From the NCBI GenBank assembly GCA_963665755.1, contig OY762445.1, positions 2,214,590-2,278,589 on the forward strand: a stretch of DNA of 64,000 nt. Direction: 5' to 3'. Origin of the DNA: a bacterium (lineage in GTDB: Bacteria; JAAXHH01). The position numbers and the translations under genes were made by a program. This document shows, piece by piece, positions 1-64,000 of this stretch. The notes below the pieces were generated by a model. It made no database searches. It was not told where the DNA came from and saw only the letters and a program-made list of their open reading frames with translations. Numbering within the stretch: position 1 is the first letter of the stretch; each line of letters begins with the position of its first letter.

Positions 1-527
1 CGCGAACTTGCGGCCGTCCGGACTGATCTGGACGCAGTAGACGAACCCTTCCTCCGCGCCCGTGATCTCCCGCGGGTCGGAACCATCAACGTCCATCGTC
101 CAGATACGCTGTTTCCCGTCGACGATGGGGTTCATCACCAGACGATCCTCGCCCGGCAGGATATGGGTGCAGCCCATGAACGGCGCGGGCCGGTTCCTGA
201 GGGCGATCTCCTCCAGCAGGCGGTCTTCTTCCAGTTCGTATATCCAGAGATGGACCCGCACGTTGCCTTCCCAGGCCTTGCCGGGTTCATAGCTGGACAC
301 GATAATCCTGCGCTGGTCGTCGAACTGGGGCCCCCAACTCCAACTGGCCATTACCGGGACATCCAGGCTGGGATACCAAACCCGCGTGCCGGTCGTGGGC
401 GCGGCGCCTACCACACCGGCCGTACCCACAGCGCCTACCACACCGGCCGTGCCCGCGGCGTCATCCAAGTCGATCACGCCCAGCCGTCCGTGGCTGTTGA
501 AAAGCATCCGGCGACGCGTGTCGTTCA
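1..527 (-). CDS. TolB-like beta-propeller protein (WD40-like Beta Propeller), partial. Its C-terminus runs off the window start.
   Basis: The reverse-complement translation starts at the ATG complementary to 525-527 (MNDTRRRMLFNSHGRLG...). It continues through ...FVYCVQISPDGRKFA, which is the typical 'SPDG(K/R)xxAF' beta-propeller repeat of TolB/oligogalacturonate-lyase-like proteins. The minus-strand ORF track shows no stop because the ORF leaves the window. A short in-frame tandem duplication (GTAGVVGA x2) lies at 386-470. Confidence 0.5.
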
Positions 528-635
528 TTGGGAACTCTTCCTTAGAATCAAAATCTGTCCAAGTACCGCGCCTGTTATGCATTGAACATTCGAGCGGAAA
601 CAGGCGCGGATGCTCCGCCGTTCATGACTCAGGCG

Positions 636-1772
636 CTAAGGCGTCGTCCATTGGATCCCGGCGTGGAGACCGACGTCGGGGGTGTTCTGGTACTGGCTGA
701 GGTTCTCGGTCAGGCCCAAGTCGAGCGACAGGGACTCCGACAGCGCGTACCGTACGCCGGCGGTCGCCTCGATGGCCGTGCGGTTCAAGGGACCGAGCTT
801 GCTGCTCGGAAAGGGACCGATGTTGACCAGCGTCTGGACCAGCGCGGCCAGCCGGCCCGTGGTCCGGTATTCGAAAGCCAGCAAGAGCGTCGAGATGGAA
901 CGCAGGGGGAATCCCTCGCCCAGGGTAGGCTTCCCCAGCCTGCTATGGGCCAGGTTGGCATGAAAGATCATGTCCTGCTCCGGCCGCCAGGTCGCGAACA
1001 ACGACGCCTGGATATCCAACCCCCCGCTGCCGGTCAACGTCTCCAGGTTGCCCGTGGGCAGCTTCACGGCGCCGGCAAGGGACAGGGTGAATTCCCCGCC
1101 GTCACGGTTTAACGGCGTCTTCATCCGCAACACGAGGTCACCCGGCCGGAAATCGGCGGACTCCACGCTCCTTATCCAGAAACAGCGGTCCCGTACGACG
1201 AATACGCCATAATCGTTCCTGGGCGTCCACTCCCTGCCCCCGTTGGACAGGTTGAACATGCGGTGGAAACCCTCCACCGCGCCGTCCAGAAAGCCGCCGC
1301 CGTGCTTGAGGAACGGCATGGTCGCGCCAATCTGGACTCGCGAAGCGATCCGCCAGTCCAGGTCCACCGACACGCGCAGGGTTTCCGAATCGACGAACAG
1401 CCTGTATTCGTTTGCAGGTGCGGCCCGGTAATAGTCATCGGCGATCAGGGTATCGCCCACGGGAAGGGTGCTTGCGTAGGTATTGGCGTAGTCGAACCGA
1501 ACGGCCCAACGGACCGACCGCCGCGGCAGCAGGTCTCCTGCATCGGGACGGAGTCCGAGGAACAACATTCTTACCGGGAACTGGTCCCGCTGCATGAAGG
1601 GACCGGTGGCAGGGGACTGGGAGAATACGGGAAAGGCGATGGTCAACAGGCTGCAGGCAACCGCCCGGCGCAGCAAGCGAGCCGCGCTTGGAAAGCAAGC
1701 TGCCCTTGGAAAGCGAGCCGCGCTCGGAAAGCGCTTTTCAACCCGGATACGGTGTAATGTGTATCCCGTCAT
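636..1772 (-). CDS. hypothetical secreted or outer-membrane protein (signal-peptide-like N-terminus). The true start is probably internal (GTG/TTG).
   Basis: A 378-aa ORF with a hydrophobic leader (LLRRAVACSLLTIAFPVFSQSPA) followed by a long region without cysteines and with alternating polar and hydrophobic runs, typical of beta-barrel or periplasmic proteins. No catalytic motif was recognised. Confidence 0.4.
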   Translation of the reverse strand: MTGYTLHRIRVEKRFPSAARFPRAACFPSAARLLRRAVACSLLTIAFPVFSQSPATGPFMQRDQFPVRMLFLGLRPDAGDLLPRRSVRWAVRFDYANTYASTLPVGDTLIADDYYRAAPANEYRLFVDSETLRVSVDLDWRIASRVQIGATMPFLKHGGGFLDGAVEGFHRMFNLSNGGREWTPRNDYGVFVVRDRCFWIRSVESADFRPGDLVLRMKTPLNRDGGEFTLSLAGAVKLPTGNLETLTGSGGLDIQASLFATWRPEQDMIFHANLAHSRLGKPTLGEGFPLRSISTLLLAFEYRTTGRLAALVQTLVNIGPFPSSKLGPLNRTAIEATAGVRYALSESLSLDLGLTENLSQYQNTPDVGLHAGIQWTTP

Positions 1773-1805
1773 TCCACGCTCCAGTCCAAGTCACGCCCCG
1801 GGATC

Positions 1806-3617
1806 TCAACCCAGGTAGGCCAGCGTCTGGCCCGCGATCACCTGGACGCCCGGGTTGATGGAGACATGGGTCACGGTACCTGCGACGTCGGCGGTGACCT
1901 GCATTTCCATTTTCATGGCTTCCAGGACCACGATAACGTCCCCTTCCTCAACGGTCTGCCCGGGAGCGACCGCAACCTTGAGCACTTTGCCGGGGATCGG
2001 CGCGATGACCGGCGTGGTCCCGGCCCGCTCCGCCGCTTCCGACGCGGCCTCGGAGGTATCGGGTTGCAGGTCGACTTCATAGGCCTTGCCGTTCACGATC
2101 GCCGTTTTGCCCTCGATGCGCAGCGCGTAACTTCTGCCGTTGACGGTCACCTGGTATCCACGGGGACCGTCCGTTCCGGGTTGCGCGACCTCCTGCGGTT
2201 CCTCCTGGTCCTGCGCGGCCTTCTTGCGGACGCCAATGAACCCCTCGCCTTTCAGGAAGGCCACCCCCCGGTCACCGCACGCCGCGACGATGAAGATGTT
2301 CTCCTCCGTATCCTCGATCCCGGCTTCCTTCAGCACGCTTCGCGCCGCTTCGACACCCTTCTTCGGATCGTTGTCGTTCAGTTCCAGCACAGGCCGCCGG
2401 TTGGGCGGCAGGCCGAGCTGCTCCGAGGCGATGTTCACGACCACCGGGTCCGGGGGCACGGGCGTCTTGCCGAAATAGCCCAGTACCATGCGTCCGTAGT
2501 CTTCGGCGATCTTCTTCCAGGGACCCATCATCACGTTGTTGAAAGCCTGCTGGAAGTAGAACTGGGAAACCGGGGTGACCGACGTGCCGTACCCGCCCTT
2601 CTCCACGACTTCGCTCATGGCCTTGATGATGGCGGGATAACGGTCCATGATGCCATTGTCCCGGAGCATCTGCGTGTTGGCGGTCAGGGCGCCGCCCGGC
2701 ATGGGGCTCCAGGGGAGCAGGGGTTCGACGGCCACGGCCTCGGGGGGCAGGAAATAGTCTTCCATGCACTCCTTCAGGACCTCCGCCGCTTCCCGCACGC
2801 CGTCCGGATCGATGTCCAGGTCGTAGTTCGTGCCGCGCAGCGCGTGCCACATGACGAGGATGTCCGGCTGTGAGGTGCCGCCCGAAACCGGTGCGAAAGC
2901 GAGGTCGATGGCATCGGCGCCGGCTTCGAGCGCCGCCTGGTACGCCGCGACGGCGATGCCGGACGTGTCGTGGGTATGATAATGGATCCAGGTCCCCTCG
3001 GGCAGCAGCTTCCGGGCGGCCTTCACGGATTCGTAGGCCTTGGAAGGCACGGCCGTGCCCGAAGCGTCCTTGAAACACACCGAGTCGAAGGGAATGCCGG
3101 CGTCGAGAATCTTCCTGAAGGTCTCCGTGTAGAACGCCGCGTCGTGAGCGCCCGAACATCCCGGCGGGAGTTCCATGACGGTGACGCACACCTGGTGCTT
3201 GAGGCCGGCCTCCGTGATGCACCGTCCGCTGTGCACGAGGTTCTCCACGTCGTTCAGGGCGTCGAAGTTCCGGATGGTCGTCATGCCGTGTTTTTTGAAC
3301 AGTTCGGCGTGCAGCCGGATGATGTCGCTGGGCTGCGAATCCAGTCCGACCACGTTCACACCCCGGGACAGGGTCTGCAGGTTGGCATCGGGACCCACGG
3401 CCTCCCGGATGGCGTCCATCCGTTCGAATGCGTCTTCGTTGCAATAGAAATAGGGCGACTGGAACAGGGCGCCGCCGCCGGCTTCGAAGTAATCGATCCC
3501 CGCGTTACGCGCCGCTTCCACGGCGGGCATGAAGTCCCTGGTAAATACGCGCGCGCCGTAAACGGACTGGAATCCGTCCCGGAACGTGGTGCACATGAAA
3601 TTGACTTTCTTTTTCAC
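1806..3617 (-). CDS. oadA: oxaloacetate decarboxylase alpha subunit (carboxyltransferase 5S domain plus C-terminal biotinyl domain)
   Basis: A 603-aa ORF. The N-terminal HMGL-like/pyruvate carboxyltransferase signature (TTFRDGFQS, HxHxH 'HYHTHDTSG') is present. The C-terminal biotin carboxyl-carrier domain carries the EAMKM biotinylation motif. It lies directly downstream of the beta and gamma subunit genes. Confidence 0.9.
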   Translation of the reverse strand: MKKKVNFMCTTFRDGFQSVYGARVFTRDFMPAVEAARNAGIDYFEAGGGALFQSPYFYCNEDAFERMDAIREAVGPDANLQTLSRGVNVVGLDSQPSDIIRLHAELFKKHGMTTIRNFDALNDVENLVHSGRCITEAGLKHQVCVTVMELPPGCSGAHDAAFYTETFRKILDAGIPFDSVCFKDASGTAVPSKAYESVKAARKLLPEGTWIHYHTHDTSGIAVAAYQAALEAGADAIDLAFAPVSGGTSQPDILVMWHALRGTNYDLDIDPDGVREAAEVLKECMEDYFLPPEAVAVEPLLPWSPMPGGALTANTQMLRDNGIMDRYPAIIKAMSEVVEKGGYGTSVTPVSQFYFQQAFNNVMMGPWKKIAEDYGRMVLGYFGKTPVPPDPVVVNIASEQLGLPPNRRPVLELNDNDPKKGVEAARSVLKEAGIEDTEENIFIVAACGDRGVAFLKGEGFIGVRKKAAQDQEEPQEVAQPGTDGPRGYQVTVNGRSYALRIEGKTAIVNGKAYEVDLQPDTSEAASEAAERAGTTPVIAPIPGKVLKVAVAPGQTVEEGDVIVVLEAMKMEMQVTADVAGTVTHVSINPGVQVIAGQTLAYLG

Positions 3618-3763
3618 TTTAGTTCCTTACGGTTTGGGGGAATTGATGCTTTCTCAGATCCTGAGCCACCTCTATCTACATAATATCTACATTGTGTCTA
3701 CGTGCCCATGATACCGGTTTTTGTTGCTTCGACGTGCCCATGATACCGGTTTTTGTGCCGCGC

Positions 3764-4894
3764 TTACACGCCTATCAGCACCGACCATAGAATGCCTGCG
3801 GCGATCGCAGAGCCGAGAACGCCCGCCACGTTGGGCGCCATGGCGTGAAACAACAGGAAATTCCGCGGGTCTTCGCGGTGCGCTTCCACCTGGGCCACCC
3901 TTGCCGCCATGGGCACGGCGGAAACGCCCGCGGCGCCGATCAGCGGGTTGATCTTGTCTTTGACAAACAGGTTCATGAACTTGGCGAAGAGCACGCCGCC
4001 GCTCGTCGCGATGCAGAAGGAGACCACGCCCAAGGCGAAAATGAAGAGCGATTCCAACGAGAGAAAGGCCTCCGCCTGCGTGCTCGCGCCGACCGAGAAG
4101 CCCAGCAGGATGGTGACGATGTCGATCATCGACGTGCGGGCCGTGTTGGCCAGCCGTTCCGTCACGCCGCATTCCTTGAGCAGGTTGCCGAAGAAGAGCA
4201 TGCCCACCAGGACCACCGAGTCCGGCGCGATCATCGCGGCGATGATAAAGGCGACGATGGGGAAGATGATCTTCTCCCGCTGCGAGACCGTCCGGGGCGA
4301 CGCCATGCGGATGAGCCGTTCCTGCCGCGTGGTAAAAAGCCGCATGATGGGCGGCTGGATGATGGGAACCAGGGCCATGTAGGAATACGATGCGATGGCG
4401 ATCATGGACAGCAGATGGGGCGCCAGTTTCGAAGACAGGAAAATGGCCGTGGGACCATCCGCTCCGCCAATGATCGCGATGGCGCCCGATTCAGCCGGAG
4501 TGAAACCGATGGCCATGGCGCCCAGCAGGGTCAGGAAAATGCCGATCTGGGCGGCGGCGCCCAGGAGGACGAGCCGCGGGTTGGACAACATGGCCGAGAA
4601 ATCGGTCATGGCCCCGATGCCCAGGAAGATCAGGGGCGGAAAGATGCCTTCCCTGACGCCGAAATAGATGTAGTAAAGTACGCTTCCTTCGTCGTATACC
4701 CCGTGGCCGTCCCCTTCCATCATCGGGATGTTGCCCAGCATGATTCCGAAACCGATGGGCACCAGGAGCAGCGGTTCGTACCGGCGGACGATCGCGAGCA
4801 CGATCATGACCATGCCGATCAGGATCATCACGCCGTGTCCCCACGTCGCCGAGGCCAGGCCGGAAGCCGACAGAAAGTCATACAGTATCGTCAT
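3764..4894 (-). CDS. oadB: oxaloacetate decarboxylase beta subunit (Na+-translocating)
   Basis: A 376-aa polytopic membrane protein whose sequence matches the OadB/MmdB/GcdB Na+-pump family throughout (GFGIMLGN, AIIGGADGPT, LLFHAMAPNVAGVLGSA). It sits immediately upstream of oadA. Confidence 0.88.
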   Translation of the reverse strand: MTILYDFLSASGLASATWGHGVMILIGMVMIVLAIVRRYEPLLLVPIGFGIMLGNIPMMEGDGHGVYDEGSVLYYIYFGVREGIFPPLIFLGIGAMTDFSAMLSNPRLVLLGAAAQIGIFLTLLGAMAIGFTPAESGAIAIIGGADGPTAIFLSSKLAPHLLSMIAIASYSYMALVPIIQPPIMRLFTTRQERLIRMASPRTVSQREKIIFPIVAFIIAAMIAPDSVVLVGMLFFGNLLKECGVTERLANTARTSMIDIVTILLGFSVGASTQAEAFLSLESLFIFALGVVSFCIATSGGVLFAKFMNLFVKDKINPLIGAAGVSAVPMAARVAQVEAHREDPRNFLLFHAMAPNVAGVLGSAIAAGILWSVLIGV

Positions 4895-4916
4895 TTAATC
4901 CGCCCGCATGGCCTGA

Positions 4917-5180
4917 TTACCGGTTATTGTTTTTTTCGTCGAGCGCGAATCCGACCGCCGCGGCCACGGCTTCGTCGTCATGCGGGGATTCCGAATCGGT
5001 GGGGTTGTGCGGCCCTTCAGGGAGAACACCCCCGATTGAGGCCATGACTTTCGGCAGCATGGCAATGCAGAAGCTGATCGTGGCGAGGGCCAGGAACACG
5101 ATGAACATGCCGGTGAAGGCGATTTCGAGGCCCTGGCCGTCCACGATGCGTTGCCAGCCGATATACAGGGGAGTGGACAT
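4917..5180 (-). CDS. oadG: oxaloacetate decarboxylase gamma subunit (OadG family). Start chosen at the internal Met.
   Basis: A small protein with a single N-terminal TM helix (GLEIAFTGMFIVFLALATISFCIAML) and a Pro/Asp/Ala-rich tail, matching the OadG architecture. It is positioned before oadB. An upstream in-frame Met at 5258 would add 26 residues that instead look like promoter DNA (TTGATC ... TAATAT). Confidence 0.65.
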   Translation of the reverse strand: MSTPLYIGWQRIVDGQGLEIAFTGMFIVFLALATISFCIAMLPKVMASIGGVLPEGPHNPTDSESPHDDEAVAAAVGFALDEKNNNR

Positions 5181-5338
5181 TAGCCCTTTGACAGAATCCG
5201 TGGTGACATTAGATATTATCGATTGGATCAAATAAAGGGCGGAACGCGCTCCGGGCAAGGGATTTATGGGGTGACTGCCGCCGCGTTAAAAGGTGGTTTC
5301 CCGTAGCCCCTTCAAAGTCAGACACCCAGGAATCCGGT

Positions 5339-6646
5339 ATGAGCACCGACACCAGGAACGTCACGTACGCACTGGCCCCGGACCGAGTATGGGACGGCGT
5401 TTCGGACGAGACGCGGGACGGGGTGGCCGTCGTGGTGAAAGACCGCCACATCGACGCGGTCCTGCCGGTTGCGGAAGTCCCTGCCGACATGGAGACCGCA
5501 ATCCTGCCGGACTGCACGCTCCTGCCCGGCCTGATGGACGCCCACGTCCACTACAGTTCCGTCATGGGGCCGGCGTTCCTGGCTGCGGGGGTAACCACGA
5601 TCCGCGACGTGGGCAACGACCTGGCGTGGATCCTGGGCGAGCGCGAACGCCACGCCAAGGACCTTTCGGCCGGTCCCGCCATCCTGTGCTGCGGCCATCT
5701 GCTCGACGGACCGCGGGTCTACTGGCCCCAGATGGGCCGTGCCCACGCAAAACCCGGGGAGATCGCCGACTCGGTCCGCCGGCACGCGGAAGCCGGGGTG
5801 GACCAGATCAAGCTGTACGCCGGCGTGGAACCGCAATGGCTGAAGGCTGCTGTTGACGCCGCCCATGAATCGGGTAAATTCGTGGTGGCTCATCTGCAGA
5901 CGACTACCGCGGAGGATGCCGTACGGCTCGGGCTGGATGAATTCGAGCACTTGGCCGGCTGCGGCGTAGCCTGGCGCGCGGCCTCCGAAATGGAAGACGA
6001 TCTCATGATCGATCTGCTCCTGGAGCGTGACGTGATCATCGACCCTACCCTGGTGGTCTGGGATCGGCTCGGCCGCATCCTGGACCGGCCGTTCCACCAC
6101 GACGCCCGGAAGTCCTGGGTCCACCCCCGCCACCTGGATATATGGCAACGGTACCTCAGCCGTTTCGGACCGCCGGAGCAACGGTGGAGATACCAGGGCG
6201 CCATGACGCATCTGAAGCGGTTCCTGCGCAGGGCGCATCAACGGGGCGTGACCGTCGCGCTGGGCACAGATACGCCCTTTCCCCATCTCGTCCCGGGGAT
6301 GAGCGTGCACGACGAACTTGCCATGTACACGGACGCCGGCATCCCGGCCGTGGACGCACTCCGCTCGGCCACTGCCATAAACGCCCGGGTGCTGGGCATA
6401 GACGAACGGACGGGTACGATCCGGCCGGGCCTGCGGGCCGATCTCGTCGCGGTACGGGGGAATCCCCTCGAACGGATCGAAGATATCGAAAACGTACACT
6501 GCACCGTGCGAGAAGGACGGCGTTTCGAACCCTCCGGACTGATGGAGGTCCATAGGTCGACCTTCGACAGGGAACCCGACGGCGCGGTCACGCGGGATCT
6601 ACTGGATTACGTCGACGGCAAACTGTTGAATCGGCCGGCCTCATGA
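5339..6646 (+). CDS. amidohydrolase-family metal-dependent hydrolase
   Basis: A 435-aa ORF with the amidohydrolase metal-binding signature near the N-terminus (LLPGLMDAHVHY) and a C-terminal 'GTD...D' region (VALGTDTP, RADLVAV) typical of the TIM-barrel amidohydrolase superfamily. Confidence 0.75.
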   Translation: MSTDTRNVTYALAPDRVWDGVSDETRDGVAVVVKDRHIDAVLPVAEVPADMETAILPDCTLLPGLMDAHVHYSSVMGPAFLAAGVTTIRDVGNDLAWILGERERHAKDLSAGPAILCCGHLLDGPRVYWPQMGRAHAKPGEIADSVRRHAEAGVDQIKLYAGVEPQWLKAAVDAAHESGKFVVAHLQTTTAEDAVRLGLDEFEHLAGCGVAWRAASEMEDDLMIDLLLERDVIIDPTLVVWDRLGRILDRPFHHDARKSWVHPRHLDIWQRYLSRFGPPEQRWRYQGAMTHLKRFLRRAHQRGVTVALGTDTPFPHLVPGMSVHDELAMYTDAGIPAVDALRSATAINARVLGIDERTGTIRPGLRADLVAVRGNPLERIEDIENVHCTVREGRRFEPSGLMEVHRSTFDREPDGAVTRDLLDYVDGKLLNRPAS

Positions 6647-6846
6647 AACGCATAGTCAAGGATCTCCTTTTTTGCCTGATGATATCCGCCTTCACGGCGG
6701 CTATCCCCGCGGCAGGCGCAAGTACGCTGCTTGCGATGACCGGGATCATCGAGGACGACAGTGCGCTGATCTGGATTTTCGTGGTCCTCGCGGTACCTGT
6801 TTTCGTTTTTACCTACATGCGCGTTGCAAGGAATTCGCGCGGCTGA
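6643..6846 (+). CDS. small two-helix membrane protein, translationally coupled to the amidohydrolase gene (ATGA overlap)
   Basis: A 67-aa ORF with two hydrophobic segments. Its start overlaps the amidohydrolase stop by 4 nt. No homology could be assigned by eye. Confidence 0.35.
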   Translation: MKRIVKDLLFCLMISAFTAAIPAAGASTLLAMTGIIEDDSALIWIFVVLAVPVFVFTYMRVARNSRG

Positions 6847-7090
6847 GCGCGATTGAGCGCGACTAAGCTAACCCGGAACGGACACCGCACGGCCCGGCGC
6901 GACTGAGCAAACTGGATCGAACCCCGCGCAGCTGAGCGCGATTGAGCAAGCTGGAAACGGATCCAGCGCGGCCGGACGAGGCAGAACAAGAAGGCAACGG
7001 ACACCGTACGACCGGACGCTTCTGATCGCGGCCGGACGCGACGGTGGCGATTGAAACGGATCAGCCCTCAACCCCAGGGAGGACGGCAAC

Positions 7091-7630
7091 ATGACTCAAA
7101 AAACGCAAGCGGCGACGCTGGGCGGAGGTTGCTTCTGGTGTCTCGAAGCGATCTATCAGCAGGTCAAGGGCGTCACGGGCGTGGTGTCCGGCTATGCCGG
7201 GGGAAGCGTTGACAACCCGGATTACAAGTCCGTTTGCACCGGTGCTACGGGTCATGCCGAGGTCGTTCGGATCACCTTCGATCCGGCCGCTATCAACTAC
7301 GCGGATCTCCTGTATATCTTCTGGCGCATTCATGACCCGACCACACGCGACCGCCAGGGCGGGGACGTCGGTACGCAATACCGTTCGATCATCCTGTACC
7401 ACGACGATGAGCAGAAACGCACGGCCGAATATTCGAAGACGGAGGCCGACGCGTCGGACCTGTGGAGCGCGGCGATCGTCACCGAGATCGAACCGCTCAC
7501 GGCGTTCTACGAAGCCGAAGCGTACCACCACGACTATTATCGCAACAATCCACGGCAACCCTACTGTTTCATGGTCATCGACCCGAAAGTGGACAAGTTC
7601 AAAAAGTCCTTCCAGCACATGATTTCTTGA
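7091..7630 (+). CDS. msrA: peptide methionine sulfoxide reductase MsrA
   Basis: The GCFWC active-site motif is near the N-terminus (ATLGGGCFWCLEA). The length of 179 aa and overall similarity to MsrA also fit. Confidence 0.92.
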   Translation: MTQKTQAATLGGGCFWCLEAIYQQVKGVTGVVSGYAGGSVDNPDYKSVCTGATGHAEVVRITFDPAAINYADLLYIFWRIHDPTTRDRQGGDVGTQYRSIILYHDDEQKRTAEYSKTEADASDLWSAAIVTEIEPLTAFYEAEAYHHDYYRNNPRQPYCFMVIDPKVDKFKKSFQHMIS

Positions 7631-7758
7631 TCGCAGCAGTGCGATTCGCAGAACCGTGGTACGCGGAGGAGTGATCCGCCGTCCGCGATCTACTGTCTTG
7701 AGATCCGCGGAAGTGTGACGCGCAGTCGCGCGGTCCGCAGTTGAAGGAGTACCGATCC

Positions 7759-9228
7759 TTGCGTGTGGGCATCCTCTCGCTGATCCACGAATCCAATACT
7801 TTCAGCAATACGCCGACGACCCTGGACCTGTTCCGGCGGGACGGGATTCTCATGGGCGAAGCCGTCGCCGACCATTTCAGGGGCGGATTCCACGAGATCA
7901 GCGGATTCCTGGAGGGCCTGGACGACGCGCGTATCGACGCAGTACCGCTCTTCTACGCATCCACGCCCCCTTCCGGCCGGATTACGCGGGACACCTGCCA
8001 CGCGCTGATCGAGATGATGTTCGAGCAACTCGCGGGCGCGGGGCCGCTCGACGGGCTGCTCGTCGCTCCCCACGGCGCCAATGCCGGCGAGGGAGCGGAC
8101 TACCACGACCTGGACGGCTACTGGCTTACGCGGCTGCGCAGGGAAATCGGACCGAACCTTCCGGTCATCTGCACCATCGATCCCCACGCCAATCTCTCAA
8201 GCCGCATGATTTCGGCTTGCAACGCCACCATCGCCTACCGCACCAACCCGCACCTGGACCAGAAGCAGCGGGGTCTGGAGGCTGCGTCGCTCATGGCCCG
8301 GACCCTCTCGGGTGAATTGCGTCCCGTGCAGGCGGCATCCTTCGCGGCCGTGGCCATCGGCATCGAGCGCCAGGACACGTCCTCGCCGCCCTGCCTGCCC
8401 CTCTACGAACAGGCAGATGCGTGGCTGAGGGAGGAGAGCGTCCTTTCCAACAGCATCGTCCTCGGGTTTCCCTATGCGGACGTGCCGGAAATGGGCTCGG
8501 CTATTATCGCCGTGACCGACGGCGATGCCGGCCTGGCCCAACACATCGCCGACGACCTCGCCGGATACCTGGTCGCGCACCGCGACGAATTCGTCGGCGA
8601 GTTCGTTTCCATCTCCGATGCGGTCGATGCCGCGCTGGGCAACGAGGGACCCGTGTGCCTCCTCGACATGGGCGACAACGTAGGCGGCGGCTCGGCCGCG
8701 GACGGCACGCTCATCGCACATGAATTGCTGGGCCGCGGCGACGTGCGGACCTTCCTCTGCCTGTACGACCCCGGGTCCGTCGAACAGGCCGTATCCGCGG
8801 GCGTCGGAGAACGGATTACACTGGAAATGGGGGGCAAGACGGACGACCGGCACGGTCCGCCCATCCGGGCCGAGGTGCGGGTGCATGGCATCCACGAGGG
8901 ACGCTTCACCGAATCCGCCGTGCGCCACGGCGGCAGGACGGCGTTCGACATGGGACGGACGGCGGTCGTGCGCACGGACAGCGGGCTGACGGTCAGCCTG
9001 ACGACGCTGCGGACGGTCCCGGTGAGCCTCGGCATGATGACCAGCATCGGCCTGGACCCGGCTGATTTCCAGGTGCTCATTGCCAAAGGCGTACACGCGC
9101 CCACGGCGGCCTACGCCCCGGTGAGCAAGCGCCAGATCCGGGTGGACACGCCCGGCGCCACGACGGCGGACATGCGGCGGTTCGAGTACCGGTACCGGCG
9201 GCGGCCGCTCTATCCTTTCGAAGACTGA
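7759..9228 (+). CDS. MlrC-family (peptidase M81 / microcystinase C-like) protein
   Basis: The N-terminal DUF1485 signature (RVGILSLIHESNTFS) and MlrC C-terminal domain are present. A perfect AAGGAG Shine-Dalgarno at 7744-7749 places the start at TTG 7759 rather than at the TTG 7741 shown by the ORF track. Confidence 0.75.
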   Translation: MRVGILSLIHESNTFSNTPTTLDLFRRDGILMGEAVADHFRGGFHEISGFLEGLDDARIDAVPLFYASTPPSGRITRDTCHALIEMMFEQLAGAGPLDGLLVAPHGANAGEGADYHDLDGYWLTRLRREIGPNLPVICTIDPHANLSSRMISACNATIAYRTNPHLDQKQRGLEAASLMARTLSGELRPVQAASFAAVAIGIERQDTSSPPCLPLYEQADAWLREESVLSNSIVLGFPYADVPEMGSAIIAVTDGDAGLAQHIADDLAGYLVAHRDEFVGEFVSISDAVDAALGNEGPVCLLDMGDNVGGGSAADGTLIAHELLGRGDVRTFLCLYDPGSVEQAVSAGVGERITLEMGGKTDDRHGPPIRAEVRVHGIHEGRFTESAVRHGGRTAFDMGRTAVVRTDSGLTVSLTTLRTVPVSLGMMTSIGLDPADFQVLIAKGVHAPTAAYAPVSKRQIRVDTPGATTADMRRFEYRYRRRPLYPFED

Positions 9229-9496
9229 ACAGGCAGCGAACGGAAGACTGAACAGGCAAGGCACTGGCGTACGCTCGGGCCGGATCCACCAGGTTCTCGC
9301 ATGATCGCTCGCTTAACCGGCTTTCGCACGGATGCTCGAAGAGTCCGTATGCCTTGACAGTAAACCTCCCGGTGATTATGGTTTTCCGGAATGCGCAGTA
9401 ACCCTGAAGCTCAGGTGGCTGCCTATCCTGATTTCGGCAATCGAATACGTGCAGGGACGAACAAGAGACATTCAGCGACGTACAAGGAGAGACCGG

Positions 9497-10246
9497 ATGG
9501 ATGATCTGAACGTAAAACTGGATCAACTGGAACGGGATGGTTTCGTGTTAATCAAAGGCGCCCTGTCACCGGTAGAAACCGAGGAAGTACGTTCGCGGAT
9601 CTTTCACGCCAGGGAACAGGGGTGGGAAGAAGGCCTGAACGCGGTGGGCAACATGTGGTTCGACACCCTGTTGGACCGGGAACCCGGGGTCTTCGGTCCG
9701 CTCGTTGGCCATCCGAGCGTAGCGCCGCTGCTCTACGCCATGATGGGCAAGCAATGCCAGCTCCGCAGTTTCCGGGCTCACATCAATCCCGGCGCCTATA
9801 CCCAGGAATGGCACATGGACTTCTACGGTTACTGGAACGAGAAGCGGGAAACGGAAAAACGAAGGCTGGCCGTGCAGCCCAGCAGCGTGAACACGACCTT
9901 CTACTTCCAGGACAACGTCGCGGGCCAGGGACATCTGAGGTTCGTCAAGAACGGCCACCTATCCGAGCCGCCTTACCTGTATCCCCGGATCGAGCATGAA
10001 GCATTCGAAAAGTGGTGCTACGCGCAGGAACACGTCGTGCTGCACCCCATGGCGGGCGACGCCGTCGTCTTTCTTAGCCACATCCCCCACCAGGGCGCCA
10101 AGGAAGATGACGACATGGAACGGTGCAACGTGGTCTGCCATTTCCAGACCTGCCCGATGTACGAAGGCGTATGGTACGTCTCCAGTCCCCGTCCCTTCAA
10201 GGGGTCCTTCCCCTTTCACGAGACGGTGCCTGCGGGGATGGACTAG
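9497..10246 (+). CDS. phytanoyl-CoA dioxygenase (PhyH) family Fe(II)/2-oxoglutarate oxygenase
   Basis: A facial triad is present with H-M-D (EWHMDFYGY) and a distal His (FLSHIPHQG). AGGAGA lies 6 nt upstream of ATG 9497. The upstream part of the 9332 ORF is rejected as a non-coding extension. Confidence 0.75.
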   Translation: MDDLNVKLDQLERDGFVLIKGALSPVETEEVRSRIFHAREQGWEEGLNAVGNMWFDTLLDREPGVFGPLVGHPSVAPLLYAMMGKQCQLRSFRAHINPGAYTQEWHMDFYGYWNEKRETEKRRLAVQPSSVNTTFYFQDNVAGQGHLRFVKNGHLSEPPYLYPRIEHEAFEKWCYAQEHVVLHPMAGDAVVFLSHIPHQGAKEDDDMERCNVVCHFQTCPMYEGVWYVSSPRPFKGSFPFHETVPAGMD

Positions 10247-10321
10247 CCCTGCGATACACCCGTTGCGAACGGCCGGTTGTTCACTGTATCCCGATGTTTC
10301 CAACCTTCGCGACGAAATCCG

Positions 10322-10350
10322 TTGACACGACAAAAACCGTCCTTTAAAAT
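10322..10350 (+). promoter_or_regulatory. sigma70-type promoter for the HU/IHF-like gene (TTGACA-N17-TAAAAT)
   Basis: TTGACA is at 10322-10327, then an exactly 17-nt spacer, then TAAAAT at 10345-10350. A GGGAGGAGG RBS follows before the ATG at 10436. Confidence 0.55.
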
Positions 10351-10435
10351 ACGATCCTGTGTTGTTAAGTTAAATTAATGCATAGGGATAGCGTACATTA
10401 GCTATCGTCGGTCCGGTTTCCGGGAGGAGGCCTTC

Positions 10436-10732
10436 ATGACCACCACCAAGAAGGAACTGGTGGAACAGATCAGCAAGCGCCTGGGGCTCAAGAAAGAACA
10501 GGTGTTCCCTGTTGTCGACCAGACGTTCGCGGCCATGCGGGATTCACTGATCCAGGGCGATCGCATCGAAATCAGGGGATTCGGTGTTTTCGAAGTCAAG
10601 GACACGAAGGCCCGCACTTCTGCGCGCAATCCCCGCACGAGTGATATCGTTTACGTCCCGGCCGGAAAAAAGACCCGTTTTAAACCCGGAAAACTGTTGA
10701 AAGAAGCCCTTCGGGTCCCTCTTGATGACTGA
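10436..10732 (+). CDS. HU/IHF-family nucleoid-associated DNA-binding protein (IHF-beta-like)
   Basis: A 98-aa protein with the classical HU/IHF arm motif (RGFGVFEVKDTKARTSARNPRTSD...PAGKKTRFKPGK). A strong RBS and promoter are present. Confidence 0.9.
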   Translation: MTTTKKELVEQISKRLGLKKEQVFPVVDQTFAAMRDSLIQGDRIEIRGFGVFEVKDTKARTSARNPRTSDIVYVPAGKKTRFKPGKLLKEALRVPLDD

Positions 10733-11651
10733 AACCAAGGCGGGCCGCATAACCCCCGCCGCCCTCTCGAAACTCATCGCATTCGTCCGTCCGCATCTGT
10801 TACGATGGATGATGTGCCTGTGTCCTTTCCTGGCCGCCGTGCAGGACACGGCCGCACAGCAGGACACGGCCGCACAGCAGGACACGGCCGCACAGCAGGA
10901 CACGGCTACCGTACAGGATTCGACCGCCTTGCAGGACACGACCGTCGAATCGGCCCTGCAGCAGATCCCCGCGATATCGCTGGAAGAAGCCGTAACCTAC
11001 TTCGAATCCGGCCAGAACGACCGGGCACGCGAGGCCTTCCTGCGTATTCTCGATGACCGGCCTGAAGAGCCGGTAGTCCTCTACCATATGGGACGCCTGG
11101 AGACGGACCGGGAGGCGGCCGAACAGTATTTCCTGAAGGTCCTGTTGCACGAACCGGAACACGCGCTGGCGGACGACGCGCTGCTGGAGGTCTCCCGCAT
11201 CCAGTACGCCCTGGGCCGACACGACGAGGCGGTGAACGCCTGCAACCGGCTCCTCGTGGCTTATCCGGATTCGGACCTGGAGATCGAAACGCGCTTTCTG
11301 CTGGGACGGGCGCTCCTCGACGGGCGAAGGCCGGAACTGTCGCGCCTGGTCTTCCACCAACTGCTCGCTTCGGTGCCCGACTCGACGCTCGTTCGTTCGG
11401 CGCGGCTGGCCATTGCGGACAGCTACCAGGTGCAGGGGGATTTGATCGAAGCCGCCCGCCAGTACCTGAGGTTCGAGATCGATTTTCCGGGTGTAGAAGG
11501 GCTGGAGACGGTCCTGTGGCAGGCGGGGCAATGCCTTGAAAACGCGGGACGTACCGTCGAGGCCGGATACGTGTACCAGCGACTGATCAAGCGGTATCCC
11601 GACTCGGCGGAAGCGAAGCGCGCCCGCGTGGAAAGGCCCGTGCCGGAATAG
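10722..11651 (+). CDS. tetratricopeptide-repeat protein with an N-terminal (QDTAAQ)x4 tandem repeat
   Basis: TPR-like helical repeats are present (YFESGQNDRAREAFLRIL, YFLKVLLHEP, YQVQGDLIEAARQYL). An 18-nt unit 'caggacacggccgcacag' is repeated four times at 10840-10915. Confidence 0.65.
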   Translation: MMTETKAGRITPAALSKLIAFVRPHLLRWMMCLCPFLAAVQDTAAQQDTAAQQDTAAQQDTATVQDSTALQDTTVESALQQIPAISLEEAVTYFESGQNDRAREAFLRILDDRPEEPVVLYHMGRLETDREAAEQYFLKVLLHEPEHALADDALLEVSRIQYALGRHDEAVNACNRLLVAYPDSDLEIETRFLLGRALLDGRRPELSRLVFHQLLASVPDSTLVRSARLAIADSYQVQGDLIEAARQYLRFEIDFPGVEGLETVLWQAGQCLENAGRTVEAGYVYQRLIKRYPDSAEAKRARVERPVPE

Positions 11652-11731
11652 CGGCGCGTCCGACGTGGTCCGAGCCGACTGGCGCTACCGGGCCGACTAG
11701 AAGTACACGGCGCGGTCCGGCGCGTCCGGCG

Positions 11732-14524
11732 CTACCTGGCCGGCTTGAAGTACACGGAATGGTCCGGCGCGATCATGATGCGCTTTACCTTTTCCGGCAT
11801 TGCATACTCGAAGGTCTGACGCTTTTTCGTATTCCAGATTTCACGGGTTATCCGCTCCCCGTTTTCCAGTTCGAATACAAGGGGCACGATCGCCCTGAAA
11901 ACCCGCCCGTCCTGTTCCTGTAGAAGCTGCCCGCGTACCGTATACACCTTTCCAGCCGCCGCGCTGCACTCGCCACTAGCCGCCGCGCTGCCCGCCGCCA
12001 CGCTGCCTGCCGCCGCGCTGCCGGTGTGATATACCCGGTAGACCGGATAGCCTGTGTCCCGGATCCACTGGTCGAAGAACCAGTCCATCTCCCGGCCCGT
12101 AACCTCCTCGACTTCGGTCTCGAAGTCCTCCGTCGTAACGAGCTTCCCTGCCTTTTCCCGGCTGAAACGGGAGAGCACGCTCATGAAATGGCCATCCCCG
12201 ATGGTGCGCCGCAGCATGTGGAGTACCATGGCGCCTTTCTCATAGACGATGGCCTGGTAATGTTCCCCGAGCCGGCTACCCAGGTCGATCGCGCCGTGCC
12301 GGTCCGCAAAGAGCGCCTGGTCCGTGTGCCGCTTCAGCATCTCGCGAAACGCTTCTGCGCCGGCCTCGCGTTCAATGTACATGTCGGCCGCGTAGGTCGC
12401 CACGGCCTCCGACAACCATGCGTCGCGGTACGTCCTGGGGATCACGGACCCGCCCCACCACTGGTGGGCCAGTTCATGGGCCAGGAATCCGCGGAAGATG
12501 TACTGCACTTCCGTGTACATGTGGGCGTGCAGGTTCGCGCCCAGGCTGAAGGCGTCCAGGTAGTACAGGCCCCACAGCATGAGCATCGACGGCAGCGCCC
12601 GGCCGAATGCATAGTCGTCCGGCATCTGGACGACGTCGAGCTTTCCGTAGGGATAGGGCCCGAAGATCCCGCCGAAGAAGTCCAGCGCGGGGCCGATGTG
12701 GTTGAGGATCCGTGCCGTGTTCGAATTGGCCCTGCGCCGGTCTTTGTCCACGCTGAGCATCACGTCGACTCCCCCCACGGATACCGTGCGGGTACGGCTT
12801 TCAGAGAACGTCATGCCCAGTGACGATACGGGACGCTTCCGCTGCCAGCGTGTGACGCGCGTATCTTCCTTCACGTGACTGGCCACACTGGCGCCGGTCG
12901 TCGCCACGGTCAGCTTTTCGGGGTAGCGCAGTTCCAGGTCGAAAGTGTACAGATCCTCGTTGGAGTGCACGGGCAGCCACTGCTGGTTGTTTAACAGGCC
13001 GAAGAAGTCGTCGCGGCCGTCCCGAAAAACGTCACCATCGTACCAGAAGGTCAGCGTGGTGGTACTGTCCTTCTGAAGCGGCCGGCGGAACGGCACGGTG
13101 ATATAGGTTCCCTGCCTCGTGAATAGCGCGCCATCGCCAATGGCATCGTCCACGCGAAAGGCTTCGAATTCCGGGTTCAGGCTGAAAGTCGCCGCCGTGA
13201 GGGGGTCCGCCCTGGCCGTGATTTCCAGGGTCGTCTTCATACGCACCCGCCTGCCGTCATCCTCCATCGACCCAGCGATATCGTAGTGGTCCAGGGATAG
13301 CAGCGGACCAGGGGTCATCCCGTTCTTCTTCGCGCGTTCAACCGGTTCCTGCGCGAAACGGCACCAGACCACGGGGGGACTGATTACCGGGTTCCTGGGA
13401 AAACCGCTCTTCTGTACCAGGCTGACCGACTCCGCTTCATAGGGGCTGTACGTGTAGACGAGCCACCGGTCCGAGTCCGCGAGGTCGATTTCGGCCTGCA
13501 GGAAGTAAGGATGGGTGTGGGCGAGAGAGAAGCGTTTCCGGGCGGGTCTCATGTCCATGAAGTAGTCCTGGTCTACGCGTCTCAGCAAAGCCCGGGCGCG
13601 GTCGAATGCCCGTCCGCCCTTGACGCGCGACAGCGCGACGCCTTCCACCAGGTTCTCGTAACCTTCGGGCGACAGGACCAGCACCATCCGGTCGAACCGG
13701 GCCGTGTACACTTCGGCGTCCGTGCGGGCGTACCGGTTCATCTGCTGGCGCTCGACACGGTCCGGCGGCGTGAAGGTGAATCGGCCCGTTCCCACGAGGA
13801 CCGCGCGCCCGACCCGGTCGCTGGAATATCCGGGCATGAGCAGGCCGTCTTCCATGTGCATTACGCCGGCGGGTCGCTCGATCGTCAGGCGGTCGAAGGC
13901 GTAGACTTCGTCCTCGCGCAGCGCGAACCGGTAGCCGAGGCGGGCCGTCAGCAAGGGTTCGAACCGTTCGGCCTTCCAGTCTGCCCCATGCGGCGCGAAA
14001 TGTACTTTCCACAGTTCCGACGAAAGCCGTTCTTTTCCTTCCATGAAAACACTGAGGTGGATTTCGGGACGGGCAAGGAGACTATCCACCGCGTACCGTT
14101 CCCTCAGCCGGATCCTGGTGCCCGCGTGCCGTTCAGAAAGAGAAGGCGCGTCTTCTGCGAGGATCTCTTCCAGCCGGACCTCGTCGATTTCACGGCCGTT
14201 AATCAGCCGGTACAGACGGGAAAGGGCGTTTTCGATGGATGCGCCCGGGATGATTGGCTGGTCGATTGCACGGTCTTCAGTCGTCGGGCCTTCGTTGACG
14301 GACCGGCCGATTGCGCGTTCGTCTATCGTGGGGGCTTCGTTCGCGGTGCCTGCCGACTGCGGGGCCGCAGGGCCACGGACCGAGCTCGCCGGGCCTTCGA
14401 CAGCCTGCGGAGGCGCCGGTTCGGCGCTGGGGCCGTCGTACGCGTCATAGACAACGAGAGAGAGAATGAAAATCGGAAGGGTGAGCAACAACCTGGATAT
14501 CGGACGTGGCGGGGTGGCGATCAT
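11732..14524 (-). CDS. M1-family zinc aminopeptidase (aminopeptidase N-like) with an N-terminal signal/anchor
   Basis: A 930-aa ORF with the HEXXH zinc motif (HELAHQWWG) and a downstream E (LSEAVATY) as third ligand. It has an N-terminal hydrophobic segment and an Ala/Gly/Ser-rich insertion near the C-terminus. Confidence 0.8.
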   Translation of the reverse strand: MIATPPRPISRLLLTLPIFILSLVVYDAYDGPSAEPAPPQAVEGPASSVRGPAAPQSAGTANEAPTIDERAIGRSVNEGPTTEDRAIDQPIIPGASIENALSRLYRLINGREIDEVRLEEILAEDAPSLSERHAGTRIRLRERYAVDSLLARPEIHLSVFMEGKERLSSELWKVHFAPHGADWKAERFEPLLTARLGYRFALREDEVYAFDRLTIERPAGVMHMEDGLLMPGYSSDRVGRAVLVGTGRFTFTPPDRVERQQMNRYARTDAEVYTARFDRMVLVLSPEGYENLVEGVALSRVKGGRAFDRARALLRRVDQDYFMDMRPARKRFSLAHTHPYFLQAEIDLADSDRWLVYTYSPYEAESVSLVQKSGFPRNPVISPPVVWCRFAQEPVERAKKNGMTPGPLLSLDHYDIAGSMEDDGRRVRMKTTLEITARADPLTAATFSLNPEFEAFRVDDAIGDGALFTRQGTYITVPFRRPLQKDSTTTLTFWYDGDVFRDGRDDFFGLLNNQQWLPVHSNEDLYTFDLELRYPEKLTVATTGASVASHVKEDTRVTRWQRKRPVSSLGMTFSESRTRTVSVGGVDVMLSVDKDRRRANSNTARILNHIGPALDFFGGIFGPYPYGKLDVVQMPDDYAFGRALPSMLMLWGLYYLDAFSLGANLHAHMYTEVQYIFRGFLAHELAHQWWGGSVIPRTYRDAWLSEAVATYAADMYIEREAGAEAFREMLKRHTDQALFADRHGAIDLGSRLGEHYQAIVYEKGAMVLHMLRRTIGDGHFMSVLSRFSREKAGKLVTTEDFETEVEEVTGREMDWFFDQWIRDTGYPVYRVYHTGSAAAGSVAAGSAAASGECSAAAGKVYTVRGQLLQEQDGRVFRAIVPLVFELENGERITREIWNTKKRQTFEYAMPEKVKRIMIAPDHSVYFKPAR

Positions 14525-14554
14525 GTCCGTTTCCTCACGGGGAATGCATGATCC

Positions 14555-14935
14555 CTAGTCCATCGATTCCCGCAGGTCGATCAGGCTGGACCTGATCCAC
14601 TGTATGATTTCAGGTTCGGATGCGGTTTCGCCCGGAGACTCTTTCGCCGCGCCGCTGTGAACCCGGTCCCCCCCACGCCCAGCTTTCGCCGCGCGGCGGT
14701 CCGACGAAGATTCCTGGAGCTTCTTCCTTGCACCGGCGATCGTGTATCCTTCGTCCCGGGTGAGACGCTTGATCGTGCGGATGAGCTCGATGTCCTTTTC
14801 TCGGTACATCCGCTTGCCGGCGCGGGTCCGCTTGATGCGAAGCTGGCTGAATTGATCTTCCCAGAATCGGAGTACCGACGGCTCAAGGTCGAGCAGGGTC
14901 GATACTTCGCTGCTGGAGTAATACAGCTTGTTCAT
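14555..14935 (-). CDS. MerR-family HTH transcriptional regulator
   Basis: An N-terminal MerR-type HTH (YSSSEVSTLLDLEPSVLRFWEDQF...RTRAGKRMYREKDIELIRTIKRL). 126 aa. Confidence 0.75.
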   Translation of the reverse strand: MNKLYYSSSEVSTLLDLEPSVLRFWEDQFSQLRIKRTRAGKRMYREKDIELIRTIKRLTRDEGYTIAGARKKLQESSSDRRAAKAGRGGDRVHSGAAKESPGETASEPEIIQWIRSSLIDLRESMD

Positions 14936-16257
14936 TGTTTTCCTTCCCGCCCGCGGACGATCACCCGAATAGGCGACCCCTCGAATTCGAAGGTCTCGCG
15001 AAGCCGGTTCGACAGGTAACGCTTGTACGAATCCGGAACGCCTTCGTCGTGGTTCAGGAAAAACACGAAAGTGGGCGGAGATGCCTGTGCCTGTGTACAG
15101 TATAGAATCCGGGTCGACCGGCCGTTTCGCGCAGCCGGGGGCGGATAATAGGCTGAGATGCTTTCCACGACCCGGTTCAATTCACCGGTTGAGACCCGGA
15201 GCGAGCACATTTCGTGTACGTGCCGCGTCTTCTGCATGATCTGCGTCACGCCCCGGCGGGTCTCGGCCGACACGAACAGGATCGGGGCGTAGTCGGCAAA
15301 ACGGAGGTACTCCCTGGCCGAACGGATAAAGGCTTCGGACGATTGCTCGGTCCGGTCCACCAGGTCCCACTTGTTGAAGGCGATGACCAGCCCCTTACCG
15401 GCTTCTTCCACCTGGGATACGATCCGCTGTTCCTGTGCGGACAGGCCATCGACCGCGTCCACCAGGAGCACCGCCACGTCGCAGCGTCCTATACTCCGCA
15501 TCGACCGCGTGAAACTGTAGAACTCGACATCGCTGGAAATCCGGGCGCGGCGCCTGAGGCCGGCGGTATCGATCAGGCTGTATTTCACGCCCTGCCGGGT
15601 GATCCGCGTGTCCACCGAGTCCCTCGTCGTGCCGGGAACGTCCGAGACGATCACGGTGTCCCTTCCCACGATGGCATTGACCAGGGACGATTTTCCCACG
15701 TTGGGCTTGCCCACGATCGCCACCTTGATCGCGCCGTCTTCCTCCTCGGCGACGGGTACGGGTTCGGGCATCCGTTCCGCCAGCAGGTCCATCAGGTCGC
15801 CCGTATTGCGTCCCTTCAGCGCGGAAATCATCACGGGGTCGCCCAGGCCCAGGGCGCCGAACTCGTAGGCATGGTTCTCCTGCGCGCCGCTGTCCACCTT
15901 GTTGGCGACGACGATGACCTGCTTGCCGGCCCGGCGGACGACTTCGGCCGCCTTCTGGTCCAGGGGCATTACGCCGGTGCGGACGTCCGTGACCAGCAGG
16001 ATCACGTCGGCTTCGCTGACGGCCAGCCGGGCCTGCTGTTCGATGGCTGCCTCCATGGGTTCGTCGGATTCAGGTACCAGGCCACCCGTGTCCACCACCG
16101 TGAACTTCTTACCGAACCAGTCGGCCTCGGCGTAATGCCGGTCCCGCGTAATGCCCGGGGCGTCGTGCACTATCGCGTCCCGGCGTCCGATCATCCGGTT
16201 GAACAACACCGATTTGCCCACGTTGGGACGTCCTATGATGGCGATGACAGATGACAT
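14932..16257 (-). CDS. der: ribosome-associated GTPase Der (EngA), double GTPase domain
   Basis: Two G-domains with G1 motifs (GRPNVGKS and GKPNVGKS) and DTGG/DTAG motifs, plus the KH-like C-terminus. 441 aa. Confidence 0.93.
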   Translation of the reverse strand: MSSVIAIIGRPNVGKSVLFNRMIGRRDAIVHDAPGITRDRHYAEADWFGKKFTVVDTGGLVPESDEPMEAAIEQQARLAVSEADVILLVTDVRTGVMPLDQKAAEVVRRAGKQVIVVANKVDSGAQENHAYEFGALGLGDPVMISALKGRNTGDLMDLLAERMPEPVPVAEEEDGAIKVAIVGKPNVGKSSLVNAIVGRDTVIVSDVPGTTRDSVDTRITRQGVKYSLIDTAGLRRRARISSDVEFYSFTRSMRSIGRCDVAVLLVDAVDGLSAQEQRIVSQVEEAGKGLVIAFNKWDLVDRTEQSSEAFIRSAREYLRFADYAPILFVSAETRRGVTQIMQKTRHVHEMCSLRVSTGELNRVVESISAYYPPPAARNGRSTRILYCTQAQASPPTFVFFLNHDEGVPDSYKRYLSNRLRETFEFEGSPIRVIVRGREGKQ

Positions 16258-16310
16258 GGTTGTTTTATTGTACCTTAGAGATCATGGGTTCGGTGCGATC
16301 CGGAGACAGT

Positions 16311-17603
16311 TTACAGTCCCGGCAGATCCATCACGTTTTCCGGGAAGAGTTCCACCGGCGCGCCGACACGCTCGCTCAGGCCGGACAAGGTCATGTTATC
16401 CAGCAGCAGGCCATCGTCGTTCAGCACGTTCTGCGGCAAATACACCCGGTCGCCCACTTCCCTGTCCTTCAACGCGCGAAGGATATCCTGGCCGGTCAGC
16501 AATCCCGACACGGTGATCCCCGATCCGAAGAAAGTGTTTTCCGCCACGACCAGTTTCGCATCCACGTTTTCCACCCGGTTCAGCGGTTCTGCGAGAGAAG
16601 CCCTGACCACGCCCTGGGCCAGTTCGGCCGTGACGAGTGTCGTTCGTACCGTCCCGGCCGCCCGGCCGGGCAGCAGCCTCGTCTGCTCCGCCATGCGGGT
16701 CTCGAACTGCGAGACCATGCCGACGCCGTTTTCCACGACGGGACAGTCTTCGTAGAAGGACGGCGGTGGCAGCGGCGTGGACGACATCAGGTACCATTCG
16801 TCGGAAAGGTACACGAGCGGATGTCCAAGCCGCTCACGGAGTTCTTCCTGCCAGACGCCGACCGTGTCGATCATGCGTCTTGCGTAATCCACGGTGACCG
16901 GTTCGAGGTGGTAGAGTCCCTGCCGATGTTCGGAAAGACCGACCGGTACGATGGATATCGATTCCATGGCCGGATAAAGTTCGGCGAGGTCGTCCACCGT
17001 TTTCCTCAGCGCCGCGCCGTCGTTGAGACCGGGACAGAGCACGATCTGCGTTTCGACCAGGATGCCGCTTTCGGTCAGCCGCCGGAGGATGGGCATGATG
17101 TCCTTCGCCTTCGGCGAGCCCAGCAGCATCCGGCGAAGCTCCGGGTCCGTGGCGTGGACCGACACGTAGACCGGGCTCAACCGCTGCACGATGATACGTT
17201 CGAGGTATGCGTCGGAAGCGAAGGCCAGCGTCACGTAGTTGCCGTACAGGAAGGTGAGCCGCACGTCCTCGTCCTGGAAGTATACGGCCTTGCGCATGCC
17301 CTTCGGATTCTGGTGGATGAAACAGAACACGCACTTGTTCGCACAGGCCTGGTAGGGCGGCTCGTGCAGGTCCAGTCCGAGGTCTTCATCCGGATCCTTC
17401 TCCACGTCGATCAGGATCCTGCTCCCATTCGCCTGGAGGATGTCCAGTTCCAGCACGTCTTCGCTGGACCAGAACCTGTAGTCGAGCGAATCCCTGACCC
17501 GGGCCCGGTTAATCCGGATCAACCGGTCGCCAGGGACCAGTCCGACATGCTCCGCGATGCTTCCCGAACGTACCTGTTCTATCCGCATATCACATAACAC
17601 CAT
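16311..17603 (-). CDS. DUF512-family radical-SAM-related protein with an N-terminal PDZ domain
   Basis: A PDZ-like N-terminus (GSIAEHVGLVPGDRLIRING) and a CxxxCxFC cluster (CANKCVFCF). This family commonly precedes der. The start is uncertain (17603 or 17588). Confidence 0.7.
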   Translation of the reverse strand: MVLCDMRIEQVRSGSIAEHVGLVPGDRLIRINRARVRDSLDYRFWSSEDVLELDILQANGSRILIDVEKDPDEDLGLDLHEPPYQACANKCVFCFIHQNPKGMRKAVYFQDEDVRLTFLYGNYVTLAFASDAYLERIIVQRLSPVYVSVHATDPELRRMLLGSPKAKDIMPILRRLTESGILVETQIVLCPGLNDGAALRKTVDDLAELYPAMESISIVPVGLSEHRQGLYHLEPVTVDYARRMIDTVGVWQEELRERLGHPLVYLSDEWYLMSSTPLPPPSFYEDCPVVENGVGMVSQFETRMAEQTRLLPGRAAGTVRTTLVTAELAQGVVRASLAEPLNRVENVDAKLVVAENTFFGSGITVSGLLTGQDILRALKDREVGDRVYLPQNVLNDDGLLLDNMTLSGLSERVGAPVELFPENVMDLPGL

Positions 17604-18008
17604 GAAATTTCAGTGACAACATAGCGTCATCACAAGCATTCGTTTAGGTATCTCCATTAACAAATTGCGACTCTTGACAATATAGAGAATCGAACCCATC
17701 CTGTCAAGGGGATTGGCGTGCCGCAAGACCCGCGGACGGGGGGTACCGGCGGCCGGAATCCGGGGGCACTGGAACGCGGACTTTTCGCTTGCCCGCAGCG
17801 CCGCCGCAGGGCTATATTGATTATGTTGGCCCGCCGAACGGTATTGCGGATGTAAGCGTATGAATTTACGGCCTTTACAGGCCATCGCGCGGCACGACAT
17901 CGACCGGTGGAACGGCTCCGCGCCTGTTTACGGAAGTTCGCACGTGTATACCGTGTTATATGAAGTTCGCGCATGTTGTACGAATCAGAGATTGCCGGGG
18001 AACAAGCC

Positions 18009-19409
18009 ATGACAGCCAGAACCATGTACCAGAAGGTCTGGGACCAGCACGTCGTCAAGGAGATGCCCGATGGGCTTACCGTCCTGTACATCGACGCCCA
18101 CCTGGTCCACGAAGTGACCTCTCCGCAGGCTTTCGAGGGGCTGCGGACCGCGGGCCGCAAGCTGAGGCGGCCCGGCCTGACCTACGCCACGATGGACCAC
18201 AACGTGCCCACCACCGACCGATCCCTTCCCATGACCGACGAGATCGCTCGGCTGCAGGTGGACATGCTGTCCCGGAATTGCGAGGAGTTCGGCGTGCCTC
18301 TGTACGATCTCGACTCGCCGCGCAACGGGATCGTCCACGTGATCGGACCGGAGTTGGGTATCACGCAGCCCGGAAAGACCATGGTCTGCGGCGACAGCCA
18401 CACGTCCACCCACGGGGCCTTCGGTGCGCTGGCTTTCGGCATCGGCACGAGCGAGGTCGAGCACGTGATGGCTACGCAGTGCCTGCTGCAGAAGCGTTCC
18501 AGAACCTTCGAAATCCGTGTCGACGGCGTATTGAGCGAAGGGGTCACCGCCAAGGACATCATCCTGAACATCATCCGCCGCACCGGTACCGCGGGGGGTA
18601 CAGGCGCGGTCATCGAGTACACGGGCAGCACGATCCGCGGCCTTTCCATGGACGAACGGATGACGATCTGCAACATGTCCATCGAACTGGGCGCCAGGGC
18701 TGGCCTCATCGCGCCGGACGACACGACCTTCGAGTACCTGGCGGGGCGGGAATTCGTCCCCGAAGGCGCGGCGTTCGACCGGGCCGTGGAGGGATGGCGG
18801 AAAGTGGCCACCGACGATGAAGCCGAATACAACGAGCGGCTCGCACTGAATGCGGACGACATCGTACCCCAGGTGTCGTGGGGTACGAACCCCGGCATGG
18901 TGACGGACGTGACCGGCGTCGTGCCGGATCCAGGCGGGATGGACAGCGAGAACGACCGGCGCGCGGCGGAAAAGGCCCTGTCCTACATGGCGCTGGAACC
19001 CAACACCTCCATCACCGATATCGAGATCGACCGCGTCTTCATCGGCAGCTGCACCAATTCCCGGCTGAGCGACCTGCAAGCGGCGGCGGACGTCATCAAG
19101 GGCCGCCGCGTATCGCCGCGGGTGACCGCCCTGGTGGTGCCCGGCTCGCACGCGGTCAAGCGGCAGGCCGAAGTCGAGGGATTGGACCGGGTATTCAAGG
19201 AAGCCGGTTTCGAGTGGCGCGAGGCCGGTTGCAGCATGTGCCTGGGTATGAACCCGGACATATTGCAGCCCGGCGAACGGTGCGCCAGCACCTCCAATCG
19301 CAATTTCGAAGGCCGGCAGGGACGGAACGGACGGACCCACCTGGTCAGCCCGGCCATGGCCGCGGCGGCGGCCGTAGCGGGACATTTCGTCGACGTGAGA
19401 AACTGGTAG
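18009..19409 (+). CDS. leuC: 3-isopropylmalate dehydratase large subunit
   Basis: Aconitase-family signatures and Fe-S cysteines are present ([32 protein letters not shown]). The N-terminus [16 protein letters not shown] aligns with LeuC starts, so the internal ATG 18009 is preferred over 17973. Confidence 0.92.
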
Positions 19410-19439
19410 GCAGTAGGCACACCCGAAACGGAGTATGGC

Positions 19440-20036
19440 ATGCCGGAACCCTTTACCACGCACACCGGCCTGGTCGCCCCACTGGACCGGATCAACGTGG
19501 ATACGGACCAGATCATCCCCAAGCAGTTCCTGAAACGCATCGAGCGCACCGGCTTCGGCCAGTTCCTCTTCTACGACTGGCGGTTCACGGGCGACGGTTC
19601 GCCCGATTCCGGTTTCGTGCTCAACGAAGACCGCTACCGGGATGCCTCGATTCTGGTCACCGGGGACAACTTCGGCTGCGGGAGTTCCCGCGAGCACGCC
19701 CCGTGGGCACTGCAGGACTATGGTTTCCGCGTAATCATCGCGCCGTCCTTCGCGGACATCTTCTACAACAACTGCTTCAAGAACGGTCTGCTTCCCGTCG
19801 TGCTGGCTGCCGATACCGTGCGGCGCATGCTCGAAGACGCCGCGGAACAGCACATATATACCGTCTCGGTGGACCTCGAAGAACAGGTCGTCTTCGAACC
19901 CCGCGGCGCGACGCATCGGTTCGAGGTCGATCCCTTCCGCAAGAACTTTATCCTGAATGGTCTGGACGAAATCGGCTGGACCCTGCAGTACGAGGATGAT
20001 ATAGCGGCGTATGAACGTACCCAGCGTACCGGTTGA
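19440..20036 (+). CDS. leuD: 3-isopropylmalate dehydratase small subunit
   Basis: LeuD/aconitase swivel domain ([23 protein letters not shown]). It lies directly after leuC. Confidence 0.92.
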
Positions 20037-22770
20037 CCAGCTGCTCGCGCTGTCCCAGGCCAGCGACGAAATGTTGCGCAGCGTGTTTCACCGGGACCGC
20101 CACGCCACGTTACGCACGGTGACCCGGTGCGTTCACGACCTGCTGGATGCCGAGTACTGCGGCATCTTCCTGGCGCCGGACGACGCGCCGCACGAACTCG
20201 AACTGACGGCGCAGTACTCGGACCTGTCCGGTCACGACGATCCGGCGCCGGTCCGCCTGCGGATACACAGCGACACCCGGGGCGGCATGACCGGCCATAT
20301 CGCCGAGCAGGGAGACGTCGTGCGCCTGCGCGGCACGCAGATCACCGAAAGTCCCTTCTATACCTCGGAAGTGCGCGAATACCTCGCCAGCAAGAAGCTG
20401 CGATCCCTCCTCGCCATTCCGCTCAAGGATCCCAAGGACCTGGTCCTGGGACTCGTCAAGGTGGAAAACAAGAAGCGGCCCGACGGTCCATCCTCGGAGT
20501 CCGGCTTCGACGAAGCCGACGAATCCATCGCTCGCATCCTGGCCAATACCATCTCGCTCGTCCTGGAGCATCTGAGGACGGATTCCATCAACCGGAGCCT
20601 CGTGCAGGCGATTCACTCGATCCGGGACCGCGGGTCCATGCTCGAAGAGATCCTGCGCTGCAGCCGTGCGCTCGTCCACGCCGACCGAAGCGATCTCGCC
20701 CTCTGGAACGACGCGCTCGGCGACCTGGTCGTGGGCGCCCAGTTGGGGGAGCGCACGATGACCATGAGCCGGCCGGTCCCGGGACCCAGCATCGTGCGCC
20801 GGCTTTGGAACGATCCCGGCCTGCGCGAGGTCTGCGTTCCCGACGTTTCGGCAGACCCGTACTACCATGCGATCGACGGCAGAACCCGCAGCCAGGCGTT
20901 GGTCAAGCTTCGGTTCGAGGACCGGGACATCGGCGTACTGAGCGTGGAATCCTTCAACGAAGACGCCTTCGACGAGCACGACCTGGAGATGCTCCAGTGG
21001 CTGGGCCACTACGCGGCCATCGCCTACCAGGTCGTCGGCAGGGAAGTCCAGTTCCGCGGGATCGTCGAGCGCCTTGTCGAACAGTCGCCGCCCCGCGACG
21101 AACTGCTCAACCGGATCCTCGTCAGCATCCGGTCGATCTACGGGTTCACCGACTGCGTAATCTACACCGTGGACAACGCGGAGCAGATGCTCCAGTGCCG
21201 TTCGTTCATCGGTTGCGAGGGATTCGACGAAGACCCCTCGGTGCTGAGTTACCGGTTCGACGAAAACACTCTTGCGAGCAAGGTTTACCGCGATCGCAAG
21301 GGATACCTGTGCGTCGATCCCCAGACGGATCCCTACATCAGCCGGCACGCTCTCCACCGGTTCAAATTCACGACGCCCATACTCGCCATCCCCCTGATTT
21401 ACAACGAGAAAGTCGTGGGCACGTGCACCCTCTGGAGCCAGTCCGGGAAGGTGACGCCCGGTGAGCATCACCTGGTCGAGATGGAACCCTTTGCCCGGCT
21501 GGCGGCCGCGAACATCGCCCTGGCGGAGACCGAGCGGCACCGAAGCACCGTACTGGAATCGATCCAGGAAATCCTCACGCTCATGCAGACCGAGATGTCG
21601 CGGGACAAGAACCTGCGTCTCATCCTCCAGGGCGTACAGGCCGCGGGATTCGACAGGGTACGCATCTACGAGACGGACGAGACCCGGGAGAAACTAGTCG
21701 GGATCGACTCCGTCGGCATGGCCGATCCCGAAGCCTTCATCGGTTATTCCATGACCATCAGGGACAATCCCTACGTCGACCACGTGGCGAAGCAGTCCCT
21801 GACCCGGCCCACCGCCTGCTGGTTCGACCCGGCCGACCCCGCCTTCTGGGGGACGGACCCGGCCGCCGCCAGCCTGGGCAAGGACGACGATCTGCCCTGG
21901 CTGGACGTTCCCCTGGTCATCGCGGGCAGATTCTACGGCATGATCGGCGCGGACAACATGCACACCCGCCGCGAAATCACCAGCGATCACCTGGATTTCA
22001 TGAACGTCGTGGGCGCCCTGACCGCGCAGGTCATCGCCAACTCGCAGACCGTCGACCTCTTGCGCGACCGCACCCGCGCCGAGGCGCGGAGCGAACTGGC
22101 CCAGCGGACGCTCCACGCCTTGAAGACGCCCGCCATGGCCACGCAGATCTTCCTTCGGCATCTCGGCGAGACGGTCGTCGACACGCCGTCGAACAACGGC
22201 CGGGCGGGAGAGCTCATGGACAAGATCCGCGGACAGGTCGACCGCATCGCCGCGATCGCGGAGGACATGCAGCGGCTGACCAAGCTGACTTTCACACCGA
22301 AACGAAGGGTGAACATTAACGAGGTGGTGCGCCGCACCGTCCTGGACGGCCTGATCAGCGACGACTGCCGCGCGGAGTTCGACTTTGCGGAACCATCGCC
22401 CGTCGTCGAGGTAAACGTGGAGGAAATCGACCAGGTCATCACCGAACTGACCGGCAACGCGTGGAAGGTCATGGGGTACCGGGGAAATATCCAGGTATCC
22501 ACCCGGACGGGTTCCTCCGCCGACTATCCCCGTTTGTTGCACGGGAAGGAAGGACGGTACGTGCTGATCGACGTGCGCGATTCGGGCCCCGGGATCCCGG
22601 AGTCCATGCTCAAGGAACTCTTCGAACCCGGCGTGTCGACCACCGGCGGTTCCGGACTCGGGCTGTATGCCATACGGACCATCGCCGAGGAGCACCAGGG
22701 CGAGGTCTGGCTCGAGGATACCGGTCCGCACGGCGCCACCTTTACCTTCGCCCTGCCCCTTGCGGGCTGA
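20011..22770 (+). CDS. cytoplasmic multi-GAF-domain sensor histidine kinase
   Basis: A 919-aa ORF with no TM segments and several GAF-like modules. It ends with an HATPase_c module (N, G1, G2 boxes: ELTGNAWKV ... DSGPGIPE ... [10 protein letters not shown]). A candidate phospho-His lies in 'RTLHALKTP'. Confidence 0.75.
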
Positions 22771-22814
22771 ACGACTTTCCGGACACTGACAGACTGAATG
22801 ACGGGCATGCCATG

Positions 22815-23975
22815 GCCAAACCCCTCGTACTGCTCCTCGACGACGATCCAGCCATGATCGATGCCGTTTCCCTCGATCTGGAACCGGCCTTCGACGTCAT
22901 CTGCGCCAATGGCGTGGATGAATGCGTGGAGCGGATCGGCAGCGCCCGCGGCGCCGTCGACGTGGCGGTGATCGACATGTGGATCGAAACGGACCGGGAA
23001 GGCGGAATCGAAGCGATCCGGCGCATCCGGGCCCTGGAGTCTCCGCCCGAATGCGTCGTGCTGACCGCCTACGGCACCCAGCCAAACATCGTGAAGTGCA
23101 TGGAGGCGGGGGCCTTCAGTTACGTGGAGAAATCGGGCCGGGTCGCCGACGATACGACCGGGCTGCTGATCACGGCCATCAACCGGGCGTTGGAAACGCG
23201 CCACCTGAAACAGCTCGAGGCGGCCCAGGAACAGATCAAGGCGGATGAGCGTCTCAAGCAGGACATCCAGCGCGCCTACGAGATCCAGCGTTCCATGTTG
23301 CCCCAGGAGGACTTGGCGCACGCCGGTATGCGGTTCACCGGTTACTGCCGGCCGGCCGAGAACGTGGGGGGCGACTATTACGACTACTTCGCGCTGCCGG
23401 ACGGGCGGGTCGGCCTGCTGATCGGCGACGTGACCGGGCACGGGTTCAACGCGAGCCTGATCATGGCCATGGCGCGCAGCTGCCGGTCCACGCAGACCCG
23501 GGTCGACCCCGATGTCCCGCCGGTCATGGACGCCCTCAACCGGATCGTGCAGACTACCGGTTCCGACTGGCTCTTCATGACGGTCTGCTACCTGCTGATT
23601 GATCTGGACGCGCGCCGGTACGCCTACGCCAACGCCGGCCATCACTACCCGCTTCACTACCACGCGGACACCCGCACGGCTGAACCCCTGGAATCCACCT
23701 GCCCCCTGCTGGGGATTGACGCCAACACGACATTCAATGCCGTGGAACGGTCCTGGAACCCGGGCGACACGCTGGTCCTCTTTTCGGACGGGATCGTCGA
23801 GGCGGAAAACGCCACGGAAGAGATCTTCGGAGAAGACCGCCTCCGCGCGCTCGTGGAAACCCATGGACACGAACCGCCGGCGGACCTGAAGCAGCGTATA
23901 ATCGACGCCGTCGAGACGTTCAGCCAGGGCGTTCCGTTCATGGACGACGTGACGCTCGTGGTGGCGAGACTCTAG
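22815..23975 (+). CDS. response regulator with receiver domain fused to a PP2C-type (SpoIIE/RsbU-like) phosphatase
   Basis: The receiver has acidic pocket/phospho-Asp motifs (LLLDDD..., VAVIDMWIE). The C-terminal PP2C has the GGDYYDY metal motif and GDVTGHG. The start was chosen at MAKPLV. The 22461 extension is rejected because it overlaps the kinase. Confidence 0.8.
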   Translation, partial: AKPLVLLLDDDPAMIDAVSLDLEPAFDVICANGVDECVERIGSARGAVDVAVIDMWIETDREGGIEAIRRIRALESPPECVVLTAYGTQPNIVKCMEAGAFSYVEKSGRVADDTTGLLITAINRALETRHLKQLEAAQEQIKADERLKQDIQRAYEIQRSMLPQEDLAHAGMRFTGYCRPAENVGGDYYDYFALPDGRVGLLIGDVTGHGFNASLIMAMARSCRSTQTRVDPDVPPVMDALNRIVQTTGSDWLFMTVCYLLIDLDARRYAYANAGHHYPLHYHADTRTAEPLESTCPLLGIDANTTFNAVERSWNPGDTLVLFSDGIVEAENATEEIFGEDRLRALVETHGHEPPADLKQRIIDAVETFSQGVPFMDDVTLVVARL

Positions 23976-24078
23976 GGCGGTATTACGGGACGAAAGTTTT
24001 CGATCGAAACACCAGATGCCATGCCCGTGGTGCGTTGCGAGCGAAACCAAGGCGTTGCGCTGAGTTGAGGACACTGTC

Positions 24079-24660
24079 TTGAAAATTGTCGAAGAACCCC
24101 TGACAAGGCTGACCGAGCACGGCCAGGTGCCCATCGCCTTCGTGGTGAAATCCCGTTTCCGGACCGATCCGGTGGACGGCGGCCTGGGTGGCATCGCGCT
24201 GGTGGAAGAACCGGTGGATCCGCCCTACGTCAAGGACTACGATCAGACTACCGAGGAAGGACCCGCCGGATGGCTCGGGCGGTGGCGCGAGCGGTGGGAC
24301 ACTTCGGCGTGGGGGATGCTTGCGGCCTATGACGGTTCTCGACGGGTGGGCGGGGCGGTACTTGCCCGGCGCACGGCCAGAGTGAACATGCTGGAGGGGC
24401 GGGACGACCTGACGGTGCTTTGGGACCTGCGCGTCCACCCGGACTATCGCGGGACCGGCGTCGGGCGAGCTTTGTTCGAAGCCACCGTGGAATGGGCGCG
24501 CCGACACGGTTGCGTCGAGTTGAAGATCGAAACCCAGAATAACAACGTTCCCGCGTGCAGGTTCTATGCCCGCCAGGGGTGCCGCCTGGGTGCCATCATC
24601 TCCAACGCCTACGAGGAGTTCCCGGACGAGATTCAGCTGATATGGCGCCTGCCGCTCTGA
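24079..24660 (+). CDS. GNAT-family N-acetyltransferase
   Basis: Acetyl-CoA-binding motif A (R/QxxGxG/A: YRGTGVGRALFE) and the overall GNAT fold pattern. 193 aa. Confidence 0.75.
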   Translation: MKIVEEPLTRLTEHGQVPIAFVVKSRFRTDPVDGGLGGIALVEEPVDPPYVKDYDQTTEEGPAGWLGRWRERWDTSAWGMLAAYDGSRRVGGAVLARRTARVNMLEGRDDLTVLWDLRVHPDYRGTGVGRALFEATVEWARRHGCVELKIETQNNNVPACRFYARQGCRLGAIISNAYEEFPDEIQLIWRLPL

Positions 24661-24912
24661 CGGGGATTTGCGCCTTGCGTCCCGGTTGCGGCGGCTTATA
24701 ATGAGGAGTATCCGATAGTAGGGGAAGCTCCCGCGAAATTGAATGAAGCGTATCCGGCAGCACGGAAAGTAGCGCGGCACCTCGCATCGAGGTCGCCGGG
24801 ACATCATGGGCACCGGCCCGCCAAGAGCATCGACCTGACAAGAGCGCCTACTGTAAAGAGCGCAGGCCCGCTGAGGGCACCGGCTCACCTCGGGGTAGAT
24901 TGACGTAGAGCT

Positions 24913-24926
24913 GTACAATTGTACAA
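24913..24926. promoter_or_regulatory. perfect 14-bp palindrome TGTACAATTGTACA, a candidate operator upstream of the PhyH-family gene
   Basis: The sequence 'tgtacaattgtaca' is its own reverse complement. It is immediately preceded by TTGACG (24900-24905), a -35-like hexamer, and lies about 45 nt upstream of the ATG at 24973. Confidence 0.45.
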
Positions 24927-24972
24927 CTGAAAAGTCGGACCACAACCTGGACAGGCAGCCTCGGACCGCTCC

Positions 24973-25821
24973 ATGCACCCCACGCCCCTGACCGAATCGC
25001 AGCGACGTTCTTTTGAAGAGGACGGTTACCTCATCGTCCCGGGCGCGCTGGATCCCGCCCAGATCGAAGCGTTGACGGAAACCGGAAACCGGCTTATGGA
25101 AGGGTTCGAATATCCGGGTTTCTACGCCCATCACCGTCCCGGTCTCGTGCAGGAGAAGCCCTTTCTGGATCTCGTAACGAACGACCGCACGGTTCCGTTG
25201 ATCGTGGCCCTGCTCGGTTTCAATATCCACATCACGAACACGGCACTCATCCACAAGCACCCGGAGGCTTTCGGGGATACCGATCAAGTAAACTGGCACC
25301 GCGACGTGGGCGTTTCACTGGACGTGGGTCACGTGAAGCTGCCGCTGGTCGGCCTGAAGATCGGCTATTGCCTGACGGATTTCCCCGGTCCGGACACGGG
25401 CTCGACCCTGTTCGTCAAGGGCAGCAACAACATGAAGTCCGCGCTGGCGATACGCAAGGGGCAGATCCATCCAGACGAATACGTGCAGCCGGTCCTCCGG
25501 GCCGGCGACGCCTTTCTCTTCGAAAACCGTACCTACCACGCGGCCGGTCTGAATTTCACGAAACAGATCGCCAAGCTGGTCATCTACGGCTATCACTACC
25601 GGTGGATCAAGCCGGACCACTACATGCGGTTCTACAACGGCGCGCCGCAACCCGATGCCAGCCTGCTCGAGGGAACCGACGATGTGGGCCGCCAGTTACT
25701 GGGTGCGACGGTGGACTCCGAGGGCCGCGAAGCACCCGACGGCATCGACTGGCCCATCCGGGAATGGGCCGATCAGCACGGACTCGACGTAGCGCAGTAC
25801 ACGCATACCGTAGAAGCCTGA
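24973..25821 (+). CDS. phytanoyl-CoA dioxygenase (PhyH) family Fe(II)/2OG oxygenase
   Basis: H-R-D triad (NWHRDVG) and distal His (NRTYHAAGLNF). 282 aa. Confidence 0.75.
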   Translation: MHPTPLTESQRRSFEEDGYLIVPGALDPAQIEALTETGNRLMEGFEYPGFYAHHRPGLVQEKPFLDLVTNDRTVPLIVALLGFNIHITNTALIHKHPEAFGDTDQVNWHRDVGVSLDVGHVKLPLVGLKIGYCLTDFPGPDTGSTLFVKGSNNMKSALAIRKGQIHPDEYVQPVLRAGDAFLFENRTYHAAGLNFTKQIAKLVIYGYHYRWIKPDHYMRFYNGAPQPDASLLEGTDDVGRQLLGATVDSEGREAPDGIDWPIREWADQHGLDVAQYTHTVEA

Positions 25822-25890
25822 TCGACTTGCTCGACACTGACCGGACTGTTTCGAGAAGGTCCGCCGCAACCCCAGTCAGCGCAGGTTCTC

Positions 25891-26604
25891 ATGTACCTGA
25901 AACACATGCTTCCCCATCAACTGCGCGAGGCGGTGGAACGGGGCGACCCACTGCTGGTCCCCGCCGGATGCGTCGAGACCCACGGACCGCACATGGCCAT
26001 CGGCCACGATACGATCATCGTGGAAGAGATCTGCGACCGGGTGGGCAGACGCGTTGAAGCCGTCATCTCGCCGCCCTTCGACTTCGGCCCCACCGGCTAC
26101 GCACTGGGCGGCCCCGAGGACGGCACCATCGATCCCGACTACGATTCCTTCGGGGCGTACGTCAAGTCGATCCTGCGGAACTTCCTGGAGATGGGATTCC
26201 GTCGTGTATACGTGATGATCATGCACCAGGGCATGGAGGCGCCGCTGGCGCTCGCCTTCAAGAAGGCCGCAGCGGAACTGTCCTTCGAAATGGTCCTGGC
26301 CGAAGGCAAGCCGCGGGGATGGTGGGCGGACGCCGCGCTGTCCAGGGCGTCGCAACAATTCGGCCGGATCCGGGTACATCCAATGATCCTGCCTGCAGCG
26401 TCTCCACCGGCTGGAGGCGACCACGAAACGTCATTCCTGCTGGCCACGCGCCCCGAACTGGTGGACCAAGAGCAGCTGGACGAAAACGCGCCGTGGTACT
26501 GCCGGCAGGATGAAGAACGGAACAGCTGGACAGCCAACGCTGAACACGGGGCGTCGATGGTCGAAGCGGTCGTCGATGCCTGGGTCGAGTTATTACAGAA
26601 TTGA
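25891..26604 (+). CDS. creatininase-family amidohydrolase (creatinine amidohydrolase-like)
   Basis: Creatininase signature (PAGCVETHGPHMAIGHDTII). 237 aa. Confidence 0.7.
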   Translation: MYLKHMLPHQLREAVERGDPLLVPAGCVETHGPHMAIGHDTIIVEEICDRVGRRVEAVISPPFDFGPTGYALGGPEDGTIDPDYDSFGAYVKSILRNFLEMGFRRVYVMIMHQGMEAPLALAFKKAAAELSFEMVLAEGKPRGWWADAALSRASQQFGRIRVHPMILPAASPPAGGDHETSFLLATRPELVDQEQLDENAPWYCRQDEERNSWTANAEHGASMVEAVVDAWVELLQN

Positions 26605-26656
26605 TTTCTTTTGGCAGCGCTGAACGGTAGCGCCTGAACCTGGAAAGGAGCAAAGC

Positions 26657-27367
26657 ATGCGGTCCATTTTCGTCGGTATAGAATACGCCGGCAAATCCAC
26701 CCTCATCAATCTGCTGGACGCCTATTACCAAAAACGGAGACGCCGGACGCACCTGGATGATCATTTCACCATCCCGGACGCTTCACTGAGTCCAGTATCC
26801 AGGGCCCAGTACGTCCACTACCCCGACGACGTGAAAGAACGCATGCAGCGGATGCAACTGCACTACCACGTGGAGGTGATCCGCAACTACCCCCACACGC
26901 TGATCGCCGGCTGGCACATCGAGGAAGCCGTCTACTGCGACGTGTACGGCAACGTGGCAGGGAATTCCTATTACCCCAACTACATCTACCACAATCAGCG
27001 GCATTACGAGGTGATGGTGATGGAAGCCCGGCTGCCTGACGTCGTGCTGATCCATCTCACGGCTGACGACGAGGCGATCCGGGAACGCATGCGCACCGAT
27101 CCCCACGAGTACCAGGTCATCGACGAGAAGGATATACCGGATCTGAAGAAGCGCTTCGAGGACGAAGTCGACCGGTCGCTCCTGACGCGCAACGGCCACC
27201 TCATCACGCTGGATACGACCAAAAAGTCACCGGAGGAATCGCTGGACGAACTGCTGCTCAAGACGGATCCGCTGGTGACCGACGGGGAACTGGCCATGCG
27301 GGCCATGCCGGTGCCCGAGGGAGATTACGAGGTACGGTACGAGAAGGGTGTGCGGAAGATGGGTTAA
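26657..27367 (+). CDS. P-loop NTPase / nucleoside-(mono)phosphate kinase-like protein
   Basis: Walker A motif GIEYAGKST at the N-terminus, and an architecture resembling deoxynucleoside/thymidylate kinase-like P-loop kinases. 236 aa. Confidence 0.55.
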   Translation: MRSIFVGIEYAGKSTLINLLDAYYQKRRRRTHLDDHFTIPDASLSPVSRAQYVHYPDDVKERMQRMQLHYHVEVIRNYPHTLIAGWHIEEAVYCDVYGNVAGNSYYPNYIYHNQRHYEVMVMEARLPDVVLIHLTADDEAIRERMRTDPHEYQVIDEKDIPDLKKRFEDEVDRSLLTRNGHLITLDTTKKSPEESLDELLLKTDPLVTDGELAMRAMPVPEGDYEVRYEKGVRKMG

Positions 27368-27419
27368 ATGGACGGTGGTAAACACCTATTCAAGACTAAA
27401 TTGAGTCTGGATACTAGAT

Positions 27420-27450
27420 TGCCGACTCGTTTCTCGACTGTATTATAATA
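27420..27450 (+). promoter_or_regulatory. candidate sigma70 promoter (TTGCCG-N17-TATAAT) in front of the low-GC two-ORF islet
   Basis: 'ttgccgactcgtttctcgactgtattataat': a -35-like hexamer, a 17-nt spacer and a consensus TATAAT. Confidence 0.4.
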
Positions 27451-27525
27451 GCAGCGGCCATCGATCAGATCGGCTTTCTCAATACATGTTGTCAGTAAGG
27501 ACTTCGGTTCTAACTGGACCATCAT

Positions 27526-27765
27526 ATGGACAATCTGGCTTTGATAGTAGACTCGGTATCTACCATATGCCTCGTAGTCTTGGCAATCGTCACTCTGTCA
27601 TGGAAGTTCTCACAAAGAAATCAGGGCGAGTTGCAGGAGGTACGTGATTCCATTAATGAAATCAAAAACGTACTGTTTGACATCAATGGCAGACTGGGAC
27701 GAGTTGAAGGGCAGTTGGCTTCTGGCTTAGGTAGCAGCGAGGAGAAAATCAACGGTGACAAGTAG
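27526..27765 (+). CDS. small protein with an N-terminal TM helix and a C-terminal coiled coil (function unknown)
   Basis: A 79-aa ORF in a visibly AT-richer segment. It has one hydrophobic helix (LALIVDSVSTICLVVLAIVTLSW) followed by a heptad-like charged region. Confidence 0.35.
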   Translation: MDNLALIVDSVSTICLVVLAIVTLSWKFSQRNQGELQEVRDSINEIKNVLFDINGRLGRVEGQLASGLGSSEEKINGDK

Positions 27766-28030
27766 ATTGTCTGTAGAAGCCAAAACGCTGGTTCTGAAGG
27801 CCTTGCAAACCGAAGATGGGCTGATTTTGACCGGGCAGACTTTCGGAGGTTGGTTCATTCAGACCGGTAACTGGAATACCGGGTTTGTGAAAGGACACGA
27901 TGCGGCCAGATGGAAAGACGCACTGGAAACGTTGTATTTAAACCAGTTTATCAAACTTACCGGCGTCCACCTGTATGAACTCACATCCAATGGCCGGCAG
28001 TTGAGCGATTCGCTCAGTGCCGAAGATTAG
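27755..28030 (+). CDS. small hypothetical protein that overlaps the preceding ORF by 11 nt
   Basis: A 91-aa ORF, soluble. It starts inside the stop region of the previous ORF (translational coupling) and ends 10 nt before a strong intrinsic terminator. Confidence 0.35.
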   Translation: MTSRLSVEAKTLVLKALQTEDGLILTGQTFGGWFIQTGNWNTGFVKGHDAARWKDALETLYLNQFIKLTGVHLYELTSNGRQLSDSLSAED

Positions 28031-28040
28031 CATCTACCCT

Positions 28041-28072
28041 AAAAAAGCCCCGGGCAAAAGTCCGGGGCTTTT
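28041..28072. terminator. bidirectional rho-independent terminator
   Basis: AAAAAA-GCCCCGG-gcaaaagt-CCGGGGC-TTTT: a 7-bp GC stem with an A-run on one side and a T-run on the other. It sits between the convergent small-ORF pair (+) and the aminotransferase gene (-). Confidence 0.75.
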
Positions 28073-28145
28073 CCATTCTGGTTGGTGATTCAGGGCTATA
28101 TCCAATTTAACCAATACAATCCGATTGATCTAGCTTGTCGGGTTT

Positions 28146-29285
28146 CTAAGCCGCCATTTCCTTGCCCTGAGCATCCCTTATGCACTCCGCGAGAATGGGT
28201 ATGCCATCACGAATATCCTCAATAGTGGGAAAACCGAAGGCGATGCGCAGGAACGGAATGTCCTCGCCCAAGGCGCTGAATCCCTGTCCCGGCGTGTAGT
28301 AGACGCCGCGTCTCGCCGCCAGTTGGTGGGCCTTGCGCGTGTCCGTCGCCGATGGAATCCGTACCCACACGAACATGCCGCCGGGAGGATCCGTCCACCA
28401 GACCTCATCGCCCAACGCGCCGAAGTGGGCCTCCAGCGATTCGACGACCGCGTCCTTACGTGCCTTCATGACGCGGTTCACTTCTGCAATGTGGTCCCAG
28501 AGATGTTCGCCGAAGTATTCGGCAACGATCATGCTCGCCAGGGCGTTTGTTCCCCCATCCATCTTGTTGGCCATGATCCGCTGCTGCAGCGCCTCCGGGG
28601 CCATGAAATAGCCCTGCCGGACGCCTGGCCCGAGTATCTTGGAGAAAGAACCGACGTAAACGACCCGTTCGTCTTCGTCCAGATGATACAGGTTCGGCGG
28701 CACCGGATCGGACTGGAACACGATATCCCCGTAGCAGTGGTCGTCCACGACCGGCGTATCAAACTCGCGAGCCAGTTCGAGCAGGCGTTCCCGCCGTTCC
28801 AGCGGCATGATAGAACCCGTTGGATTGTGATGGGTGGGGATGGTGTAGATGAACTTCGGCGGCGTTCCCGCGTCGACGAGCCGCTTCAACACCGTCTCCA
28901 GTTCATCCGTGACCAGTCCCTGTTCGTCGAGCGGCGCAGGCACGATGCGCACCTGCCGGCTGCGAAACACACTCAGCGAGCCGCCGTAAGAAAAGGATTC
29001 CGTGACGATCGTGTCTTCGGGTGATGCAAAGGCGTCCGTGATCAACTGCAGCGCCTGCATCGAACCGGAGGTCAAGACGATCTCTTCCAGTGGGACCGCC
29101 CGTCCAGCGCCGCGCTCGAATCGCTGAGAAGCGATGGCTCTCAACGGTTCGTATCCCCTGCCGTCCGGGTAGTTTACCAGTTCCGCACCGCGTGTGGCAA
29201 TAACCTTTGCCGCGGCCTCGGCCAGCGCATCTGACGGGAAGGACAGGGGGTCGGGCCGTCCGGCGCCGAGATTGATCTCACGCAT
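28146..29285 (-). CDS. PLP-dependent aminotransferase (class I/II fold)
   Basis: A 379-aa ORF. The PLP lysine region 'VVYVGSFSKILGPGVRQGY' (SxSK motif) is present and the overall pattern is aminotransferase-like. Confidence 0.8.
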   Translation of the reverse strand: MREINLGAGRPDPLSFPSDALAEAAAKVIATRGAELVNYPDGRGYEPLRAIASQRFERGAGRAVPLEEIVLTSGSMQALQLITDAFASPEDTIVTESFSYGGSLSVFRSRQVRIVPAPLDEQGLVTDELETVLKRLVDAGTPPKFIYTIPTHHNPTGSIMPLERRERLLELAREFDTPVVDDHCYGDIVFQSDPVPPNLYHLDEDERVVYVGSFSKILGPGVRQGYFMAPEALQQRIMANKMDGGTNALASMIVAEYFGEHLWDHIAEVNRVMKARKDAVVESLEAHFGALGDEVWWTDPPGGMFVWVRIPSATDTRKAHQLAARRGVYYTPGQGFSALGEDIPFLRIAFGFPTIEDIRDGIPILAECIRDAQGKEMAA

Positions 29286-29537
29286 CGATTTGCTCCTGTA
29301 GGCGGCAAGTTACGACCATTTTTTTGGATTCCTCGGAATGGGTGTTCTGGAAAGTGAACCAAGGAATGTAGAGCGGCCTTCCCGCGCCTGTCAACCGCTT
29401 ATGCACGGACGCGGGGCGTCTTCAACCGTATTCGAGGCGCATTCAGCCGGATAAGTGGGCGCCGTTGACAGGATGCATGACCCTTTCTACATTGGTCCTA
29501 CCGGTACCAGCAACTGAATCTCTCCATCATATCGCCC

Positions 29538-31913
29538 ATGATCTCACGCCGATTCATCCCCCTGCTCGCCACAATTGTTACGTGCGCGTCGTTCCAGACC
29601 GTTGCGCCCGTCACCCATGCGCAGGACCAGCCACCGGGTCAGCCACAATCCAAGCGCCCGATTCGCGTCGAAGTCCCGCTTTTCGAGGGCGGCCAGGGGC
29701 TGGAGTTCTTCCTTGAGTGCGCCCGGACCTATGAACAGGAGCATGAGGGCGTAGTGATCGACCTCTACGGCGATCCCCGCATACACGACAAGGTGCGGGT
29801 GCGCATCCTGGAACGCTCCTTCCCCGAGGTCACCAATGCCCGCCTGAACTACTGGGCGCTCATCCGCAACGGCGACCTGCTGCCCCTGGACGAGTTTCTC
29901 GACCAGCCCAACTGGGAGGGGGACCGCACCTGGCGCGAATCTTTCCTGCCCGGTACCCTGACCCAGTACACGCACGAGGGTAAGACCTATGGCGTTCCCC
30001 TGATGGCGTCGGCCTACGCGGTGTGGTACAACAAGAACCTCTTCGAAGAATACGGCTGGAAACCGGCGACTACCTGGGAAGCGTTCTTTGCGCTTTGCGA
30101 AGAGATCAAGGCCGCCGGCATGTGGCCGCTCGCTTTCCAGGGCCGTTACCCGGGCTACGTGCAGGCCGTGATCGACCACGCATACTACCACCTCGCCGGA
30201 CCTGAAAGGTACTTCGACCAGAAGAACCTGGTACCCGGCAGTTTCGACAATCCCGAATTCGTCGAGTCCCTGTCCCTTGCGCAGCGGATCGCGCTCAACT
30301 ACTTCCAGCCGGGCGCCATGGGCATGAGCCACACCGAATCGCAGCTCGAATTCTTCCTGGGCCACACGGCCATGATCTTTTGCGGGTCGTGGCTCAAGAG
30401 CGAGATGCTGGGCAAAATACCTGACGGTTTCCGCCTGGGGTCCTTCAACCTGCCGGTAGCGCCCACTGGCAAGGCGGATCCCTCGGCCGTGTACGGCGGG
30501 TCCGGGTACTATTTCGTCATGAAGGACAGCGACAACCCGCTGGCCGGCGTCGAGTTCCTGCGATTCATGACCTCCCGGCGCATGGCCGGCCGATTCGCCC
30601 GGATGCGCGACATCCCCGTGTCCGTGGCCGGCGTATCCGAAGAGAACCTGTCGGAAGACATGGCCGACCTGGCGGCCATACTGAAGGACGCGGCCGTCAC
30701 CTACGGCACGCCGCCCGGGGAAGGCTATCCGGCCATGACGCAGTACTGGACCGACGCGCGCTTCCGCGTCATTACCGGACAGACCACGCCCGCCGAGGCC
30801 GCGGCGGAACTGGAAGCCAGCGCGGCCGTGGTCCTGCGCCAGACCGTATCCCCGGACGAGATCAATATCCGGCACGTGTGGAAGCCCGCCCTGCTGATCG
30901 GCCTCATGGCCCTGGCGGTGGTCTACTGGTCGGCCACGACCTACAGGCGCTACCGGGAACGCAGACGCGCCGGGATCAGCACCACGGAGGGCCGTCCCTT
31001 TCTGCGACGGACCGACCGAATCATCCTCATTGCACCCGCCCTCGTGCTGTACACGGTGTTCGTGATCATCCCGAGCGCGAAATCGTTCCTCTGGAGCCTG
31101 AACGAGTGGGACGGGCTGACCGAGATGCGGTTCACGGGCCTGCTCAACTTCGGCCGCCTGCTCTTCGAAAGCGACGGATTCTGGATCGCGCTGAACAACA
31201 ACCTGTTCATCATGTTCGTCATCCCGCTGTTCGTCATCCCGATTTCTCTCTTCCTGGCCGTATGCATCAGCCGGGAGATTCCGGGGTCGCGTTTCTTTCG
31301 CATCGCCTTCTTCTTCCCGAACATCCTCGGTGCCGTCGCGGCGACGCTCCTCTGGATGCACCTTTACAATCCCCAGGGCGGTCCGATCAATACCGCGCTG
31401 GTGGGAATCGGGGTGATCCTGTCCGCGGCCGGCTTCGAATCCGCGGGAAGCTGGCTGCAGGCCATGGAAGGGTTCGCCTGGCTGTCGCAATCCAACCTGT
31501 ACTGGGCGCTGATCCCCATGTCCATCTGGGGCGCGTGCGGTTTCAACATGATCCTCTTCCTGGCCGCCATGGAGAGCATTCCCCAGAGTCTCTACGAGGC
31601 GGCGGATATCGACGGCGCATCGTCGTGGCGGCAGTTCTGGACTATCACCCTGCCCCTGATCTGGGAGGTGTTGTCCATCTCCATCGTGTTCATGGTCATC
31701 GGGGGAATGAAGGTCTTCGAGTCCATATGGCTTTTGACCAACCAGTCGCCGACCACGCAGATGCACGTCATCGGCACGCTCATGGTGCAGGACATGTTTA
31801 CCGAGTTCAAGATCGGCGAAGCCACCGCCATCGCGGTGCTGCTGTTCATCATGGTCTTCTTCGGTACGGCCGCCACATTGAGACTCATGCGGAGGGAAAC
31901 GGTGGAATTCTGA
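29538..31913 (+). CDS. carbohydrate ABC transporter (CUT1 type): periplasmic solute-binding protein fused in one ORF to a MalF-like permease
   Basis: 791 aa: a signal peptide plus an SBP family-1 domain of about 440 aa. Then come a TM segment (HVWKPALLIGLMALAVVYW) and a six-helix permease with the EAA loop (EAADIDGASSWRQFWTITLP). It is one uninterrupted frame. Confidence 0.8.
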   Translation: MISRRFIPLLATIVTCASFQTVAPVTHAQDQPPGQPQSKRPIRVEVPLFEGGQGLEFFLECARTYEQEHEGVVIDLYGDPRIHDKVRVRILERSFPEVTNARLNYWALIRNGDLLPLDEFLDQPNWEGDRTWRESFLPGTLTQYTHEGKTYGVPLMASAYAVWYNKNLFEEYGWKPATTWEAFFALCEEIKAAGMWPLAFQGRYPGYVQAVIDHAYYHLAGPERYFDQKNLVPGSFDNPEFVESLSLAQRIALNYFQPGAMGMSHTESQLEFFLGHTAMIFCGSWLKSEMLGKIPDGFRLGSFNLPVAPTGKADPSAVYGGSGYYFVMKDSDNPLAGVEFLRFMTSRRMAGRFARMRDIPVSVAGVSEENLSEDMADLAAILKDAAVTYGTPPGEGYPAMTQYWTDARFRVITGQTTPAEAAAELEASAAVVLRQTVSPDEINIRHVWKPALLIGLMALAVVYWSATTYRRYRERRRAGISTTEGRPFLRRTDRIILIAPALVLYTVFVIIPSAKSFLWSLNEWDGLTEMRFTGLLNFGRLLFESDGFWIALNNNLFIMFVIPLFVIPISLFLAVCISREIPGSRFFRIAFFFPNILGAVAATLLWMHLYNPQGGPINTALVGIGVILSAAGFESAGSWLQAMEGFAWLSQSNLYWALIPMSIWGACGFNMILFLAAMESIPQSLYEAADIDGASSWRQFWTITLPLIWEVLSISIVFMVIGGMKVFESIWLLTNQSPTTQMHVIGTLMVQDMFTEFKIGEATAIAVLLFIMVFFGTAATLRLMRRETVEF

Positions 31914-31956
31914 TGATTCGGGCGAGAACGAAGCAGCGAACGACCGTGAGGTTCTG

Positions 31957-32877
31957 ATGGCGGGGACAAAAGAAATGAAACAGGCTGGAGATAACGACCG
32001 GACGGGCGAAACGAGTCCGAAGGGAAAAAAGCGCCGGACAGCGGCCCGGAATCTTGTTATTTACCCGATCCTGCTCGGTTACCTGGTCATCGTGGTCTAC
32101 CCCATGGCCTGGCTGCTTTACACGTCGCTCAAGACGGACCGGGAGATCTTCCTGGCGCCCTTCACGCTGCCGGACTGGGCGGACCTGCAATGGATCAACT
32201 TTTCGCGGGCATGGACGGTGGGGCAATTCGGAGACTATTTCCTGAACAGCGTGGTGCTGACGGTCCTGACCGTGATCCTGTCCCTGCTCTTCGCGGCCAT
32301 GGCGGCCTATGCCCTCTCGCGGTTCCGCTTCTTCGGCGCACGGCCGTTGTTCTTCTTCTTCCTGGCCGGCCTGATGGTGCCGTTGCAACTGGCCATCGTA
32401 CCGCTATTCTTCCAGATGAAGGACCTGATGCTGCTCAACTCCCGGCTGGGGCTGCTGATTGTCTACATCGCCTTCGGTATGCCCTTCGCCATCTTCATCC
32501 TGGCGGGGTTCTTCAAATCGCTGCCGTCGGGCCTTCATGAATCGGCACTGATGGATGGAGCCGGCGAACTGCGTGCCTTCTGGCACATCATGCTGCCGCT
32601 GGCCAAGCCTGCCCTGGTCACCGTGGGCATCTTTGCCTTCCTCGGCACCTGGAACGAATTCTTCATGGCCTTCATGTTCCTGTCGGGCGAAAACGCCGAA
32701 AGCCTGCGCACCCTTCCGCTGGGCTTAGCCAACATAACCATCGTGAGCCAGTACCGCAGCGACTGGGGCATGGCCTTCGCCGGCCTGGTCCTCATGATGC
32801 TGCCCACCATGGTGGTCTATGCCCTGCTACAGCGGCAGGTGACCCGGGGGATCACGGTGGGAGCGCTTAAGGGGTGA
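31957..32877 (+). CDS. carbohydrate ABC transporter permease (MalG-like)
   Basis: A polytopic membrane protein with the EAA motif (ESALMDGAGELRAFWHIMLP). It directly follows the SBP-permease fusion. Confidence 0.85.
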   Translation: MAGTKEMKQAGDNDRTGETSPKGKKRRTAARNLVIYPILLGYLVIVVYPMAWLLYTSLKTDREIFLAPFTLPDWADLQWINFSRAWTVGQFGDYFLNSVVLTVLTVILSLLFAAMAAYALSRFRFFGARPLFFFFLAGLMVPLQLAIVPLFFQMKDLMLLNSRLGLLIVYIAFGMPFAIFILAGFFKSLPSGLHESALMDGAGELRAFWHIMLPLAKPALVTVGIFAFLGTWNEFFMAFMFLSGENAESLRTLPLGLANITIVSQYRSDWGMAFAGLVLMMLPTMVVYALLQRQVTRGITVGALKG

Positions 32878-32883
32878 CGCTCA

Positions 32884-32960
32884 AAGTTCTGGTATATGGC
32901 TGAACGAGGTATGGGCCGAACGAGGTATATGGCTGAACGAGGTATGGGGCTGTGCGTGCA
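32884..32960. repeat. short tandem repeat (about 17-18-nt unit 'gaacgaggtat(a)tggc(t/c)' x3-4) in the intergenic region
   Basis: Direct reading: ...tggtatatggctgaacgaggtatgggccgaacgaggtatatggctgaacgaggtatggggctg... Confidence 0.7.
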
Positions 32961-33132
32961 CGAGATAAATACGGGCGTCCTCGAGATGATTGGATCCATC
33001 AATGCGTCTGAGGACCAGGCAGTTTTGAGTCGGCAGATGACCATACCGTTAGTCGCCTTTAGATTCTATAACGTCAGCCCAACAGAGACACGATAGGGAA
33101 ACCTGAGAGCAAATTTCAGGGACGGGCAGATC

Positions 33133-34722
33133 ATGCTAAACGATACACAGCCTACAGAGCAGATCATGCCAAACGATACACAGCCTACAGATACGACCTG
33201 GTACTGCATTCGTCGGAATGGCATTGCAAAAAACGAAGGCTGGATTGGCAATGTCACGCTGGATGACTTGCCGAATCAGGTGGGCGTAGAACCAGGTGAT
33301 TCGATTGAAGTTTGTATAGCCAGGGATTTTCAAACTGTGCCGACCGACCGTATATCCAGCTTCTTCTACAACCGGGTCCGCGGCATTGTCGGCCTGGAGA
33401 TGGCCTACGGTGATGAGACCTTGCGAATCGCGCCTACTCGAATGATCGCCGCGAATCTCGGGTTTGCCCGGGCCATGGAGAGATTCCGTCAACAATTAAA
33501 CATAAGCGTTGAAGAATTCGCCGCCGACGGCAGGCTGCGAGTCTTTTCCGCCAGACAGGTCCTGATGCCGGATGGTGGGATAGGCGACAGGACCGAACTG
33601 TATCGTGGATCAACACTCGTGACCGAGGTCCCCTCGGATGGCAGGGACCGAGCTGAGGTCCTGGCCTGTGGGATCGGTCGGTGGATGCTTCGAAACATGT
33701 CCGAGGATGGCGCGTTGCCCTACAAGTACTGGCCCAGTCGGGGTAAAGAATCTCCGGCCGATAACGCCATCCGCCGGTTTCTTGCATCCCTGGCTCTTGA
33801 ACGTCTCGGTGGATATTACGATGACAAAGAGATGCGTGAGGTGGCCCGGCGCAACTTGGGCTTCAATCTTAAGCGGTATTTCAGGGACATCGGCAGGGGA
33901 AGAGGCGCCATTGTGGAACCAACGGGAGCGAAGCTTGGCGCGGCGGCGCTGGCCGCTTTGTGTATACTGGAGAGCCCGGCATTCAGTGATTTCAAGACCG
34001 AGTACGACATGCTGACAGCAGGTGTGAACTCACTTGCGGATAAGGATATGGGATTTCGTACATTCTTCTTTCCACCCGAACGCGATGGCGAGAACTGGAA
34101 TTTCTATTCCGGGGAAGCACTACTGTTCTGGGCCGAGGCCATGCGCCATGGCGCGCCGGGCGCCCCGACGCTGGAACGCTGCGCCGAGACCTTTGAAAAG
34201 TGCCGGGATCGGCATATACAGGCACGGAACCCCGCCTTCGTTCCGTGGCATATACAGGCCTGCGCATCCCTGTTCGAACAAACACGGCGGCGTGAGTTCG
34301 TCGATTTTGTGTTTGAGATCAGCGATTGGCTACTGCCAATGCAGCAGTGGGACGGGATGTTGCCGGACCTTCGCGGTCGGTTCTACAATCCAAAACGACC
34401 GGATTTTGGACCTCCACACGCGGCTTCCACCGGAGCCTACCTCGAAGGTCTTGCGGACGCCTCGATGTTGGCGCAAATGGTAGGAGACGGTCCCCGCTCT
34501 AATGCATACCAACGAGTCGTAAACCGTGGGCTGCGTTCTCTACGTCAACTGCAGTTCCGCGACGCATGCGACACTTTCTATATTTCAAAGAAACACCGTG
34601 TCATGGGCGCGATCCGTACGGAAGCTTACGACAATTCAGTACGCGTCGACTCCGCAGCGCACGCTCTGATCGCCGTGGTAAAACTGCTGAAATCGGGACG
34701 TATTCATTCGGTCAGCGTGTAG
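33133..34722 (+). CDS. hypothetical protein (possibly an alpha-helical toroid enzyme linked to the adjacent sugar transporter). The N-terminus carries a 30-nt tandem duplication.
   Basis: A 529-aa ORF with no motif I can assign. Its first 20 codons are an imperfect direct duplication (MLNDTQPTEQ / IMPNDTQPTD), so the second Met (33166) may be the true start. Confidence 0.45.
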   Translation: MLNDTQPTEQIMPNDTQPTDTTWYCIRRNGIAKNEGWIGNVTLDDLPNQVGVEPGDSIEVCIARDFQTVPTDRISSFFYNRVRGIVGLEMAYGDETLRIAPTRMIAANLGFARAMERFRQQLNISVEEFAADGRLRVFSARQVLMPDGGIGDRTELYRGSTLVTEVPSDGRDRAEVLACGIGRWMLRNMSEDGALPYKYWPSRGKESPADNAIRRFLASLALERLGGYYDDKEMREVARRNLGFNLKRYFRDIGRGRGAIVEPTGAKLGAAALAALCILESPAFSDFKTEYDMLTAGVNSLADKDMGFRTFFFPPERDGENWNFYSGEALLFWAEAMRHGAPGAPTLERCAETFEKCRDRHIQARNPAFVPWHIQACASLFEQTRRREFVDFVFEISDWLLPMQQWDGMLPDLRGRFYNPKRPDFGPPHAASTGAYLEGLADASMLAQMVGDGPRSNAYQRVVNRGLRSLRQLQFRDACDTFYISKKHRVMGAIRTEAYDNSVRVDSAAHALIAVVKLLKSGRIHSVSV

Positions 34723-35339
34723 ACGAAGAACCCGCGTCCTGATTCCGGCAGCACGTCGAAAATCAAGTGCACCCGCGGTTCGTTTGTCGGGTTTCTCGCT
34801 TCGTGCAGCGCCTTGTTGTCGAACACCCACAGCTCGCCTTCCCGCATCACGATAGTTTCACCCTCTGCGGTCAACGGACTCCCCTCCGGGCTCCTCAGCA
34901 CAAGGTGGTACCGATCACGTATTCGGTAGTAAGCGCCGGCGTCGGTATGAGGTCGAACCCACCCCTGAGGTTGCAAGGATACCAGTGTAGCGCGTCCAAG
35001 TTCGCCCCGCTGAAGCGTAGCGATTTCTTCACAGAACGCCAGCGTTCGGGGGAATCTCTTAGCAGTAGCGGTAGTGCGACTGCCATGGACGTCGTTGGCG
35101 TTTTTCGCTCCTGGAGGCAGTGGTTTTTTTGCGGTACGCAGAAAGATATTCTGGGTGTCGCGTTGACAACGAACCTTGCGCTGCCGGCTGGTATCGGCGA
35201 ACCACAGATCTGGTACTGCAGCCAATTCCAGCATTAACGGTTCAATATCGATGTCCGTCGCGATCCGGGTGAAACGCTTTCCTGCCGGTGACGCATCGTT
35301 TGATTCTTTACCGGAAATCACATCGATCTTTTGTAACAC
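34704..35339 (-). CDS. cupin-fold Fe(II)/2OG oxygenase, aspartyl/asparaginyl beta-hydroxylase-like
   Basis: A 211-aa ORF with an H-x-D...H arrangement (RPHTDAG ... [12 protein letters not shown]) resembling the AspH/LpxO-type hydroxylase family. Confidence 0.5.
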
Positions 35340-35474
35340 AAACGACCACCCTTACCGCCGAATACCAATGAGAATGATCATCAATATCACGGTATTCAAC
35401 TCAAGTAGTTTCCATGGGGGGAGTCAGCTCAACAGGTCTAAAATTACACGCTCGGTTACACATCCAGCCATGAA

Positions 35475-35966
35475 TCAGTTATCATCATCGTCATCGTCGT
35501 CGCCGTCATCGTCATCGTCGCCGTCACCGTCCCCATCGCCATCACCATCGCCGTCACCATCTCCGTCACCATCGCCATCTCCGTCACCATCGCCGTCGCC
35601 ATCGCCGTCACCGTCTCCGTCACCATCGCCATCACCATCCCCGTCACCATCGCCGTCCCCATCGCCGTCACCATCGCCACTGGGCGGTGGACTTAACACT
35701 TCGTCGCCATCGCCGTCCCCATCGCCATCGCCGTCCCCGTCGCCGTCACCATCACCGTCTCCGTCGCCATCACCGTCCCCATCTCCATCGCCGCTACCAC
35801 CCGGACCCTGGGAACTCCCCACCTGATTCGCACTCGCGGCGAATCCAGACCCTGATCCCATGGGGTTCAGATCGTTGTCGCCTCTGCAACCCAGGATCAT
35901 GAGCAACGAAGCGACAGTCAGTTGCAGTCTTCGCAACCATTGCATTATATTTCGGCAAAATGCCAT
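35475..35966 (-). CDS. lipoprotein with a long C-terminal (Gly-Asp)n acidic dipeptide repeat tail, a candidate Ca2+-binding surface protein
   Basis: The minus frame gives a signal peptide ending in the lipobox LMILGC. A short Gly/Ser linker follows, then about 50 consecutive GD dipeptides and a poly-Asp end. The plus-strand reading of the same DNA (SPSPSP...) lacks any start context and is rejected. Confidence 0.6.
35500..35810. repeat. about 300-bp hexanucleotide microsatellite (GGCGAY/GGTGAC)n inside the GD-repeat lipoprotein gene
   Basis: Near-perfect 6-nt periodicity is visible over about 310 nt. There are no interspersed unique spacers, so it is not a CRISPR array. Confidence 0.9.
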
Positions 35967-36306
35967 GGCACGCTACCTATTTGCCGGTTTGGAAATATAG
36001 AACAGGAGTGGTATTTGATTGCCAATCGGAGCGCACACCATCATGAGGATTCCTACCTTTGCCGTGACAGGATGTAGGGAACGTCACGGCAGACACAGAT
36101 TGTAGGTAATGTTATGTATACTAATTATAACTGGATTCCAGTTTGGATGTCAAATATTTAGACTTCAAGAAGATCACAAGACCTTTACATGACACAGTAA
36201 ACCGTCCACTTTAGCCTGTTCGATTCCTATCACAGCAACTATGAATACGGCACCGAGGCGACGGCGACAGTCCTGGCCTTGCATACACCGGTGTATTTAA
36301 GAGGTA

Positions 36307-36666
36307 CTACGGCTTGCCGATCCATTCCGGATCCGGCGTGATGCTCGTCTCCGGCGGCGGCCCCGTATCGGTCCATTCTTCCTCGTTCTCCAGCAGGAAT
36401 CCAGGTTCGACCGACATGTCGTGATCGCAGATGATCTGGCAGGACAACCTTACTTCGCCGACCAGTCCTTTCTCGGAAAGCACCGCGTGCTCGGCCGCGG
36501 TCATCGTGTCCGGCTCGCCTTCGGAGAAAGATACCCGGCAGGTAGTACACTTGGCATTTCCGCCGCAGCGATGACCGATATTCACCCCGGTGCCCTCGAT
36601 CGCCAGCACCAGACGCTGCCCGGAATCGACCTCGTTCTCCACTCCGTTGACGGTAAGTTTCGGCAT
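36307..36666 (-). CDS. [2Fe-2S] ferredoxin (plant/adrenodoxin-like fold)
   Basis: Four-cysteine pattern C-x5-C-x2-C...C (HRCGGNAKCTTCRV ... LSCQIIC). 119 aa. Confidence 0.75.
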   Translation of the reverse strand: MPKLTVNGVENEVDSGQRLVLAIEGTGVNIGHRCGGNAKCTTCRVSFSEGEPDTMTAAEHAVLSEKGLVGEVRLSCQIICDHDMSVEPGFLLENEEEWTDTGPPPETSITPDPEWIGKP

Positions 36667-36744
36667 GATACCATGTTCCTTTCGGGTGTATGTTTCCGTG
36701 ATGTGAGTGATCTACTGACGGTTCATGAAGAAAGCGATATTCGA

Positions 36745-37542
36745 TCAGTCCCCGGGAACGAATCCCAGCCGGTCCCGCGTATGTTCCAGGTCCACCCAGC
36801 GATGCGGTCCGTCGGTTACAGCGTAGCACACCTCGTAGACCGGATTCTCCGTGGCCTGCAGGGCCAGTTCGATGATCCGCGTGATGTCCGCCTGGCTGCA
36901 CCAGACCGATCGCAGGAAGGGTTCGGTTGCCTCGTTCTCCTTGTTGACCCATCCGATACGAAGGCAGACGACGGAAAAATCGTGGGCATCATGGTAGGTG
37001 CGGCAGATCCCCTCGCCCCAGATCTTGCTGGCGGAATAGGGTTCCGTGGGCCGCGGCGGATCAGTGACCCTGACGATGGGCATGGGATCGGGCAGCCCGT
37101 CGAGGCGTCCCTTCAGGAGCGACACGTACGGTTCGTCGAATTGACCGTATCCCCAGCTCGCCATGACGGAACTCGCGTAGATCAATCGCCTGATGCCCTG
37201 TTCCCGGCAGACCTCCAGCACGTTGTAGGTACCCCGGATGTTGGCGTCCAGAATGGTCTCGAAGGACGCGCCCGGATCGGGGACGGCGCCGAGATGGACC
37301 ACGGCGTCCATGCCCTCGAGCGCCCTGGATACGGCATCGCGATCGGTCAGATCGGCCAGTGAGAATCGATCTTCCGGGATGCGCAGGAGATCCTCGTCGT
37401 CGATGCGGTCCGACGACACGGTCCGGCGGCCGCTGCCGTAGACTTCGTATTCGCCATTGCCGTTCAGATGGCGGTAGGTCAGGTTGCCGATCAGCCCGTA
37501 CGCTCCTGTTACGTGGACCTTCAAGGGTGTTCCTTCGCTCAT
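36745..37542 (-). CDS. NAD(P)-dependent epimerase/dehydratase (extended SDR family)
   Basis: The N-terminal Rossmann motif is TGAYGLIGN and the catalytic YxxxK is YSASK. 265 aa. Confidence 0.8.
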   Translation of the reverse strand: MSEGTPLKVHVTGAYGLIGNLTYRHLNGNGEYEVYGSGRRTVSSDRIDDEDLLRIPEDRFSLADLTDRDAVSRALEGMDAVVHLGAVPDPGASFETILDANIRGTYNVLEVCREQGIRRLIYASSVMASWGYGQFDEPYVSLLKGRLDGLPDPMPIVRVTDPPRPTEPYSASKIWGEGICRTYHDAHDFSVVCLRIGWVNKENEATEPFLRSVWCSQADITRIIELALQATENPVYEVCYAVTDGPHRWVDLEHTRDRLGFVPGD

Positions 37543-37670
37543 CGAATCCTCCAGTTTAACATCGGCAGATTTGTCGTACTACATCTCCAACTTACGATTA
37601 CGCAAAAGTCGAATCATGCCTGATTTAGATGTCTCGCTCTTCAGTCTGTGAATTTCGGTAATGGCCCGGC

Positions 37671-39302
37671 TCAGGCCTCGTCCATGAAAGGATAGCGCCA
37701 GTCCGTCGGCGGGACCATGGTTTCCTTGATTGTCCGGGCGCTCATCCACCGCAGCAGGTTTAATGGACTGCCCGCCTTGTCGTTCGTTCCGGACGCCCGA
37801 GCCCCACCGAAGGGCTGTTGTCCGACAACGGCCCCGGTGGGCTTGTCGTTGACGTAGAAATTGCCGGCCGCGTTGCGGAGCGCGTCCGATATGCGGACGA
37901 TGGCTTCGCGGTCCTGCGCGAAGACGGAGCCGGTCAGGGCGTAGGGCGAGGTGCCGTCGCAGAGCGACAGGGTCTCGTCCAGCCGGTCATCCTCGTATAC
38001 GTATATGGTCAACACGGGCCCGAAGATCTCTTCTTCCATGGTCCTGAACCGCGGGTTCGTCGTGACTATGGTCGTCGGTTCGACGAACCAGCCGCGCTCG
38101 CGGTCGCAGCCGCCGCCGGTGATGATCTCGGCGTCATCCGCCGACCGGGCGTAGTCGATGTAACCGGCGATATTGTCGAAGGACGCCTCATCGATCACGG
38201 CCGCCATGAAGTTGGTGAAATCCTCGGGACCGCCCATCCTGATCTGCGCGACTTCCGACGTGAACCGCTCCCTGAAAGCCGGCCACAGGGAACGGGGTAT
38301 GTACATCCGGGAGGCCGCGGAACACTTCTGTCCCTGGTATTCGAAGGCGCCGCGTACCGCCGCCGCGACGAGGGCTTCCACGTCCGCCGAGGCGTGGACG
38401 AAGATGAAGTCCTTTCCGCCCGTCTCGCCCACGATACGGGGGTAGTGCTTCATGCGCTCGAGGTTGCCCGCCACGGTACGGTACATCTGCTGAAAGGTCT
38501 CTGTCGAGCCGGTGAAATGGATCCCCGCCAGGTCCGGGCTGTTCAGCACCGGATCGCCCACTTCGGCCCCGGATCCCGGGATGAAGTTGATCACTCCGGA
38601 GGGGAGCCCGGCTTCCTGTAGCAACTGCATCACGTACCAGGCCGAGTAGACGGCCGAGGATGCCGGTTTCCAGAGGACCGTACAGCCGGTCAGCGCCGGC
38701 GCCGTGGGCAGGTTGCCGCCGATGGCCGTGAAATTGAACGGGGTTACGGCGAAGACAAACCCCTCGAGGGCCCGGTACTCCAGTCGGTTCCACACCCCGA
38801 CGGAGGATGCCGGCTGGTCGCTCATGAGCTGCGCCAGGTAGCTGACGTTAAACCGCCAGAAATCGATCAGTTCGCAGGCGGAGTCGATCTCGGCCTGGTA
38901 GATCGTCTTAGATTGGCCCAGTATGGTGGCGGCGTTGACCGTCTGGCGCCAGGGGCCGGCAAGCAGGTCGGCCGCTTTCATGATCACCGACGCCCGCTGT
39001 TCCCAGGGCATATCCGCCCAAGCCGAACGGGCTTCCAGGGCCACGTCGATCGCCATGCGAACCTCGGCCTCGCCCGCTTTGTGATAGACGCCGAGATTGA
39101 GCGTGTGATCATGAGGCGCTCGCAGCGGAGCTGTGTTGCCCGTCTTCACTTCCCGTCCGCCAATGATCAGCGGAACCTCGACAGGCGTGGATTTCAGCTC
39201 GCTGAGCTTCGCCTTGACGGCGGCTCGTTCGACCGATCCGGGCGCGTAGTCCAGTACCGGTTCGTTGTAGGGCTGAGGCGGGTTGAAGCGTGCGTTGGCC
39301 AT
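37671..39302 (-). CDS. L-glutamate gamma-semialdehyde (1-pyrroline-5-carboxylate) dehydrogenase, ALDH superfamily
   Basis: An ALDH fold with catalytic Cys (GQKCSAAS) and Glu (ELGG-equivalent 'GETGGKD'). The N-terminus MANARFNPPQPYNEPVLDYAPGSVERAAV is characteristic of monofunctional P5C dehydrogenases. The start was moved to ATG 39302 and the 77-codon upstream extension is rejected. Confidence 0.85.
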   Translation of the reverse strand: MANARFNPPQPYNEPVLDYAPGSVERAAVKAKLSELKSTPVEVPLIIGGREVKTGNTAPLRAPHDHTLNLGVYHKAGEAEVRMAIDVALEARSAWADMPWEQRASVIMKAADLLAGPWRQTVNAATILGQSKTIYQAEIDSACELIDFWRFNVSYLAQLMSDQPASSVGVWNRLEYRALEGFVFAVTPFNFTAIGGNLPTAPALTGCTVLWKPASSAVYSAWYVMQLLQEAGLPSGVINFIPGSGAEVGDPVLNSPDLAGIHFTGSTETFQQMYRTVAGNLERMKHYPRIVGETGGKDFIFVHASADVEALVAAAVRGAFEYQGQKCSAASRMYIPRSLWPAFRERFTSEVAQIRMGGPEDFTNFMAAVIDEASFDNIAGYIDYARSADDAEIITGGGCDRERGWFVEPTTIVTTNPRFRTMEEEIFGPVLTIYVYEDDRLDETLSLCDGTSPYALTGSVFAQDREAIVRISDALRNAAGNFYVNDKPTGAVVGQQPFGGARASGTNDKAGSPLNLLRWMSARTIKETMVPPTDWRYPFMDEA

Positions 39303-39598
39303 GATCCATATGTACCCGCCGCATGGCCGATGTGTCAACTGTTTTGTAGGCTTTCCATGCGGGTGGAGGATTGGCGAATTAAAGGCCGCTGGACGGATGA
39401 AGGTAGGCGAATAATCGGCCGTTGGACGGATGGTCAGACGGGCGGACAGACACTGCCGGACGGGCCATTTTAGCCTTGCCAGATCCTGCGGAGAAATGAG
39501 ATATTGAGGGCATAGGCCGAAGGCGCAAATCATATGAGCAGGATCAACCAGGTTCGCGGCAGCCCGAAACTGAAGCCGCCCGGACCGGAGGTACGGTC

Positions 39599-40687
39599 AT
39601 GAGCACCGAACAGGATGACCAGGAACACGGTATCAAGGCGGTAAACCAGGAATTCACGCATTACGACCAGGTGAAGAAGGAACAGACCTACAACCTGGCC
39701 GAGGGCGCGGCGAAGGAGGAATTCGACGAGGAAACGCAGATCAGGACCTGCGACATGAGCCTGTTCTACCACGGCGGCCCGGAGGGCAAGGCACAGTTCG
39801 CCCGGGATATCGGCGAAGCCATGGAGGGCATCGGTTTCGTGATCCTCGAGAACCACGAGATACCGGCCAGCCTGTACGTCGAGGCAGAGCGCAAAGTAGC
39901 CGAGTTCTTCACGTCCACGCCTATAGCGGATAAGATGAGATACGAGGCCCAGCGGCACGGGTCGGTCAACCAGGGCTACTTCCCCATCAAGCAGACCAGC
40001 CGGATGCATCCCGATCTCGTCGAGGGCTGGGTATTCTGCCGGCGAGCCTTCAACCTGGGCGAGAACCCGGACTATCGTGAAACGGACTACTGGCCCGCGG
40101 CCGGATACGAACCCTTCTTCCGGCAGGTCATCCAAAGCCACGAAGGACTGATCCTGCCCCTCATGCAGAGCATCCTGGCCTATCTCGGCTGTGACTCGAC
40201 AATGTACGACGGAAAACTCACCCGAACGAACTTCGGCTTCCGGCTCAACTACTACCCGCCCATCACCCGGGAGGACGACGAGTCCGGCGCCGGTCGCATG
40301 CTGGGCCACGAAGACGTGGACCTGTTCACCATCCTGCCCTCCCACGGGGTGGATGGCCTGCAGGTGCTCAACCGCGAGAACATGAAGTGGATCCGCCTCA
40401 ATCCGCCCGAGGGCAGCATCATCATCAACACCGGCGACTACATGCAGCGGATCACCAACGACCGCCTTCCCTCCACCACGCACCGCGTCAGCAAGCCTAT
40501 CGACACCAGTCTCTACGAATCGGCCCGCATCAGCATTCCCATGGCCGTATACGTCTGGGAAGAAGAGATGCTCGAGGTGCTGCCCAACACAGGCGAGCCT
40601 AAGTACGAACCCATCTCCGCCGTCCAGTTCCACACCCGGACCACGAGCAAGTACTACGGCGACGATTACGCCGTTGATGATGACTGA
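39599..40687 (+). CDS. Fe(II)/2-oxoglutarate-dependent oxygenase (isopenicillin-N-synthase-like DIOX_N + 2OG-FeII_Oxy)
   Basis: H-E-D (MLGHEDVDLFTIL), a distal His (TTHRVS) and the R-x-S 2OG-binding motif (ARISIP). 362 aa. Confidence 0.8.
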   Translation: MSTEQDDQEHGIKAVNQEFTHYDQVKKEQTYNLAEGAAKEEFDEETQIRTCDMSLFYHGGPEGKAQFARDIGEAMEGIGFVILENHEIPASLYVEAERKVAEFFTSTPIADKMRYEAQRHGSVNQGYFPIKQTSRMHPDLVEGWVFCRRAFNLGENPDYRETDYWPAAGYEPFFRQVIQSHEGLILPLMQSILAYLGCDSTMYDGKLTRTNFGFRLNYYPPITREDDESGAGRMLGHEDVDLFTILPSHGVDGLQVLNRENMKWIRLNPPEGSIIINTGDYMQRITNDRLPSTTHRVSKPIDTSLYESARISIPMAVYVWEEEMLEVLPNTGEPKYEPISAVQFHTRTTSKYYGDDYAVDDD

Positions 40688-40780
40688 GGACGGAGCGATA
40701 TTACGTCTGACGGCCACCCAGCGGCCCGCGAATGACCACCCGTGGTAGACGACGACAGGCGGGATCCAGAAAGGCTATGC

Positions 40781-41539
40781 ATGACTCCCCACGAAAGATA
40801 CCTCTTCGACCTGCAGGGCTTCATCGAGGTCCCGGACGCCATTGACGTCGGGCAACTCGCCGAATTGAACGGCATACTGGACGAGAAGATCGACGGGGCC
40901 ATGGCGCCCGGCGCCACCACCCACCGATTCGGTTTCACGCTGCTCGACTGGGGACCCGCGTACCGGGCATTGATAGACAACCCGCGGATAGATCCTTACC
41001 TGGAAAAGCTGATCGGTCCAAAGTACCGGCTGGACCACGACTACGCCGATATCATCCGCAAAGGCGACGGTCCCATCGGCACGACCCTCCACGGCGGCGC
41101 CATTCCCTTCGACCCTCTCTACTCCTACACCTGCACCAACGAAGAGATCCGTTGCGGCCTGACCGTGGTGGCCTACTACCTGAAGGACGTCAATCCAGGC
41201 GACGGCGGATTCGGCTGCGTACCCGGCAGCCACAAGAGCAACTTCCGGTTCCCGGACGAGTGGCGCAACCTCAAGACCGACCAGCCCTTCATCCGAGCCG
41301 TAACCGGCAAGGCCGGCACCGCCGTGATCTTTACCGAAGCGCTGACCCACGGGACCATGCCCTGGCGCGGCGACGAGCGCCGCACCCTCTTCTACAAGTA
41401 CTCGCCCAATTCGATATCCTGGTACGCGGAATACTACGACGCCGACCGGTACGAGGGTCTGACGGAACGGCAGCAGAAGATCCTTGAAGCGCCGAACGCG
41501 CGGTACGGGCAGCGGTTTAAGCGTGGGGTGGTGGTGTAG
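40781..41539 (+). CDS. PhyH-family Fe(II)/2OG oxygenase-like protein with a non-canonical H-G-G in place of the H-x-D/E metal motif
   Basis: It aligns with the two other PhyH-family genes in this window (…WHRD… / …WHMD… versus …TLHGGAIPFD…). The distal His is conserved (CVPGSHKSNF). The start was chosen at MTPHERYL. Confidence 0.65.
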   Translation: MTPHERYLFDLQGFIEVPDAIDVGQLAELNGILDEKIDGAMAPGATTHRFGFTLLDWGPAYRALIDNPRIDPYLEKLIGPKYRLDHDYADIIRKGDGPIGTTLHGGAIPFDPLYSYTCTNEEIRCGLTVVAYYLKDVNPGDGGFGCVPGSHKSNFRFPDEWRNLKTDQPFIRAVTGKAGTAVIFTEALTHGTMPWRGDERRTLFYKYSPNSISWYAEYYDADRYEGLTERQQKILEAPNARYGQRFKRGVVV

Positions 41540-42135
41540 GTGGGTTTTTCGGATAGACCAGCTAATATCTCGACAATAGGAATACCTTACGAGTAAACCA
41601 ACCGATCTTTCGGCAACATGAATGTGGCATTAGAGATTTCTGAATCAAGAGGTTACCGATGGACGTCAAGGAAACCGTAAGGACAGCCATGGATAATGTT
41701 GCCGACATGTACTCGGAAGAGGGTATTTCACAGATAGGATTAGAAGAGGTAGAGTACGATGAACTGAACGCTCAAATGAAAAACAACCGAGTGAGTTGAT
41801 TTCCGAATTGCGTCATCAACGAGGAACGCTCTCAGTTTCCATTACTCTTTTCATACACGTTTTCAACAATAGCTAAGACGTTGTAATCCTTTTCGGGTTC
41901 AGTTTAAAACACGAATCTACGAGCACTGAGCGTAGTGTACTTATATAGGGATTGAAACAATGGATCGGGCGTTTCGCAATTACTCTTGGACATTACTGAA
42001 ATGTTTTTGACCTCGTTTTAAGACTGATAAACTATCCGCTAATCAAATTTGTATGTGATTCCCCATTCAATTTCCTACTATCTACTTGCTAGACATGATA
42101 CCGGTGTAGAATAAGTAACTGACAAAGGAGTCATC
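41540..42135. other. AT-rich non-coding leader marking the left edge of a lower-GC acquired block (the defence island)
   Basis: There is an abrupt compositional change relative to the flanking high-GC genes. About 600 bp has no ORF of 60 aa or more. One 46-codon acidic ORF (41659-41799) has an AAGAGG RBS. Confidence 0.6.
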
Positions 42136-43944
42136 GTGGCGATCGCAACAACGCCTGTGGCAGACAGACACGAAACGATATCGCCAACTTCGGCGCAGGC
42201 CGATATCGAATCGGCATCAGTGAGTGCCCGGAGGCTTGCATCGTCGGTGAAACCTGAAAACCGACTTGATTTTGCCCGCACGATGGTTTACGGCGTTGTC
42301 TGCGCATATTGGGAAGGGCTACAGTCAAGGTCAGGCTGGAGCCTGCCGCTACGGAAACCGCCCTTCGATTGCCAAGTCACGCCTGTACTTCCGGAAGTCA
42401 GCGCACTGGCGCAAATTATCGGAACGGCCGCAAACTTGCTTCCGCCAACGCACGCCAGCTACCAGATAGGCATGGTTTACACCGCAATGATGCCGGACAG
42501 GTTACGGGCTGAACTAGGAGCGTATTACACGCCGCCCGCGCTATGCGAGCGATTGCTGGAGATGGCAACGGAGGCTGGTGTCGATTGGCGTTCGGCCCGG
42601 ATTCTCGATCCTGCGTGTGGAGGGGGCGCATTCCTGTCTCCGGTGGCGCATCGAATAATGGAAAACCTGGATGGCCGCAGTGCCGAGACCGTGCTGAATA
42701 ACATACAGCAACGTCTGCATGGATTCGAACTTGACCCCTTTGCGGCGTGGCTTTCAATGGTATTTCTCGATGCGACCCTCGGTGAAATGTACTTAGAGAC
42801 AAGAACCCGGCTTCGTTCCATCGTGCGGGTGCAAGACACGATGGAACGGACTCCGTCGGGCGAAGGGTTCGATCTTGTCGTTGGAAACCCGCCGTACGGA
42901 AGAATCTCATTGTCAACAGATCTGCGTAACAGGTTCCGCCGCAGCCTGTTTGGCCATGCAAACTTGTATGGCGTGTTTACCGATCTGGCGTTGCGCTTCG
43001 CGAGCCCCGGAGGGGTGATCGCATTCGTGACCCCCACGAGCTTTCTTGCCGGCGAGTATTTCAAGAATCTACGCGACCTGCTTGGACGGGAAGCTCCGCC
43101 TGTGAGCATCGACTTTGTTGGCGAACGCAAGGGGGTTTTTACTGATGTGTTGCAGGAAACCTTGTTGGCAACCTATAGGCGTGGCGGCAACCCATATGTG
43201 GGCGAAGTGCATTTCATTACGCCTGGACCGGATGGCTCGATTACAACAAAGACCGCAGGATCCTTCGGTCTGCCTGAAGAACCGGCCCACCCATGGGTTA
43301 TGCCGCGTTCTGAAGATCAATGCCTGCTGGTGCGGCAGGCCGAGCGACTGCGGTATCGACTGGCCGACTACGGCTATACGGTGAGCACCGGACCCCTGGT
43401 TTGGAACAGACACAAAGAGAGCTTGAGAGGAGGACCCGGAAAGGGGCGATATCCGTTGATCTGGGCAGAATCGGTGCGCCCATACGGTGAGTTTGAATTC
43501 AGGGCAGTTAAGCGGAATCACAAACCGTATTTCGAACCAAAGCCAAACGAGTGCTGGGTAGTCACCGATTCGCCGTGCGTGCTGTCCCAAAGGACCACGT
43601 CGAAGGAGCAAAATCGGCGTTTGAAAGTGGCAGAGTTACCCATGTCCTTCGTCGAGAAACACGGTGGTGTGGTTGTCGAGAACCATTTGAACATAATCAA
43701 GCCGCTCGATGGCGAGCCGAAGGTGACACCTACGGCGTTGTCTGCTTTGTTGAACAGCGAAGTGGTAGACAGACTGTTCCGTTGCATAAACGGCAGCGTC
43801 GCGGTATCCGCCTATGAACTGAAATCGTTGCCCCTCCCATCTCCGGAAGACATGAAAGCAATTGAGCAAATGGTGAATCGTCGCGCGAAACGTAAAACGG
43901 TGGAACGGGCGGTAGAACGTCTGTACAGCGTCGGAGTGACATGA
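42136..43944 (+). CDS. N6-adenine DNA methyltransferase, gamma class (Eco57I/TaqI-like), type II RM modification subunit
   Basis: Motif X (GAYYTPPAL), motif I (ILDPACGGGAFL) and motif IV (VVGNPPYGR) are in gamma-class order. A C-terminal region of about 150 aa fits a target-recognition domain. Confidence 0.85.
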   Translation: MAIATTPVADRHETISPTSAQADIESASVSARRLASSVKPENRLDFARTMVYGVVCAYWEGLQSRSGWSLPLRKPPFDCQVTPVLPEVSALAQIIGTAANLLPPTHASYQIGMVYTAMMPDRLRAELGAYYTPPALCERLLEMATEAGVDWRSARILDPACGGGAFLSPVAHRIMENLDGRSAETVLNNIQQRLHGFELDPFAAWLSMVFLDATLGEMYLETRTRLRSIVRVQDTMERTPSGEGFDLVVGNPPYGRISLSTDLRNRFRRSLFGHANLYGVFTDLALRFASPGGVIAFVTPTSFLAGEYFKNLRDLLGREAPPVSIDFVGERKGVFTDVLQETLLATYRRGGNPYVGEVHFITPGPDGSITTKTAGSFGLPEEPAHPWVMPRSEDQCLLVRQAERLRYRLADYGYTVSTGPLVWNRHKESLRGGPGKGRYPLIWAESVRPYGEFEFRAVKRNHKPYFEPKPNECWVVTDSPCVLSQRTTSKEQNRRLKVAELPMSFVEKHGGVVVENHLNIIKPLDGEPKVTPTALSALLNSEVVDRLFRCINGSVAVSAYELKSLPLPSPEDMKAIEQMVNRRAKRKTVERAVERLYSVGVT

Positions 43945-45029
43945 TGGTATTGCCTGCTTTGACACCCGTATCCGATATCCATGAACGGCTGCAGGTCATC
44001 TTTCCATCCGGAACGGCTAACCGGAACTACGTGACACGCGAGATCGCTGCCAAGACGGTATTCGTCATGATGTATAGCGGCGCGATAGAAGGATCGGACC
44101 ACTGGATACGACCGGACCAGGTGACTCGGATGACCGATGTACAGGCAGCGTCTACGAGCGACGCCGACCGCGAAGCGTGGCGGGAAGAGTCTCTGCGGCC
44201 CGCGGCTGGATCTATAGAGGGACGGTGGTACGCTGTTAATACACGCGAGCCGATCCGCGACGAGACGTTGCGCGAGGGGTTGGTGCGGACCGGTGCCGTG
44301 GTGGAGCGGGAAAGGATTCCAACGACCTCGCCGAGGCCGCGCTATGCGCTTACTCGGGATTTCGTGGCTTTGCTTGATCCTGGTTTGTACGGCAATGCCC
44401 TTGAAACTGCAGTTACGGCCTGGCAGAAATCGAATCTATCGACGGGTGCGCTGGCACGCATTGAGATCATGAGACAGGGTGCAGTCAGTAGCGAAGGTAG
44501 AGTTCTCGTTACGTTGCCAAGTGGCGAAACCCGGCAAATGCAACCGGGCCCGAGTTCAGTGATTTCAAAAGCCGTTATTGAGGAATTCGCACCGAGATTC
44601 CTTGGAGTGCCTGGGGCGATCTGGTTAAGCGAAAGTCGCAACCAGGTCGTGGCGCGGGATGATGAATTGGCACAGGCGATCGGCCTGACTATCGACCCGC
44701 AACGCAATCTGCCCGATCTGATCCTCGTCGACCTTGGTCCGGTTGAACCAGTGCTCGTGTTTGTGGAGGTAGTGGCAACATCCGGACCCGTTAGTGCGTC
44801 GCGCCAAGTGGCGTTGTGGAGGATCGCTGAAGAAGCCGGGTTCAACGAAAAACAGGTAGTATTCGTGACAGCCTTCGAGGACCGTGACACTGCCACGTTC
44901 AAAAGCTCGGTGAGCCAGTTGGCCTGGCGGTCTTTCGCGTGGTTCATGTCCGAGCCGGATCACATCATATTCCTGTATCAAGGCGCCCAGAACGGACAGG
45001 TGAAGTTGACGAATCTGAATGCCATTTAA
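43941..45029 (+). CDS. candidate type II restriction endonuclease partner of the upstream methyltransferase (BsuBI/PstI-family-like)
   Basis: A 362-aa ORF whose ATG overlaps the MTase stop (ATGA). It has an acidic/hydrophobic core segment (DLILVDLGPVEPVLVFVEVVATSG) compatible with a PD-(D/E)xK-type nuclease. The family assignment rests on gene context and general resemblance, not on a verified motif. Confidence 0.45.
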   Translation: MMVLPALTPVSDIHERLQVIFPSGTANRNYVTREIAAKTVFVMMYSGAIEGSDHWIRPDQVTRMTDVQAASTSDADREAWREESLRPAAGSIEGRWYAVNTREPIRDETLREGLVRTGAVVERERIPTTSPRPRYALTRDFVALLDPGLYGNALETAVTAWQKSNLSTGALARIEIMRQGAVSSEGRVLVTLPSGETRQMQPGPSSVISKAVIEEFAPRFLGVPGAIWLSESRNQVVARDDELAQAIGLTIDPQRNLPDLILVDLGPVEPVLVFVEVVATSGPVSASRQVALWRIAEEAGFNEKQVVFVTAFEDRDTATFKSSVSQLAWRSFAWFMSEPDHIIFLYQGAQNGQVKLTNLNAI

Positions 45030-45149
45030 AGTCATCGCTGAACAATCTCCGAACAGCGCTTTCTGTTGGTGGAATTGGAATCGTATAACAGTTCTGGTAT
45101 TTCTTATCAATTTGAAGTTGCGCCCGGAATGTGTTCACAAGGAGTACAT

Positions 45150-45503
45150 ATGACACTTCTGAAGGCAATAGAAGAAGTCCTGAACACGGTTCGAAAACCA
45201 CTACATGTCTCCGAGATATACACCGAAATCGTCAATCGGGACCTATGGAGTACTTCCGGAAAAACCCCCGAAGCGACAATCAGCGCACAACTCAGTTCAG
45301 ATCTCAAGAAACATGGTGACGCATCCCGGTTCGTCAGGGTTTCACCTCAGACCTTTGCCATGCACGATTGCACTTGGAATGACGACGAGAAAACAAAAAC
45401 CAATGCACTACAAAGACATTACATCAAAAGCACTAGAAAACGGTTGGCTGGTTACCAAGGGGAAGACCCCCGAGTTAACCATGAACGCCCAAGTGAACAC
45501 TGA
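45150..45503 (+). CDS. standalone Mrr_N (HARE-HTH winged-helix) domain protein. It may be the frameshifted N-terminal part of the downstream Mrr gene.
   Basis: MTLLKAIEEVLNTVRKPLHVSEIYTEIVNRDLW...GKTPEATISAQLSSDLKK...ASRFVRV matches the Mrr N-terminal domain. A perfect AAGGAG RBS lies 7 nt before ATG 45150. Confidence 0.55.
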   Translation: MTLLKAIEEVLNTVRKPLHVSEIYTEIVNRDLWSTSGKTPEATISAQLSSDLKKHGDASRFVRVSPQTFAMHDCTWNDDEKTKTNALQRHYIKSTRKRLAGYQGEDPRVNHERPSEH

Positions 45504-46086
45504 GATAAAACGACGGCGGAACCGAGGTGACGCTCCTCGATTTGTCCAGCACGGGCGTGGTTACATCGGCCTGAGCAAATGGCAAGCGCGAGGTTTGGCG
45601 TTCCAGATCGAGCAGTACAATCAAGAAGTGCGAAAGACGTTACGAGACCGTCTGCTGGCTATAAAACCTAAAGAGTTTGAAAAGCTGATTTCGCGATTGC
45701 TGGCCGAGATGGGCTTCGTCGAAGTGGAGGTCGGGAGTTTTCATGCCGACGGCGGAATCGATGTTCGGGGTGAACTTACGGTAGGAGATGTTGTTCGTTT
45801 GAAACTAGCTGTTCAGGTCAAACGATGGAAGCGCAACGTGCAAGCCCCAGTTGTTAGAGACGTAAGAGGTAGCCTGGGTGCCCACGAACAAGGACTGATA
45901 ATTACGACCAGCGATTTCGGGAAAGGAGCGAAAGAAGAAGCTGCCCAAGCCGACAAGAGCCCTATTGCGCTCATGAATGGAGAGCAACTCGTCCAACTTA
46001 TGATGGAATACGGTATCGGTGTCCACCGCTCGACACCCAATCTGCTCGAGATTGATGAGGAATCGCTGGCGTGGAACAAAGAATAA
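45403..46086 (+). CDS. mrr: Mrr-family type IV (modification-dependent) restriction endonuclease: a second Mrr_N domain plus the Mrr_cat nuclease domain
   Basis: Second Mrr_N copy (MHYKDITSKALENGWLVTKGKTPELTMNAQVNTEIKRR...APRFVQH). The catalytic core is GGIDVRGE ... VQVKRW (PD-(D/E)xK of Mrr_cat). The frame is +1 relative to the upstream Mrr_N gene, with 101 nt of overlap. Confidence 0.7.
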   Translation: MHYKDITSKALENGWLVTKGKTPELTMNAQVNTEIKRRRNRGDAPRFVQHGRGYIGLSKWQARGLAFQIEQYNQEVRKTLRDRLLAIKPKEFEKLISRLLAEMGFVEVEVGSFHADGGIDVRGELTVGDVVRLKLAVQVKRWKRNVQAPVVRDVRGSLGAHEQGLIITTSDFGKGAKEEAAQADKSPIALMNGEQLVQLMMEYGIGVHRSTPNLLEIDEESLAWNKE

Positions 46087-46099
46087 TGGAGCGAAGGCC

Positions 46100-48232
46100 A
46101 TGAACTCAATACCGGAAGAATCCTCTAATCGTCCTTGCTGGTTTGTAGGTGCAAGTTACAATAGGTCCGAAGACCAAACCGAACGGTTCCTCCAGGAAGG
46201 AATTTGGGAAAACGACTTCGACGTCGATCATCCAGCCGTCGAAATGACCAAGTCAATGAAAACAGGAGACCGTATTGCGATAAAGGCAACCTACGTTCGT
46301 AGAAAGGCGTTGCCGTTTGAAAATAACGGACGGCCCGTGTCAGTTATGGCAATCAAAGCCATTGGTATAGTTGTAGAAAATGCTGGCGATGGTCATACTG
46401 TCAGGGTCGACTGGACACGAGTCGATCCCATACGTGAATGGTATTTAAACACCTATATACGTACAGTTTGGAAGGTGACGCCAGGAAGCGACTGGTACGC
46501 CGATGCCTTGATAGGGTTTGCATTCGAGAACAAAAAACAGGACATCGATCGGTTCTTGAAGATTGACTACTGGGGAAAGAGATACATAGACGATTCACCC
46601 GGGAAACAACGATACGCCTGGACTAGTTTCTATGAGTCTTTCGCGGATCAGTTACTCACATTTAAAGATAAGCGTGCCGATCTAATCGATAGGATACATG
46701 CCGTCGCTACCAAAGAAAACTCAATGTACTTAGTGCAAGATCTATTTTCTGATGGTACGTCCGGACCACTTAATGACATTTGCCCGTTTACGACCATGGC
46801 TATGTTCAACAGGGGAATAACGGATTCTAACAGGTATTTGGTAGCTTCAGAATTGGCTAACCAACTAGGCGTGTCTGAGTCGGTACCGGATAAATTCGAA
46901 GGCATCCCAGTAGTAGACAATCGCAGCTCCTGGTTTTTCAACTACGAAAAAGACAGGAAGTCAGACGCTATTGATGTTCTCTGGAACGTTTTCTTCTGTG
47001 CCATGTCCTTTTCCGACTCCGTTTCGGAGAATCCCGACACGCGATCTGCTTTCATCTCCGCCTATGAATCCGCTATAAAACTACCTAATGTTGGTTGGAA
47101 ACTATCATTTGGTCTGTATTGGATTCGGCCTTGGTCTTTTCCTTCCCTCGACACTCTGGCTCGGGATTTCATAGAAAAAGAACTTGATACTGTAATTGGC
47201 CTTAACGGCCCAAAGAACCGATGCAACGCAGATGACTATCTAAACGTCCGAGATGCTTTAGATGCCAAGTTCAAGGAAGAGGGCTGCCCTGTAAATTCTT
47301 TTCCGCAACTCGCCTATGAGGTCTGGATGAACAAGGTGGGCCCCACTACATATACGTTAAACAACATTGTAAAGGAAGGTTGCTTCATCGAAAGAAGCAA
47401 ACTCGAGTCGATACTCGACAGTCTTCGTACTGAAAAAAACCTCATTCTTCAGGGTCCGCCTGGTACAGGGAAGACATGGCTTGCCAGAAAGTTAGCCTTC
47501 GCCTTGATCGGTCAGCGAGATGAAAGCAAGGTACGCATGGTACAATTCCATCCCAATCTTTCATACGAAGATTTCGTGCGTGGGTGGCGACCGGCAGGAG
47601 ATGGTAGACTCACACTAGTTGATGGACCTTTCATTGGCATTAGGGATGCGGCAGAAAAAGATCCCAATTCTCCGTATGTCCTGGTTATCGAAGAGATCAA
47701 TAGGGGAAACCCCGCGCAGATTTTCGGTGAAATGCTGACTTTGTTGGAGGCCGACAAACGAACGCCTGACGAGGCGTTGGAATTGGTTTATCCGAGGACA
47801 TCGAACGAGCGTTTTTTTATTCCTAACAATCTATTTGTAATCGGAACAATGAATATCGCCGACCGGTCACTGGCACTCGTAGACCTGGCGCTGCGCCGGC
47901 GGTTTGCCTTTATCGATCTTGAACCCACCCTTGGCGAGCCCTGGCGAGACTGGGTCCATTCGAAAAACGGAATTCCAAAAGAAACGCTCGTCGAGATTGA
48001 GAATCGTATTGTAGACCTTAACCAAACGATTTCCAAGGACACTAGTCTCGGACCGCAGTTTCGCTTGGGACACAGCTACGTTACACCTAAATTCGCAAAC
48101 CCGATTGACGATGGTAAGATGTGGTACCGGAAGGTTGTCGGTACGAAGATCGGACCGCTGCTCGACGAATACTGGTTTGAAGACTTGGAGTCATCAAAGA
48201 AGGCAATACAAAAGCTACTGGAAGGGTTTTGA
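46100..48232 (+). CDS. mcrB: McrB-family GTPase (type IV restriction AAA+ motor) with an unusually long N-terminal DNA-reader region of about 450 aa
   Basis: AAA+/GTPase motifs of McrB are present: GPPGTGKT (Walker A), LVIEEINRGNPAQIFGE (McrB signature), FVIGTMN and the arginine finger region. The N-terminus is an uncharacterised reader region (see finding). GGAG lies 9 nt upstream of the start. Confidence 0.85.
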   Translation: MNSIPEESSNRPCWFVGASYNRSEDQTERFLQEGIWENDFDVDHPAVEMTKSMKTGDRIAIKATYVRRKALPFENNGRPVSVMAIKAIGIVVENAGDGHTVRVDWTRVDPIREWYLNTYIRTVWKVTPGSDWYADALIGFAFENKKQDIDRFLKIDYWGKRYIDDSPGKQRYAWTSFYESFADQLLTFKDKRADLIDRIHAVATKENSMYLVQDLFSDGTSGPLNDICPFTTMAMFNRGITDSNRYLVASELANQLGVSESVPDKFEGIPVVDNRSSWFFNYEKDRKSDAIDVLWNVFFCAMSFSDSVSENPDTRSAFISAYESAIKLPNVGWKLSFGLYWIRPWSFPSLDTLARDFIEKELDTVIGLNGPKNRCNADDYLNVRDALDAKFKEEGCPVNSFPQLAYEVWMNKVGPTTYTLNNIVKEGCFIERSKLESILDSLRTEKNLILQGPPGTGKTWLARKLAFALIGQRDESKVRMVQFHPNLSYEDFVRGWRPAGDGRLTLVDGPFIGIRDAAEKDPNSPYVLVIEEINRGNPAQIFGEMLTLLEADKRTPDEALELVYPRTSNERFFIPNNLFVIGTMNIADRSLALVDLALRRRFAFIDLEPTLGEPWRDWVHSKNGIPKETLVEIENRIVDLNQTISKDTSLGPQFRLGHSYVTPKFANPIDDGKMWYRKVVGTKIGPLLDEYWFEDLESSKKAIQKLLEGF

Positions 48233-49353
48233 GGGTGAACAGGGCGGTTGAGAGCGCTGTTTCTGAGACGACCGAGAACGTCGGCCATATCGGTCGTATC
48301 CCCGTTCGAAATCTGTGGCTGCTCATGCTATACGCCTCCGATCTTTTCAGGCAACTTGATGTATCCGAAGACCGTTCCTTCGAAGATAATCCAGATAACC
48401 TACCCGATCTGGTTGCCGAGATCCTCGCCCATGAAGTCGAGCGTCGATTAAGGCGGAATCTGAGTTACGGTTACCGGTACCGTCACGAAGTGCTCGGACG
48501 GGTTCGCGGACGTATCGACCTTCTCCAAACCGAGGCTCATCAATTACTTCAACGGGGCATGGTTGCCTGTCGATTCGACGAACTGACGATCGACACACCC
48601 AGGAACAGGTACGTTCGATCCGCCCTCGAAATGATATCTAGATTCGTTCGAAGGAATGACCTGGCTCACCGGTGCCGATCTCTCGTTGGTAGCCTGAGGC
48701 GCCAGGGCGTCGTTGGCGAGCGGCCGGGGCGCGAGGAGACTTCAGTCGAACGTTACGGTAGACACGATGCCGTTGACCGAAAGATGGTGGACGCTGCTCG
48801 ACTCGCTTTCGAAATGGCCATTCCGACTGAGCAGACCGGTTCCAGACACCTTCCGTTACCCGATCGCGAGATCAACTGGATACGCAGGCTCTATGAGAAA
48901 GGCGTTGCAGGATTCTATGATGTGGTACTTTCCAGAAGGGGATGGAAGGTGTATACGGGAACGATTCTCAGATGGTCCACGAAAGACAGTAGTCCGCGAA
49001 TAGACCAGATACTCCCCACCATGCGTACCGATATCGTGTTGGACCACATGGATGACAATCACCGTATCGTTATCGACACGAAATTCAACTCGGTATTGTC
49101 GAAAGGTTGGTATCGGAATGAAGGGATTCGAAGCGGTTACATGTACCAGATCTACGCCTACCTGAGATCTCAGGAAGAGAGTGGCAATCCGCTTGATTTA
49201 CATGCAGAGGGCATTTTTCTTCATCCGTCGGTTGGCGAGAAGTTCAACGAGTGGGTAGAGATTCAGGGACATAGAATCCGGTTTACCACCGTGGATCTCA
49301 GTGCGGATGCGAAGACCATTCGATCTCAGTTGTTGGATGCGGTGGGACTTTAA
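48229..49353 (+). CDS. mcrC: McrC-family nuclease subunit (PD-D/ExK)
   Basis: It follows McrB with a 4-nt overlap (TTG or GTG start). The C-terminal nuclease motif is ...TMRTDIVLDH...IVIDTKFN (D...D-x-K). Confidence 0.8.
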   Translation: MRVNRAVESAVSETTENVGHIGRIPVRNLWLLMLYASDLFRQLDVSEDRSFEDNPDNLPDLVAEILAHEVERRLRRNLSYGYRYRHEVLGRVRGRIDLLQTEAHQLLQRGMVACRFDELTIDTPRNRYVRSALEMISRFVRRNDLAHRCRSLVGSLRRQGVVGERPGREETSVERYGRHDAVDRKMVDAARLAFEMAIPTEQTGSRHLPLPDREINWIRRLYEKGVAGFYDVVLSRRGWKVYTGTILRWSTKDSSPRIDQILPTMRTDIVLDHMDDNHRIVIDTKFNSVLSKGWYRNEGIRSGYMYQIYAYLRSQEESGNPLDLHAEGIFLHPSVGEKFNEWVEIQGHRIRFTTVDLSADAKTIRSQLLDAVGL

Positions 49354-49444
49354 ACAGGCATTGCGCCCTTCATGTTTGTTAAACCTGCCCATTTCCCGCA
49401 TCCGATTGGTGCCATCGGTAGCTTCGGGTATCTCAGGAATAGAC

Positions 49445-50371
49445 TCACCCCACCTTCCTGAAGACCTCAAAACGACGGTCCAACCGGTCCTGGTCCGGAT
49501 GGTCACGGGTGCGTGAAGGCAGGTGCAGCCCCGATCCGTCCAGTTGCTTGAGGGCCTGGAGCAGGGGACCGTCATCCTGATCCAGCAGGCGGTCGGATAC
49601 GTGCAGCCGGTAGTCGGGGTCAATACCGATCAGGTGGGCGTCAAAGGCCGCGTGATGGATCTTGGACAGGGCCAGGCCGTTCGGAACGACGGGTTGCCCG
49701 AGGGCTTCGTCACCATCCGCGATGATGTGGGCGGCATCCAGTAACTGTGTTTCTGGCAGGCCGGTAATGGCACAGCGGCGTCCGTAAGCGTAAAGTACCG
49801 CTTCGCGGAACGTGGCTTGATGGAGTCGTTCCTTGACCATGCGCAAGGCATACCGCCGCTCTGCCGCGTTAATCGGAGCTTCCATCTCGGCCTGGTAGGG
49901 GTTCCCAAAGGCAAGCGTGGACTTAAGCGCGAATCCATCCCAATTGGAGATGAAGGTGGGAATGATCGCCTGGTACCGGCCGGGAGACACGCCGAGAAAG
50001 TAGATCACGGGAATCTGTTTCTCACAGGCAACCTTAAGCCACTGGTTGTCAGCTGCTTCCGGGTCCTGTCCCATGAAGGCGTAGTCCACGGTATCGTTGC
50101 CCGCGAAAATCTGGCTGTGGACCTGCCTTTGGTCGTCGTACCAGACTCGGCCACCCGATCTGGGGTACACGGTCCTGATCGAGAGTAGGTAACGCATCCG
50201 GCGCGGCTTGAATATGCCCCGCTGCGGATTGACCAGGGGGATCCTTTCGCCTTCGAATACGAACCCCGGCGCCAGTTCGTCCCTCGTAAGGTGGCCGTGG
50301 GTGTCACTCAGCCGCCGCACGTGATCGAAAGCGGCCATCCGTATACTCGAATCTTGGTCGTCGACGTTCAT
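49445..50371 (-). CDS. SRA-HNH type IV (5-methylcytosine-directed) restriction endonuclease candidate
   Basis: The N-terminal domain matches the SRA/YDG-domain pattern (GFVFEGERIPLV...RGIFKP...SIRTVYPRSGGRVWYDD). The C-terminal HNH_2 motif is present (AYGRRCAITG...LDAAHII...NGLALSKIHHAAFD). Confidence 0.65.
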   Translation of the reverse strand: MNVDDQDSSIRMAAFDHVRRLSDTHGHLTRDELAPGFVFEGERIPLVNPQRGIFKPRRMRYLLSIRTVYPRSGGRVWYDDQRQVHSQIFAGNDTVDYAFMGQDPEAADNQWLKVACEKQIPVIYFLGVSPGRYQAIIPTFISNWDGFALKSTLAFGNPYQAEMEAPINAAERRYALRMVKERLHQATFREAVLYAYGRRCAITGLPETQLLDAAHIIADGDEALGQPVVPNGLALSKIHHAAFDAHLIGIDPDYRLHVSDRLLDQDDGPLLQALKQLDGSGLHLPSRTRDHPDQDRLDRRFEVFRKVG

Positions 50372-50380
50372 TTCGGTCCT

Positions 50381-50821
50381 TTACCCCCGGTAAATCCTCG
50401 CATTGTGCCAGGATAGTACTTCGGTGGACGGCTGGTCCACAGCATTCCTGGGAACGACAATCTGATTCCCGTGCAAAGCGTAGTAATCGCGCCCGTTCTC
50501 GAACTCCTCCCGGACCTGTCCGCTGACCTCGAAGTGCAGATCCGGGGTCACCGTTACATATCCGGAATCGAACAGCCCGTGGATGTCGCGCCTCAGCAGC
50601 ATTCCGTTCCTGGCTTCGTGGATGCCCCCTTCGCTGTAGGACCGTATGTGCGCGGCGTCGAGGGCAGGCAGCGTCCGTTCGCGGGTAACTGCGCAACGGC
50701 GGTCGTAAAGGTCGGTTACCAGGGCCCTGAAAGCACCTTGGCCGAGACGCGGCTTTACCAGTTGTGGCTTGCCAAAAAGAGTTTGCCCGGCCTGGAGGTC
50801 TTCGGAATCACGGAACGAAGT
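50381..50821 (-). pseudogene. decayed paralogue of the adjacent HNH endonuclease. The HNH_2 domain is retained while the N-terminal reader domain is lost.
   Basis: The reverse-frame translation is open from a TGA at 50822-50824 down to 50381. It reads ...QGAFRALVTDLYDRRCAVTRERTLPALDAAHIRSYSEGGIHEARNGMLLRRDIHGLFDSGYVTVTPDL. The only Met (50602) lies inside the HNH motif. AT-rich non-coding DNA lies upstream. Confidence 0.6.
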
Positions 50822-51144
50822 TCAGGATCGCCCCAGAGGATGTTTGCAGGGTCTATCTCAAAAAATCCCGCTTTGTTGCATCAAGTATATAATTCCCTTA
50901 AAATAAAAGACGGCTACCATGGCAGGTCAAGTGCCGCCTGCGTAATGGAGATTTTTGACGTTTGGAACACCGAGCGAGTGCTTCCAGATTGCCTTGACCA
51001 AATGTACCGTTTAGTTTACTGAACGTTGGCACAATTGAACTTAGAAGTTACCATGGAATTCGAGCGAGGTTGTGAATGGACCGATACATATATTATGTTG
51101 CGAAGTTGTATTCATATATCGGAAATAGTACATAGGGGATTTGT

Positions 51145-51342
51145 GTGGTGAACAGTAACTCAAAAGACAAAAATGAACGGCGACCGCGTAAACGAAGCGC
51201 CAAACATGACAACTCGGTTGAAGGAAACCAACCGCGAGCCAACCTGGCAGAAGCGATACGCACCCGTTTTGCTCCATTGGGTGACGTTGAACTGGAGCTG
51301 CCACCACGCGAACCCATGCGCGAACCGCCCGATTTCGAGTAA
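51145..51342 (+). pseudogene. remnant of a FitA/VapB-type (RHH) antitoxin gene. The C-terminal half is conserved, the N-terminal RHH is absent and there is no cognate toxin gene.
   Basis: The C-terminus ...NLAEAIRTRFAPLGDVELELPPREPMREPPDFE matches the conserved tail of FitA/VapB-like antitoxins. The first 30 residues (GTG start, Lys/Arg-rich) are unrelated to an RHH. No PIN-domain ORF follows. Confidence 0.4.
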
Positions 51343-51466
51343 TGAGAACGCATTAACGCTTACCGGGACCTGTGGCTTGCGAAATCGCATATAGTTCGAC
51401 AGCATTGACTTTACCGGTAAATCAGTATCTTCGCATCCACATCCCCAACCTCACAAAGGACACCCC

Positions 51467-52861
51467 ATGCCCCCGATCGACATCGGTTCACGCCGCGAAC
51501 TGTTCGTCGACCGATACCTCGTCGACACCCTAACAGACGCCCACCAACACCTCCACGACCCCGTTCTGAAGGAGACGGTATTCCGCGTAGAGGAACCCCT
51601 GGAGAACGCCTGTACGGGTTGCTACAACCTGGTTCAGGCCGACGGTAAGATCCTGGTGTATTACCGCGGCTATCATCCCACGGGCAAACACGAGGATCTG
51701 CCCGAGGGTTGGGCGGAAACCCAGACGACAAACCTGCTGGTCAGCGATGACGGCATACACTTCGAACGGCCGAGCCTGGGGATGGTGGAAGCGGAGGGCT
51801 CGAAGCAGAACAACATCCTCGTCCGGGGCCGCGAGGCACACAACTTCTGCGTCTTCCTGGACGGCAATCCGGAAACCGCGCCCGATCAGCGTTTCAAGGC
51901 CGTCGGTGGGGAAGGCAGGGACAGTCTCTTCGGTTTCACTTCATCCGACGGATTGACCTGGAAACCGGTGCAGGACGGTCCCCTCGCTATCACGGGCGCC
52001 TTCGACTCGGTGAACGTGCCCCTGTGGGATAGCTACGCGGGTTGCTACCGCCTATTCAGCCGGTATTTCGAGCAGACGGGGAACGACGGCGTCGGGGTCC
52101 GCGCCATTCAGAGCTGCACCTCGGAGGATTTCATCCACTGGACCACGCCCGAACACCACGTGTACGGCGAAGGCGTCCCGTTCGAGCACTTCTACACCAA
52201 CGCCACCACGCCATGTCCGGGCGCGGAACACATCCTGCTGTCCTTTCCCATGCGTTTCGTGCCGGAACGGACGAAGGACATCGAGGGCATGGATTACCCC
52301 GGGGGCGGGGTGTCCGACGCGGTGTTCATGTCGAGCCGGGACGGCGTCCATTGGGACCGGAGCTTCATGGACGCCTGGCTGCGCCCGGGCCTGGAAAAGC
52401 GCAACTGGACGCACCGCAACCAAACGCCGGCCGCGGGGATCGTTCCGACGGCTCCGGACGAATGGTCGATGTACGTTGCCGAGCATTACGGCTGGGACAC
52501 CAACGGCGTGCGGCGGGTGACCGTCCGCCCCCACGGTTTCGCTTCCGTCCGGGCAGGATACCACGGGGGCGAGCTGCTCACGAAACCTGTGACCTTCACC
52601 GGATCGACGCTGTTTATCAACTACTCGGCGTCCGCCGTGGGCGCCGTGTCCGTCGAGATCCAGGATTCGGAAGGAAGGGCCGTCGAAGGTTTCGCCGCGG
52701 AGGACATGGATCCCCTGTTCGGCGACGACCTGGACGCCCCGATTACGTGGAAGGGCTCCGACGGTCTGAATGGCCTGAACCGGCTGAACGGGGTACCCGT
52801 CCGCCTGCGGTTCATCCTGAAGGACGCCGATCTCTTCTCGATCCGTTTCGGAGAATCCTGA
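51467..52861 (+). CDS. hypothetical protein, possibly a beta-propeller/beta-sandwich glycoside-hydrolase-like enzyme. High-GC host-type composition resumes here.
   Basis: A 464-aa ORF rich in Trp/Asp/Gly with repeated 'DGxxW' and 'SxDGxxW' motifs (SSDGLTWKP, SRDGVHWD) reminiscent of BNR/propeller hydrolases. No family could be assigned by eye. Confidence 0.4.
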   Translation: MPPIDIGSRRELFVDRYLVDTLTDAHQHLHDPVLKETVFRVEEPLENACTGCYNLVQADGKILVYYRGYHPTGKHEDLPEGWAETQTTNLLVSDDGIHFERPSLGMVEAEGSKQNNILVRGREAHNFCVFLDGNPETAPDQRFKAVGGEGRDSLFGFTSSDGLTWKPVQDGPLAITGAFDSVNVPLWDSYAGCYRLFSRYFEQTGNDGVGVRAIQSCTSEDFIHWTTPEHHVYGEGVPFEHFYTNATTPCPGAEHILLSFPMRFVPERTKDIEGMDYPGGGVSDAVFMSSRDGVHWDRSFMDAWLRPGLEKRNWTHRNQTPAAGIVPTAPDEWSMYVAEHYGWDTNGVRRVTVRPHGFASVRAGYHGGELLTKPVTFTGSTLFINYSASAVGAVSVEIQDSEGRAVEGFAAEDMDPLFGDDLDAPITWKGSDGLNGLNRLNGVPVRLRFILKDADLFSIRFGES

Positions 52862-52969
52862 GAAGAATCCTGAGAAGATCAGACCCCGGAATTATCCCAT
52901 CGACGTTCCGTGTTAAAAGGATAGCTTTGATGAGGATTGAGAAACGGGGCCCAGCGACTTCCGGCTCTC

Positions 52970-53707
52970 CTATGCAGCCTTCGGCCTTAATTTCCGGTAA
53001 ATCACCGGAGTCAGGGAAATGGTGATCAGCAGGGCAAAGGCGATGCCCAGGTTGGTCAGCGCCGAAGACCTTAGCGCGTCGCGCGCCACGTCGTCGAGTT
53101 CGGCGCCGGCCATGTAGACCTGCATCAGCGACGCCGCGGTGTATGCGTAGATGAAAGTGGAAGGCGTGATGCCGATCATCGTCCCCAGTACGTAGTGTAT
53201 CTTGCGGATTCCGGAAAGCCCGGCGGCAAAGTTGAGTAGATTGAATGGGATCAATGGGATCAGCCGAAGCTGGAGCATGCGCAGGAAACCCTGGTTCCGC
53301 AGCTGGCGGTCGATCCGGTCGATCGGACCCCTGATATAGCGGGAGATGAAATCGCGGCCCAGGTACCGGGCCAGGTCGAAGGCCAGGTTGGCGCCTATGT
53401 TCGCGCCGACCAGCACGTAAAGCGTGCCCCACATAGCGCCGAAAGTGAACCCGGCGACAAAGGTCATGACCACCATCGGCGCGCCCACCGTCGTGAGGAT
53501 CGCGTACAGGGCGATAAATACCAGGGGTGCCCACCAGTAGCCCGCGATGGAATCGAAGAATCCCTCCATCGCATTGGGCTGGAGATACGCTCCCAGGGGG
53601 GTGAAGCTGTATACCAGAAAGCCGGAAAAGGCGATCGCCAGCAGGATGGCCAGTTTGACGAGCGAACGCTTCCGGCTCGTTCCCTCGCCGGGGCCTACCT
53701 GCCGCAT
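52970..53707 (-). CDS. TVP38/TMEM64 (DedA/SNARE-associated) family membrane protein
   Basis: Polytopic membrane protein. The characteristic 'GxxxG...R(Y/F)LGRD(F/I)' motif is ARYLGRDFISRY, and 'LRLIPLIPFNLLNFAAGLSGI' is also present. Confidence 0.8.
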   Translation of the reverse strand: MRQVGPGEGTSRKRSLVKLAILLAIAFSGFLVYSFTPLGAYLQPNAMEGFFDSIAGYWWAPLVFIALYAILTTVGAPMVVMTFVAGFTFGAMWGTLYVLVGANIGANLAFDLARYLGRDFISRYIRGPIDRIDRQLRNQGFLRMLQLRLIPLIPFNLLNFAAGLSGIRKIHYVLGTMIGITPSTFIYAYTAASLMQVYMAGAELDDVARDALRSSALTNLGIAFALLITISLTPVIYRKLRPKAA

Positions 53708-53822
53708 GGCGTGTTCGATTTCTTCATGGATCCATTCCGTTCGGAGCGTTGGCAGTCAGCTCGGACCATTTGCACTCGGCCCGGTGTGTCGGCAGTCAGC
53801 GCTTTAACTATGATCGACCGCT

Positions 53823-54608
53823 TTACTCCGCGCGCTGCTCGTTGATGCCCCAGTCATAATGCAGGTAGTCGACGTCCACGTCTTTCCGCTTCAGCAACGC
53901 ACGCGCCGCATCATCCGGCACGTAGGGCGCGATGTACGCCAGGACTTCCTGCTGGTTCTTCCCGAAGTCGTCCTCGTACCAGTCCATGATCGGCGACAGC
54001 CAGACGGTGTTATCCTCCGGGTCGGCTCGGAACTTACCGGGATCGGCGAAAAAGACAAGGGTATTTGCCCTCAGCTGCCGGTCCATGTCGTCCGCGGTGA
54101 ACGCTTCGGTCATGAGTGGCGGGCACCCAATGGAGGCGCACACGAGGGCGAAGTGGACCAGGGGCTCGTCCATCTTGCGCAGGATATTGTGCTCGATGTC
54201 ATCCAGCGAGTATTCCCTGCCCTGGATGTCGATCTTGTAATCCTTCCAGATGCTGTACCCCAACAGGCTGACGTGATTCTTGATGCTGCTCGTGGGATAG
54301 AAGTGCAGCATCCCGCGGATCGTCAACGCGTTGTAGGTATTGATCCAGAAGGCGAAGACCTCGTTGCGGTCCTTCAGCCCACCCGGATCCACGCCCTTGA
54401 TCATCTCCAGGTAGCCGTCCAGCGTACCCACGTCGCGGGCCTTCCAGGTCCGGTAGTCGATCATACCCCGGTCATCGACGTACTTCTTCAACAATCCGTC
54501 GTACACGGAATGGTCCACTGTGCCGCCTCCCTGCGCTCCGGCGGTTCCGGTATACATGATTGCCGTCAGCGCAACGGTCATCAAGGTAATCCATTGTCTT
54601 ATTCGCAT
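53823..54608 (-). CDS. DUF547-domain secreted protein
   Basis: Signal peptide, then the DUF547 core (FWINTYNALTIRG ... ALVCASIGCPPL). Confidence 0.75.
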   Translation of the reverse strand: MRIRQWITLMTVALTAIMYTGTAGAQGGGTVDHSVYDGLLKKYVDDRGMIDYRTWKARDVGTLDGYLEMIKGVDPGGLKDRNEVFAFWINTYNALTIRGMLHFYPTSSIKNHVSLLGYSIWKDYKIDIQGREYSLDDIEHNILRKMDEPLVHFALVCASIGCPPLMTEAFTADDMDRQLRANTLVFFADPGKFRADPEDNTVWLSPIMDWYEDDFGKNQQEVLAYIAPYVPDDAARALLKRKDVDVDYLHYDWGINEQRAE

Positions 54609-54710
54609 CGTTCGCGCCCCCTATTTCCCTTGCCCGAGATGGGATTTCCTGCTATCTTTCATTCACTTCCGCAGACGTTCCACGGACCGGTTACATCCTT
54701 CCCAGGCGGT

Positions 54711-55286
54711 ATGAAACTTATGGAAACGAAATCCCGCGTCAGCATCGTCTACGTCCTCGCCGCGCTCCTGATCCTGGCCGGATTGATCTCGGCAATCGTA
54801 GGCGAAATGAGATCGCCCGAAGTGGCCGTCATATTCGATGCGGATGGCTCAATCTCTTCTAACCCCTACTCGGTCGATCTGGAATTCGCCTTGACGGACG
54901 CCGACGAGAACGAATTTACCATCGCCCAGTTCGAGGGCCAGGTCCGGGTCGTCAACTTCTGGGCCACCTGGTGCCCCCCATGCCGCGACGAAATTCCCGA
55001 CTTCCAGGCGTTCCATGAGGAGTATGAAGAAAAGGGCGTCAAGGTCATCGGCATCGCCCTCGACGAGCAAGGTGCGGAAATCGTACAGCCATTCGTCGAG
55101 GAGATGAACATGACCTACCTTTCCCTCATCGACACCACGCAGAAGGCCGCCAGGGAGTTCGGCGGGATCTACGGTATTCCGACCACCTTCATCATCGACC
55201 GGGACGGAATGGTCCAGAAGAAACACGTAGGCTACATGTCCTACGACAACCTGGAATCCGCCGTGCTGCCGCTGCTGGCGAACTAG
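54711..55286 (+). CDS. TlpA-like thiol:disulfide oxidoreductase (thioredoxin fold, WCPPC) with an N-terminal membrane anchor
   Basis: NFWATWCPPCRDEIP active site, an N-terminal TM helix, 191 aa. The long ORF 53859..55286 is rejected as an artifactual upstream extension across the convergent DUF547 gene. Confidence 0.85.
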   Translation: MKLMETKSRVSIVYVLAALLILAGLISAIVGEMRSPEVAVIFDADGSISSNPYSVDLEFALTDADENEFTIAQFEGQVRVVNFWATWCPPCRDEIPDFQAFHEEYEEKGVKVIGIALDEQGAEIVQPFVEEMNMTYLSLIDTTQKAAREFGGIYGIPTTFIIDRDGMVQKKHVGYMSYDNLESAVLPLLAN

Positions 55287-55356
55287 GTCACATACGGCCG
55301 CTGCTCCTCCGGCCGTTTCCCGTACTCGATCCGATGCTTTGCCGTGCGCGCCGAAT

Positions 55357-55947
55357 TCACCTCCCGGTGCCGTGCAGTCTCCCGAGCGTCTCCGCCAGAT
55401 TACGTCCCAGTCCCTCCACCGCTGCCTGGCGCTTCGCGTCTTTCAAACAGCCGTCATCCGTAAACGCTCCGTGCGCGCCCGGAACCGCCACCTGGTCCGG
55501 CAGGATCATCACGTGGATGTTGCTCAAAATCGATCGCACGTGCACGAGTCCGCGCAGACCGCCCAGCGCACCCGGAGAAGCGCTCATCAACGCGGCCGTC
55601 TTGTTTCGGAAGACCGCCAGCCTCTCCTCGCCCTGCGCGGGCCTGGATGCCCAGTCGATCGTGTTCTTGAGGAGCGGCGTGATCGAACTGTTGTATTCCG
55701 GCGCGGCGATCAGCAGTCCCTGGCTGGACATCATCAACGCCTTGAAGCGGACCGCGTTCTCCGGTATTCCATCCCGTTCTTCCAGGTCGCCGTCATACAA
55801 TGGCATGGGATAGTCGCGCAAGTCGACCAGGTCGACCTCGGCTCCGGCTCCCTCTGCGCCACGCGCCGCGATACCGACCAGTTTCCTGTTGAAAGAACCG
55901 GTCCGCGCACTGCCGGCAAATGCAAGAATCCTGGGTACATAGCTCAT
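55357..55947 (-). CDS. NAD(P)H-dependent FMN reductase-family flavoprotein
   Basis: A flavodoxin-like fold with an N-terminal signature (ILAFAGSARTGSFNRKL) typical of the NADPH-dependent FMN reductase / SsuE / ArsH-like family. Confidence 0.8.
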   Translation of the reverse strand: MSYVPRILAFAGSARTGSFNRKLVGIAARGAEGAGAEVDLVDLRDYPMPLYDGDLEERDGIPENAVRFKALMMSSQGLLIAAPEYNSSITPLLKNTIDWASRPAQGEERLAVFRNKTAALMSASPGALGGLRGLVHVRSILSNIHVMILPDQVAVPGAHGAFTDDGCLKDAKRQAAVEGLGRNLAETLGRLHGTGR

Positions 55948-56475
55948 GTGGATTTCGCTTTCTCCAACTGTTTATACAGTTTTATAAATAGTAGTCCTGA
56001 ACTATTTCAGCATCATTACTAAACCACGCCGGAATCGCCCAGCGGCACGACCTTCAGCCCACTGTCCCGCACGACCTCCAATCCATAGTCCCGCCGCACG
56101 AACCGGGCCCGCGTTGGCACCTCCCCGCGACACGACCATCAGCCCGCGTTGGCACCGCCCCTCGGCGGGTACCGCCGCACGACCTTCATCACTATCAAAA
56201 GTCGTGATACAAACCCCGAAAGTCAAGGGCGGATTAAACACTGGATGCGCCGGTCCTATCGGCTGCTTCACCTCTTCCGGCAAGGACTTCCAGCCGGTTG
56301 AACGACGGAGAAACACCTTGACTCACAGGGCTTGTATTGCTATGGTTCCAACATCGTAAACGCAACGTCCTCACAGGGCTTTCCGACGCGCTGCCGCGAT
56401 GGGTTCAGCGCGGTATTCCGAGACGGAATCCCGGTTACTCCGAACCGGCCGGAAACCGGCCAACCTATTCCCCCC

Positions 56476-59145
56476 ATGCCCCGATCCAAAGGAACGCTGA
56501 CGCCCGCCATGGCGCAATACGCCCGGATGAAGGATCAGCACAAGGATGCGATTCTCTTCTTCCGCATGGGGGATTTCTACGAGACCTTCGAAGACGACGC
56601 CAAACTGGTCTCGCGCGTCCTGGGCATCACGCTGACCGCCCGCAACTCGGGCACCGGCGGCGGGGAGAAGACGCCGCTGGCCGGCGTGCCCTATCACGCC
56701 GTGGAAAAATACATCGCCGAACTCGTGGGTTCGGGATACAAGGTGGCGGTCTGCGAGCAGGTCGAAGATCCAAAAAAGGCCCGCGGCGTGGTCAAGCGGG
56801 ACGTGGTTGAGGTCGTCACGCCGGGGACGACGATGTTGGCGCAGACCCTCGATCCCGGCGAGAACAACTATATGGTCGCCCTCGCATTCGACGAGGCATT
56901 GTACGGCCTGGCCTTTCTCGATCTGTCCACCGGCGAGTTCCGGGCGGCGGAATTGAACGAGGAAAACCTGCTCAGCGAGCTCAATCGCCTCGATCCCGCC
57001 GAGGCGATCGTGTCCTACGATCGTGCGGAGCAGGCAGCGGCCCTGCTCGAATCCCGGTTCCCCGACATGGCGATCAGCCGCCTGGAGGAGTGGGCGTTTT
57101 CATACGATCACGCGCGCCAGGTCCTGCTCGATCATTTCGAGGTGTTGACGCTCAAGGGATTCGGCTGCGACGAAATGGCCGGCGGCGTCTCCGCGGCGGG
57201 CGGCATGCTGGTCTATCTCCGGGAGACCCAGAAGAACCGGCTGGCCCACCTGAAGACCATGGCCCGCTACGACGTCGCGGACTCCATGTTGATGGACACG
57301 GAGACCCGGCGCAACCTGGAGCTGATCACCTCGTTGCGGGACGGAGGCCGCGAAGGTACGCTCCTTTCCGTGATGGACCGGACCTACACGCCCATGGGCG
57401 CCCGGTACATGCGCCAGGCGATCACCCGGCCGCTGGTTTCGGTCGAAGCCGTCCTCGCCCGCCAGGGGGCGGTGGGCGAACTCCATGCGGATCACGGCAC
57501 GCGGGATGCGTTCGCGGACCTGCTCAGATCCATGGGGGACCTGGAGCGCCTGGCGGCCAGGGTCGGGTCCGAACGGGCGAATGCCCGCGACCTGATCGCG
57601 TTGAAGACCGCCCTGCACGTGATCCCGGTCATCAGGGAAACGCTCAAAAACCTGAAAGCCGGACTGTCCGCCGGCCTCCGGGACGGACTGCGGGAACTAA
57701 AACCCCTGGCGGAGAAACTGGATCGGGCGCTGGTTGACGATCCGCCCCTCTCGCTTACGGAAGGCGGGCTCATCCGGGCGGGATACAACGAGGAGCTCGA
57801 CGACCTGCGCACAATCAGTTCGGGCGGAAAACGCTGGATTGCCGAACTGCAGCAGAAGGAACGGGAGCGCACGGGGATCCAGTCCCTCAAGGTCGACTAC
57901 AACCGCGTCTTCGGCTACTACATCGAGGTCACCAAACCGAACCTGAACCGGCTGGAAGGCGAGTACATCCGCAAGCAGACCATGCGCAACGCGGAGCGGT
58001 TCATCACCCCGGAGCTCAAGGAATACGAGGAGAAGATCCTGGGCGCCGAGGAGAAGATCGGGGAGCTGGAATATGCCCTTTTCCTCGAACTTCGGGAGGA
58101 GGTGGCCGCGAGCCTGGGCGAGATCCAGGGCAATGGCCGATCGATCGCGCAACTGGACTTCCTGACCGCGCTGGCCGAACTGGCCGTCCGCAACGACTAC
58201 GTGGCCCCGGAGATCGAAGACGGATTCGTCCTGGATATCGACGACGGACGGCACCCGGTGGTGGAACAACTGCTGCAGGGCGAAGCCTTCGTCCCCAACG
58301 ATACGCAACTCGACACCCGGACGAAGCAGATCGCCCTCATTACCGGGCCGAACATGGCCGGCAAGAGCACCTATCTCCGCCAGGTGGGCCTGATCGTGCT
58401 CATGGCCCAGGTCGGTTCCTTCGTCCCGGCGCGGTCCGCGCGGATCGGCATCGTGGACCGCATCTTCACGCGCGTCGGCGCCTCCGACAACCTGGCCCGG
58501 GGCGAAAGCACCTTTCTCGTCGAGATGAACGAGACCGCCAACATTCTCAACAACGCCACGCCGCGAAGCCTCGTCCTCCTCGACGAGATCGGCCGGGGTA
58601 CGAGCACCTTCGACGGGTTGAGCATCGCCTGGGCGGTCACGGAGTTCCTCCACAACACGCCGGAACGGGCGGCCAAGACCCTCTTCGCCACGCATTACCA
58701 CGAACTGATCGAACTGGCGTCGAGTCTCGACCGGATCGCCAACTACAACGTGGCCATCCGGGAGCAGGACGACCAGATTGTTTTCCTGCGGAAGGTGATG
58801 CCCGGCGGGAGCGACCGCAGTTACGGGATCCAGGTGGCGCGCATGGCGGGGCTGCCGCGCAGCGTGGTCGAGCGGGCCCGGGTCATCCTGGCCAACCTGG
58901 AGGGCGAGGACCTTGCTCCGGGCGGCCAGGGCGGCCAGGGCGACGTAGAGGGCGAGGCGGGCACACCGCGCCACGGAATGCCCAGGGCGGAAAGCGCCGA
59001 GTACCAGCTCAGCCTGTTCCTGCCTGCGGACCATCCGGTCGTCGAGGACATCAAGGAACTCGACCTGGACGTGATGACGCCGGTCGAAGCCATGAACGCC
59101 CTGTACCGGCTACAGCAGAAAGCCACGGATCCCGACAGCGAGTAG
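56476..59145 (+). CDS. mutS: DNA mismatch repair protein MutS
   Basis: N-terminal mismatch-binding domain (TPAMAQYARMKDQHKDAILFFRMGDFYETF), Walker A (GPNMAGKST) and the C-terminal HTH dimerisation region. The start was set at ATG 56476 instead of the upstream in-frame ATG. Confidence 0.93.
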   Translation: MPRSKGTLTPAMAQYARMKDQHKDAILFFRMGDFYETFEDDAKLVSRVLGITLTARNSGTGGGEKTPLAGVPYHAVEKYIAELVGSGYKVAVCEQVEDPKKARGVVKRDVVEVVTPGTTMLAQTLDPGENNYMVALAFDEALYGLAFLDLSTGEFRAAELNEENLLSELNRLDPAEAIVSYDRAEQAAALLESRFPDMAISRLEEWAFSYDHARQVLLDHFEVLTLKGFGCDEMAGGVSAAGGMLVYLRETQKNRLAHLKTMARYDVADSMLMDTETRRNLELITSLRDGGREGTLLSVMDRTYTPMGARYMRQAITRPLVSVEAVLARQGAVGELHADHGTRDAFADLLRSMGDLERLAARVGSERANARDLIALKTALHVIPVIRETLKNLKAGLSAGLRDGLRELKPLAEKLDRALVDDPPLSLTEGGLIRAGYNEELDDLRTISSGGKRWIAELQQKERERTGIQSLKVDYNRVFGYYIEVTKPNLNRLEGEYIRKQTMRNAERFITPELKEYEEKILGAEEKIGELEYALFLELREEVAASLGEIQGNGRSIAQLDFLTALAELAVRNDYVAPEIEDGFVLDIDDGRHPVVEQLLQGEAFVPNDTQLDTRTKQIALITGPNMAGKSTYLRQVGLIVLMAQVGSFVPARSARIGIVDRIFTRVGASDNLARGESTFLVEMNETANILNNATPRSLVLLDEIGRGTSTFDGLSIAWAVTEFLHNTPERAAKTLFATHYHELIELASSLDRIANYNVAIREQDDQIVFLRKVMPGGSDRSYGIQVARMAGLPRSVVERARVILANLEGEDLAPGGQGGQGDVEGEAGTPRHGMPRAESAEYQLSLFLPADHPVVEDIKELDLDVMTPVEAMNALYRLQQKATDPDSE

Positions 59146-59169
59146 CACGCTTCGGAGAGAGGAGCCGTG

Positions 59170-59300
59170 CGCATCGCTTTCTCCGCCATGCTAGTCAACC
59201 TGAATCCTAAGGTAGGTGGCCGTGTCCGGCATTCCTGCCGCTATGCTCGTCAACCCCGAATCCTAAGGTAGGTGGTCGTGTCCATCATCTCTTCCGCCAT
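59170..59300. repeat. tandem direct duplication (about 57-nt unit, two full copies plus a partial third) covering the 5' end of the NUDIX gene and its upstream region
   Basis: 'tctccgccatgctagtcaacctgaatcctaaggtaggtggccgtgtccggcat' is followed by 'tcctgccgctatgctcgtcaaccccgaatcctaaggtaggtggtcgtgtccatcat'. The gene's own 'tcttccgccatgctggtcaacgcc' follows. Confidence 0.75.
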
Positions 59301-59697
59301 GCTGGTCAACGCCGGCGGCGACATCCTCGTCAATCTCCGCGACGACGATCCCCGAATCATCTTCCCGAATCAGTGGAGCCTCATCGGGGGCCACGTGGAA
59401 GCGGGAGAATCGCCCGAAGAAGGCCTGGTCAGAGAGGTTCGGGAGGAGATCGGCTACCGGCTGACCGAGTACCACGCCCTGGCGACCTTCTTCGACGGGG
59501 AAGACGTGCGGCACCTCTATTTCTCCCCGATCGACGTCCCAATAGAGGATCTCGTCCTGGGCGAAGGCCAGGCCATCCGGTTCATCGATCCCAGGCGGGC
59601 GCTCGCCGAACTCGACCTGTGCGTCACCGGCCGGCGGTGCATCGAAGTCTACGTGCGCCACCTCGAATTCCAGGCGTACGTCCGCACGCGAAGCTGA
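59272..59697 (+). CDS. NUDIX hydrolase
   Basis: Nudix box GGHVEAGESPEEGLVREVREEIG (Gx5Ex7REUxEExGU). 141 aa. GTG start. Confidence 0.85.
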   Translation: MVVSIISSAMLVNAGGDILVNLRDDDPRIIFPNQWSLIGGHVEAGESPEEGLVREVREEIGYRLTEYHALATFFDGEDVRHLYFSPIDVPIEDLVLGEGQAIRFIDPRRALAELDLCVTGRRCIEVYVRHLEFQAYVRTRS

Positions 59698-59731
59698 GGG
59701 CGGGCCCGGCAATCTGCCGAACGACTTTCCC

Positions 59732-62700
59732 CTACGCCTTTTTCAACCCCCATGACCTGACCATGTAGTAGATGACCGGGATGACCACGAGCGTCAGTAC
59801 CGTAGAAGTCACCATGCCACCCACCATGGGTGCGGCGATGCGCTGCATGACCTCAGAGCCCGTGCCGGTCCCCCACATGATGGGCGTCAGTCCGGCCATG
59901 GTGGCAGCGACCGTCATCATCTTGGGGCGCACCCGCTCCACAGCCCCGTGCATGACCACCTCGTAGAGATCTCCGCGTGTGTTCAGGGCGTTTCGATCCA
60001 CGCGTTCCTGGTAGGCCTGTTTCAGATAGAGCAGCATGACGACCCCCGTTTCCGCCGCCACCCCGGCCAGCGCGATGAAACCGACGCCAACCGCGATGCT
60101 GAAATCGTAGTCCAGCAGGTACATCAGCCACACGCCGCCCACGAGCGCGAAGGGCAGCGAAAGCATGACGATCATGCTGTCCGCCACGTTGCGGAAGTTC
60201 ATGTAGAGCAGCAGGAGAATGATGGCCAGAGTGACGGGCACGACGATCTGCAGACGGCGCTGCGCCCGCTCCATGTACTCGTACTGCCCGCTCCAGACCA
60301 TGCTGTATCCCACGGGCAGGGAAACCCGTTCCGCGATGTGCCGCCGGGCGGTTTCCACGTAGGCGCCGATGTCCGTGTCCTTCAGATCCACGTACACCCA
60401 GGCCGTGGGCCGGGCGTTCTCCGACTTGATGCCGGCGGGTCCCTTACGGAACCGGATTTCGGCCACCTGGCTGATGGGAATCTGAGCCCCCGAAGGCGTC
60501 GGGATCAGGATGCGCCTGAGGTCCGATATGTCGTCGCGCAACTCCCGGGCATAGCGGATGTTCACCGGGTAGCGCTCCAGTCCCTCGACCGTGTGGGTCA
60601 CCTCCACGCCCCCCACCGCCGACATGATGACATCCTGCACGTCGCCCACGGTCATCCCGTAGCGTGCCGCCTCGACGCGGTCGATCTCGAAGTCGAGGTA
60701 ATTCCCGCCCATGGTCTTCTCCGGAAAGACGCTGAGCGTGCCCGGCAGCTCATTGAGTTCCACCGCCACCTGCCCGGCCAGGTCCGACAGTACGGCCAAG
60801 TCGTTTCCCATCAGCTTGACGCCGACCGGGGTGCGTATGCCCGTGGACAGCATGTCGATCCGGGTGCGGATGGGCATGGTCCAGGCGTTGGTCAGACCCG
60901 GAAACTGGATGGCGTCGTTGAGGGCCTCCACGAGTCCTTCGCGGGTCATGCCCGGACGCCATTCCTCCTCGGGCCTGAGCATGATGGTGGTCTCGATCAT
61001 GGACAGCGGCGCCGGGTCGGTCGCCGTGTCGGCCCGGCCCACCTTGCCGAAGACCCGTTCCACTTCCGGGAAGGAACTTATGATCCGGTCGGTCTGCTGC
61101 AGGAGCTGGCGGGCCTTGGTAATCGATATGCCGGGATCCGTGGTGGGCATGTAGAGCAGGTCGCCCTCGTAGAGCGGCGGCATGAACTCGGATCCGATCC
61201 GCTGCAGCGGATACCACGTGGCTGAGAGGACGACCACCGCGACGGTGATGGTCAGCCACCTCAGGCGGATCGCCGACCGGATTACGGGCCGGTACAGGAA
61301 CACGAGCAGCCGGCTGAGCGGATTCCTGCGTTCCGGGAGCAGGCGGCCCCGGACCAGGTACCCCGTCAATACCGGCACGAACGTAATCGCCAGCAGGGCG
61401 GCCGCGGCCATGGTGTACGTCTTCGTGAAGGCCAGCGGCTTGAAGAGCCGGCCCTCCTGGGCCTGCAGGGCGAAGATGGGGGCGAAGGACAGCGTGATGA
61501 TCAGCAGGGAGTAGAAGAGGGACGGTCCCACTTCCTTCGTGGCGTCGAGGACGATCTGCCAGTGGTCCTTCTTCCCGCGGTCCCGCTCCATGTGCTTGTG
61601 CGTATTCTCGATCATGACGATGGCGGCGTCCACCAGCGTGCCGATGGCGATGGCGATCCCGCCGAGGGACATGATATTGGCGTTGATCCCCTGCCAGGAC
61701 ATGACCAGAAAGGCGGCGAGCACGCTGATCGGAAGGGTGAGGATGACCACCAGGGCCGATCGGAAGTGGATCAGGAAGATGATGCAGACCAGGGCGACGA
61801 TGAGGCTTTCTTCCAGCAGTTTGTTGCTCAGGTTGTCGATGGCCCGTTCGATCAGGTTCGACCGGTCGTAGGCCGCGATGATCTCCACGCCCTCCGGAAG
61901 ACCCGACTTGAGCGACTCCAGCTTCGCCTCCACGTCCCGGATGACCTCCATGGCGTTCTCGCCGTACCGCATGACGATGATGCCGCCAACGATCTCCCCC
62001 TCGCCGTTCCATTCCGCCAGCCCGCGCCGCAGTTCCGGTCCGGTCGTGACCCGTGCGACCTGGCGCAGCAGGACGGGGGTGCCATAGTCGTCGACGCCCA
62101 GGGTGACGTTCTCCAGGTCCTCGACGGACCGGATATACCCCAGTCCGCGGACCATGTATTCCGTTTCCGCCATTTCGACGACCCGACCGCCCACGTCGTT
62201 GTTGCTCCGCTGGATCGCCGTCCTGATCCGGTTGAGCGGAATGCCGTAGATCAGCAGCTTGTTGGGGTCGACCTCCACCTGGTACTGCTTGACGAACCCG
62301 CCGATGCTGGCGACCTCGGAAACGCCGTGGACGGACGTCAGTTCGTAACGCAGGAACCAGTCCTGGATGCTCCGCAGTTCCGCCAGGTTGTGCCGGTCGC
62401 TTCGGAGCACGTACTCGTAGACCCAGCCCACGCCCGTGGCGTCCGGTCCCAGGCTCGGATTCACGCCCGGCGGCAATCGGTCGGTCACGTAGCTCAGGTA
62501 CTCCAGGACGCGGCTGCGGGCCCAGTAGATGTCCGTGCCGTCCTCGAAGATGATGTACACGAAACTGAGCCCGAAGAAACTGTAACCCCGAACCGTCTGT
62601 GCATGGGGCACAGCGAGCATGGCGGTCGTCAGCGGGTAGGTCACCTGGTCCTCCACCACCTGGGGCGCCTGCCCGGGATACTCGGTCAGAACGATCACCT

Positions 62701-62836
62701 GCACGTCCGAGAGGTCCGGGATGGCATCCAGGGGGATCTCCACCAGCGCCACGGTTCCCCCCGCGATCAACAGCAAGGTGACCAGGATCACCAGGAACCG
62801 GTTCTTGACGGAGTATTCTATAATGCGTTGTAACAT
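59732..62836 (-). CDS. cusA: heavy-metal efflux RND transporter, CusA/CzcA family
   Basis: 1034 aa with 12 TM helices and two large periplasmic loops, and extensive CusA/CzcA-like similarity. It includes the methionine-rich periplasmic cleft residues and the conserved proton-relay region (…GIAIAIGTLVDAAIVMIEN…). Confidence 0.9.
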   Translation of the reverse strand: MLQRIIEYSVKNRFLVILVTLLLIAGGTVALVEIPLDAIPDLSDVQVIVLTEYPGQAPQVVEDQVTYPLTTAMLAVPHAQTVRGYSFFGLSFVYIIFEDGTDIYWARSRVLEYLSYVTDRLPPGVNPSLGPDATGVGWVYEYVLRSDRHNLAELRSIQDWFLRYELTSVHGVSEVASIGGFVKQYQVEVDPNKLLIYGIPLNRIRTAIQRSNNDVGGRVVEMAETEYMVRGLGYIRSVEDLENVTLGVDDYGTPVLLRQVARVTTGPELRRGLAEWNGEGEIVGGIIVMRYGENAMEVIRDVEAKLESLKSGLPEGVEIIAAYDRSNLIERAIDNLSNKLLEESLIVALVCIIFLIHFRSALVVILTLPISVLAAFLVMSWQGINANIMSLGGIAIAIGTLVDAAIVMIENTHKHMERDRGKKDHWQIVLDATKEVGPSLFYSLLIITLSFAPIFALQAQEGRLFKPLAFTKTYTMAAAALLAITFVPVLTGYLVRGRLLPERRNPLSRLLVFLYRPVIRSAIRLRWLTITVAVVVLSATWYPLQRIGSEFMPPLYEGDLLYMPTTDPGISITKARQLLQQTDRIISSFPEVERVFGKVGRADTATDPAPLSMIETTIMLRPEEEWRPGMTREGLVEALNDAIQFPGLTNAWTMPIRTRIDMLSTGIRTPVGVKLMGNDLAVLSDLAGQVAVELNELPGTLSVFPEKTMGGNYLDFEIDRVEAARYGMTVGDVQDVIMSAVGGVEVTHTVEGLERYPVNIRYARELRDDISDLRRILIPTPSGAQIPISQVAEIRFRKGPAGIKSENARPTAWVYVDLKDTDIGAYVETARRHIAERVSLPVGYSMVWSGQYEYMERAQRRLQIVVPVTLAIILLLLYMNFRNVADSMIVMLSLPFALVGGVWLMYLLDYDFSIAVGVGFIALAGVAAETGVVMLLYLKQAYQERVDRNALNTRGDLYEVVMHGAVERVRPKMMTVAATMAGLTPIMWGTGTGSEVMQRIAAPMVGGMVTSTVLTLVVIPVIYYMVRSWGLKKA

Positions 62837-62876
62837 GATGAACCCCTTTAAGTTCCGGACGGTCCAGGCGGACCGG

Positions 62877-64000
62877 TCAATGCGTCATCCGATGGTCGAG
62901 CATTTTCTGGATCGCCTCCTGGAGCCGGCTTTCCGAATCGATCAGGAACTGGGCGGAGGTCACGACCCGTTCGCCCGCGCTGACGCCGCGCACCGCCTCC
63001 ACGTAGCCCCCCCGACCTTCCATGCCGAGGGTGACCTCGCGGGGCTCGAACTTCCCGCCATCAAGGGCGACGAAGATCACGTTGCGCTCGCCGCTATGGA
63101 TGACCGCGCTGCCCGGGATAACCAGCACGGGCCGCTCGCTGCGCGCGGAAAGGCGGATATTGGCGTACATCTGGGGTTTCAGTTCGAGATCCCGGTTGGG
63201 AAATACCAGCCGGATCTTGATGTCCCGCGACGCGCGGTCCAGGTAGGGATAGATGTAGTCGATTGTGCCGCGATATATCTTCCCCGGATTGTAGGGCAGT
63301 TCCATCTCGGCCGTCAGCCCTGGGTTCAACCACGGCGCGTCCCCGTCGTATACGTGGGCGAAGGCCCAGATGCTCGAAAGATCGGCCATGCGGTACATGT
63401 CCATGCCTGGCGTGACCCGCATGCCCAGTTCGGCCATCCGCTCCACGACGATGCCCTTTGAAGGCGCATAGATGGTCAGGGTCCGGGCGATCGTACCCCT
63501 TTCCTCCAGTTCCTGGATCTGCGCCTCGGTCACGTCCCAGTAGAGCAGGCGGCGCCGCGAGGCATCCAGCAGCGACTCCGCGCCTTTCGTGATAGTCTCG
63601 AACGTGCTGTTTTCCAGGTTTTTAACGTTCTGGAACGCCAGGAGGTATTCTTCCTGCGCCGCGACGAGTTCCGGCGAGTAGATGTCCAGCATCGGATCGC
63701 CCGCGGCGACCGGCTGACCCGTCTCGTTCACGTAGAGCTTTTCGATCCACCCGGGATACTTGACGTTGATCCGGGAATACATTTCCTCGTTGTAGTCGAG
63801 GTGGCCGACGGTCCGTATGGATCGGGTCAGCGGCCGTTCCTGGACGTCCGCGGTCTGGACGCCGATGTTCTGAATCGTGACCGGATCGATCACGATGGAA
63901 GCACCGGGGGAGGGAGCCGCGTCCTCGGCCTGTTCCTCCATGGCCTGTTCGGCCACGGACTGCTCTTCCGCTTCGGCCGTGTTTTTCACCGGCGTAAGGT
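62877..64000 (-). CDS. cusB: RND efflux periplasmic adaptor (membrane fusion protein, CusB/CzcB-like), N-terminus beyond the window end
   Basis: Adaptor-subunit beta-barrel/lipoyl motifs (TIYAPSKGIVVERMAELGMRVTPG...). The reading frame is still open at the window end, and the only Met at 63989 is preceded by open frame. Confidence 0.8.
   Translation of the reverse strand, partial: LTPVKNTAEAEEQSVAEQAMEEQAEDAAPSPGASIVIDPVTIQNIGVQTADVQERPLTRSIRTVGHLDYNEEMYSRINVKYPGWIEKLYVNETGQPVAAGDPMLDIYSPELVAAQEEYLLAFQNVKNLENSTFETITKGAESLLDASRRRLLYWDVTEAQIQELEERGTIARTLTIYAPSKGIVVERMAELGMRVTPGMDMYRMADLSSIWAFAHVYDGDAPWLNPGLTAEMELPYNPGKIYRGTIDYIYPYLDRASRDIKIRLVFPNRDLELKPQMYANIRLSARSERPVLVIPGSAVIHSGERNVIFVALDGGKFEPREVTLGMEGRGGYVEAVRGVSAGERVVTSAQFLIDSESRLQEAIQKMLDHRMTH

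What the first reader, a model, noticed from the sequence alone, without database searches (positions are those of the whole stretch)
41540..51460. About 10-kb lower-GC defence island stacking one type II RM and three modification-dependent (type IV) restriction systems
Composition drops sharply to a lower-GC stretch between the PhyH-family gene (ending 41539) and the hydrolase-like gene (starting 51467). The block begins with a 600-bp AT-rich leader. It then carries a gamma-class m6A methyltransferase with a translationally coupled endonuclease candidate, an Mrr locus, mcrB-mcrC and an SRA-HNH enzyme on the opposite strand. It ends with a decayed HNH paralogue and an antitoxin remnant. Four nucleic-acid-targeting systems are packed this densely and are bounded by pseudogene debris. 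That is the hallmark of a defence island that is still being remodelled. Because the type IV systems target modified DNA, the island would be particularly effective against phages with hypermodified cytosines or adenines. No integrase, tRNA or obvious att repeats were seen, so the mobilisation mechanism is unclear.
Basis: partly seen in the sequence, partly recalled or inferred. Interest (0 to 1): 0.75.

Follow-up and report, generated by a model that had tools for sequence, protein, structure and literature searches.

The report
Chromosomal restriction-enzyme defence island, partly decayed
This is an ordinary but well-preserved bacterial anti-phage "defence island": a variable slot between two conserved genes that here holds one classical restriction-modification pair, two intact and two broken enzymes that cut modified DNA, and leftovers of earlier cargo.

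Summary
Window 41540-51466 has 52.1% GC against 61.5% elsewhere, and it is the lowest-GC stretch of its size in the window.

HMMs confirm these parts:
- a PstI/BsuBI-family type II RM pair with a gamma-class m6A methyltransferase;
- a HARE-HTH/Mrr_cat enzyme;
- McrBC;
- an HNH_2 enzyme on the opposite strand;
- a truncated second HNH gene;
- the tail of a FitA-like antitoxin.

1. Mrr is broken by a 56-bp frameshifting deletion. Relatives and more than 100 homologues have an intact protein of about 330-360 aa.
3. McrB carries an EVE/YTH-like reader, not the E. coli-type one.
4. The "AT-rich leader" contains the relic of another gene.
5. The island is layered, not one block. The HNH pair is old. 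RM+Mrr+McrBC (41541-49442) is an insertion relative to two related genomes.

In about 15 related Gemmatimonadota/"Latescibacterota" MAGs, the same slot between the PhyH-family gene and the hydrolase-like gene holds different cargo. Examples are type I RM, Mza, PLD nucleases and AddAB-like pairs. No integrase, tRNA or att repeats are present.

The closest analogue is the enterobacterial immigration control region. Verdict: a new member of a known kind, of modest interest.

The parts
40781..41539 (+). Left anchor gene: PhyH-family 2OG-Fe(II) dioxygenase. It is conserved in relatives and is not part of the cargo.
   Evidence: Pfam PhyH, E 6e-8. 84-96% aa identity in L007, L012-L014, L016-L018 and L021. 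GC3 is 0.82. The gene call gives 252 aa.
41540..42135 (+). AT-rich 'leader' (40% GC). Positions 41644-41775 are the relic of the N-terminal third of a 122-aa gene that is intact in relatives, where it pairs with a 156-aa gene. Positions 41776-42068 have no counterpart in any relative. AAGGAG plus GTG of the MTase lies at the 3' end.
   Evidence: tblastn of the L007 122-aa ORF, residues 22-65, gives 73% identity at E 1e-16. DNA 40679-41775 aligns to L007 at 86% and then stops. The pair also occurs in L010 and L012. There are no Rfam hits, and promoter-like sites are not above the shuffled expectation.
42136..43944 (+). Type II m6A DNA methyltransferase, gamma class. Motif I (DPACGGG) is at residue 158, motif IV (NPPY) is at residue 251, and the target-recognition region is C-terminal.
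   Evidence: Pfam Eco57I 8e-15 and N6_Mtase 2e-10. PADLOC MTase_II PDLC03338 scores 767 bits over the full length.
43941..45029 (+). Type II restriction endonuclease of the BsuBI/PstI family. It is translationally coupled to the MTase by an ATGA overlap.
   Evidence: Pfam BsuBI_PstI_RE_N 8e-32 and BsuBI_PstI_RE 6e-43. PADLOC REase_II PDLC03589 scores 423 bits. The overlap is shown.
45150..46086 (+). Mrr-type (HARE-HTH x2 + Mrr_cat) type IV endonuclease gene, disrupted. A 56-bp deletion after base 45393 removes helix 1 of the second HARE-HTH and shifts the frame. What remains is a 117-aa HARE-HTH ORF (45150-45503) and a 227-aa ORF from ATG 45403.
   Evidence: Pfam Mrr_cat 1e-26 and a partial HARE-HTH covering profile positions 15-71. 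PADLOC PDC-S02 / mREase_IV. A second HARE-HTH lies in another frame. L011 has an intact 330-aa ORF with two HARE-HTH stretches. The DNA alignment shows the 56-bp gap. All but one of the 120 best homologues listed are 326-529 aa and cover at least 95% of the intact form; the one exception is 324 aa at 86% cover. The same broken sequence occurs in independent assemblies.
46100..48232 (+). McrB. Its N-terminus is an EVE/YTH-like PUA-fold reader (about residues 13-126), followed by a helical DUF8425 region (to about 417). The C-terminus is a GTPase of the E. coli McrB type, with GPPGTGKT and the NxxD signature NIAD.
48229..49353 (+). McrC nuclease subunit. Its TTG start overlaps the McrB stop; an alternative ATG gives 342 aa.
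   Evidence: NCBIfam NF007277 McrC scores 399.8 bits, above the 338 cut-off. Pfam McrBC 7e-23. A D-T-K motif lies at residue 283.
49445..50371 (-). HNH-1: an intact single-chain HNH_2 endonuclease of 308 aa. Its roughly 160-aa N-terminal domain is probably SRA-like. It is a candidate modification-dependent (type IV) enzyme.
50381..50800 (-). HNH-2 remnant. It is the C-terminal HNH domain of a second HNH enzyme that is intact (320-338 aa) in relatives. About 540 bp encoding its N-terminal domain are deleted here, and no start codon is left for the domain.
   Evidence: tblastn to HNH-1 residues 177-297 gives 31% identity at E 1e-9. The in-frame translation has upstream stops. Intact ORFs are L007 8412-9428 and L017 8418-9380. 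Window 50802-50898 corresponds to L007 8833-9472. The HNH domain of the L007 protein hits VcaM4I at 4.5e-7.
50801..51144 (.). AT-rich spacer (43% GC) left by the deletion. It is partly conserved with relatives from 50898 onward.
51145..51342 (+). Relic of a FitA/VapB-type ribbon-helix-helix antitoxin. Only the C-terminal tail (NLAEAIRTRFAPLGDVELELPPREPMREPPDFE) survives. There is no RHH and no partner toxin. It is present beside the hydrolase gene in most relatives.
   Evidence: A full-length homologue in L015 matches Pfam FitA-like_RHH at 1.9e-19, while the window ORF has no Pfam hit. The alignment of relatives is. tblastn gives 44-86% identity.
51467..52861 (+). Right anchor gene: a 464-aa hydrolase-like protein with no Pfam family. 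It is conserved in relatives and is not cargo.
   Evidence: No Pfam, PADLOC or NCBIfam hit. 80-96% aa identity in 16 related MAGs. GC3 is 0.81.

Best explanation
The region is the cargo of a chromosomal defence hotspot. This is a slot between two conserved anchor genes, a PhyH-family dioxygenase and a 464-aa hydrolase-like gene, in a Gemmatimonadota-related MAG lineage. Different relatives hold different defence genes in this slot.

In this genome the cargo is layered.
- Older layer: two tandem single-chain HNH endonucleases and a FitA-like antitoxin relic. HNH-1 is intact and probably SRA-like at its N-terminus. HNH-2 has lost its sensor domain through a deletion of about 540 bp.
- Younger, more foreign layer (41541-49442). 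It has a translationally coupled PstI/BsuBI-family type II RM, a HARE-HTH/Mrr_cat enzyme inactivated or truncated by a 56-bp frameshifting deletion, and a McrBC operon.

How it works (inferred from family knowledge, not tested here):
- The methyltransferase marks host DNA with m6A at the RM site, and the cognate endonuclease cuts unmarked incoming DNA.
- McrB reads a modified base with its EVE/YTH-like domain. It then uses GTP-driven translocation to load McrC, which cuts.
- HNH-1 flips out and recognises a modified base, most likely a cytosine, and nicks or cuts nearby.
- Together these systems cover both unmodified and modified invaders.

Cargo turnover most likely occurs by homologous recombination in the conserved flanks, together with local deletions and occasional IS activity. 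A dedicated integrase is not involved.
For: Shown:
- The composition break falls exactly at the anchor-gene boundaries.
- Family assignments rest on three HMM libraries, PDB sequence search and fold search.
- Synteny: L017 and L024 join the PhyH stop (w41540) directly to the HNH-1 stop (w49443), so 41541-49442 is an indel relative to them.
- The same slot in relatives holds other cargo: MzaB/C/E (L009), type I R subunits (L010, L015), a PDC-M24B/DUF1828 protein (L013), PDC-M48B/LmuA-like plus PLD-HEAT proteins (L016), an HSDR_N-like nuclease (L007, L020), and AddAB-like helicase-nuclease pairs that are intact in several relatives and decayed in L021.
- GC3 forms a gradient: anchors 0.81-0.82, HNH pair 0.71-0.73, RM 0.60-0.63, McrC 0.58, Mrr and McrB 0.49-0.54.
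- Decay events are mapped at base level.
- An IS630-family element sits between the REase and Mrr genes in L011.
- There is no tRNA, no flanking repeat, and no integrase among the called genes.
- The arrangement is reproduced in at least five independent metagenome assemblies.

Established knowledge:
- The enterobacterial immigration control region has the same logic: conserved anchors, and variable hsdRMS, mrr, mcrBC and gmrSD cargo (PMC12707154).
- EVE-superfamily domains are the commonest specificity modules fused to McrB (PMC7641849, PMC11090510).
Against: - No function was tested. Recognition sequences and modification specificities are unknown.
- CTGCAG, the site of PstI and BsuBI, is not avoided in the window: 27 observed against 24.2 expected. 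Sequence statistics therefore do not corroborate the RM specificity or its long-term activity.
- The SRA assignment rests on a model with mean pLDDT 51, and Pfam finds no SAD_SRA.
- The truncated 227-aa Mrr could still be active, since its Mrr_cat domain is intact.
- Some cargo in relatives is not defence-related: a MacB/FtsX permease in L014 and a DnaJ-domain protein in L018. The slot is therefore not exclusively a defence locus.
- Recombination in the flanks is inferred from the absence of other machinery and is not demonstrated.
- No strain-level polymorphism was seen among contigs carrying the identical PhyH protein.
Confidence: 0.85

Rival explanations
1. The block is, or is the remnant of, a self-mobile element. 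It could be a genomic island with a site-specific integrase, a prophage fragment, or an ICE/IME that brought all the systems in together.
For: The composition break is sharp and gene debris lies at both ends. An IS630-family transposase sits inside the equivalent island of L011, and an IS21 sits inside a similar Mrr-McrBC cluster in Kiritimatiella.
Against: There is no integrase, recombinase, phage or conjugation gene within the island or about 10 kb either side. There is no tRNA and there are no direct or inverted repeats at the boundaries. There is no near-identical DNA in 72,556 plasmids. The cargo is mosaic among relatives, with sub-blocks present independently: RM without HNH in L011 and L020, HNH pair alone in L017 and L024, McrBC without RM in L007 and L013. 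The GC3 gradient argues for several acquisitions.
Confidence: 0.07
2. All three type IV loci, including Mrr, are functional. On this view the 227-aa product from ATG 45403, or a split two-chain Mrr, is an active enzyme, and the 56-bp difference is a natural variant.
For: Mrr_cat is complete, with a Pfam match to 114 of 115 profile positions. The reading frame from 45403 is open, and gene callers accept it. The same sequence is fixed in several assemblies.
Against: The family norm is two HARE-HTH domains plus Mrr_cat in one chain of at least 324 aa. The deletion is not a multiple of three. It removes the first helix of the second HARE-HTH, leaving profile positions 15-71 only. It also detaches the first HARE-HTH. 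L013 and L007 show further Mrr erosion down to 3' fragments, and the Kiritimatiella Mrr_cat is cut by an IS21. Loss of Mrr therefore looks recurrent next to McrBC.
Confidence: 0.12
3. The low-GC block is an assembly or binning artefact, that is, a chimeric join of foreign DNA into a MAG contig, and not a real chromosomal feature.
For: The source is metagenomic. Two assemblies break contigs between about 50258 and 50443.
Against: The identical arrangement with both anchors occurs in independent assemblies from different samples and assemblers: ERZ23492301, ERZ23492361, ERZ12815472/0, ERR3887494 and ERZ27263419. Homologous islands sit at the same slot in closed chromosomes of 3.7-3.9 Mb (L007, L011, L013).
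Confidence: 0.02

Closest known systems
Enterobacterial immigration control region (ICR; E. coli K-12 mcrBC-hsdSMR-mrr between yjiA and yjiN)
   Same: It is a chromosomal slot between conserved anchor genes whose content varies between relatives. One modification-protective RM is stacked with Mrr and McrBC type IV enzymes. It has atypical composition, no dedicated integrase, and cassette-like replacement. The ICR features are taken from PMC12707154.
   Different: The phylum and the anchor genes differ. The RM is type II (PstI/BsuBI family), not type I. Mrr uses HARE-HTH domains instead of the Mrr_N winged helix, and it is frameshifted. McrB uses an EVE/YTH-like plus DUF8425 N-terminus instead of ADAM/DUF3578. 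Two extra HNH enzymes are present.
EVE/YTH-fused McrBC systems (Bell, Wolf & Koonin 2020, PMC7641849; McrBC census, PMC11090510; archaeal McrB N-domains 6n0s and 6p0g)
   Different: The base specificity is unknown. Pfam's EVE and YTH HMMs do not match.
SRA-HNH modification-dependent endonucleases (TagI, 6ghs; the SRA-HNH part of ScoMcrA, 5zmn/5zmm)
   Same: HNH-1 is a single chain of about 300 aa with an HNH_2-type C-terminal nuclease. The N-terminal domain's best fold matches are SRA domains, including TagI and ScoMcrA.
   Different: There is no sequence-level SRA signal and the model confidence is low. There is no sulfur-binding domain. NCBIfam PT-DNA_restrict matches only the HNH part, at 54 bits against a cut-off of 180.
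PstI / BsuBI type II restriction-modification systems
   Same: Both Pfam BsuBI_PstI_RE domains are present. A gamma-class N6-adenine MTase lies adjacent.
   Different: The two genes lie in tandem and overlap by 4 bp. CTGCAG specificity was not verified, and no site avoidance is seen.
Core defence hotspots and defence islands in other bacteria (for example the Listeria ICR lmo0301-lmo0305, PMC10059834)
   Same: The anchors are fixed while diverse RM and defence cargo sits between them across the lineage.
   Different: This slot is in an uncultured lineage known only from MAGs. The cargo also includes non-defence genes in some relatives.

Membership tests
Type II RM, PstI/BsuBI family | REase with the BsuBI_PstI_RE N-terminal HTH and C-terminal catalytic domains | tested here: met
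   Pfam 8e-32 and 6e-43, both far above gathering cut-offs. PADLOC REase_II scores 423 bits.
Type II RM, PstI/BsuBI family | Adjacent cognate N6-adenine MTase with the catalytic NPPY motif and an AdoMet motif | tested here: met
   Eco57I and N6_Mtase hits. DPACGGG at residue 158 precedes NPPY at 251, giving gamma order. PADLOC MTase_II scores 767 bits.
Type II RM, PstI/BsuBI family | Recognition of CTGCAG, with m6A protection | not testable with these tools
   Only indirect evidence is available. CTGCAG is not depleted, at 27 observed against 24.2 expected. That neither supports nor excludes the site.
McrBC (type IV) | McrB AAA+ GTPase with Walker A and the NxxD signature | tested here: met
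   E. coli McrB structures match at E 8e-72. GPPGTGKT and NIAD motifs are present.
McrBC (type IV) | Co-operonic McrC with a PD-(D/E)xK nuclease | tested here: met
   NCBIfam McrC equivalog scores 399.8 bits, above the 338 cut-off. It overlaps the McrB stop.
McrBC (type IV) | N-terminal modified-base reader on McrB | tested here: met
   [not shown]
McrBC (type IV) | GTP-dependent cleavage of modified DNA | not testable with these tools
   This needs biochemistry.
Mrr-type type IV endonuclease | Mrr_cat PD-QxK catalytic domain | tested here: met
   Pfam Mrr_cat 1e-26, covering profile positions 2-115 of 115.
Mrr-type type IV endonuclease | Intact N-terminal DNA-binding module in the same chain (Mrr_N in E. 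coli; 2x HARE-HTH in this subfamily) | tested here: not met
   There is no Mrr_N hit. A 56-bp frameshifting deletion splits HARE-HTH-1 from a truncated HARE-HTH-2 plus Mrr_cat. The intact form is seen in L011 and in the 120 best listed homologues.
SRA-HNH modification-dependent endonuclease (TagI-like) | C-terminal HNH nuclease | tested here: met
   Pfam HNH_2 5e-11. The H-N-H residues are invariant in 24 homologues.
SRA-HNH modification-dependent endonuclease (TagI-like) | N-terminal SRA (SAD_SRA) base-flipping domain | tested here: inconclusive
   [not shown]
Defence island / hotspot (ICR-like) | Conserved anchor genes with variable, mostly defence, cargo across relatives | tested here: met
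   The anchors are 80-96% identical in about 15 MAGs, with at least 8 different cargo sets.
Defence island / hotspot (ICR-like) | Atypical composition relative to the host | tested here: met
Integrase-mobilised genomic island | Integrase or recombinase, a tRNA or other att site, and flanking direct repeats | tested here: not met
FitAB/VapBC toxin-antitoxin | RHH antitoxin plus adjacent PIN toxin | tested here: not met
   Only the C-terminal tail of the antitoxin remains. It has no RHH (no Pfam hit), and there is no room for a toxin before the hydrolase gene.

The most novel reading that the evidence does not exclude
The most novel reading has two parts.

1. The decay is not random. Arrival of the m6A methyltransferase may have made the resident adenine- or cytosine-methyl-sensing enzymes self-toxic. 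That would have selected for the 56-bp Mrr frameshift, and perhaps for the loss of the HNH-2 sensor. The locus would then record an RM versus type IV conflict resolved by targeted gene loss, of the kind reported between E. coli Mrr and type III methyltransferases (PMC3152355).

Probability: 0.1. Interest if true: 0.55.

Novelty: new member of a known kind. Interest (0 to 1): 0.3.

Why it matters
The locus documents an ICR-like defence hotspot, with base-level anchors and decay events, in an uncultured Gemmatimonadota-related lineage. By their isolate names, some of the source MAGs come from marine invertebrate hosts. That reading of the names is my own and was not verified.

The locus has three practical uses:
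- It gives a defined slot (PhyH-family gene to 464-aa hydrolase-like gene) that can be mined across these MAGs for known and new defence systems.
- It offers natural comparisons of intact and broken Mrr and HNH enzymes next to an m6A methyltransferase.
- It adds examples of two abundant but uncharacterised type IV families. One is DUF8425-McrB, with about 1800 homologues. The other is a 308-aa HNH enzyme with more than 6700 homologues at about 70% identity across phyla.

It does not change any concept. The same architecture has been known in E. coli for decades.

Tried and rejected
1. Megablast of 41000-52000 against PLSDB plasmids gave only a 38-bp AAA motif hit. There is no plasmid origin detectable at that sensitivity.
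2. Searches for att-like direct or inverted repeats at the boundaries gave only short chance matches.
3. tRNA and tmRNA scans found none in the 64 kb.
4. Rfam on 41-52 kb at E<=0.1 found nothing.
5. Promoter and terminator consensus scans were at or below the shuffled expectation. No transcription-unit claims are made.
6. CTGCAG avoidance was tested as a proxy for RM specificity. There was no depletion in the window or in relatives with or without the RM, so the test is uninformative.
7. For the SRA claim, Pfam on 24 homologues and PDB sequence and profile searches were negative. hhalign of the HNH-1 family against the McrB-N family showed no relationship.
8. The AF2 model of HNH-1 with a shallow alignment (69-92% identity) was poor, at pLDDT 51. 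Both structure-prediction slots were then spent, so the HNH-2 N-domain of relatives was not modelled.
10. A look-up of the 265-aa PhyH ORF failed because the called gene starts 13 codons later.
11. The 156-aa partner of the leader relic looks PIN-like by eye, but Pfam and PADLOC find nothing. It was not assigned.
12. Strain-level polymorphism of the island was sought through contigs encoding identical anchor proteins. All of them carry the same cargo.

Full report
**Observation**

- Window 41540-51466 has 52.1% GC against 61.5% for the remainder. Of all windows of that length, the lowest-GC one starts at 41501.
- In 500-bp steps, GC falls from 0.62-0.63 inside the PhyH-family gene to 0.43-0.44 at 41.5-42.2 kb. 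It stays at 0.44-0.61 across the block and returns to 0.61 or more from 51.5 kb.
- Tetranucleotide distance to the rest of the window is about 0.2 in most places and reaches 0.53 at 45-48 kb.
- Third-codon-position GC is 0.82 and 0.81 in the two flanking genes and 0.49-0.73 in the genes between them.

**Gene content**

Three HMM libraries agree on the main assignments.

*RM pair.*
- 42136-43944 is an N6-adenine methyltransferase. Hits are Eco57I and N6_Mtase, and PADLOC MTase_II at 767 bits over the full length.
- Motif I (DPACGGG, residue 158) lies before motif IV (NPPY, residue 251), and the target-recognition region is C-terminal. This is the gamma arrangement.
- 43941-45029 carries both BsuBI/PstI endonuclease domains (E 8e-32 and 6e-43). 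It overlaps the methyltransferase stop by ATGA.

*McrBC.*
- 46100-48232 is McrB. Residues 418-707 match E. coli McrB structures at E 8e-72. The GPPGTGKT and NIAD (NxxD) motifs are present.
- 48229-49353 is McrC. The NCBIfam equivalog scores 399.8 bits against a cut-off of 338.

*HNH enzyme.* On the opposite strand, 49445-50371 encodes a 308-aa protein with a C-terminal HNH_2 domain.

**The Mrr locus is damaged**

The 293-aa ORF at 45205-46086 matches Mrr_cat completely. It matches HARE-HTH only from profile position 15. A second HARE-HTH lies upstream in another frame, at 45066-45503.

The relative L011 has a single 330-aa ORF with two HARE-HTH stretches plus Mrr_cat. DNA alignment shows that the window lacks 56 bp after base 45393. 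That length is not a multiple of three. The deletion removes the first helix of the second HARE-HTH.

The 120 best homologues of the intact form are 324-529 aa. All but one cover at least 95% of the intact form; the one exception is 324 aa at 86% cover. The two-HTH single chain is therefore the family norm, and the window's state is derived. The same broken sequence is present in independent assemblies, so it is not a read error of one assembly.

**Reader domains of the two intact type IV candidates**

*McrB.*
- Residues 1-417 correspond to Pfam DUF8425 in the precomputed annotation. About 1800 homologues were found.
- An AlphaFold2 model built on 33 homologues has mean pLDDT 85.7.
- This is the common EVE-superfamily-McrB arrangement (PMC7641849, PMC11090510). 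It is not the E. coli DUF3578 type.

*HNH-1.*
- Pfam finds only HNH_2 in the window protein and in 23 homologues, even at E<=5.
- PDB sequence and profile searches find only a weak match of the HNH part to VcaM4I.
- The AlphaFold2 model is poor, with mean pLDDT 51, because the available homologues are all at least 69% identical.
- I treat "SRA-like" as plausible but not established.

**Debris at both ends**

*Right of HNH-1.* 50381-50800 (minus strand) encodes an uninterrupted HNH domain that is 31% identical to HNH-1 residues 177-297. It has stops upstream and no start codon before the catalytic histidine. In L007 and L017 the orthologous gene is intact, at 338 and 320 aa. Window 50802-50898 stands in for L007 8833-9472, so about 540 bp encoding the N-terminal domain have been deleted here.

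*Antitoxin relic.* 51145-51342 retains only the C-terminal tail of an antitoxin. The full-length homologue in L015 matches FitA-like_RHH at 1.9e-19. The window ORF has no RHH, and there is no room for a toxin gene.

*Left end.* The "AT-rich leader" is not just a leader. 41644-41775 is 73% identical in protein to residues 22-65 of a 122-aa gene. That gene is intact in L007, L010 and L012 and is always followed by a 156-aa gene.

**Origin and synteny**

The hydrolase-like gene has orthologues of 80-96% identity in 16 MAGs labelled Gemmatimonadota, "Latescibacterota" or unclassified. Several of these are closed chromosomes of 3.7-3.9 Mb.

Mapping the window's proteins and DNA onto these loci shows conserved anchors and variable content.
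- L017 and L024 join the PhyH stop (w41540) to the HNH-1 stop (w49443) with 14-65 bp between them. So 41541-49442 is an insertion relative to them.
- L007 lacks the RM and Mrr. It has the 122/156-aa pair, an HSDR_N-like nuclease, McrBC and both HNH genes.
- L011 has the RM, an IS630-family element, an intact Mrr and McrBC, but no HNH genes.
- L013 has a DUF1828/PDC-M24B protein and only a 3' Mrr fragment before McrBC.
- L020 has the RM, the HSDR_N-like nuclease and McrBC.
- Other relatives carry MzaB/C/E (L009), type I restriction subunits (L010, L015), or PDC-M48B/LmuA-like plus PLD-HEAT proteins (L016).
- AddAB-like helicase-nuclease pairs are intact in several relatives and decayed in L021.
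- Some cargo is not defence-related: a MacB/FtsX permease in L014 and a DnaJ-domain protein in L018.

The McrB reader regions are more diverged between relatives (52-75% identity) than the GTPase (75-82%).

**History**

The GC3 gradient and the synteny together suggest layers. The HNH pair (GC3 0.71-0.73) and the antitoxin relic are long-standing residents, shared with most relatives. The RM pair (0.60-0.63) is later or less ameliorated, and Mrr-McrBC (0.49-0.58) is the most foreign. This ordering is inference.

**Mobility**
- No tRNA or tmRNA occurs in the 64 kb.
- No boundary repeats exceed chance.
- No integrase or transposase is among the genes called within about 10 kb on either side.
- There are no Rfam matches.
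- No near-identical plasmid DNA was found.

Sub-blocks occur independently in relatives. The most economical mechanism is therefore homologous recombination within the conserved anchors after DNA uptake, plus local deletions and occasional IS insertion (the IS630 in L011). This is inferred, not shown.

**Mechanism (inferred from the families)**
- The methyltransferase protects host sites, and the PstI/BsuBI-type enzyme cuts unmodified invaders.
- McrB reads a modified base through its EVE/YTH-like domain. Hexamers translocate with GTP and recruit McrC to cut.
- HNH-1 recognises a modified base, most likely a cytosine if the SRA-like fold is right, and cleaves nearby.
- Mrr and HNH-2 are probably inactive in this genome.
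- The resident m6A mark must be tolerated by the surviving type IV enzymes. Whether intolerance drove the loss of Mrr is an open and testable idea. L011, which keeps both the RM and an intact Mrr, argues against a simple conflict.
- CTGCAG is not depleted, at 27 observed against 24.2 expected. Sequence statistics therefore say nothing about specificity.

**Comparison with known systems**

The closest analogue is the enterobacterial immigration control region. It has conserved anchors (yjiA and yjiN) and variable hsdRMS, mrr, mcrBC and gmrSD cargo (PMC12707154). A similar combination occurs in Kiritimatiella glycovorans, where a type III RM, an Mrr_cat gene followed by an IS21 element, and a DUF8425-McrBC operon lie together.

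The present locus differs from the ICR in lineage, anchors, RM type, the reader domains on Mrr and McrB, and the extra HNH enzymes. Each component belongs to a populous family. Nothing found here lies outside known categories.

**Verdict**

- a broken Mrr;
- HARE-HTH domains rather than Mrr_N;
- SRA supported only at fold level;
- an EVE-type McrB reader;
- a gene relic in the leader;
- layered rather than single-block origin.

It is a new member of a known kind of locus. Its interest is modest, mainly as a defined hotspot for mining defence systems in an uncultured lineage and as a natural example of type IV gene decay beside a methyltransferase.

Noticed in passing
[not shown]
   Followed up: no
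window 49445-50371 (-): The 308-aa HNH-1 protein belongs to a family of more than 6700 proteins. The family keeps about 70% identity and the same length across Gemmatimonadota, Gammaproteobacteria and Kiloniellales. That is unusually high conservation for a defence gene, and the family appears uncharacterised.
   Followed up: partly
window 51145-51342 and orthologous positions in L007-L024: The antitoxin tail (about 33 aa...NLAEAIRxRFAPLGGVELELPPREPMREPPDFE) is conserved at 55-86% in most relatives, even though the RHH and the toxin are gone. In several relatives it keeps an upstream GTG and a basic N-terminal extension. It may be a functional small ORF, or part of the hydrolase gene's upstream control region, rather than inert debris.
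   Followed up: partly
L007 1778-2609; L010 9198-9951; L012 6961-7714; relic at window 41644-41775: A recurrent two-gene cassette has overlapping ORFs of 97-122 aa and 155-156 aa. The second begins MNSVLIDTNLLV..., which looks PIN-like by eye. It has no Pfam or PADLOC match. It is possibly an unannotated toxin-antitoxin or defence pair.
   Followed up: partly
L011 4065-5230 (-): An IS630-family element (DDE_3 transposase plus HTH_32/HTH_29 ORFs) is inserted between the REase and the intact Mrr in a relative's version of the island.
   Followed up: yes
L036 (Kiritimatiella glycovorans CP010904.1 783565-797673): An unrelated phylum shows a parallel arrangement: a type III RM (N6_N4_Mtase + ResIII), a 153-aa Mrr_cat-only gene followed by IS21 istA/istB, then DUF8425-McrB and McrC. 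Mrr erosion next to this McrBC type may be recurrent.
   Followed up: no
window about 50258-50443: Two independent assemblies break their contigs here, between the 5' part of HNH-1 and the 3' end of the HNH-2 remnant (L039 and L041 end; L003 and L005 begin). Short inverted repeats lie at 50114-50127/50430-50443 and 50006-50023/50456-50473. The cause is unknown. Candidates are strain variation, low coverage or the repeats.
   Followed up: no
window 26000-28000 and 32000-37000: These are secondary dips in GC (0.56-0.58) with raised tetranucleotide distance (up to 0.36 at 35-37 kb). The ORFs there include several with no Pfam family (26657-27367, 33133-34722 at 529 aa, 35176-35826, 36421-37362). 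They sit next to ABC-transporter, Asp/Asn hydroxylase and aldehyde dehydrogenase genes. No defence or mobility signal was seen.
   Followed up: partly
L010, L012, L014, L018, L019, L011 (upstream of cargo); L021 2983-7219: An AddAB-like pair lies directly after the PhyH anchor in many relatives. It comprises a PD-(D/E)XK protein of about 880-940 aa and a UvrD-type helicase-nuclease of about 1130-1260 aa. The pair is fragmented in L021 and absent from the window's sublineage. It is unclear whether it is a housekeeping repair pair or a defence module.
   Followed up: partly
window 51467-52861: The right anchor gene (464 aa) has no Pfam, NCBIfam or PADLOC family. It is nevertheless conserved at 80-96% across the lineage, and it has paralogous tandem copies in Clostridia and other 'Latescibacterota' MAGs.
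   Followed up: no

What the first reader, a model, noticed from the sequence alone, without database searches (positions are those of the whole stretch)
45150..46086. Mrr locus with a tandemly duplicated Mrr_N reader domain split across a +1 frame change inside an A-rich tract
Two paralogous Mrr_N (HARE-HTH) domains are encoded back to back (…GKTPEATISAQLSSDLKK…ASRFVRV versus …GKTPELTMNAQVNTEIKRR…APRFVQH). The first ends in frame A and the second begins in frame A+1. The two frames overlap by about 100 nt around 'gagaaaacaaaaacc' (45388-45402). Either this is a real two-gene arrangement, a standalone reader protein plus Mrr. Or it is a single Mrr_N-Mrr_N-Mrr_cat enzyme interrupted by a frameshift in a slippery A-tract, from a sequencing or assembly error, pseudogenisation or slippage-based phase variation. 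A double-reader Mrr would itself be unusual.
Basis: seen in the sequence. Interest (0 to 1): 0.6.

Follow-up and report, generated by a model that had tools for sequence, protein, structure and literature searches.

The report
Broken double-reader Mrr-type restriction gene
This is a damaged copy of a common bacterial defence gene (two HARE-HTH DNA-reader domains fused to an Mrr-type nuclease), split into two reading frames by a net loss of about 56 bases, so it is an ordinary pseudogene in a defence island rather than a new gene arrangement.

Summary
Window 45150-45365 encodes a complete HARE-HTH domain. A second, paralogous HARE-HTH plus an Mrr_cat nuclease follow in the +1 frame, ending at 46086.

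The double-reader architecture is not unusual. Nearly all of the 120 best database relatives are single ORFs of 327-380 aa with HARE-HTH, HARE-HTH and Mrr_cat, covering 95-100% of the repaired query. The syntenic orthologue L005 (about 85% DNA identity) carries an intact 330-aa gene.

Deleting one A does give a continuous 311-aa ORF. But the lesion is not a simple slip. Between the end of domain 1 and the conserved KPMHY motif the window has 37 nt, where intact relatives have 84-93 nt. That is a net loss of 47-56 nt, which is 2 mod 3. The conserved first helix of reader 2 (SFTDCAQKVLE.FG) is lost or unrecognisable.

The same lesion occurs in four other assemblies. One of them differs by 18 SNPs over 8 kb, so this is not an assembly error. 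No intact near-identical allele was found. The A-runs are only 4 and 5 nt long.

Verdict: a recently inactivated member of a known HARE-HTH-REase family. Other relatives are independently broken. Low interest.

The parts
45140..45144 (+). Shine-Dalgarno-like AGGAG, 5 nt upstream of the ORF1 ATG
   Evidence: Read directly from the sequence. It is the only good ribosome-binding site in the locus. None precedes ATG 45379, ATG 45403 or GTG 45481.
45150..45503 (+). ORF1 (117 aa): reader domain 1, a short linker, then a 34-residue out-of-frame tail read through reader 2
   Evidence: The exact protein is present in four other contigs. The tail NALQRHYIKSTRKRLAGYQGEDPRVNHERPSEH is the wrong-frame reading of domain 2.
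45150..45365 (+). HARE-HTH reader domain 1 (complete)
   Evidence: Pfam PF05066, profile 1-69 of 71, E 3e-21. It aligns to domain 1 of all relatives.
45366..45402 (+). Junction or lesion: 37 nt where intact relatives have 84-93 nt. It contains the A4 and A5 runs, and the frame changes here.
   Evidence: DNA and codon alignments against L005, L006 and L007. The net loss is 56 nt against L005 and L007 and 47 nt against L006, both 2 mod 3. Megablast similarity to L005 resumes at 45397.
45391..45585 (+). HARE-HTH reader domain 2, +1 frame, lacking helix 1
   Evidence: Pfam profile positions 15-71 only. tblastn matches P0001 domain-2 residues 15-79 at 91% identity. In the P0001 model the missing stretch is helix 87-98, with block pLDDT of about 89.
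45403..46086 (+). ORF2 (227 aa from ATG 45403; ATG 45379 is an alternative; gene callers start at GTG 45481, giving the 201-aa P0037)
45655..46002 (+). Mrr_cat PD-(D/E)xK nuclease domain. The motif GGID...VQVK is intact.
   Evidence: Pfam PF04471, profile 2-115 of 115, E 6e-27. D and Q-x-K sit in invariant or nearly invariant family columns.
42136..45029 (+). Context: Type II R-M pair, an N6-adenine methyltransferase (42136-43944) and a BsuBI/PstI-family endonuclease (43941-45029)
   Evidence: Pfam and PADLOC MTase_II / REase_II. Syntenic in L005.
46100..49353 (+). Context: McrB-like GTPase (46100-48232) and McrC (48229-49353), starting 13 nt after the ORF2 stop
   Evidence: Pfam AAA_5 and McrBC. 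NCBIfam McrC reaches its curated cut-off, while the McrB match covers the C-terminal part only. The same trio is present in L005-L008, L025, L072 and L081.

Best explanation
The locus is an inactivated copy of a single gene of the HARE-HTH / HARE-HTH / Mrr_cat family. This family is a predicted modification-dependent (Type IV-like) restriction endonuclease: two winged-helix readers position a PD-(D/E)xK nuclease on DNA.

In this lineage the stretch between reader 1 and the conserved KPMHY motif of reader 2 is 47-56 nt shorter than in intact relatives. The loss removes or destroys the first helix of reader 2 and shifts the frame by +1. Translation from the only good ribosome-binding site therefore yields a 117-aa reader-1 protein with a nonsense tail. 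The nuclease part is left without its own ribosome-binding site and with a reader missing a core helix.

The lesion is real and inherited, and probably recent. How it arose is inferred, not shown. It could be slippage between short GA-rich repeats that flank the helix-1 segment (GAAAAG on both sides in L005).
For: Architecture of relatives:
- 2912 hits to the repaired 311-aa query. Nearly all of the best 120 are 327-380 aa, cover 95-100% of the query and carry PF05066 plus PF04471.
- P0001 and P0039 each show two HARE-HTH stretches.
- In 80 species genomes the two readers and the nuclease lie in one frame in nearly all loci.

Orthologue:
- L005 has the same gene order (methyltransferase, BsuBI-type endonuclease, this gene, McrB, McrC) at about 85% DNA identity, with an intact 330-aa gene.

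Lesion:
- 37 nt in the window against 93, 84 and 93 nt in L005, L006 and L007.
- Six family columns conserved at >= 95% (F, C, A, K, V, L of helix 1) are absent.
- The segment is a confident helix in the model of P0001.

Reality of the lesion:
- L001, L003 and L004 are identical to the window.
- L002 differs by 18 SNPs over 8048 nt but is identical across 45300-45520.

Recency:
- Outside the junction the window deviates at only 6 conserved columns, against 8, 6 and 7 for intact close relatives.
- A branch count gives 15 changes on the window branch and 22 on the P0001 branch.
- dN/dS is 0.08-0.16, like the neighbouring genes.

Family habit of decay, in independent relatives:
- Frameshifts in L063 and L040.
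- An IS-type truncation in L085.
- An A5-to-A6 insertion at the same lysine-lysine (KK) codon tract in L087.
- A nonsense codon in L088-L090.
Against: - There is no read-level data, so low-frequency intact alleles cannot be excluded.
- The nuclease domain is intact and shows no extra decay. This would also fit continued use of ORF2.
- The exact deletion boundaries are ambiguous. MAFFT prefers a 48-nt in-frame gap plus an 8-nt gap, which leaves a heavily mutated helix-1 remnant DCTWNDDE. A single deletion of about 56 nt fits equally well.
- No function of this family has been tested experimentally in anything I could find. The role in restricting modified DNA rests on domain inference from the literature (PMC10853773, PMC4738411, PMC11037411).
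Confidence: 0.85

Rival explanations
1. Functional split. The lesion created a working two-protein version: a free HARE-HTH reader (ORF1) and a separate nuclease with a shortened reader (ORF2), which act together or independently.
For: ORF1 has a strong ribosome-binding site and a complete domain. The Mrr_cat catalytic motif is intact and there is no excess of substitutions. The split state is the only one seen, in five observations.
Against: - No relative conserves such a split. Reader-only ORFs elsewhere are obvious nonsense or frameshift derivatives.
- ORF2 has no recognisable ribosome-binding site at 45379, 45403 or 45481.
- Reader 2 lacks a core helix that contains invariant F, V and L residues.
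- A third of ORF1 is out-of-frame tail.
- The five observations are one near-clonal lineage (99.8-100% identity), so they give no evolutionary evidence of retention.
Confidence: 0.07
2. Switchable gene. A one-base change in the A-tract (phase variation), or a programmed +1 ribosomal frameshift at AAA-A, restores a 311-aa reader-reader-nuclease protein.
For: - Deleting one A gives a continuous 311-aa ORF that still scores for two HARE-HTH stretches plus Mrr_cat.
- AAA-A allows re-pairing of tRNA-Lys in the +1 frame (read from the sequence).
- One relative (L087) carries an A5-to-A6 insertion at the homologous lysine-lysine (KK) codon tract, so the tract can mutate.
Against: - The A-runs are 4 and 5 nt. 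By general knowledge this is far below the lengths that give high-frequency slippage.
- No length variant appears among the window and four other contigs.
- Relatives are simply in frame, so no frameshift signal is conserved.
- The restored protein would still lack helix 1 of reader 2 and be 16-19 residues shorter than its closest intact relatives.
Confidence: 0.04
3. Sequencing or assembly artefact. The true genome carries an intact gene.
For: The data are metagenome assemblies, and no reads were available to me.
Against: The same sequence was recovered in ENA and Logan assemblies of different runs with different contig-naming styles. One has 18 SNPs elsewhere in the 8 kb. The difference from intact relatives is 47-56 nt, not a homopolymer miscount.
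Confidence: 0.02

Closest known systems
HARE-HTH-REase fusion proteins of prokaryotic restriction and defence loci (Aravind and Iyer 2012, as cited in PMC10853773, PMC4738411 and PMC12839542). Database names are 'HTH domain-containing protein' or 'restriction system protein', e.g. Geobacter sulfurreducens P0039.
   Same: Same domains (PF05066 twice, plus PF04471) and the same order. They sit in the same kind of defence-island neighbourhood.
   Different: The window copy is split by a frameshifting net loss of 47-56 nt and lacks helix 1 of reader 2. All close relatives are single ORFs.
E. coli K-12 Mrr (Type IV restriction enzyme), next to mcrBC in the immigration control region (from my own knowledge)
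   Same: C-terminal Mrr_cat nuclease with a D...QxK motif, an N-terminal winged-helix reader, and genomic adjacency to McrBC.
   Different: The N-terminus here is two HARE-HTH domains, not one Mrr_N (PF14338 not detected). NCBIfam has no model for it. The PADLOC mREase_IV and PDC-S02 models match only the nuclease part.
Winged-helix fusion endonucleases characterised as m6A-dependent Type IV enzymes (PMC11037411)
   Same: The same logic of a winged-helix reader fused to a nuclease. That paper also notes wH-Mrr_cat-NTPase fusions, which parallel the Mrr_cat gene followed by a McrB-like NTPase seen here.
   Different: Those enzymes use DpnI-type wH domains. The paper treats HARE-HTH as a separate, untested candidate reader, and no tandem HARE-HTH enzyme was characterised there.
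RNA polymerase delta subunit (RpoE) N-terminal domain
   Same: It is the best structural match of the modelled reader domain: 8x6g_E, probability 1.00, TM 0.57 over 83 columns.
   Different: It is a transcription factor domain with no nuclease. This is only a fold-level relation.

Membership tests
HARE-HTH / HARE-HTH / Mrr_cat restriction-endonuclease family | N-terminal complete HARE-HTH domain (reader 1) | tested here: met
   PF05066, profile 1-69 of 71, E 3e-21. Aligns with domain 1 of 12 relatives.
HARE-HTH / HARE-HTH / Mrr_cat restriction-endonuclease family | Second complete HARE-HTH domain, including helix 1 (SFTDCAQKVLE.FG, with invariant F, V and L) | tested here: not met
   Only profile positions 15-71 are present. 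Six columns conserved at >= 95% are missing. The helix is residues 87-98 in the P0001 model.
HARE-HTH / HARE-HTH / Mrr_cat restriction-endonuclease family | C-terminal Mrr_cat nuclease with the catalytic D...QxK motif | tested here: met
   PF04471, profile 2-115 of 115, E 6e-27. GGID and VQVK sit in invariant or nearly invariant columns.
HARE-HTH / HARE-HTH / Mrr_cat restriction-endonuclease family | All three domains in one uninterrupted ORF of about 327-380 aa | tested here: not met
   Reader 1 is in frame 3 and reader 2 plus nuclease in frame 1 of the window. Relatives are in one frame. The window is therefore a disrupted derivative, not an intact member.
HARE-HTH / HARE-HTH / Mrr_cat restriction-endonuclease family | Modification-dependent DNA cleavage | not testable with these tools
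   Only inferred in the literature for HARE-HTH-REase fusions (PMC10853773, PMC4738411).
Canonical Mrr (E. coli type) | Mrr_N (PF14338) N-terminal domain | tested here: not met
   No PF14338 hit at E <= 0.1 for ORF1, ORF2 or the repaired protein. No NCBIfam hit.
Phase-variable (simple-sequence contingency) gene | Long homopolymer or repeat tract in the ORF, with length variation between sampled genomes | tested here: not met
   The runs are A4 and A5. The sequence is identical across the window and L001-L004, including the SNP-bearing L002. Read-level data were not available.
Programmed +1 ribosomal frameshift gene | Frameshift site conserved in homologues, with the product needing the shift | tested here: not met
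   Homologues are in frame across this region. Other frameshifted copies break at different sites.

The most novel reading that the evidence does not exclude
The family appears to diversify by recombinational exchange of its N-terminal HARE-HTH module.

- Reader 1 averages 65% identity across the family, against 85% for the rest of the protein.
- Nearest neighbours are discordant between the two parts.
- One pair (P0006 and P0013) has reader 1 at 94% identity but the rest at 73%.
- Against L005, reader-1 dS is 1.67, compared with 0.35-0.67 for every other segment.

The window's break lies exactly where similarity to its orthologue changes (45397). If so, the locus is a snapshot of specificity-module shuffling in a Type IV-like enzyme, rather than a random deletion.
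Probability: 0.2. Interest if true: 0.4.

Novelty: new member of a known kind. Interest (0 to 1): 0.15.

Why it matters
It matters little on its own. It is one more decayed restriction gene in a horizontally acquired defence island.

For annotation, ORF1 and ORF2 should be flagged as one pseudogene, not as an 'HTH protein' plus a 'restriction endonuclease'.

More broadly, the tandem HARE-HTH / Mrr_cat family is large, spans many phyla and has not been tested experimentally. It has no NCBIfam model and no sequence match in the PDB. That makes the family a reasonable target for testing what HARE-HTH domains actually read. This broken copy is not the one to use.

Tried and rejected
- One-base slip as the whole story: rejected. 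The repaired ORF is still 16-19 residues short of its closest intact relatives and lacks helix 1.
- Self-toxicity caused by the neighbouring m6A methyltransferase as the reason for inactivation: rejected. L005 keeps the same R-M pair with an intact gene.
- Long-standing pseudogene: rejected by the conserved-column, branch and dN/dS tests.
- McrBC as an obligatory partner: not supported. It lies downstream in only about 12 of about 62 loci with enough flank; the others have UvrD-like, HEPN-SNF2, KAP, GmrSD or RhuM genes.

Searches that gave nothing:
- NCBIfam for the gene.
- PDB sequence search.
- JGI metagenome scan for the junction with a flexible A-tract.
- Promoter and terminator scan.
- tRNA scan.

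Other limits:
- Aravind and Iyer 2012 (PMC3272235) is not held, so it is cited only through papers that cite it.
- The AlphaFold model was confident for both readers but poor for the nuclease (pLDDT 30-60, pTM 0.32). I therefore used it only to place the helices. Foldseek gave only a weak RpoE-delta match.

Full report
**What is in the sequence**

ORF1 runs from ATG 45150 to the stop at 45503 (117 aa). It is preceded by AGGAG at 45140-45144. Its first 72 residues are a complete HARE-HTH domain (Pfam PF05066, profile 1-69 of 71, E 3e-21).

The +1 frame is open from 45205 to 46086, with ATG codons at 45379 and 45403. It encodes a partial HARE-HTH (profile positions 15/18-71) followed by a full Mrr_cat nuclease (PF04471, E 6e-27). 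The two readers are paralogous at about 40% identity.

Pfam assigns the domains to HARE-HTH, and Mrr_N was not detected. The quoted A-rich string sits at 45387-45401.

**What relatives look like**

The repaired 311-aa sequence finds 2912 proteins. Nearly all of the best 120 are 327-380 aa, cover 95-100% of the query, and carry HARE-HTH plus Mrr_cat. The exceptions are four longer proteins (463-529 aa) and P0037, the 201-aa ORF2 that gene callers predict for this same lineage.

Pfam finds two HARE-HTH stretches in P0001 and in the Geobacter protein P0039. A scan of one genome per species returned 281 loci from many phyla. In the 80 that were kept, reader 1, reader 2 and the nuclease lie in one frame in nearly all. 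The double-reader architecture is therefore the norm of a large family.

HARE-HTH fused to restriction-endonuclease domains is already described in the comparative-genomics literature. There it is interpreted as a sensor of modified DNA (PMC10853773, PMC4738411, PMC12839542, all citing Aravind and Iyer 2012). PMC11037411 lists HARE-HTH as an untested candidate reader.

**The orthologue and the lesion**

Locus L005, from a 4.2-Mb contig, has the same gene order: N6-adenine methyltransferase, BsuBI/PstI-type endonuclease, this gene, McrB-like, McrC. It is about 85% identical in DNA and its gene is an intact 330-aa ORF.

The protein alignment shows that the window lacks the segment '...SLNFTACAQKVLEVLGEK'. 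Counted between the conserved codons 'TTT GCC ATG' (end of reader 1) and 'CCA ATG CAC' (PMHY), the lengths are:

| Locus | Length (nt) |
|---|---|
| Window | 37 |
| L005 | 93 |
| L006 | 84 |
| L007 | 93 |

The net loss is 56 or 47 nt. Both are 2 mod 3, which explains the +1 frame change.

The lost or unrecognisable part is helix 1 of reader 2. Six columns conserved in at least 95% of 115 relatives (F, C, A, K, V, L) are absent. In an AlphaFold model of P0001 this segment is helix 87-98, within a confidently modelled domain.

MAFFT prefers a 48-nt in-frame gap plus an 8-nt gap, with a badly mutated remnant (DCTWNDDE against ACAQKVLE). A single deletion of about 56 nt is equally possible, and I cannot decide between them.

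In L005 the helix-1 segment is flanked by the direct repeat GAAAAG. That would fit a slippage deletion, but this is inference only.

**Is the lesion real and fixed?**

The exact ORF1 protein occurs on four other contigs from ENA and Logan assemblies. Three are identical to the window. L002 differs at 18 positions over 8048 nt, none in 45150-46086, and is identical across 45300-45520.

No intact allele closer than about 77-82% identity exists in the protein collection. The A-runs are 4 and 5 nt. An assembly artefact is therefore very unlikely, and phase variation has no support. Read-level data were not available.

**How old is it?**

Outside the junction the window departs from conserved family columns 6 times, against 8, 6 and 7 for the intact close relatives P0001, P0002 and P0003. 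With outgroups, 15 substitutions fall on the window branch and 22 on the P0001 branch.

The neighbouring genes range from 0.12 to 0.19. The inactivation therefore looks recent, or the pieces are still under constraint. The catalytic GGID...VQVK motif is intact.

**Expression logic (inferred)**

Only ORF1 has a good ribosome-binding site. No Shine-Dalgarno-like sequence precedes 45379, 45403 or 45481. The likely product is a 13-kDa reader-1 protein with a 34-residue nonsense tail.

Any ORF2 product would carry a winged helix that lacks a core helix. Relatives show no conserved frameshift signal, so programmed frameshifting is not supported.

**The family decays often**

Independent disruptions were found in relatives:
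- L063: frameshift in the linker.
- L040: frameshift inside reader 1.
- L085: truncation of reader 2 at FGGKKPMHY, next to an IstB-like gene.
- L084 and L059: reader 1 lost.
- L087 (P0123): A5-to-A6 insertion in the homologous lysine-lysine (KK) codon tract.
- L088-L090 (P0122): GAA-to-TAA nonsense codon, seen on six contigs.

The short 'reader-only' ORFs found are therefore derivatives of the fused gene, not a conserved two-gene design.

**Side observations on the family**

Reader 1 is much more variable than the rest (mean 65% against 85% identity), and its relationships are discordant with the rest:
- The window's best reader-1 match is P0008 (75%), while its best reader-2-plus-nuclease match is P0001 (89%).
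- P0006 and P0013 share 94% in reader 1 but 73% elsewhere.
- Between the window and L005, reader-1 dS is 1.67, against 0.35-0.67 for all other segments.
- Megablast similarity resumes at 45397, at the lesion.

This suggests module exchange. It raises the possibility, at about 20%, that the lesion is a by-product of an imprecise swap.

Downstream partners vary. They are often only -3 to +17 nt away:
- McrB-like plus McrC, of two divergent types, in at least 11 loci.
- UvrD-like helicase in 10 loci.
- HEPN-SNF2 helicase in 5 loci.
- KAP NTPase, GmrSD or RhuM in others.

**Context in the window**

The gene lies in a low-GC island (46-57% against about 62%). The island carries the Type II R-M pair, the McrBC pair and an HNH_2 gene on the minus strand. 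The 464-aa protein at 51467-52861 is 84% identical to its L005 counterpart, which marks the shared right flank.

**Verdict**

This is a recently broken member of a known and widespread HARE-HTH-REase family. Its slippery-tract mechanism and its claim that the architecture is unusual are not. Interest is low.

Noticed in passing
window 41000-52000: Low-GC island (46-57% against about 62% in the flanks). It holds a Type II R-M pair (42136-45029), the broken HARE-HTH/Mrr gene, McrB-like plus McrC (46100-49353) and an HNH_2 endonuclease on the minus strand (49445-50371). The stretch of about 2 kb from 49.4 to 51.4 kb, with HNH_2 and two ORFs without Pfam hits, is absent from the syntenic locus L005.
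   Followed up: partly
L005-L008, L025, L072, L081; L010, L034, L071, L083 (with L059 cut off by the contig end): The tandem HARE-HTH / Mrr_cat gene recurs directly upstream of McrB-like plus McrC, often with a 4-nt overlap. Two McrB types only 27-29% identical to each other are involved, across unrelated phyla. Other loci have a UvrD-like helicase (10 loci) or a HEPN-SNF2 helicase (5 loci) in the same position. This may be a modular pairing of nuclease with NTPase motor, or just clustering within defence islands.
   Followed up: partly
family alignment of 115 proteins (P0001-P0120); P0006 against P0013: Reader 1 evolves as a separate module. Mean identity is 65% against 85% for the rest. There are 535 pairs with at least 90% identity in reader 2 plus nuclease but at most 60% in reader 1. 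One pair has 94% in reader 1 but 73% in the rest.
   Followed up: partly
L087 4270-4300; L088 2480-2490; L063 8216-8303; L040 7900-8000; L085 2250-2345: Independent inactivations of the same family elsewhere: an A5-to-A6 insertion at the GGKKPMHY tract, a GAA-to-TAA nonsense codon (on six contigs), two other frameshifts, and a truncation next to an IstB-like gene flanked by short repeats.
   Followed up: yes
L010 2527-7992 and L087 1-3930: A very large protein (1821 aa) with no Pfam match lies immediately upstream of the HARE-HTH/Mrr gene in two unrelated loci (an Opitutaceae MAG and a JGI metagenome contig).
   Followed up: no
window 46100-47300: The McrB-like protein has an N-terminal region of about 400 aa annotated only as DUF8425 (precomputed Pfam hit). 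By eye, its first 130 residues or so look like a PUA/EVE-type modified-base reader. This was not tested.
   Followed up: no
window 51467-52861: A 464-aa ORF without any Pfam hit is 84% identical to the corresponding L005 protein. It is conserved next to a VTT-domain membrane protein (52970-53707, minus strand) and marks the shared chromosomal flank of the island.
   Followed up: partly

Follow-up and report, generated by a model that had tools for sequence, protein, structure and literature searches.

The mcrBC locus and the integrity of mcrB

The mcrB coding sequence occupies positions 46100 to 48232 on the forward strand of the 64,000-nucleotide stretch of DNA that was analysed (the window) and encodes 710 amino acids plus a stop codon, an assignment based on the open reading frame (ORF), the start context, and homologues. 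A GGAG lies 8 nt upstream of the ATG at 46100, and the frame closes with a stop codon whose last base is 48232; a longer form starting from the GTG at 46019 is unlikely because it would overlap the upstream Mrr gene. The mcrC gene (48229 to 49353, forward strand; 374 aa) follows directly, with a 4-nt overlap with the mcrB stop. Adjacent genes encode a BsuBI/PstI-type restriction-modification pair, an Mrr nuclease, and an HNH nuclease, and the GC content is 0.47 over mcrB, compared with about 0.62 in the flanks. The best explanation for the locus is a horizontally acquired restriction island.

The reading frame of mcrB is uninterrupted, and the identical protein is encoded on nine contigs, including several independent metagenome contigs. 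Its full-length architecture is kept at 55-85% identity across many lineages, with more than 100 full-length homologues; the closest relative among the genome matches is 80% identical, and a relative in a Gemmatimonadota metagenome-assembled genome is 61% identical. Among 80 related genome loci, 77 carry the same architecture as one continuous ORF, and the remaining three are cut by contig ends. The preliminary description of this DNA had allowed that the long ORF might be an artefact of assembly or annotation joining two genes; against the single frame, the identical copies on independent contigs, and the conserved architecture we found nothing in favour of this idea, which can be dismissed with near certainty.

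A canonical motor and an McrC partner

The McrB AAA+ GTPase motor and its lid span residues 417-710 (47348 to 48229, forward strand), as delimited by PRK11331, PDB matches, PF07728, and PF28529 (McrB_lid). The AAA_5 match to McrB has an E value of 1.9e-26, and residues 417-707 align with known structures of Escherichia coli McrB, namely 6hz4 (residues 418-707, E 8e-72), 6ut6, and 7vsr. Within NCBIfam, positions 167-456 of PRK11331 match the same residues 417-707 at 246 bits. The E. coli McrB equivalog model NF008457, which includes the DUF3578-type N-terminal domain and has a cutoff of 637 bits, gives the full-length protein 246 bits, over profile positions 167-456 only.

The motor motifs are present, and the motor is canonical, as previously described. 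Walker A (GPPGTGKT, residues 452-459; 47453 to 47476, forward strand) is invariant in the family alignment; its earlier placement at about residue 470 was roughly right. Motif position and the family alignment likewise locate the Walker B region (IEEINR, residues 530-535; 47687 to 47704, forward strand). In E. coli McrB, Walker B reads D-E; here it is E-E, and since this pair is conserved across the family, it is probably functional. The McrB signature NxxD, as defined in PMC11090510, lies in MNIADR (residues 584-589; 47849 to 47866, forward strand), again by motif position and family alignment.

The McrC protein exceeds its NCBIfam equivalog cutoff (399.8 bits versus 338) and matches PF10117 at E 7e-23. 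Its PD-(D/E)xK nuclease motif (...VIDTKF) places the D-x-K at residues 283-285. In 73 of the 80 related loci the gene that immediately follows encodes McrC, at a median gap of 9 nt, and in six of the seven loci where it was not seen the sequence runs out before it.

Two modules in place of the E. coli DNA-binding domain

Neither the PDB sequence search nor the NCBIfam comparison aligned any E. coli McrB region to residues 1-416, which bears out the earlier view of an N-terminus unrelated to that of E. coli McrB; the non-motor part is, however, about 416 aa long and not about 450 aa. Residues 1-450 had no match in the local Pfam, NCBIfam, and PADLOC libraries, nor did library scans with the two halves of the N-terminus, with 37 module A and 27 module B homologues, or with both family consensuses give anything meaningful. 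Searching PDB sequences with the protein itself, or with module A and module B profiles, likewise gave no match for the N-terminus.

The Pfam scan and structure model proposed in the preliminary description thus gave no library match over residues 1-450 and a model with a pLDDT of 91.7. That model was built from a diverse alignment; a first one, from 56 close homologues, had been poor (pLDDT 70). Two independent modules make up the N-terminus, A (about 160 aa) followed by B (about 245 aa), and these modelled boundaries replace the suggested division into 120 and 300 aa. Many aromatic and polar residues are strongly conserved in both.

Module A (residues ~8-165; 46121 to 46594, forward strand), delimited by the model and Foldseek, is a diverged EVE/YTH-like PUA-fold domain and the presumed reader of modified bases. 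AlphaFold2 pLDDT exceeds 87 over residues 11-160. The best Foldseek match in the PDB is 1wmm (E 0.013, probability 0.99), followed by the YTH structure 4u8t (0.89-0.97 over four chains), with YTH 4rcm also matched, and by the EVE structures 2gbs (0.89), 2eve (0.72), 1zce, and 2g2x (range for the four, 0.66-0.89). Across these fold matches E values run from 0.013 to 0.5 and target-normalised TM scores from 0.34 to 0.46. For residues ~10-165, EVE and YTH are the sole high-probability folds, and they also led with the poorer first model. By sequence, the Pfam EVE, YTH, and ASCH models did not match module A at E values up to 10 (protein and consensus) or any of 37 family members at E up to 1, and a profile of 37 module A sequences found no EVE or YTH chain in the PDB. 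On the strength of the model, the first domain has the PUA-like (EVE/YTH) beta-barrel that had been proposed. Many Trp, Tyr, and Phe residues in it are invariant and, by analogy with other PUA-type readers, it would bind a flipped-out modified base.

Module B (residues ~169-412; 46604 to 47335, forward strand) is all-helical, with ten helices modelled at pLDDT ~88-98. Precomputed Pfam annotation assigns the recently added family PF28527 (DUF8425) to the identical protein, and proteins that have only module B carry PF28527 too. The second module had been described as having no assignable similarity; this holds for function, as no function or fold relationship was attached to DUF8425 in the sources consulted and no mention of it was found in the literature, but the domain itself was already catalogued. 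Its conserved acidic residue, Asp351 (codon at 47150 to 47152, forward strand), stands at the start of helix 8 and follows the invariant Pro344 in the motif W-I-R-P-x-x-F-P-x-L-D. Of 123 module B domains, 111 have Asp at this position and 9 have Glu. Asp351 may carry functional meaning.

Modularity and distribution

Among the 150 best representatives, with M denoting the motor, the architectures are A-B-M (60), B-M (31), B-A-M (11), B-B-M (6), A-M (3), and A-A-M (2). Module B is also joined to HNH_2, DpnI_C, Mrr_N, or HARE-HTH, A-B is fused to KAP NTPases, and A to an AAA_21/ABC-type ATPase. This pattern of fusions is typical of sensor modules.

The arrangement is common. Proteins matching the N-terminus fall into 2,576 clusters at 50% identity, its relatives are encoded on 363 stretches of species-representative genomes from many phyla, and hundreds of bacterial species carry an McrB with EVE-like and DUF8425 modules. 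The earlier impression of an unusual or new arrangement therefore does not hold: the larger part of the N-terminus is catalogued as PF28527/DUF8425, and EVE-type readers are the best-known McrB variant (PMC7641849, PMC11090510), so this is largely a common reader already on record. Within a literature search that was not exhaustive, no experimentally characterised member of the A-B McrB architecture was found.

What module B may be

One reading is that module B is a glycosylase-derived HhH-GPD (Ogg/EndoIII-like) domain that senses non-canonical bases by base flipping. On this view it would be akin to the inactivated-EndoIII sensor of END nucleases and would sense hypermodified phage DNA, with module A adding a second specificity. 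We hold this reading tentatively, at a little under even weight. In Foldseek searches, the only recurrent folds for the helical domain were OGG1 (dozens of entries, best E 0.014; also matched by the first, poorer model) and the archaeal Ogg structures 3fhg and 3knt, which align over ~260 columns at target-normalised TM scores of 0.40 and 0.38. However, the Ogg probabilities of 0.1-0.54 are close to the noise of a viral library (up to 0.30). The order of helices also fits: seven helices, a Pro-rich loop, the conserved Asp351 opening helix 8, and three helices. EndoIII has the same 7 + 3 arrangement, although this comparison is not a test.

In the model, a helix (312-325), a loop, a second helix (334-342), and the segment R-P-W-x-F-P-x-L-D351 lead into the helix 352-361. 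An unfiltered HMM search that took in Nth, MutY, AlkA, and OGG1 produced an in-register match to MutY alone, laying its helix-hairpin-helix and catalytic Asp138 on V-x-W-N-L-T...F-P-x-L-D351 of module B, at only 1.3 bits. In contrast, hhalign of the module B alignment gave a probability of 0.4% against E. coli Nth and 0.7% against a profile of 81 Nth sequences (built from 80 metagenome loci), in a different register. There was no HhH-GPD or OGG match in Pfam for 27 members or the consensus, the module B profile had no PDB match, and the second glycine of the hairpin shows little conservation, Gly332 being variable.

A 2025 preprint (PMC12191111) describes an inactivated-EndoIII sensor that resembles hOGG1, EndoIII, and archaeal Ogg and is fused to PLD, NucS-like, and McrB-like partners. 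The weak fold matches of module B are to the structures to which that domain was likened (hOGG1 and the archaeal Ogg 3fhg and 3knt), and the McrB-fused sensors of the preprint could be the same domain as module B. Profile comparisons with EndoIII failed. No PLD-nuclease fusion occurs among all retrieved proteins containing module B, and the only hits of a tblastn search against plasmids were McrB-type and FRG-domain proteins.

It is unlikely that module A alone reads the DNA, leaving module B as a spacer, an oligomerisation domain, or an autoinhibitory domain, although module B could be scaffolding or regulatory: it sits between reader and motor, a possible place for a scaffold, and no DNA-binding family matches it by sequence. 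However, module B is the sole N-terminal domain in the 31 B-M proteins among the 150 representatives, tandem copies of it exist, it is fused alone to an HNH nuclease, and in short proteins it co-occurs with the winged-helix DNA readers DpnI_C, Mrr_N, and HARE-HTH. Because the order B-A exists as well, it is not simply a linker. Its occurrence as the only N-terminal domain on some McrB motors, together with the direct HNH nuclease fusion, points instead to module B as a second sensor of DNA or of a modified base.

Less probable still is the notion of module B as an active DNA glycosylase that excises a modified base, with McrBC acting on or alongside the abasic site. Asp351 stands where HhH-GPD enzymes carry their catalytic Asp, at a position that is acidic in 120 of the 123 domains. 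However, this idea presupposes the unproven HhH-GPD assignment, the operon shows no evident AP-endonuclease partner, and, to our knowledge, no characterised McrB system has a catalytic reader domain. A precedent for glycosylase-based antiphage defence, Brig1, is cited in PMC12191111, but the END sensors are described there as catalytically dead. END domains lack the catalytic residues, whereas module B has kept an acidic residue where the catalytic one would lie; were DUF8425 glycosylase-derived, some of its members might for this reason still excise bases.

Proposed working of the system and comparison with known McrB variants

The locus probably encodes a functional Type IV McrBC system in which tandem, separable sensor modules A and B are mounted at the targeting end of an E. 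coli-type motor and McrC. Given the GTP-driven hexameric motor and the PD-(D/E)xK nuclease of McrC, both of E. coli type, the cleavage machinery most likely works as in E. coli, and by analogy the predicted system would cleave DNA in a modification- and GTP-dependent manner. In such a scheme, (i) motor rings would load onto DNA via their N-terminal domains, (ii) module A would bind a flipped-out modified base and module B would serve as the second sensor, and (iii) McrC would stimulate GTP hydrolysis and cut.

The E. coli K-12 McrBC system (6hz4, 6ut6, 7vsr) is a close homologue in the motor (residues 417-707) and in McrC, which passes its equivalog cutoff, and the two systems have gene order, Walker A, NxxD, and the PD-(D/E)xK motif in common. 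They differ at the N-terminus, where E. coli McrB has a DUF3578-type 5mC-binding domain of ~160 aa and the protein described here has 416 unrelated amino acids forming two domains. That McrB can carry EVE and YTH readers is established (PMC7641849, PMC11090510, PMC12707154). As in EVE-McrB and YTH-McrB proteins such as those of Thermococcus gammatolerans and Staphylothermus marinus (PMC7641849, PMC11090510), a PUA-superfamily barrel lies N-terminal to the McrB GTPase; unlike in those proteins, module A escapes the EVE and YTH sequence models, and an additional helical domain of 245 aa follows it. In the END nucleases (PMC12191111), an Ogg/EndoIII-like helical domain is the specificity module of a defence enzyme that depends on DNA modification, and fusions to McrB-like GTPases have been reported. 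More doubtful than the glycosylase origin of module B itself is the fuller proposal that a glycosylase-derived DUF8425 sensor and a diverged EVE-like reader together give a widespread McrBC type dual or broad recognition of hypermodified phage DNA.

Significance

McrB N-terminal domains determine which DNA modifications a cell rejects. In environmental bacteria and some cultured ones, among them Nitrosomonas europaea, Comamonas testosteroni, Pseudomonas indica, and Thauera butanivorans, the EVE-like plus DUF8425 arrangement is one of the commoner front ends of McrB, and the locus in the window is an ordinary member of this class, not an exception. Our literature search, which was not exhaustive, found no report of the target of such an McrB, and the specificity may be new. 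Once defined, the target would supply a specificity for thousands of proteins annotated as "McrB family" or "AAA ATPase" and could add a new modification-dependent nuclease to the laboratory toolkit. Should DUF8425 turn out to be the glycosylase-derived sensor of the END nucleases, two defence families would be linked by a shared sensor of hypermodified bases.

An McrB motor behind an unrelated N-terminus

The mcrB gene of the window is an uninterrupted open reading frame (46100-48232, + strand) running from an ATG at 46100 to a stop codon ending at 48232 and encoding 710 aa. The Mrr gene ends just before this ATG, which has a GGAG 8 nt upstream and, judged from the sequence, is a plausible start. 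Structures of E. coli McrB match residues 417-707 (6hz4, E 8e-72), to which positions 167-456 of the NCBIfam McrB model also align, and the Walker A (residues 452-459), Walker B (residues 530-535), and NxxD (residues 584-589) motifs are all present. The mcrC gene overlaps the mcrB stop by 4 nt, and its product carries the D-x-K nuclease motif and, at 399.8 bits, exceeds the 338-bit cutoff of the NCBIfam McrC equivalog.

While this motor is common to both proteins, the 416-aa N-terminus of the window McrB is unrelated to that of E. coli McrB: residues 1-416 did not align to any part of the E. coli protein and had no match in the Pfam, NCBIfam, or PADLOC models searched. The preliminary description of an McrB motor joined to an N-terminus unlike that of E. 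coli was correct in this respect, and a long, two-part N-terminus was likewise recovered. The proposed sizes (~450 aa in all, with parts of 120 and 300) need only slight correction, the region being 416 aa, divided into about 160 and about 245.

Two mobile modules

Dissection of the 150 best representatives by separate queries for each part showed that A (residues about 8-165) and B (residues about 169-412) are two mobile modules. With M denoting the motor, the order A-B-M was found in 60/150, B-M, where B is the sole N-terminal domain, in 31, B-A-M in 11, B-B-M in 6, A-M in 3, A-A-M in 2, and B-B-B-M in 1, with B thus also occurring in tandem copies. The remaining 36 were A-B (19), B (9), A (3), B-A (2), A-B-B-M (2), and B-B (1), and many of the motor-less proteins among them are probably fragments. 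The linker from B to the motor is variable and Pro- or acid-rich across relatives and unusually short in the window McrB.

Precomputed Pfam annotation lists PF28527 (DUF8425) and PF28529 (McrB_lid), and because PF28527 is found on proteins made up solely of B, DUF8425 is equivalent to module B. The same listings give module A no Pfam entry of its own, and no mention of DUF8425 was found in the literature searched. In one related protein, P0196, three copies of DUF8425 are interspersed with TPR repeats and precede the McrB motor, and a "FRG domain" protein of Bacteroidales plasmids carries a DUF8425-like segment.

Module A as a diverged PUA-like putative reader

A first AlphaFold model, based on close homologues, had a pLDDT of 70, and a more diverse alignment gave 91.7. 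The highest-probability Foldseek matches in the PDB were all PUA-like readers: PH1033 (1wmm; E 0.013, probability 0.99), the YTH domains 4u8t and 4rcm (probability 0.82-0.97), and the EVE proteins 2gbs, 2eve, 1zce, and 2g2x (probability 0.66-0.89), at a target-normalised TM of 0.34-0.46. EVE/YTH-type families likewise topped the list for the poorer first model. These matches bear out the PUA-like (EVE/YTH-style) first domain proposed earlier. Sequence methods, including a 37-sequence profile and the family consensus, detected no EVE/YTH relationship. Because the fold matches PUA-like readers with no match at the sequence level, module A is, on its predicted structure, an EVE/YTH-like barrel that has diverged strongly. 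Of the known McrB variants, those with EVE- or YTH-type readers are the best documented (PMC7641849, PMC11090510, PMC12707154). A PUA-like N-terminal domain is common to these and the window McrB and places the latter in a known class of McrB variants.

Module B as a putative sensor

In the AlphaFold model, module B is formed with high confidence by ten helices plus two short strands, and profile, member, and consensus searches found no sequence-level relative outside its own family. Among related proteins, B is fused to an HNH nuclease (P0259) and found beside the winged-helix DNA readers DpnI_C, Mrr_N, and HARE-HTH; the A-B pair occurs on KAP-family NTPases (P0160 and P0162) and A alone on an AAA_21/ABC-type ATPase (P0261). 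These domain partners, together with the solo N-terminal position and the tandem copies, argue for B being a sensor.

Tentatively, and at somewhat less than even likelihood, B may be a glycosylase-derived (Ogg/EndoIII-like) domain. Its only recurrent Foldseek matches are 8-oxoguanine glycosylases, namely, many OGG1 entries (best E 0.014, probability 0.44) and two minimal Ogg structures from archaea (3fhg, TM 0.40, probability 0.54; 3knt, TM 0.38); however, these probabilities are near the noise level of the viral library. The helix order of B, with seven helices, a Pro-rich loop (invariant Pro344), Asp351 starting helix 8 (the position is occupied by Asp in 111 of 123 sequences and by Glu in 9), and three more helices, is also consistent with a glycosylase origin, EndoIII having a similar layout. 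An unfiltered HMM alignment placed the MutY helix-hairpin-helix and catalytic Asp138 in register with the B segment ending at Asp351, but at a score of only 1.3 bits; moreover, the hairpin glycine is variable in B, and when B was compared by hhalign with E. coli Nth and with an 81-sequence Nth profile, the probability was <1% and the register a different one. In the modification-dependent END nucleases of a 2025 preprint, the specificity domain is an inactivated EndoIII/Ogg fold sensing hypermodified bases; this sensor is reported to be fused to McrB-like GTPases as well, with one homologue resembling archaeal Ogg enzymes (PMC12191111). These McrB-like fusions and the archaeal Ogg likeness fit the weak fold matches of B, and DUF8425 could be the same domain as the END sensor.

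Spread of the architecture

With residues 1-420 as the query, 2,327 proteins were matched in a 90%-clustered database, many of them 735 aa long and sharing ~55% identity with the query across 98% of its length; these come from Pseudomonadota, Chlorobium, Geobacter, and Zixibacteria. Searched exhaustively, the 50%-identity representatives gave 2,576 clusters with E values of at most 1e-3, 424 of them at most 1e-30, and a one-genome-per-species scan gave 363 stretches encoding a relative, in Gemmatimonadota, Nitrospirota, Desulfobacterota, Chloroflexota, Cyanobacteriota, Planctomycetota, Actinomycetes, Spirochaetes, Bacteroidota, and many Proteobacteria. Cultured carriers include Nitrosomonas europaea ATCC 25978, Comamonas testosteroni, Pseudomonas indica, Thauera butanivorans, and Ectothiorhodospira shaposhnikovii. 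An McrC gene lies downstream in 73 of the 80 loci kept (median gap, 9 nt); six of the other seven end before McrC could appear, and the last (L138) has ~650 nt left past the motor. The earlier interpretation is partly supported: it was right about the PUA-like reader, but the arrangement is a common one, and most of the N-terminus already has a DUF entry. A distant DUF8425-like domain (22.5% identity, E 4e-10) occurs in a plasmid-encoded McrB family protein (NC_000958.1, 171586-172206) of Deinococcus radiodurans R1, a much-studied laboratory organism.

A fusion artifact of two genes is excluded because three independent metagenome contigs are base-for-base identical to the window across the region shared with each.

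A restriction island and its likely mode of action

Directly upstream lies a Type II restriction-modification (R-M) pair (42136-45029, +), made up of a 602-aa methyltransferase of the Eco57I/N6_Mtase type and a 362-aa endonuclease of the BsuBI/PstI family, whose genes overlap by 4 nt. In the Mrr-type gene upstream of mcrB (45066-46086, +), two HARE-HTH domains are read in different frames: a 117-aa ORF (about 45150-45503, +) has one, and a 227-aa HARE-HTH + Mrr_cat ORF (45403-46086, +), which overlaps the first by ~100 nt, has the other. Either two genes overlap here, or one Mrr with both HARE-HTH domains has been frameshifted; independent contigs carry the same sequence, and gene callers split it differently. 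Convergent to mcrC is an HNH_2 nuclease (49445-50371, −; 308 aa), whose C-terminal half is similar to HNH restriction enzymes, both phosphorothioate-dependent ones and those of PADLOC, and whose N-terminal ~140 aa had no match in Pfam, NCBIfam, or the PDB. This is possibly another modification-dependent nuclease with a putative reader.

The R-M pair, Mrr, McrBC, and HNH gene together make four or five restriction systems. GC content is 0.47 in mcrB and 0.47-0.55 across the island vs ~0.62 in the flanks. The low GC of mcrB and the neighboring R-M, Mrr, and HNH genes mark the locus as a restriction island apparently acquired by horizontal transfer. Adjoining it is a 464-aa ORF (51467-52861, +) with no Pfam family in the precomputed annotation of matching contigs. 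The otherwise identical contig of locus L001 diverges from the window at 53224, and a VTT-domain membrane protein gene (52970-53707, 245 aa) present in the window and in locus L004 is absent from L001, which suggests an indel polymorphism between strains.

Most likely, the chemistry is that of a standard McrBC system, and what differs is the targeting head, which is composite. Modules A and B would recognize features of foreign DNA, the motor rings would assemble and hydrolyze GTP under McrC stimulation, and McrC would then cleave the DNA. The Eco57I/N6-type methyltransferase belongs to the adjacent BsuBI/PstI-family R-M pair, and its methylation mark is presumably tolerated by the McrBC system.
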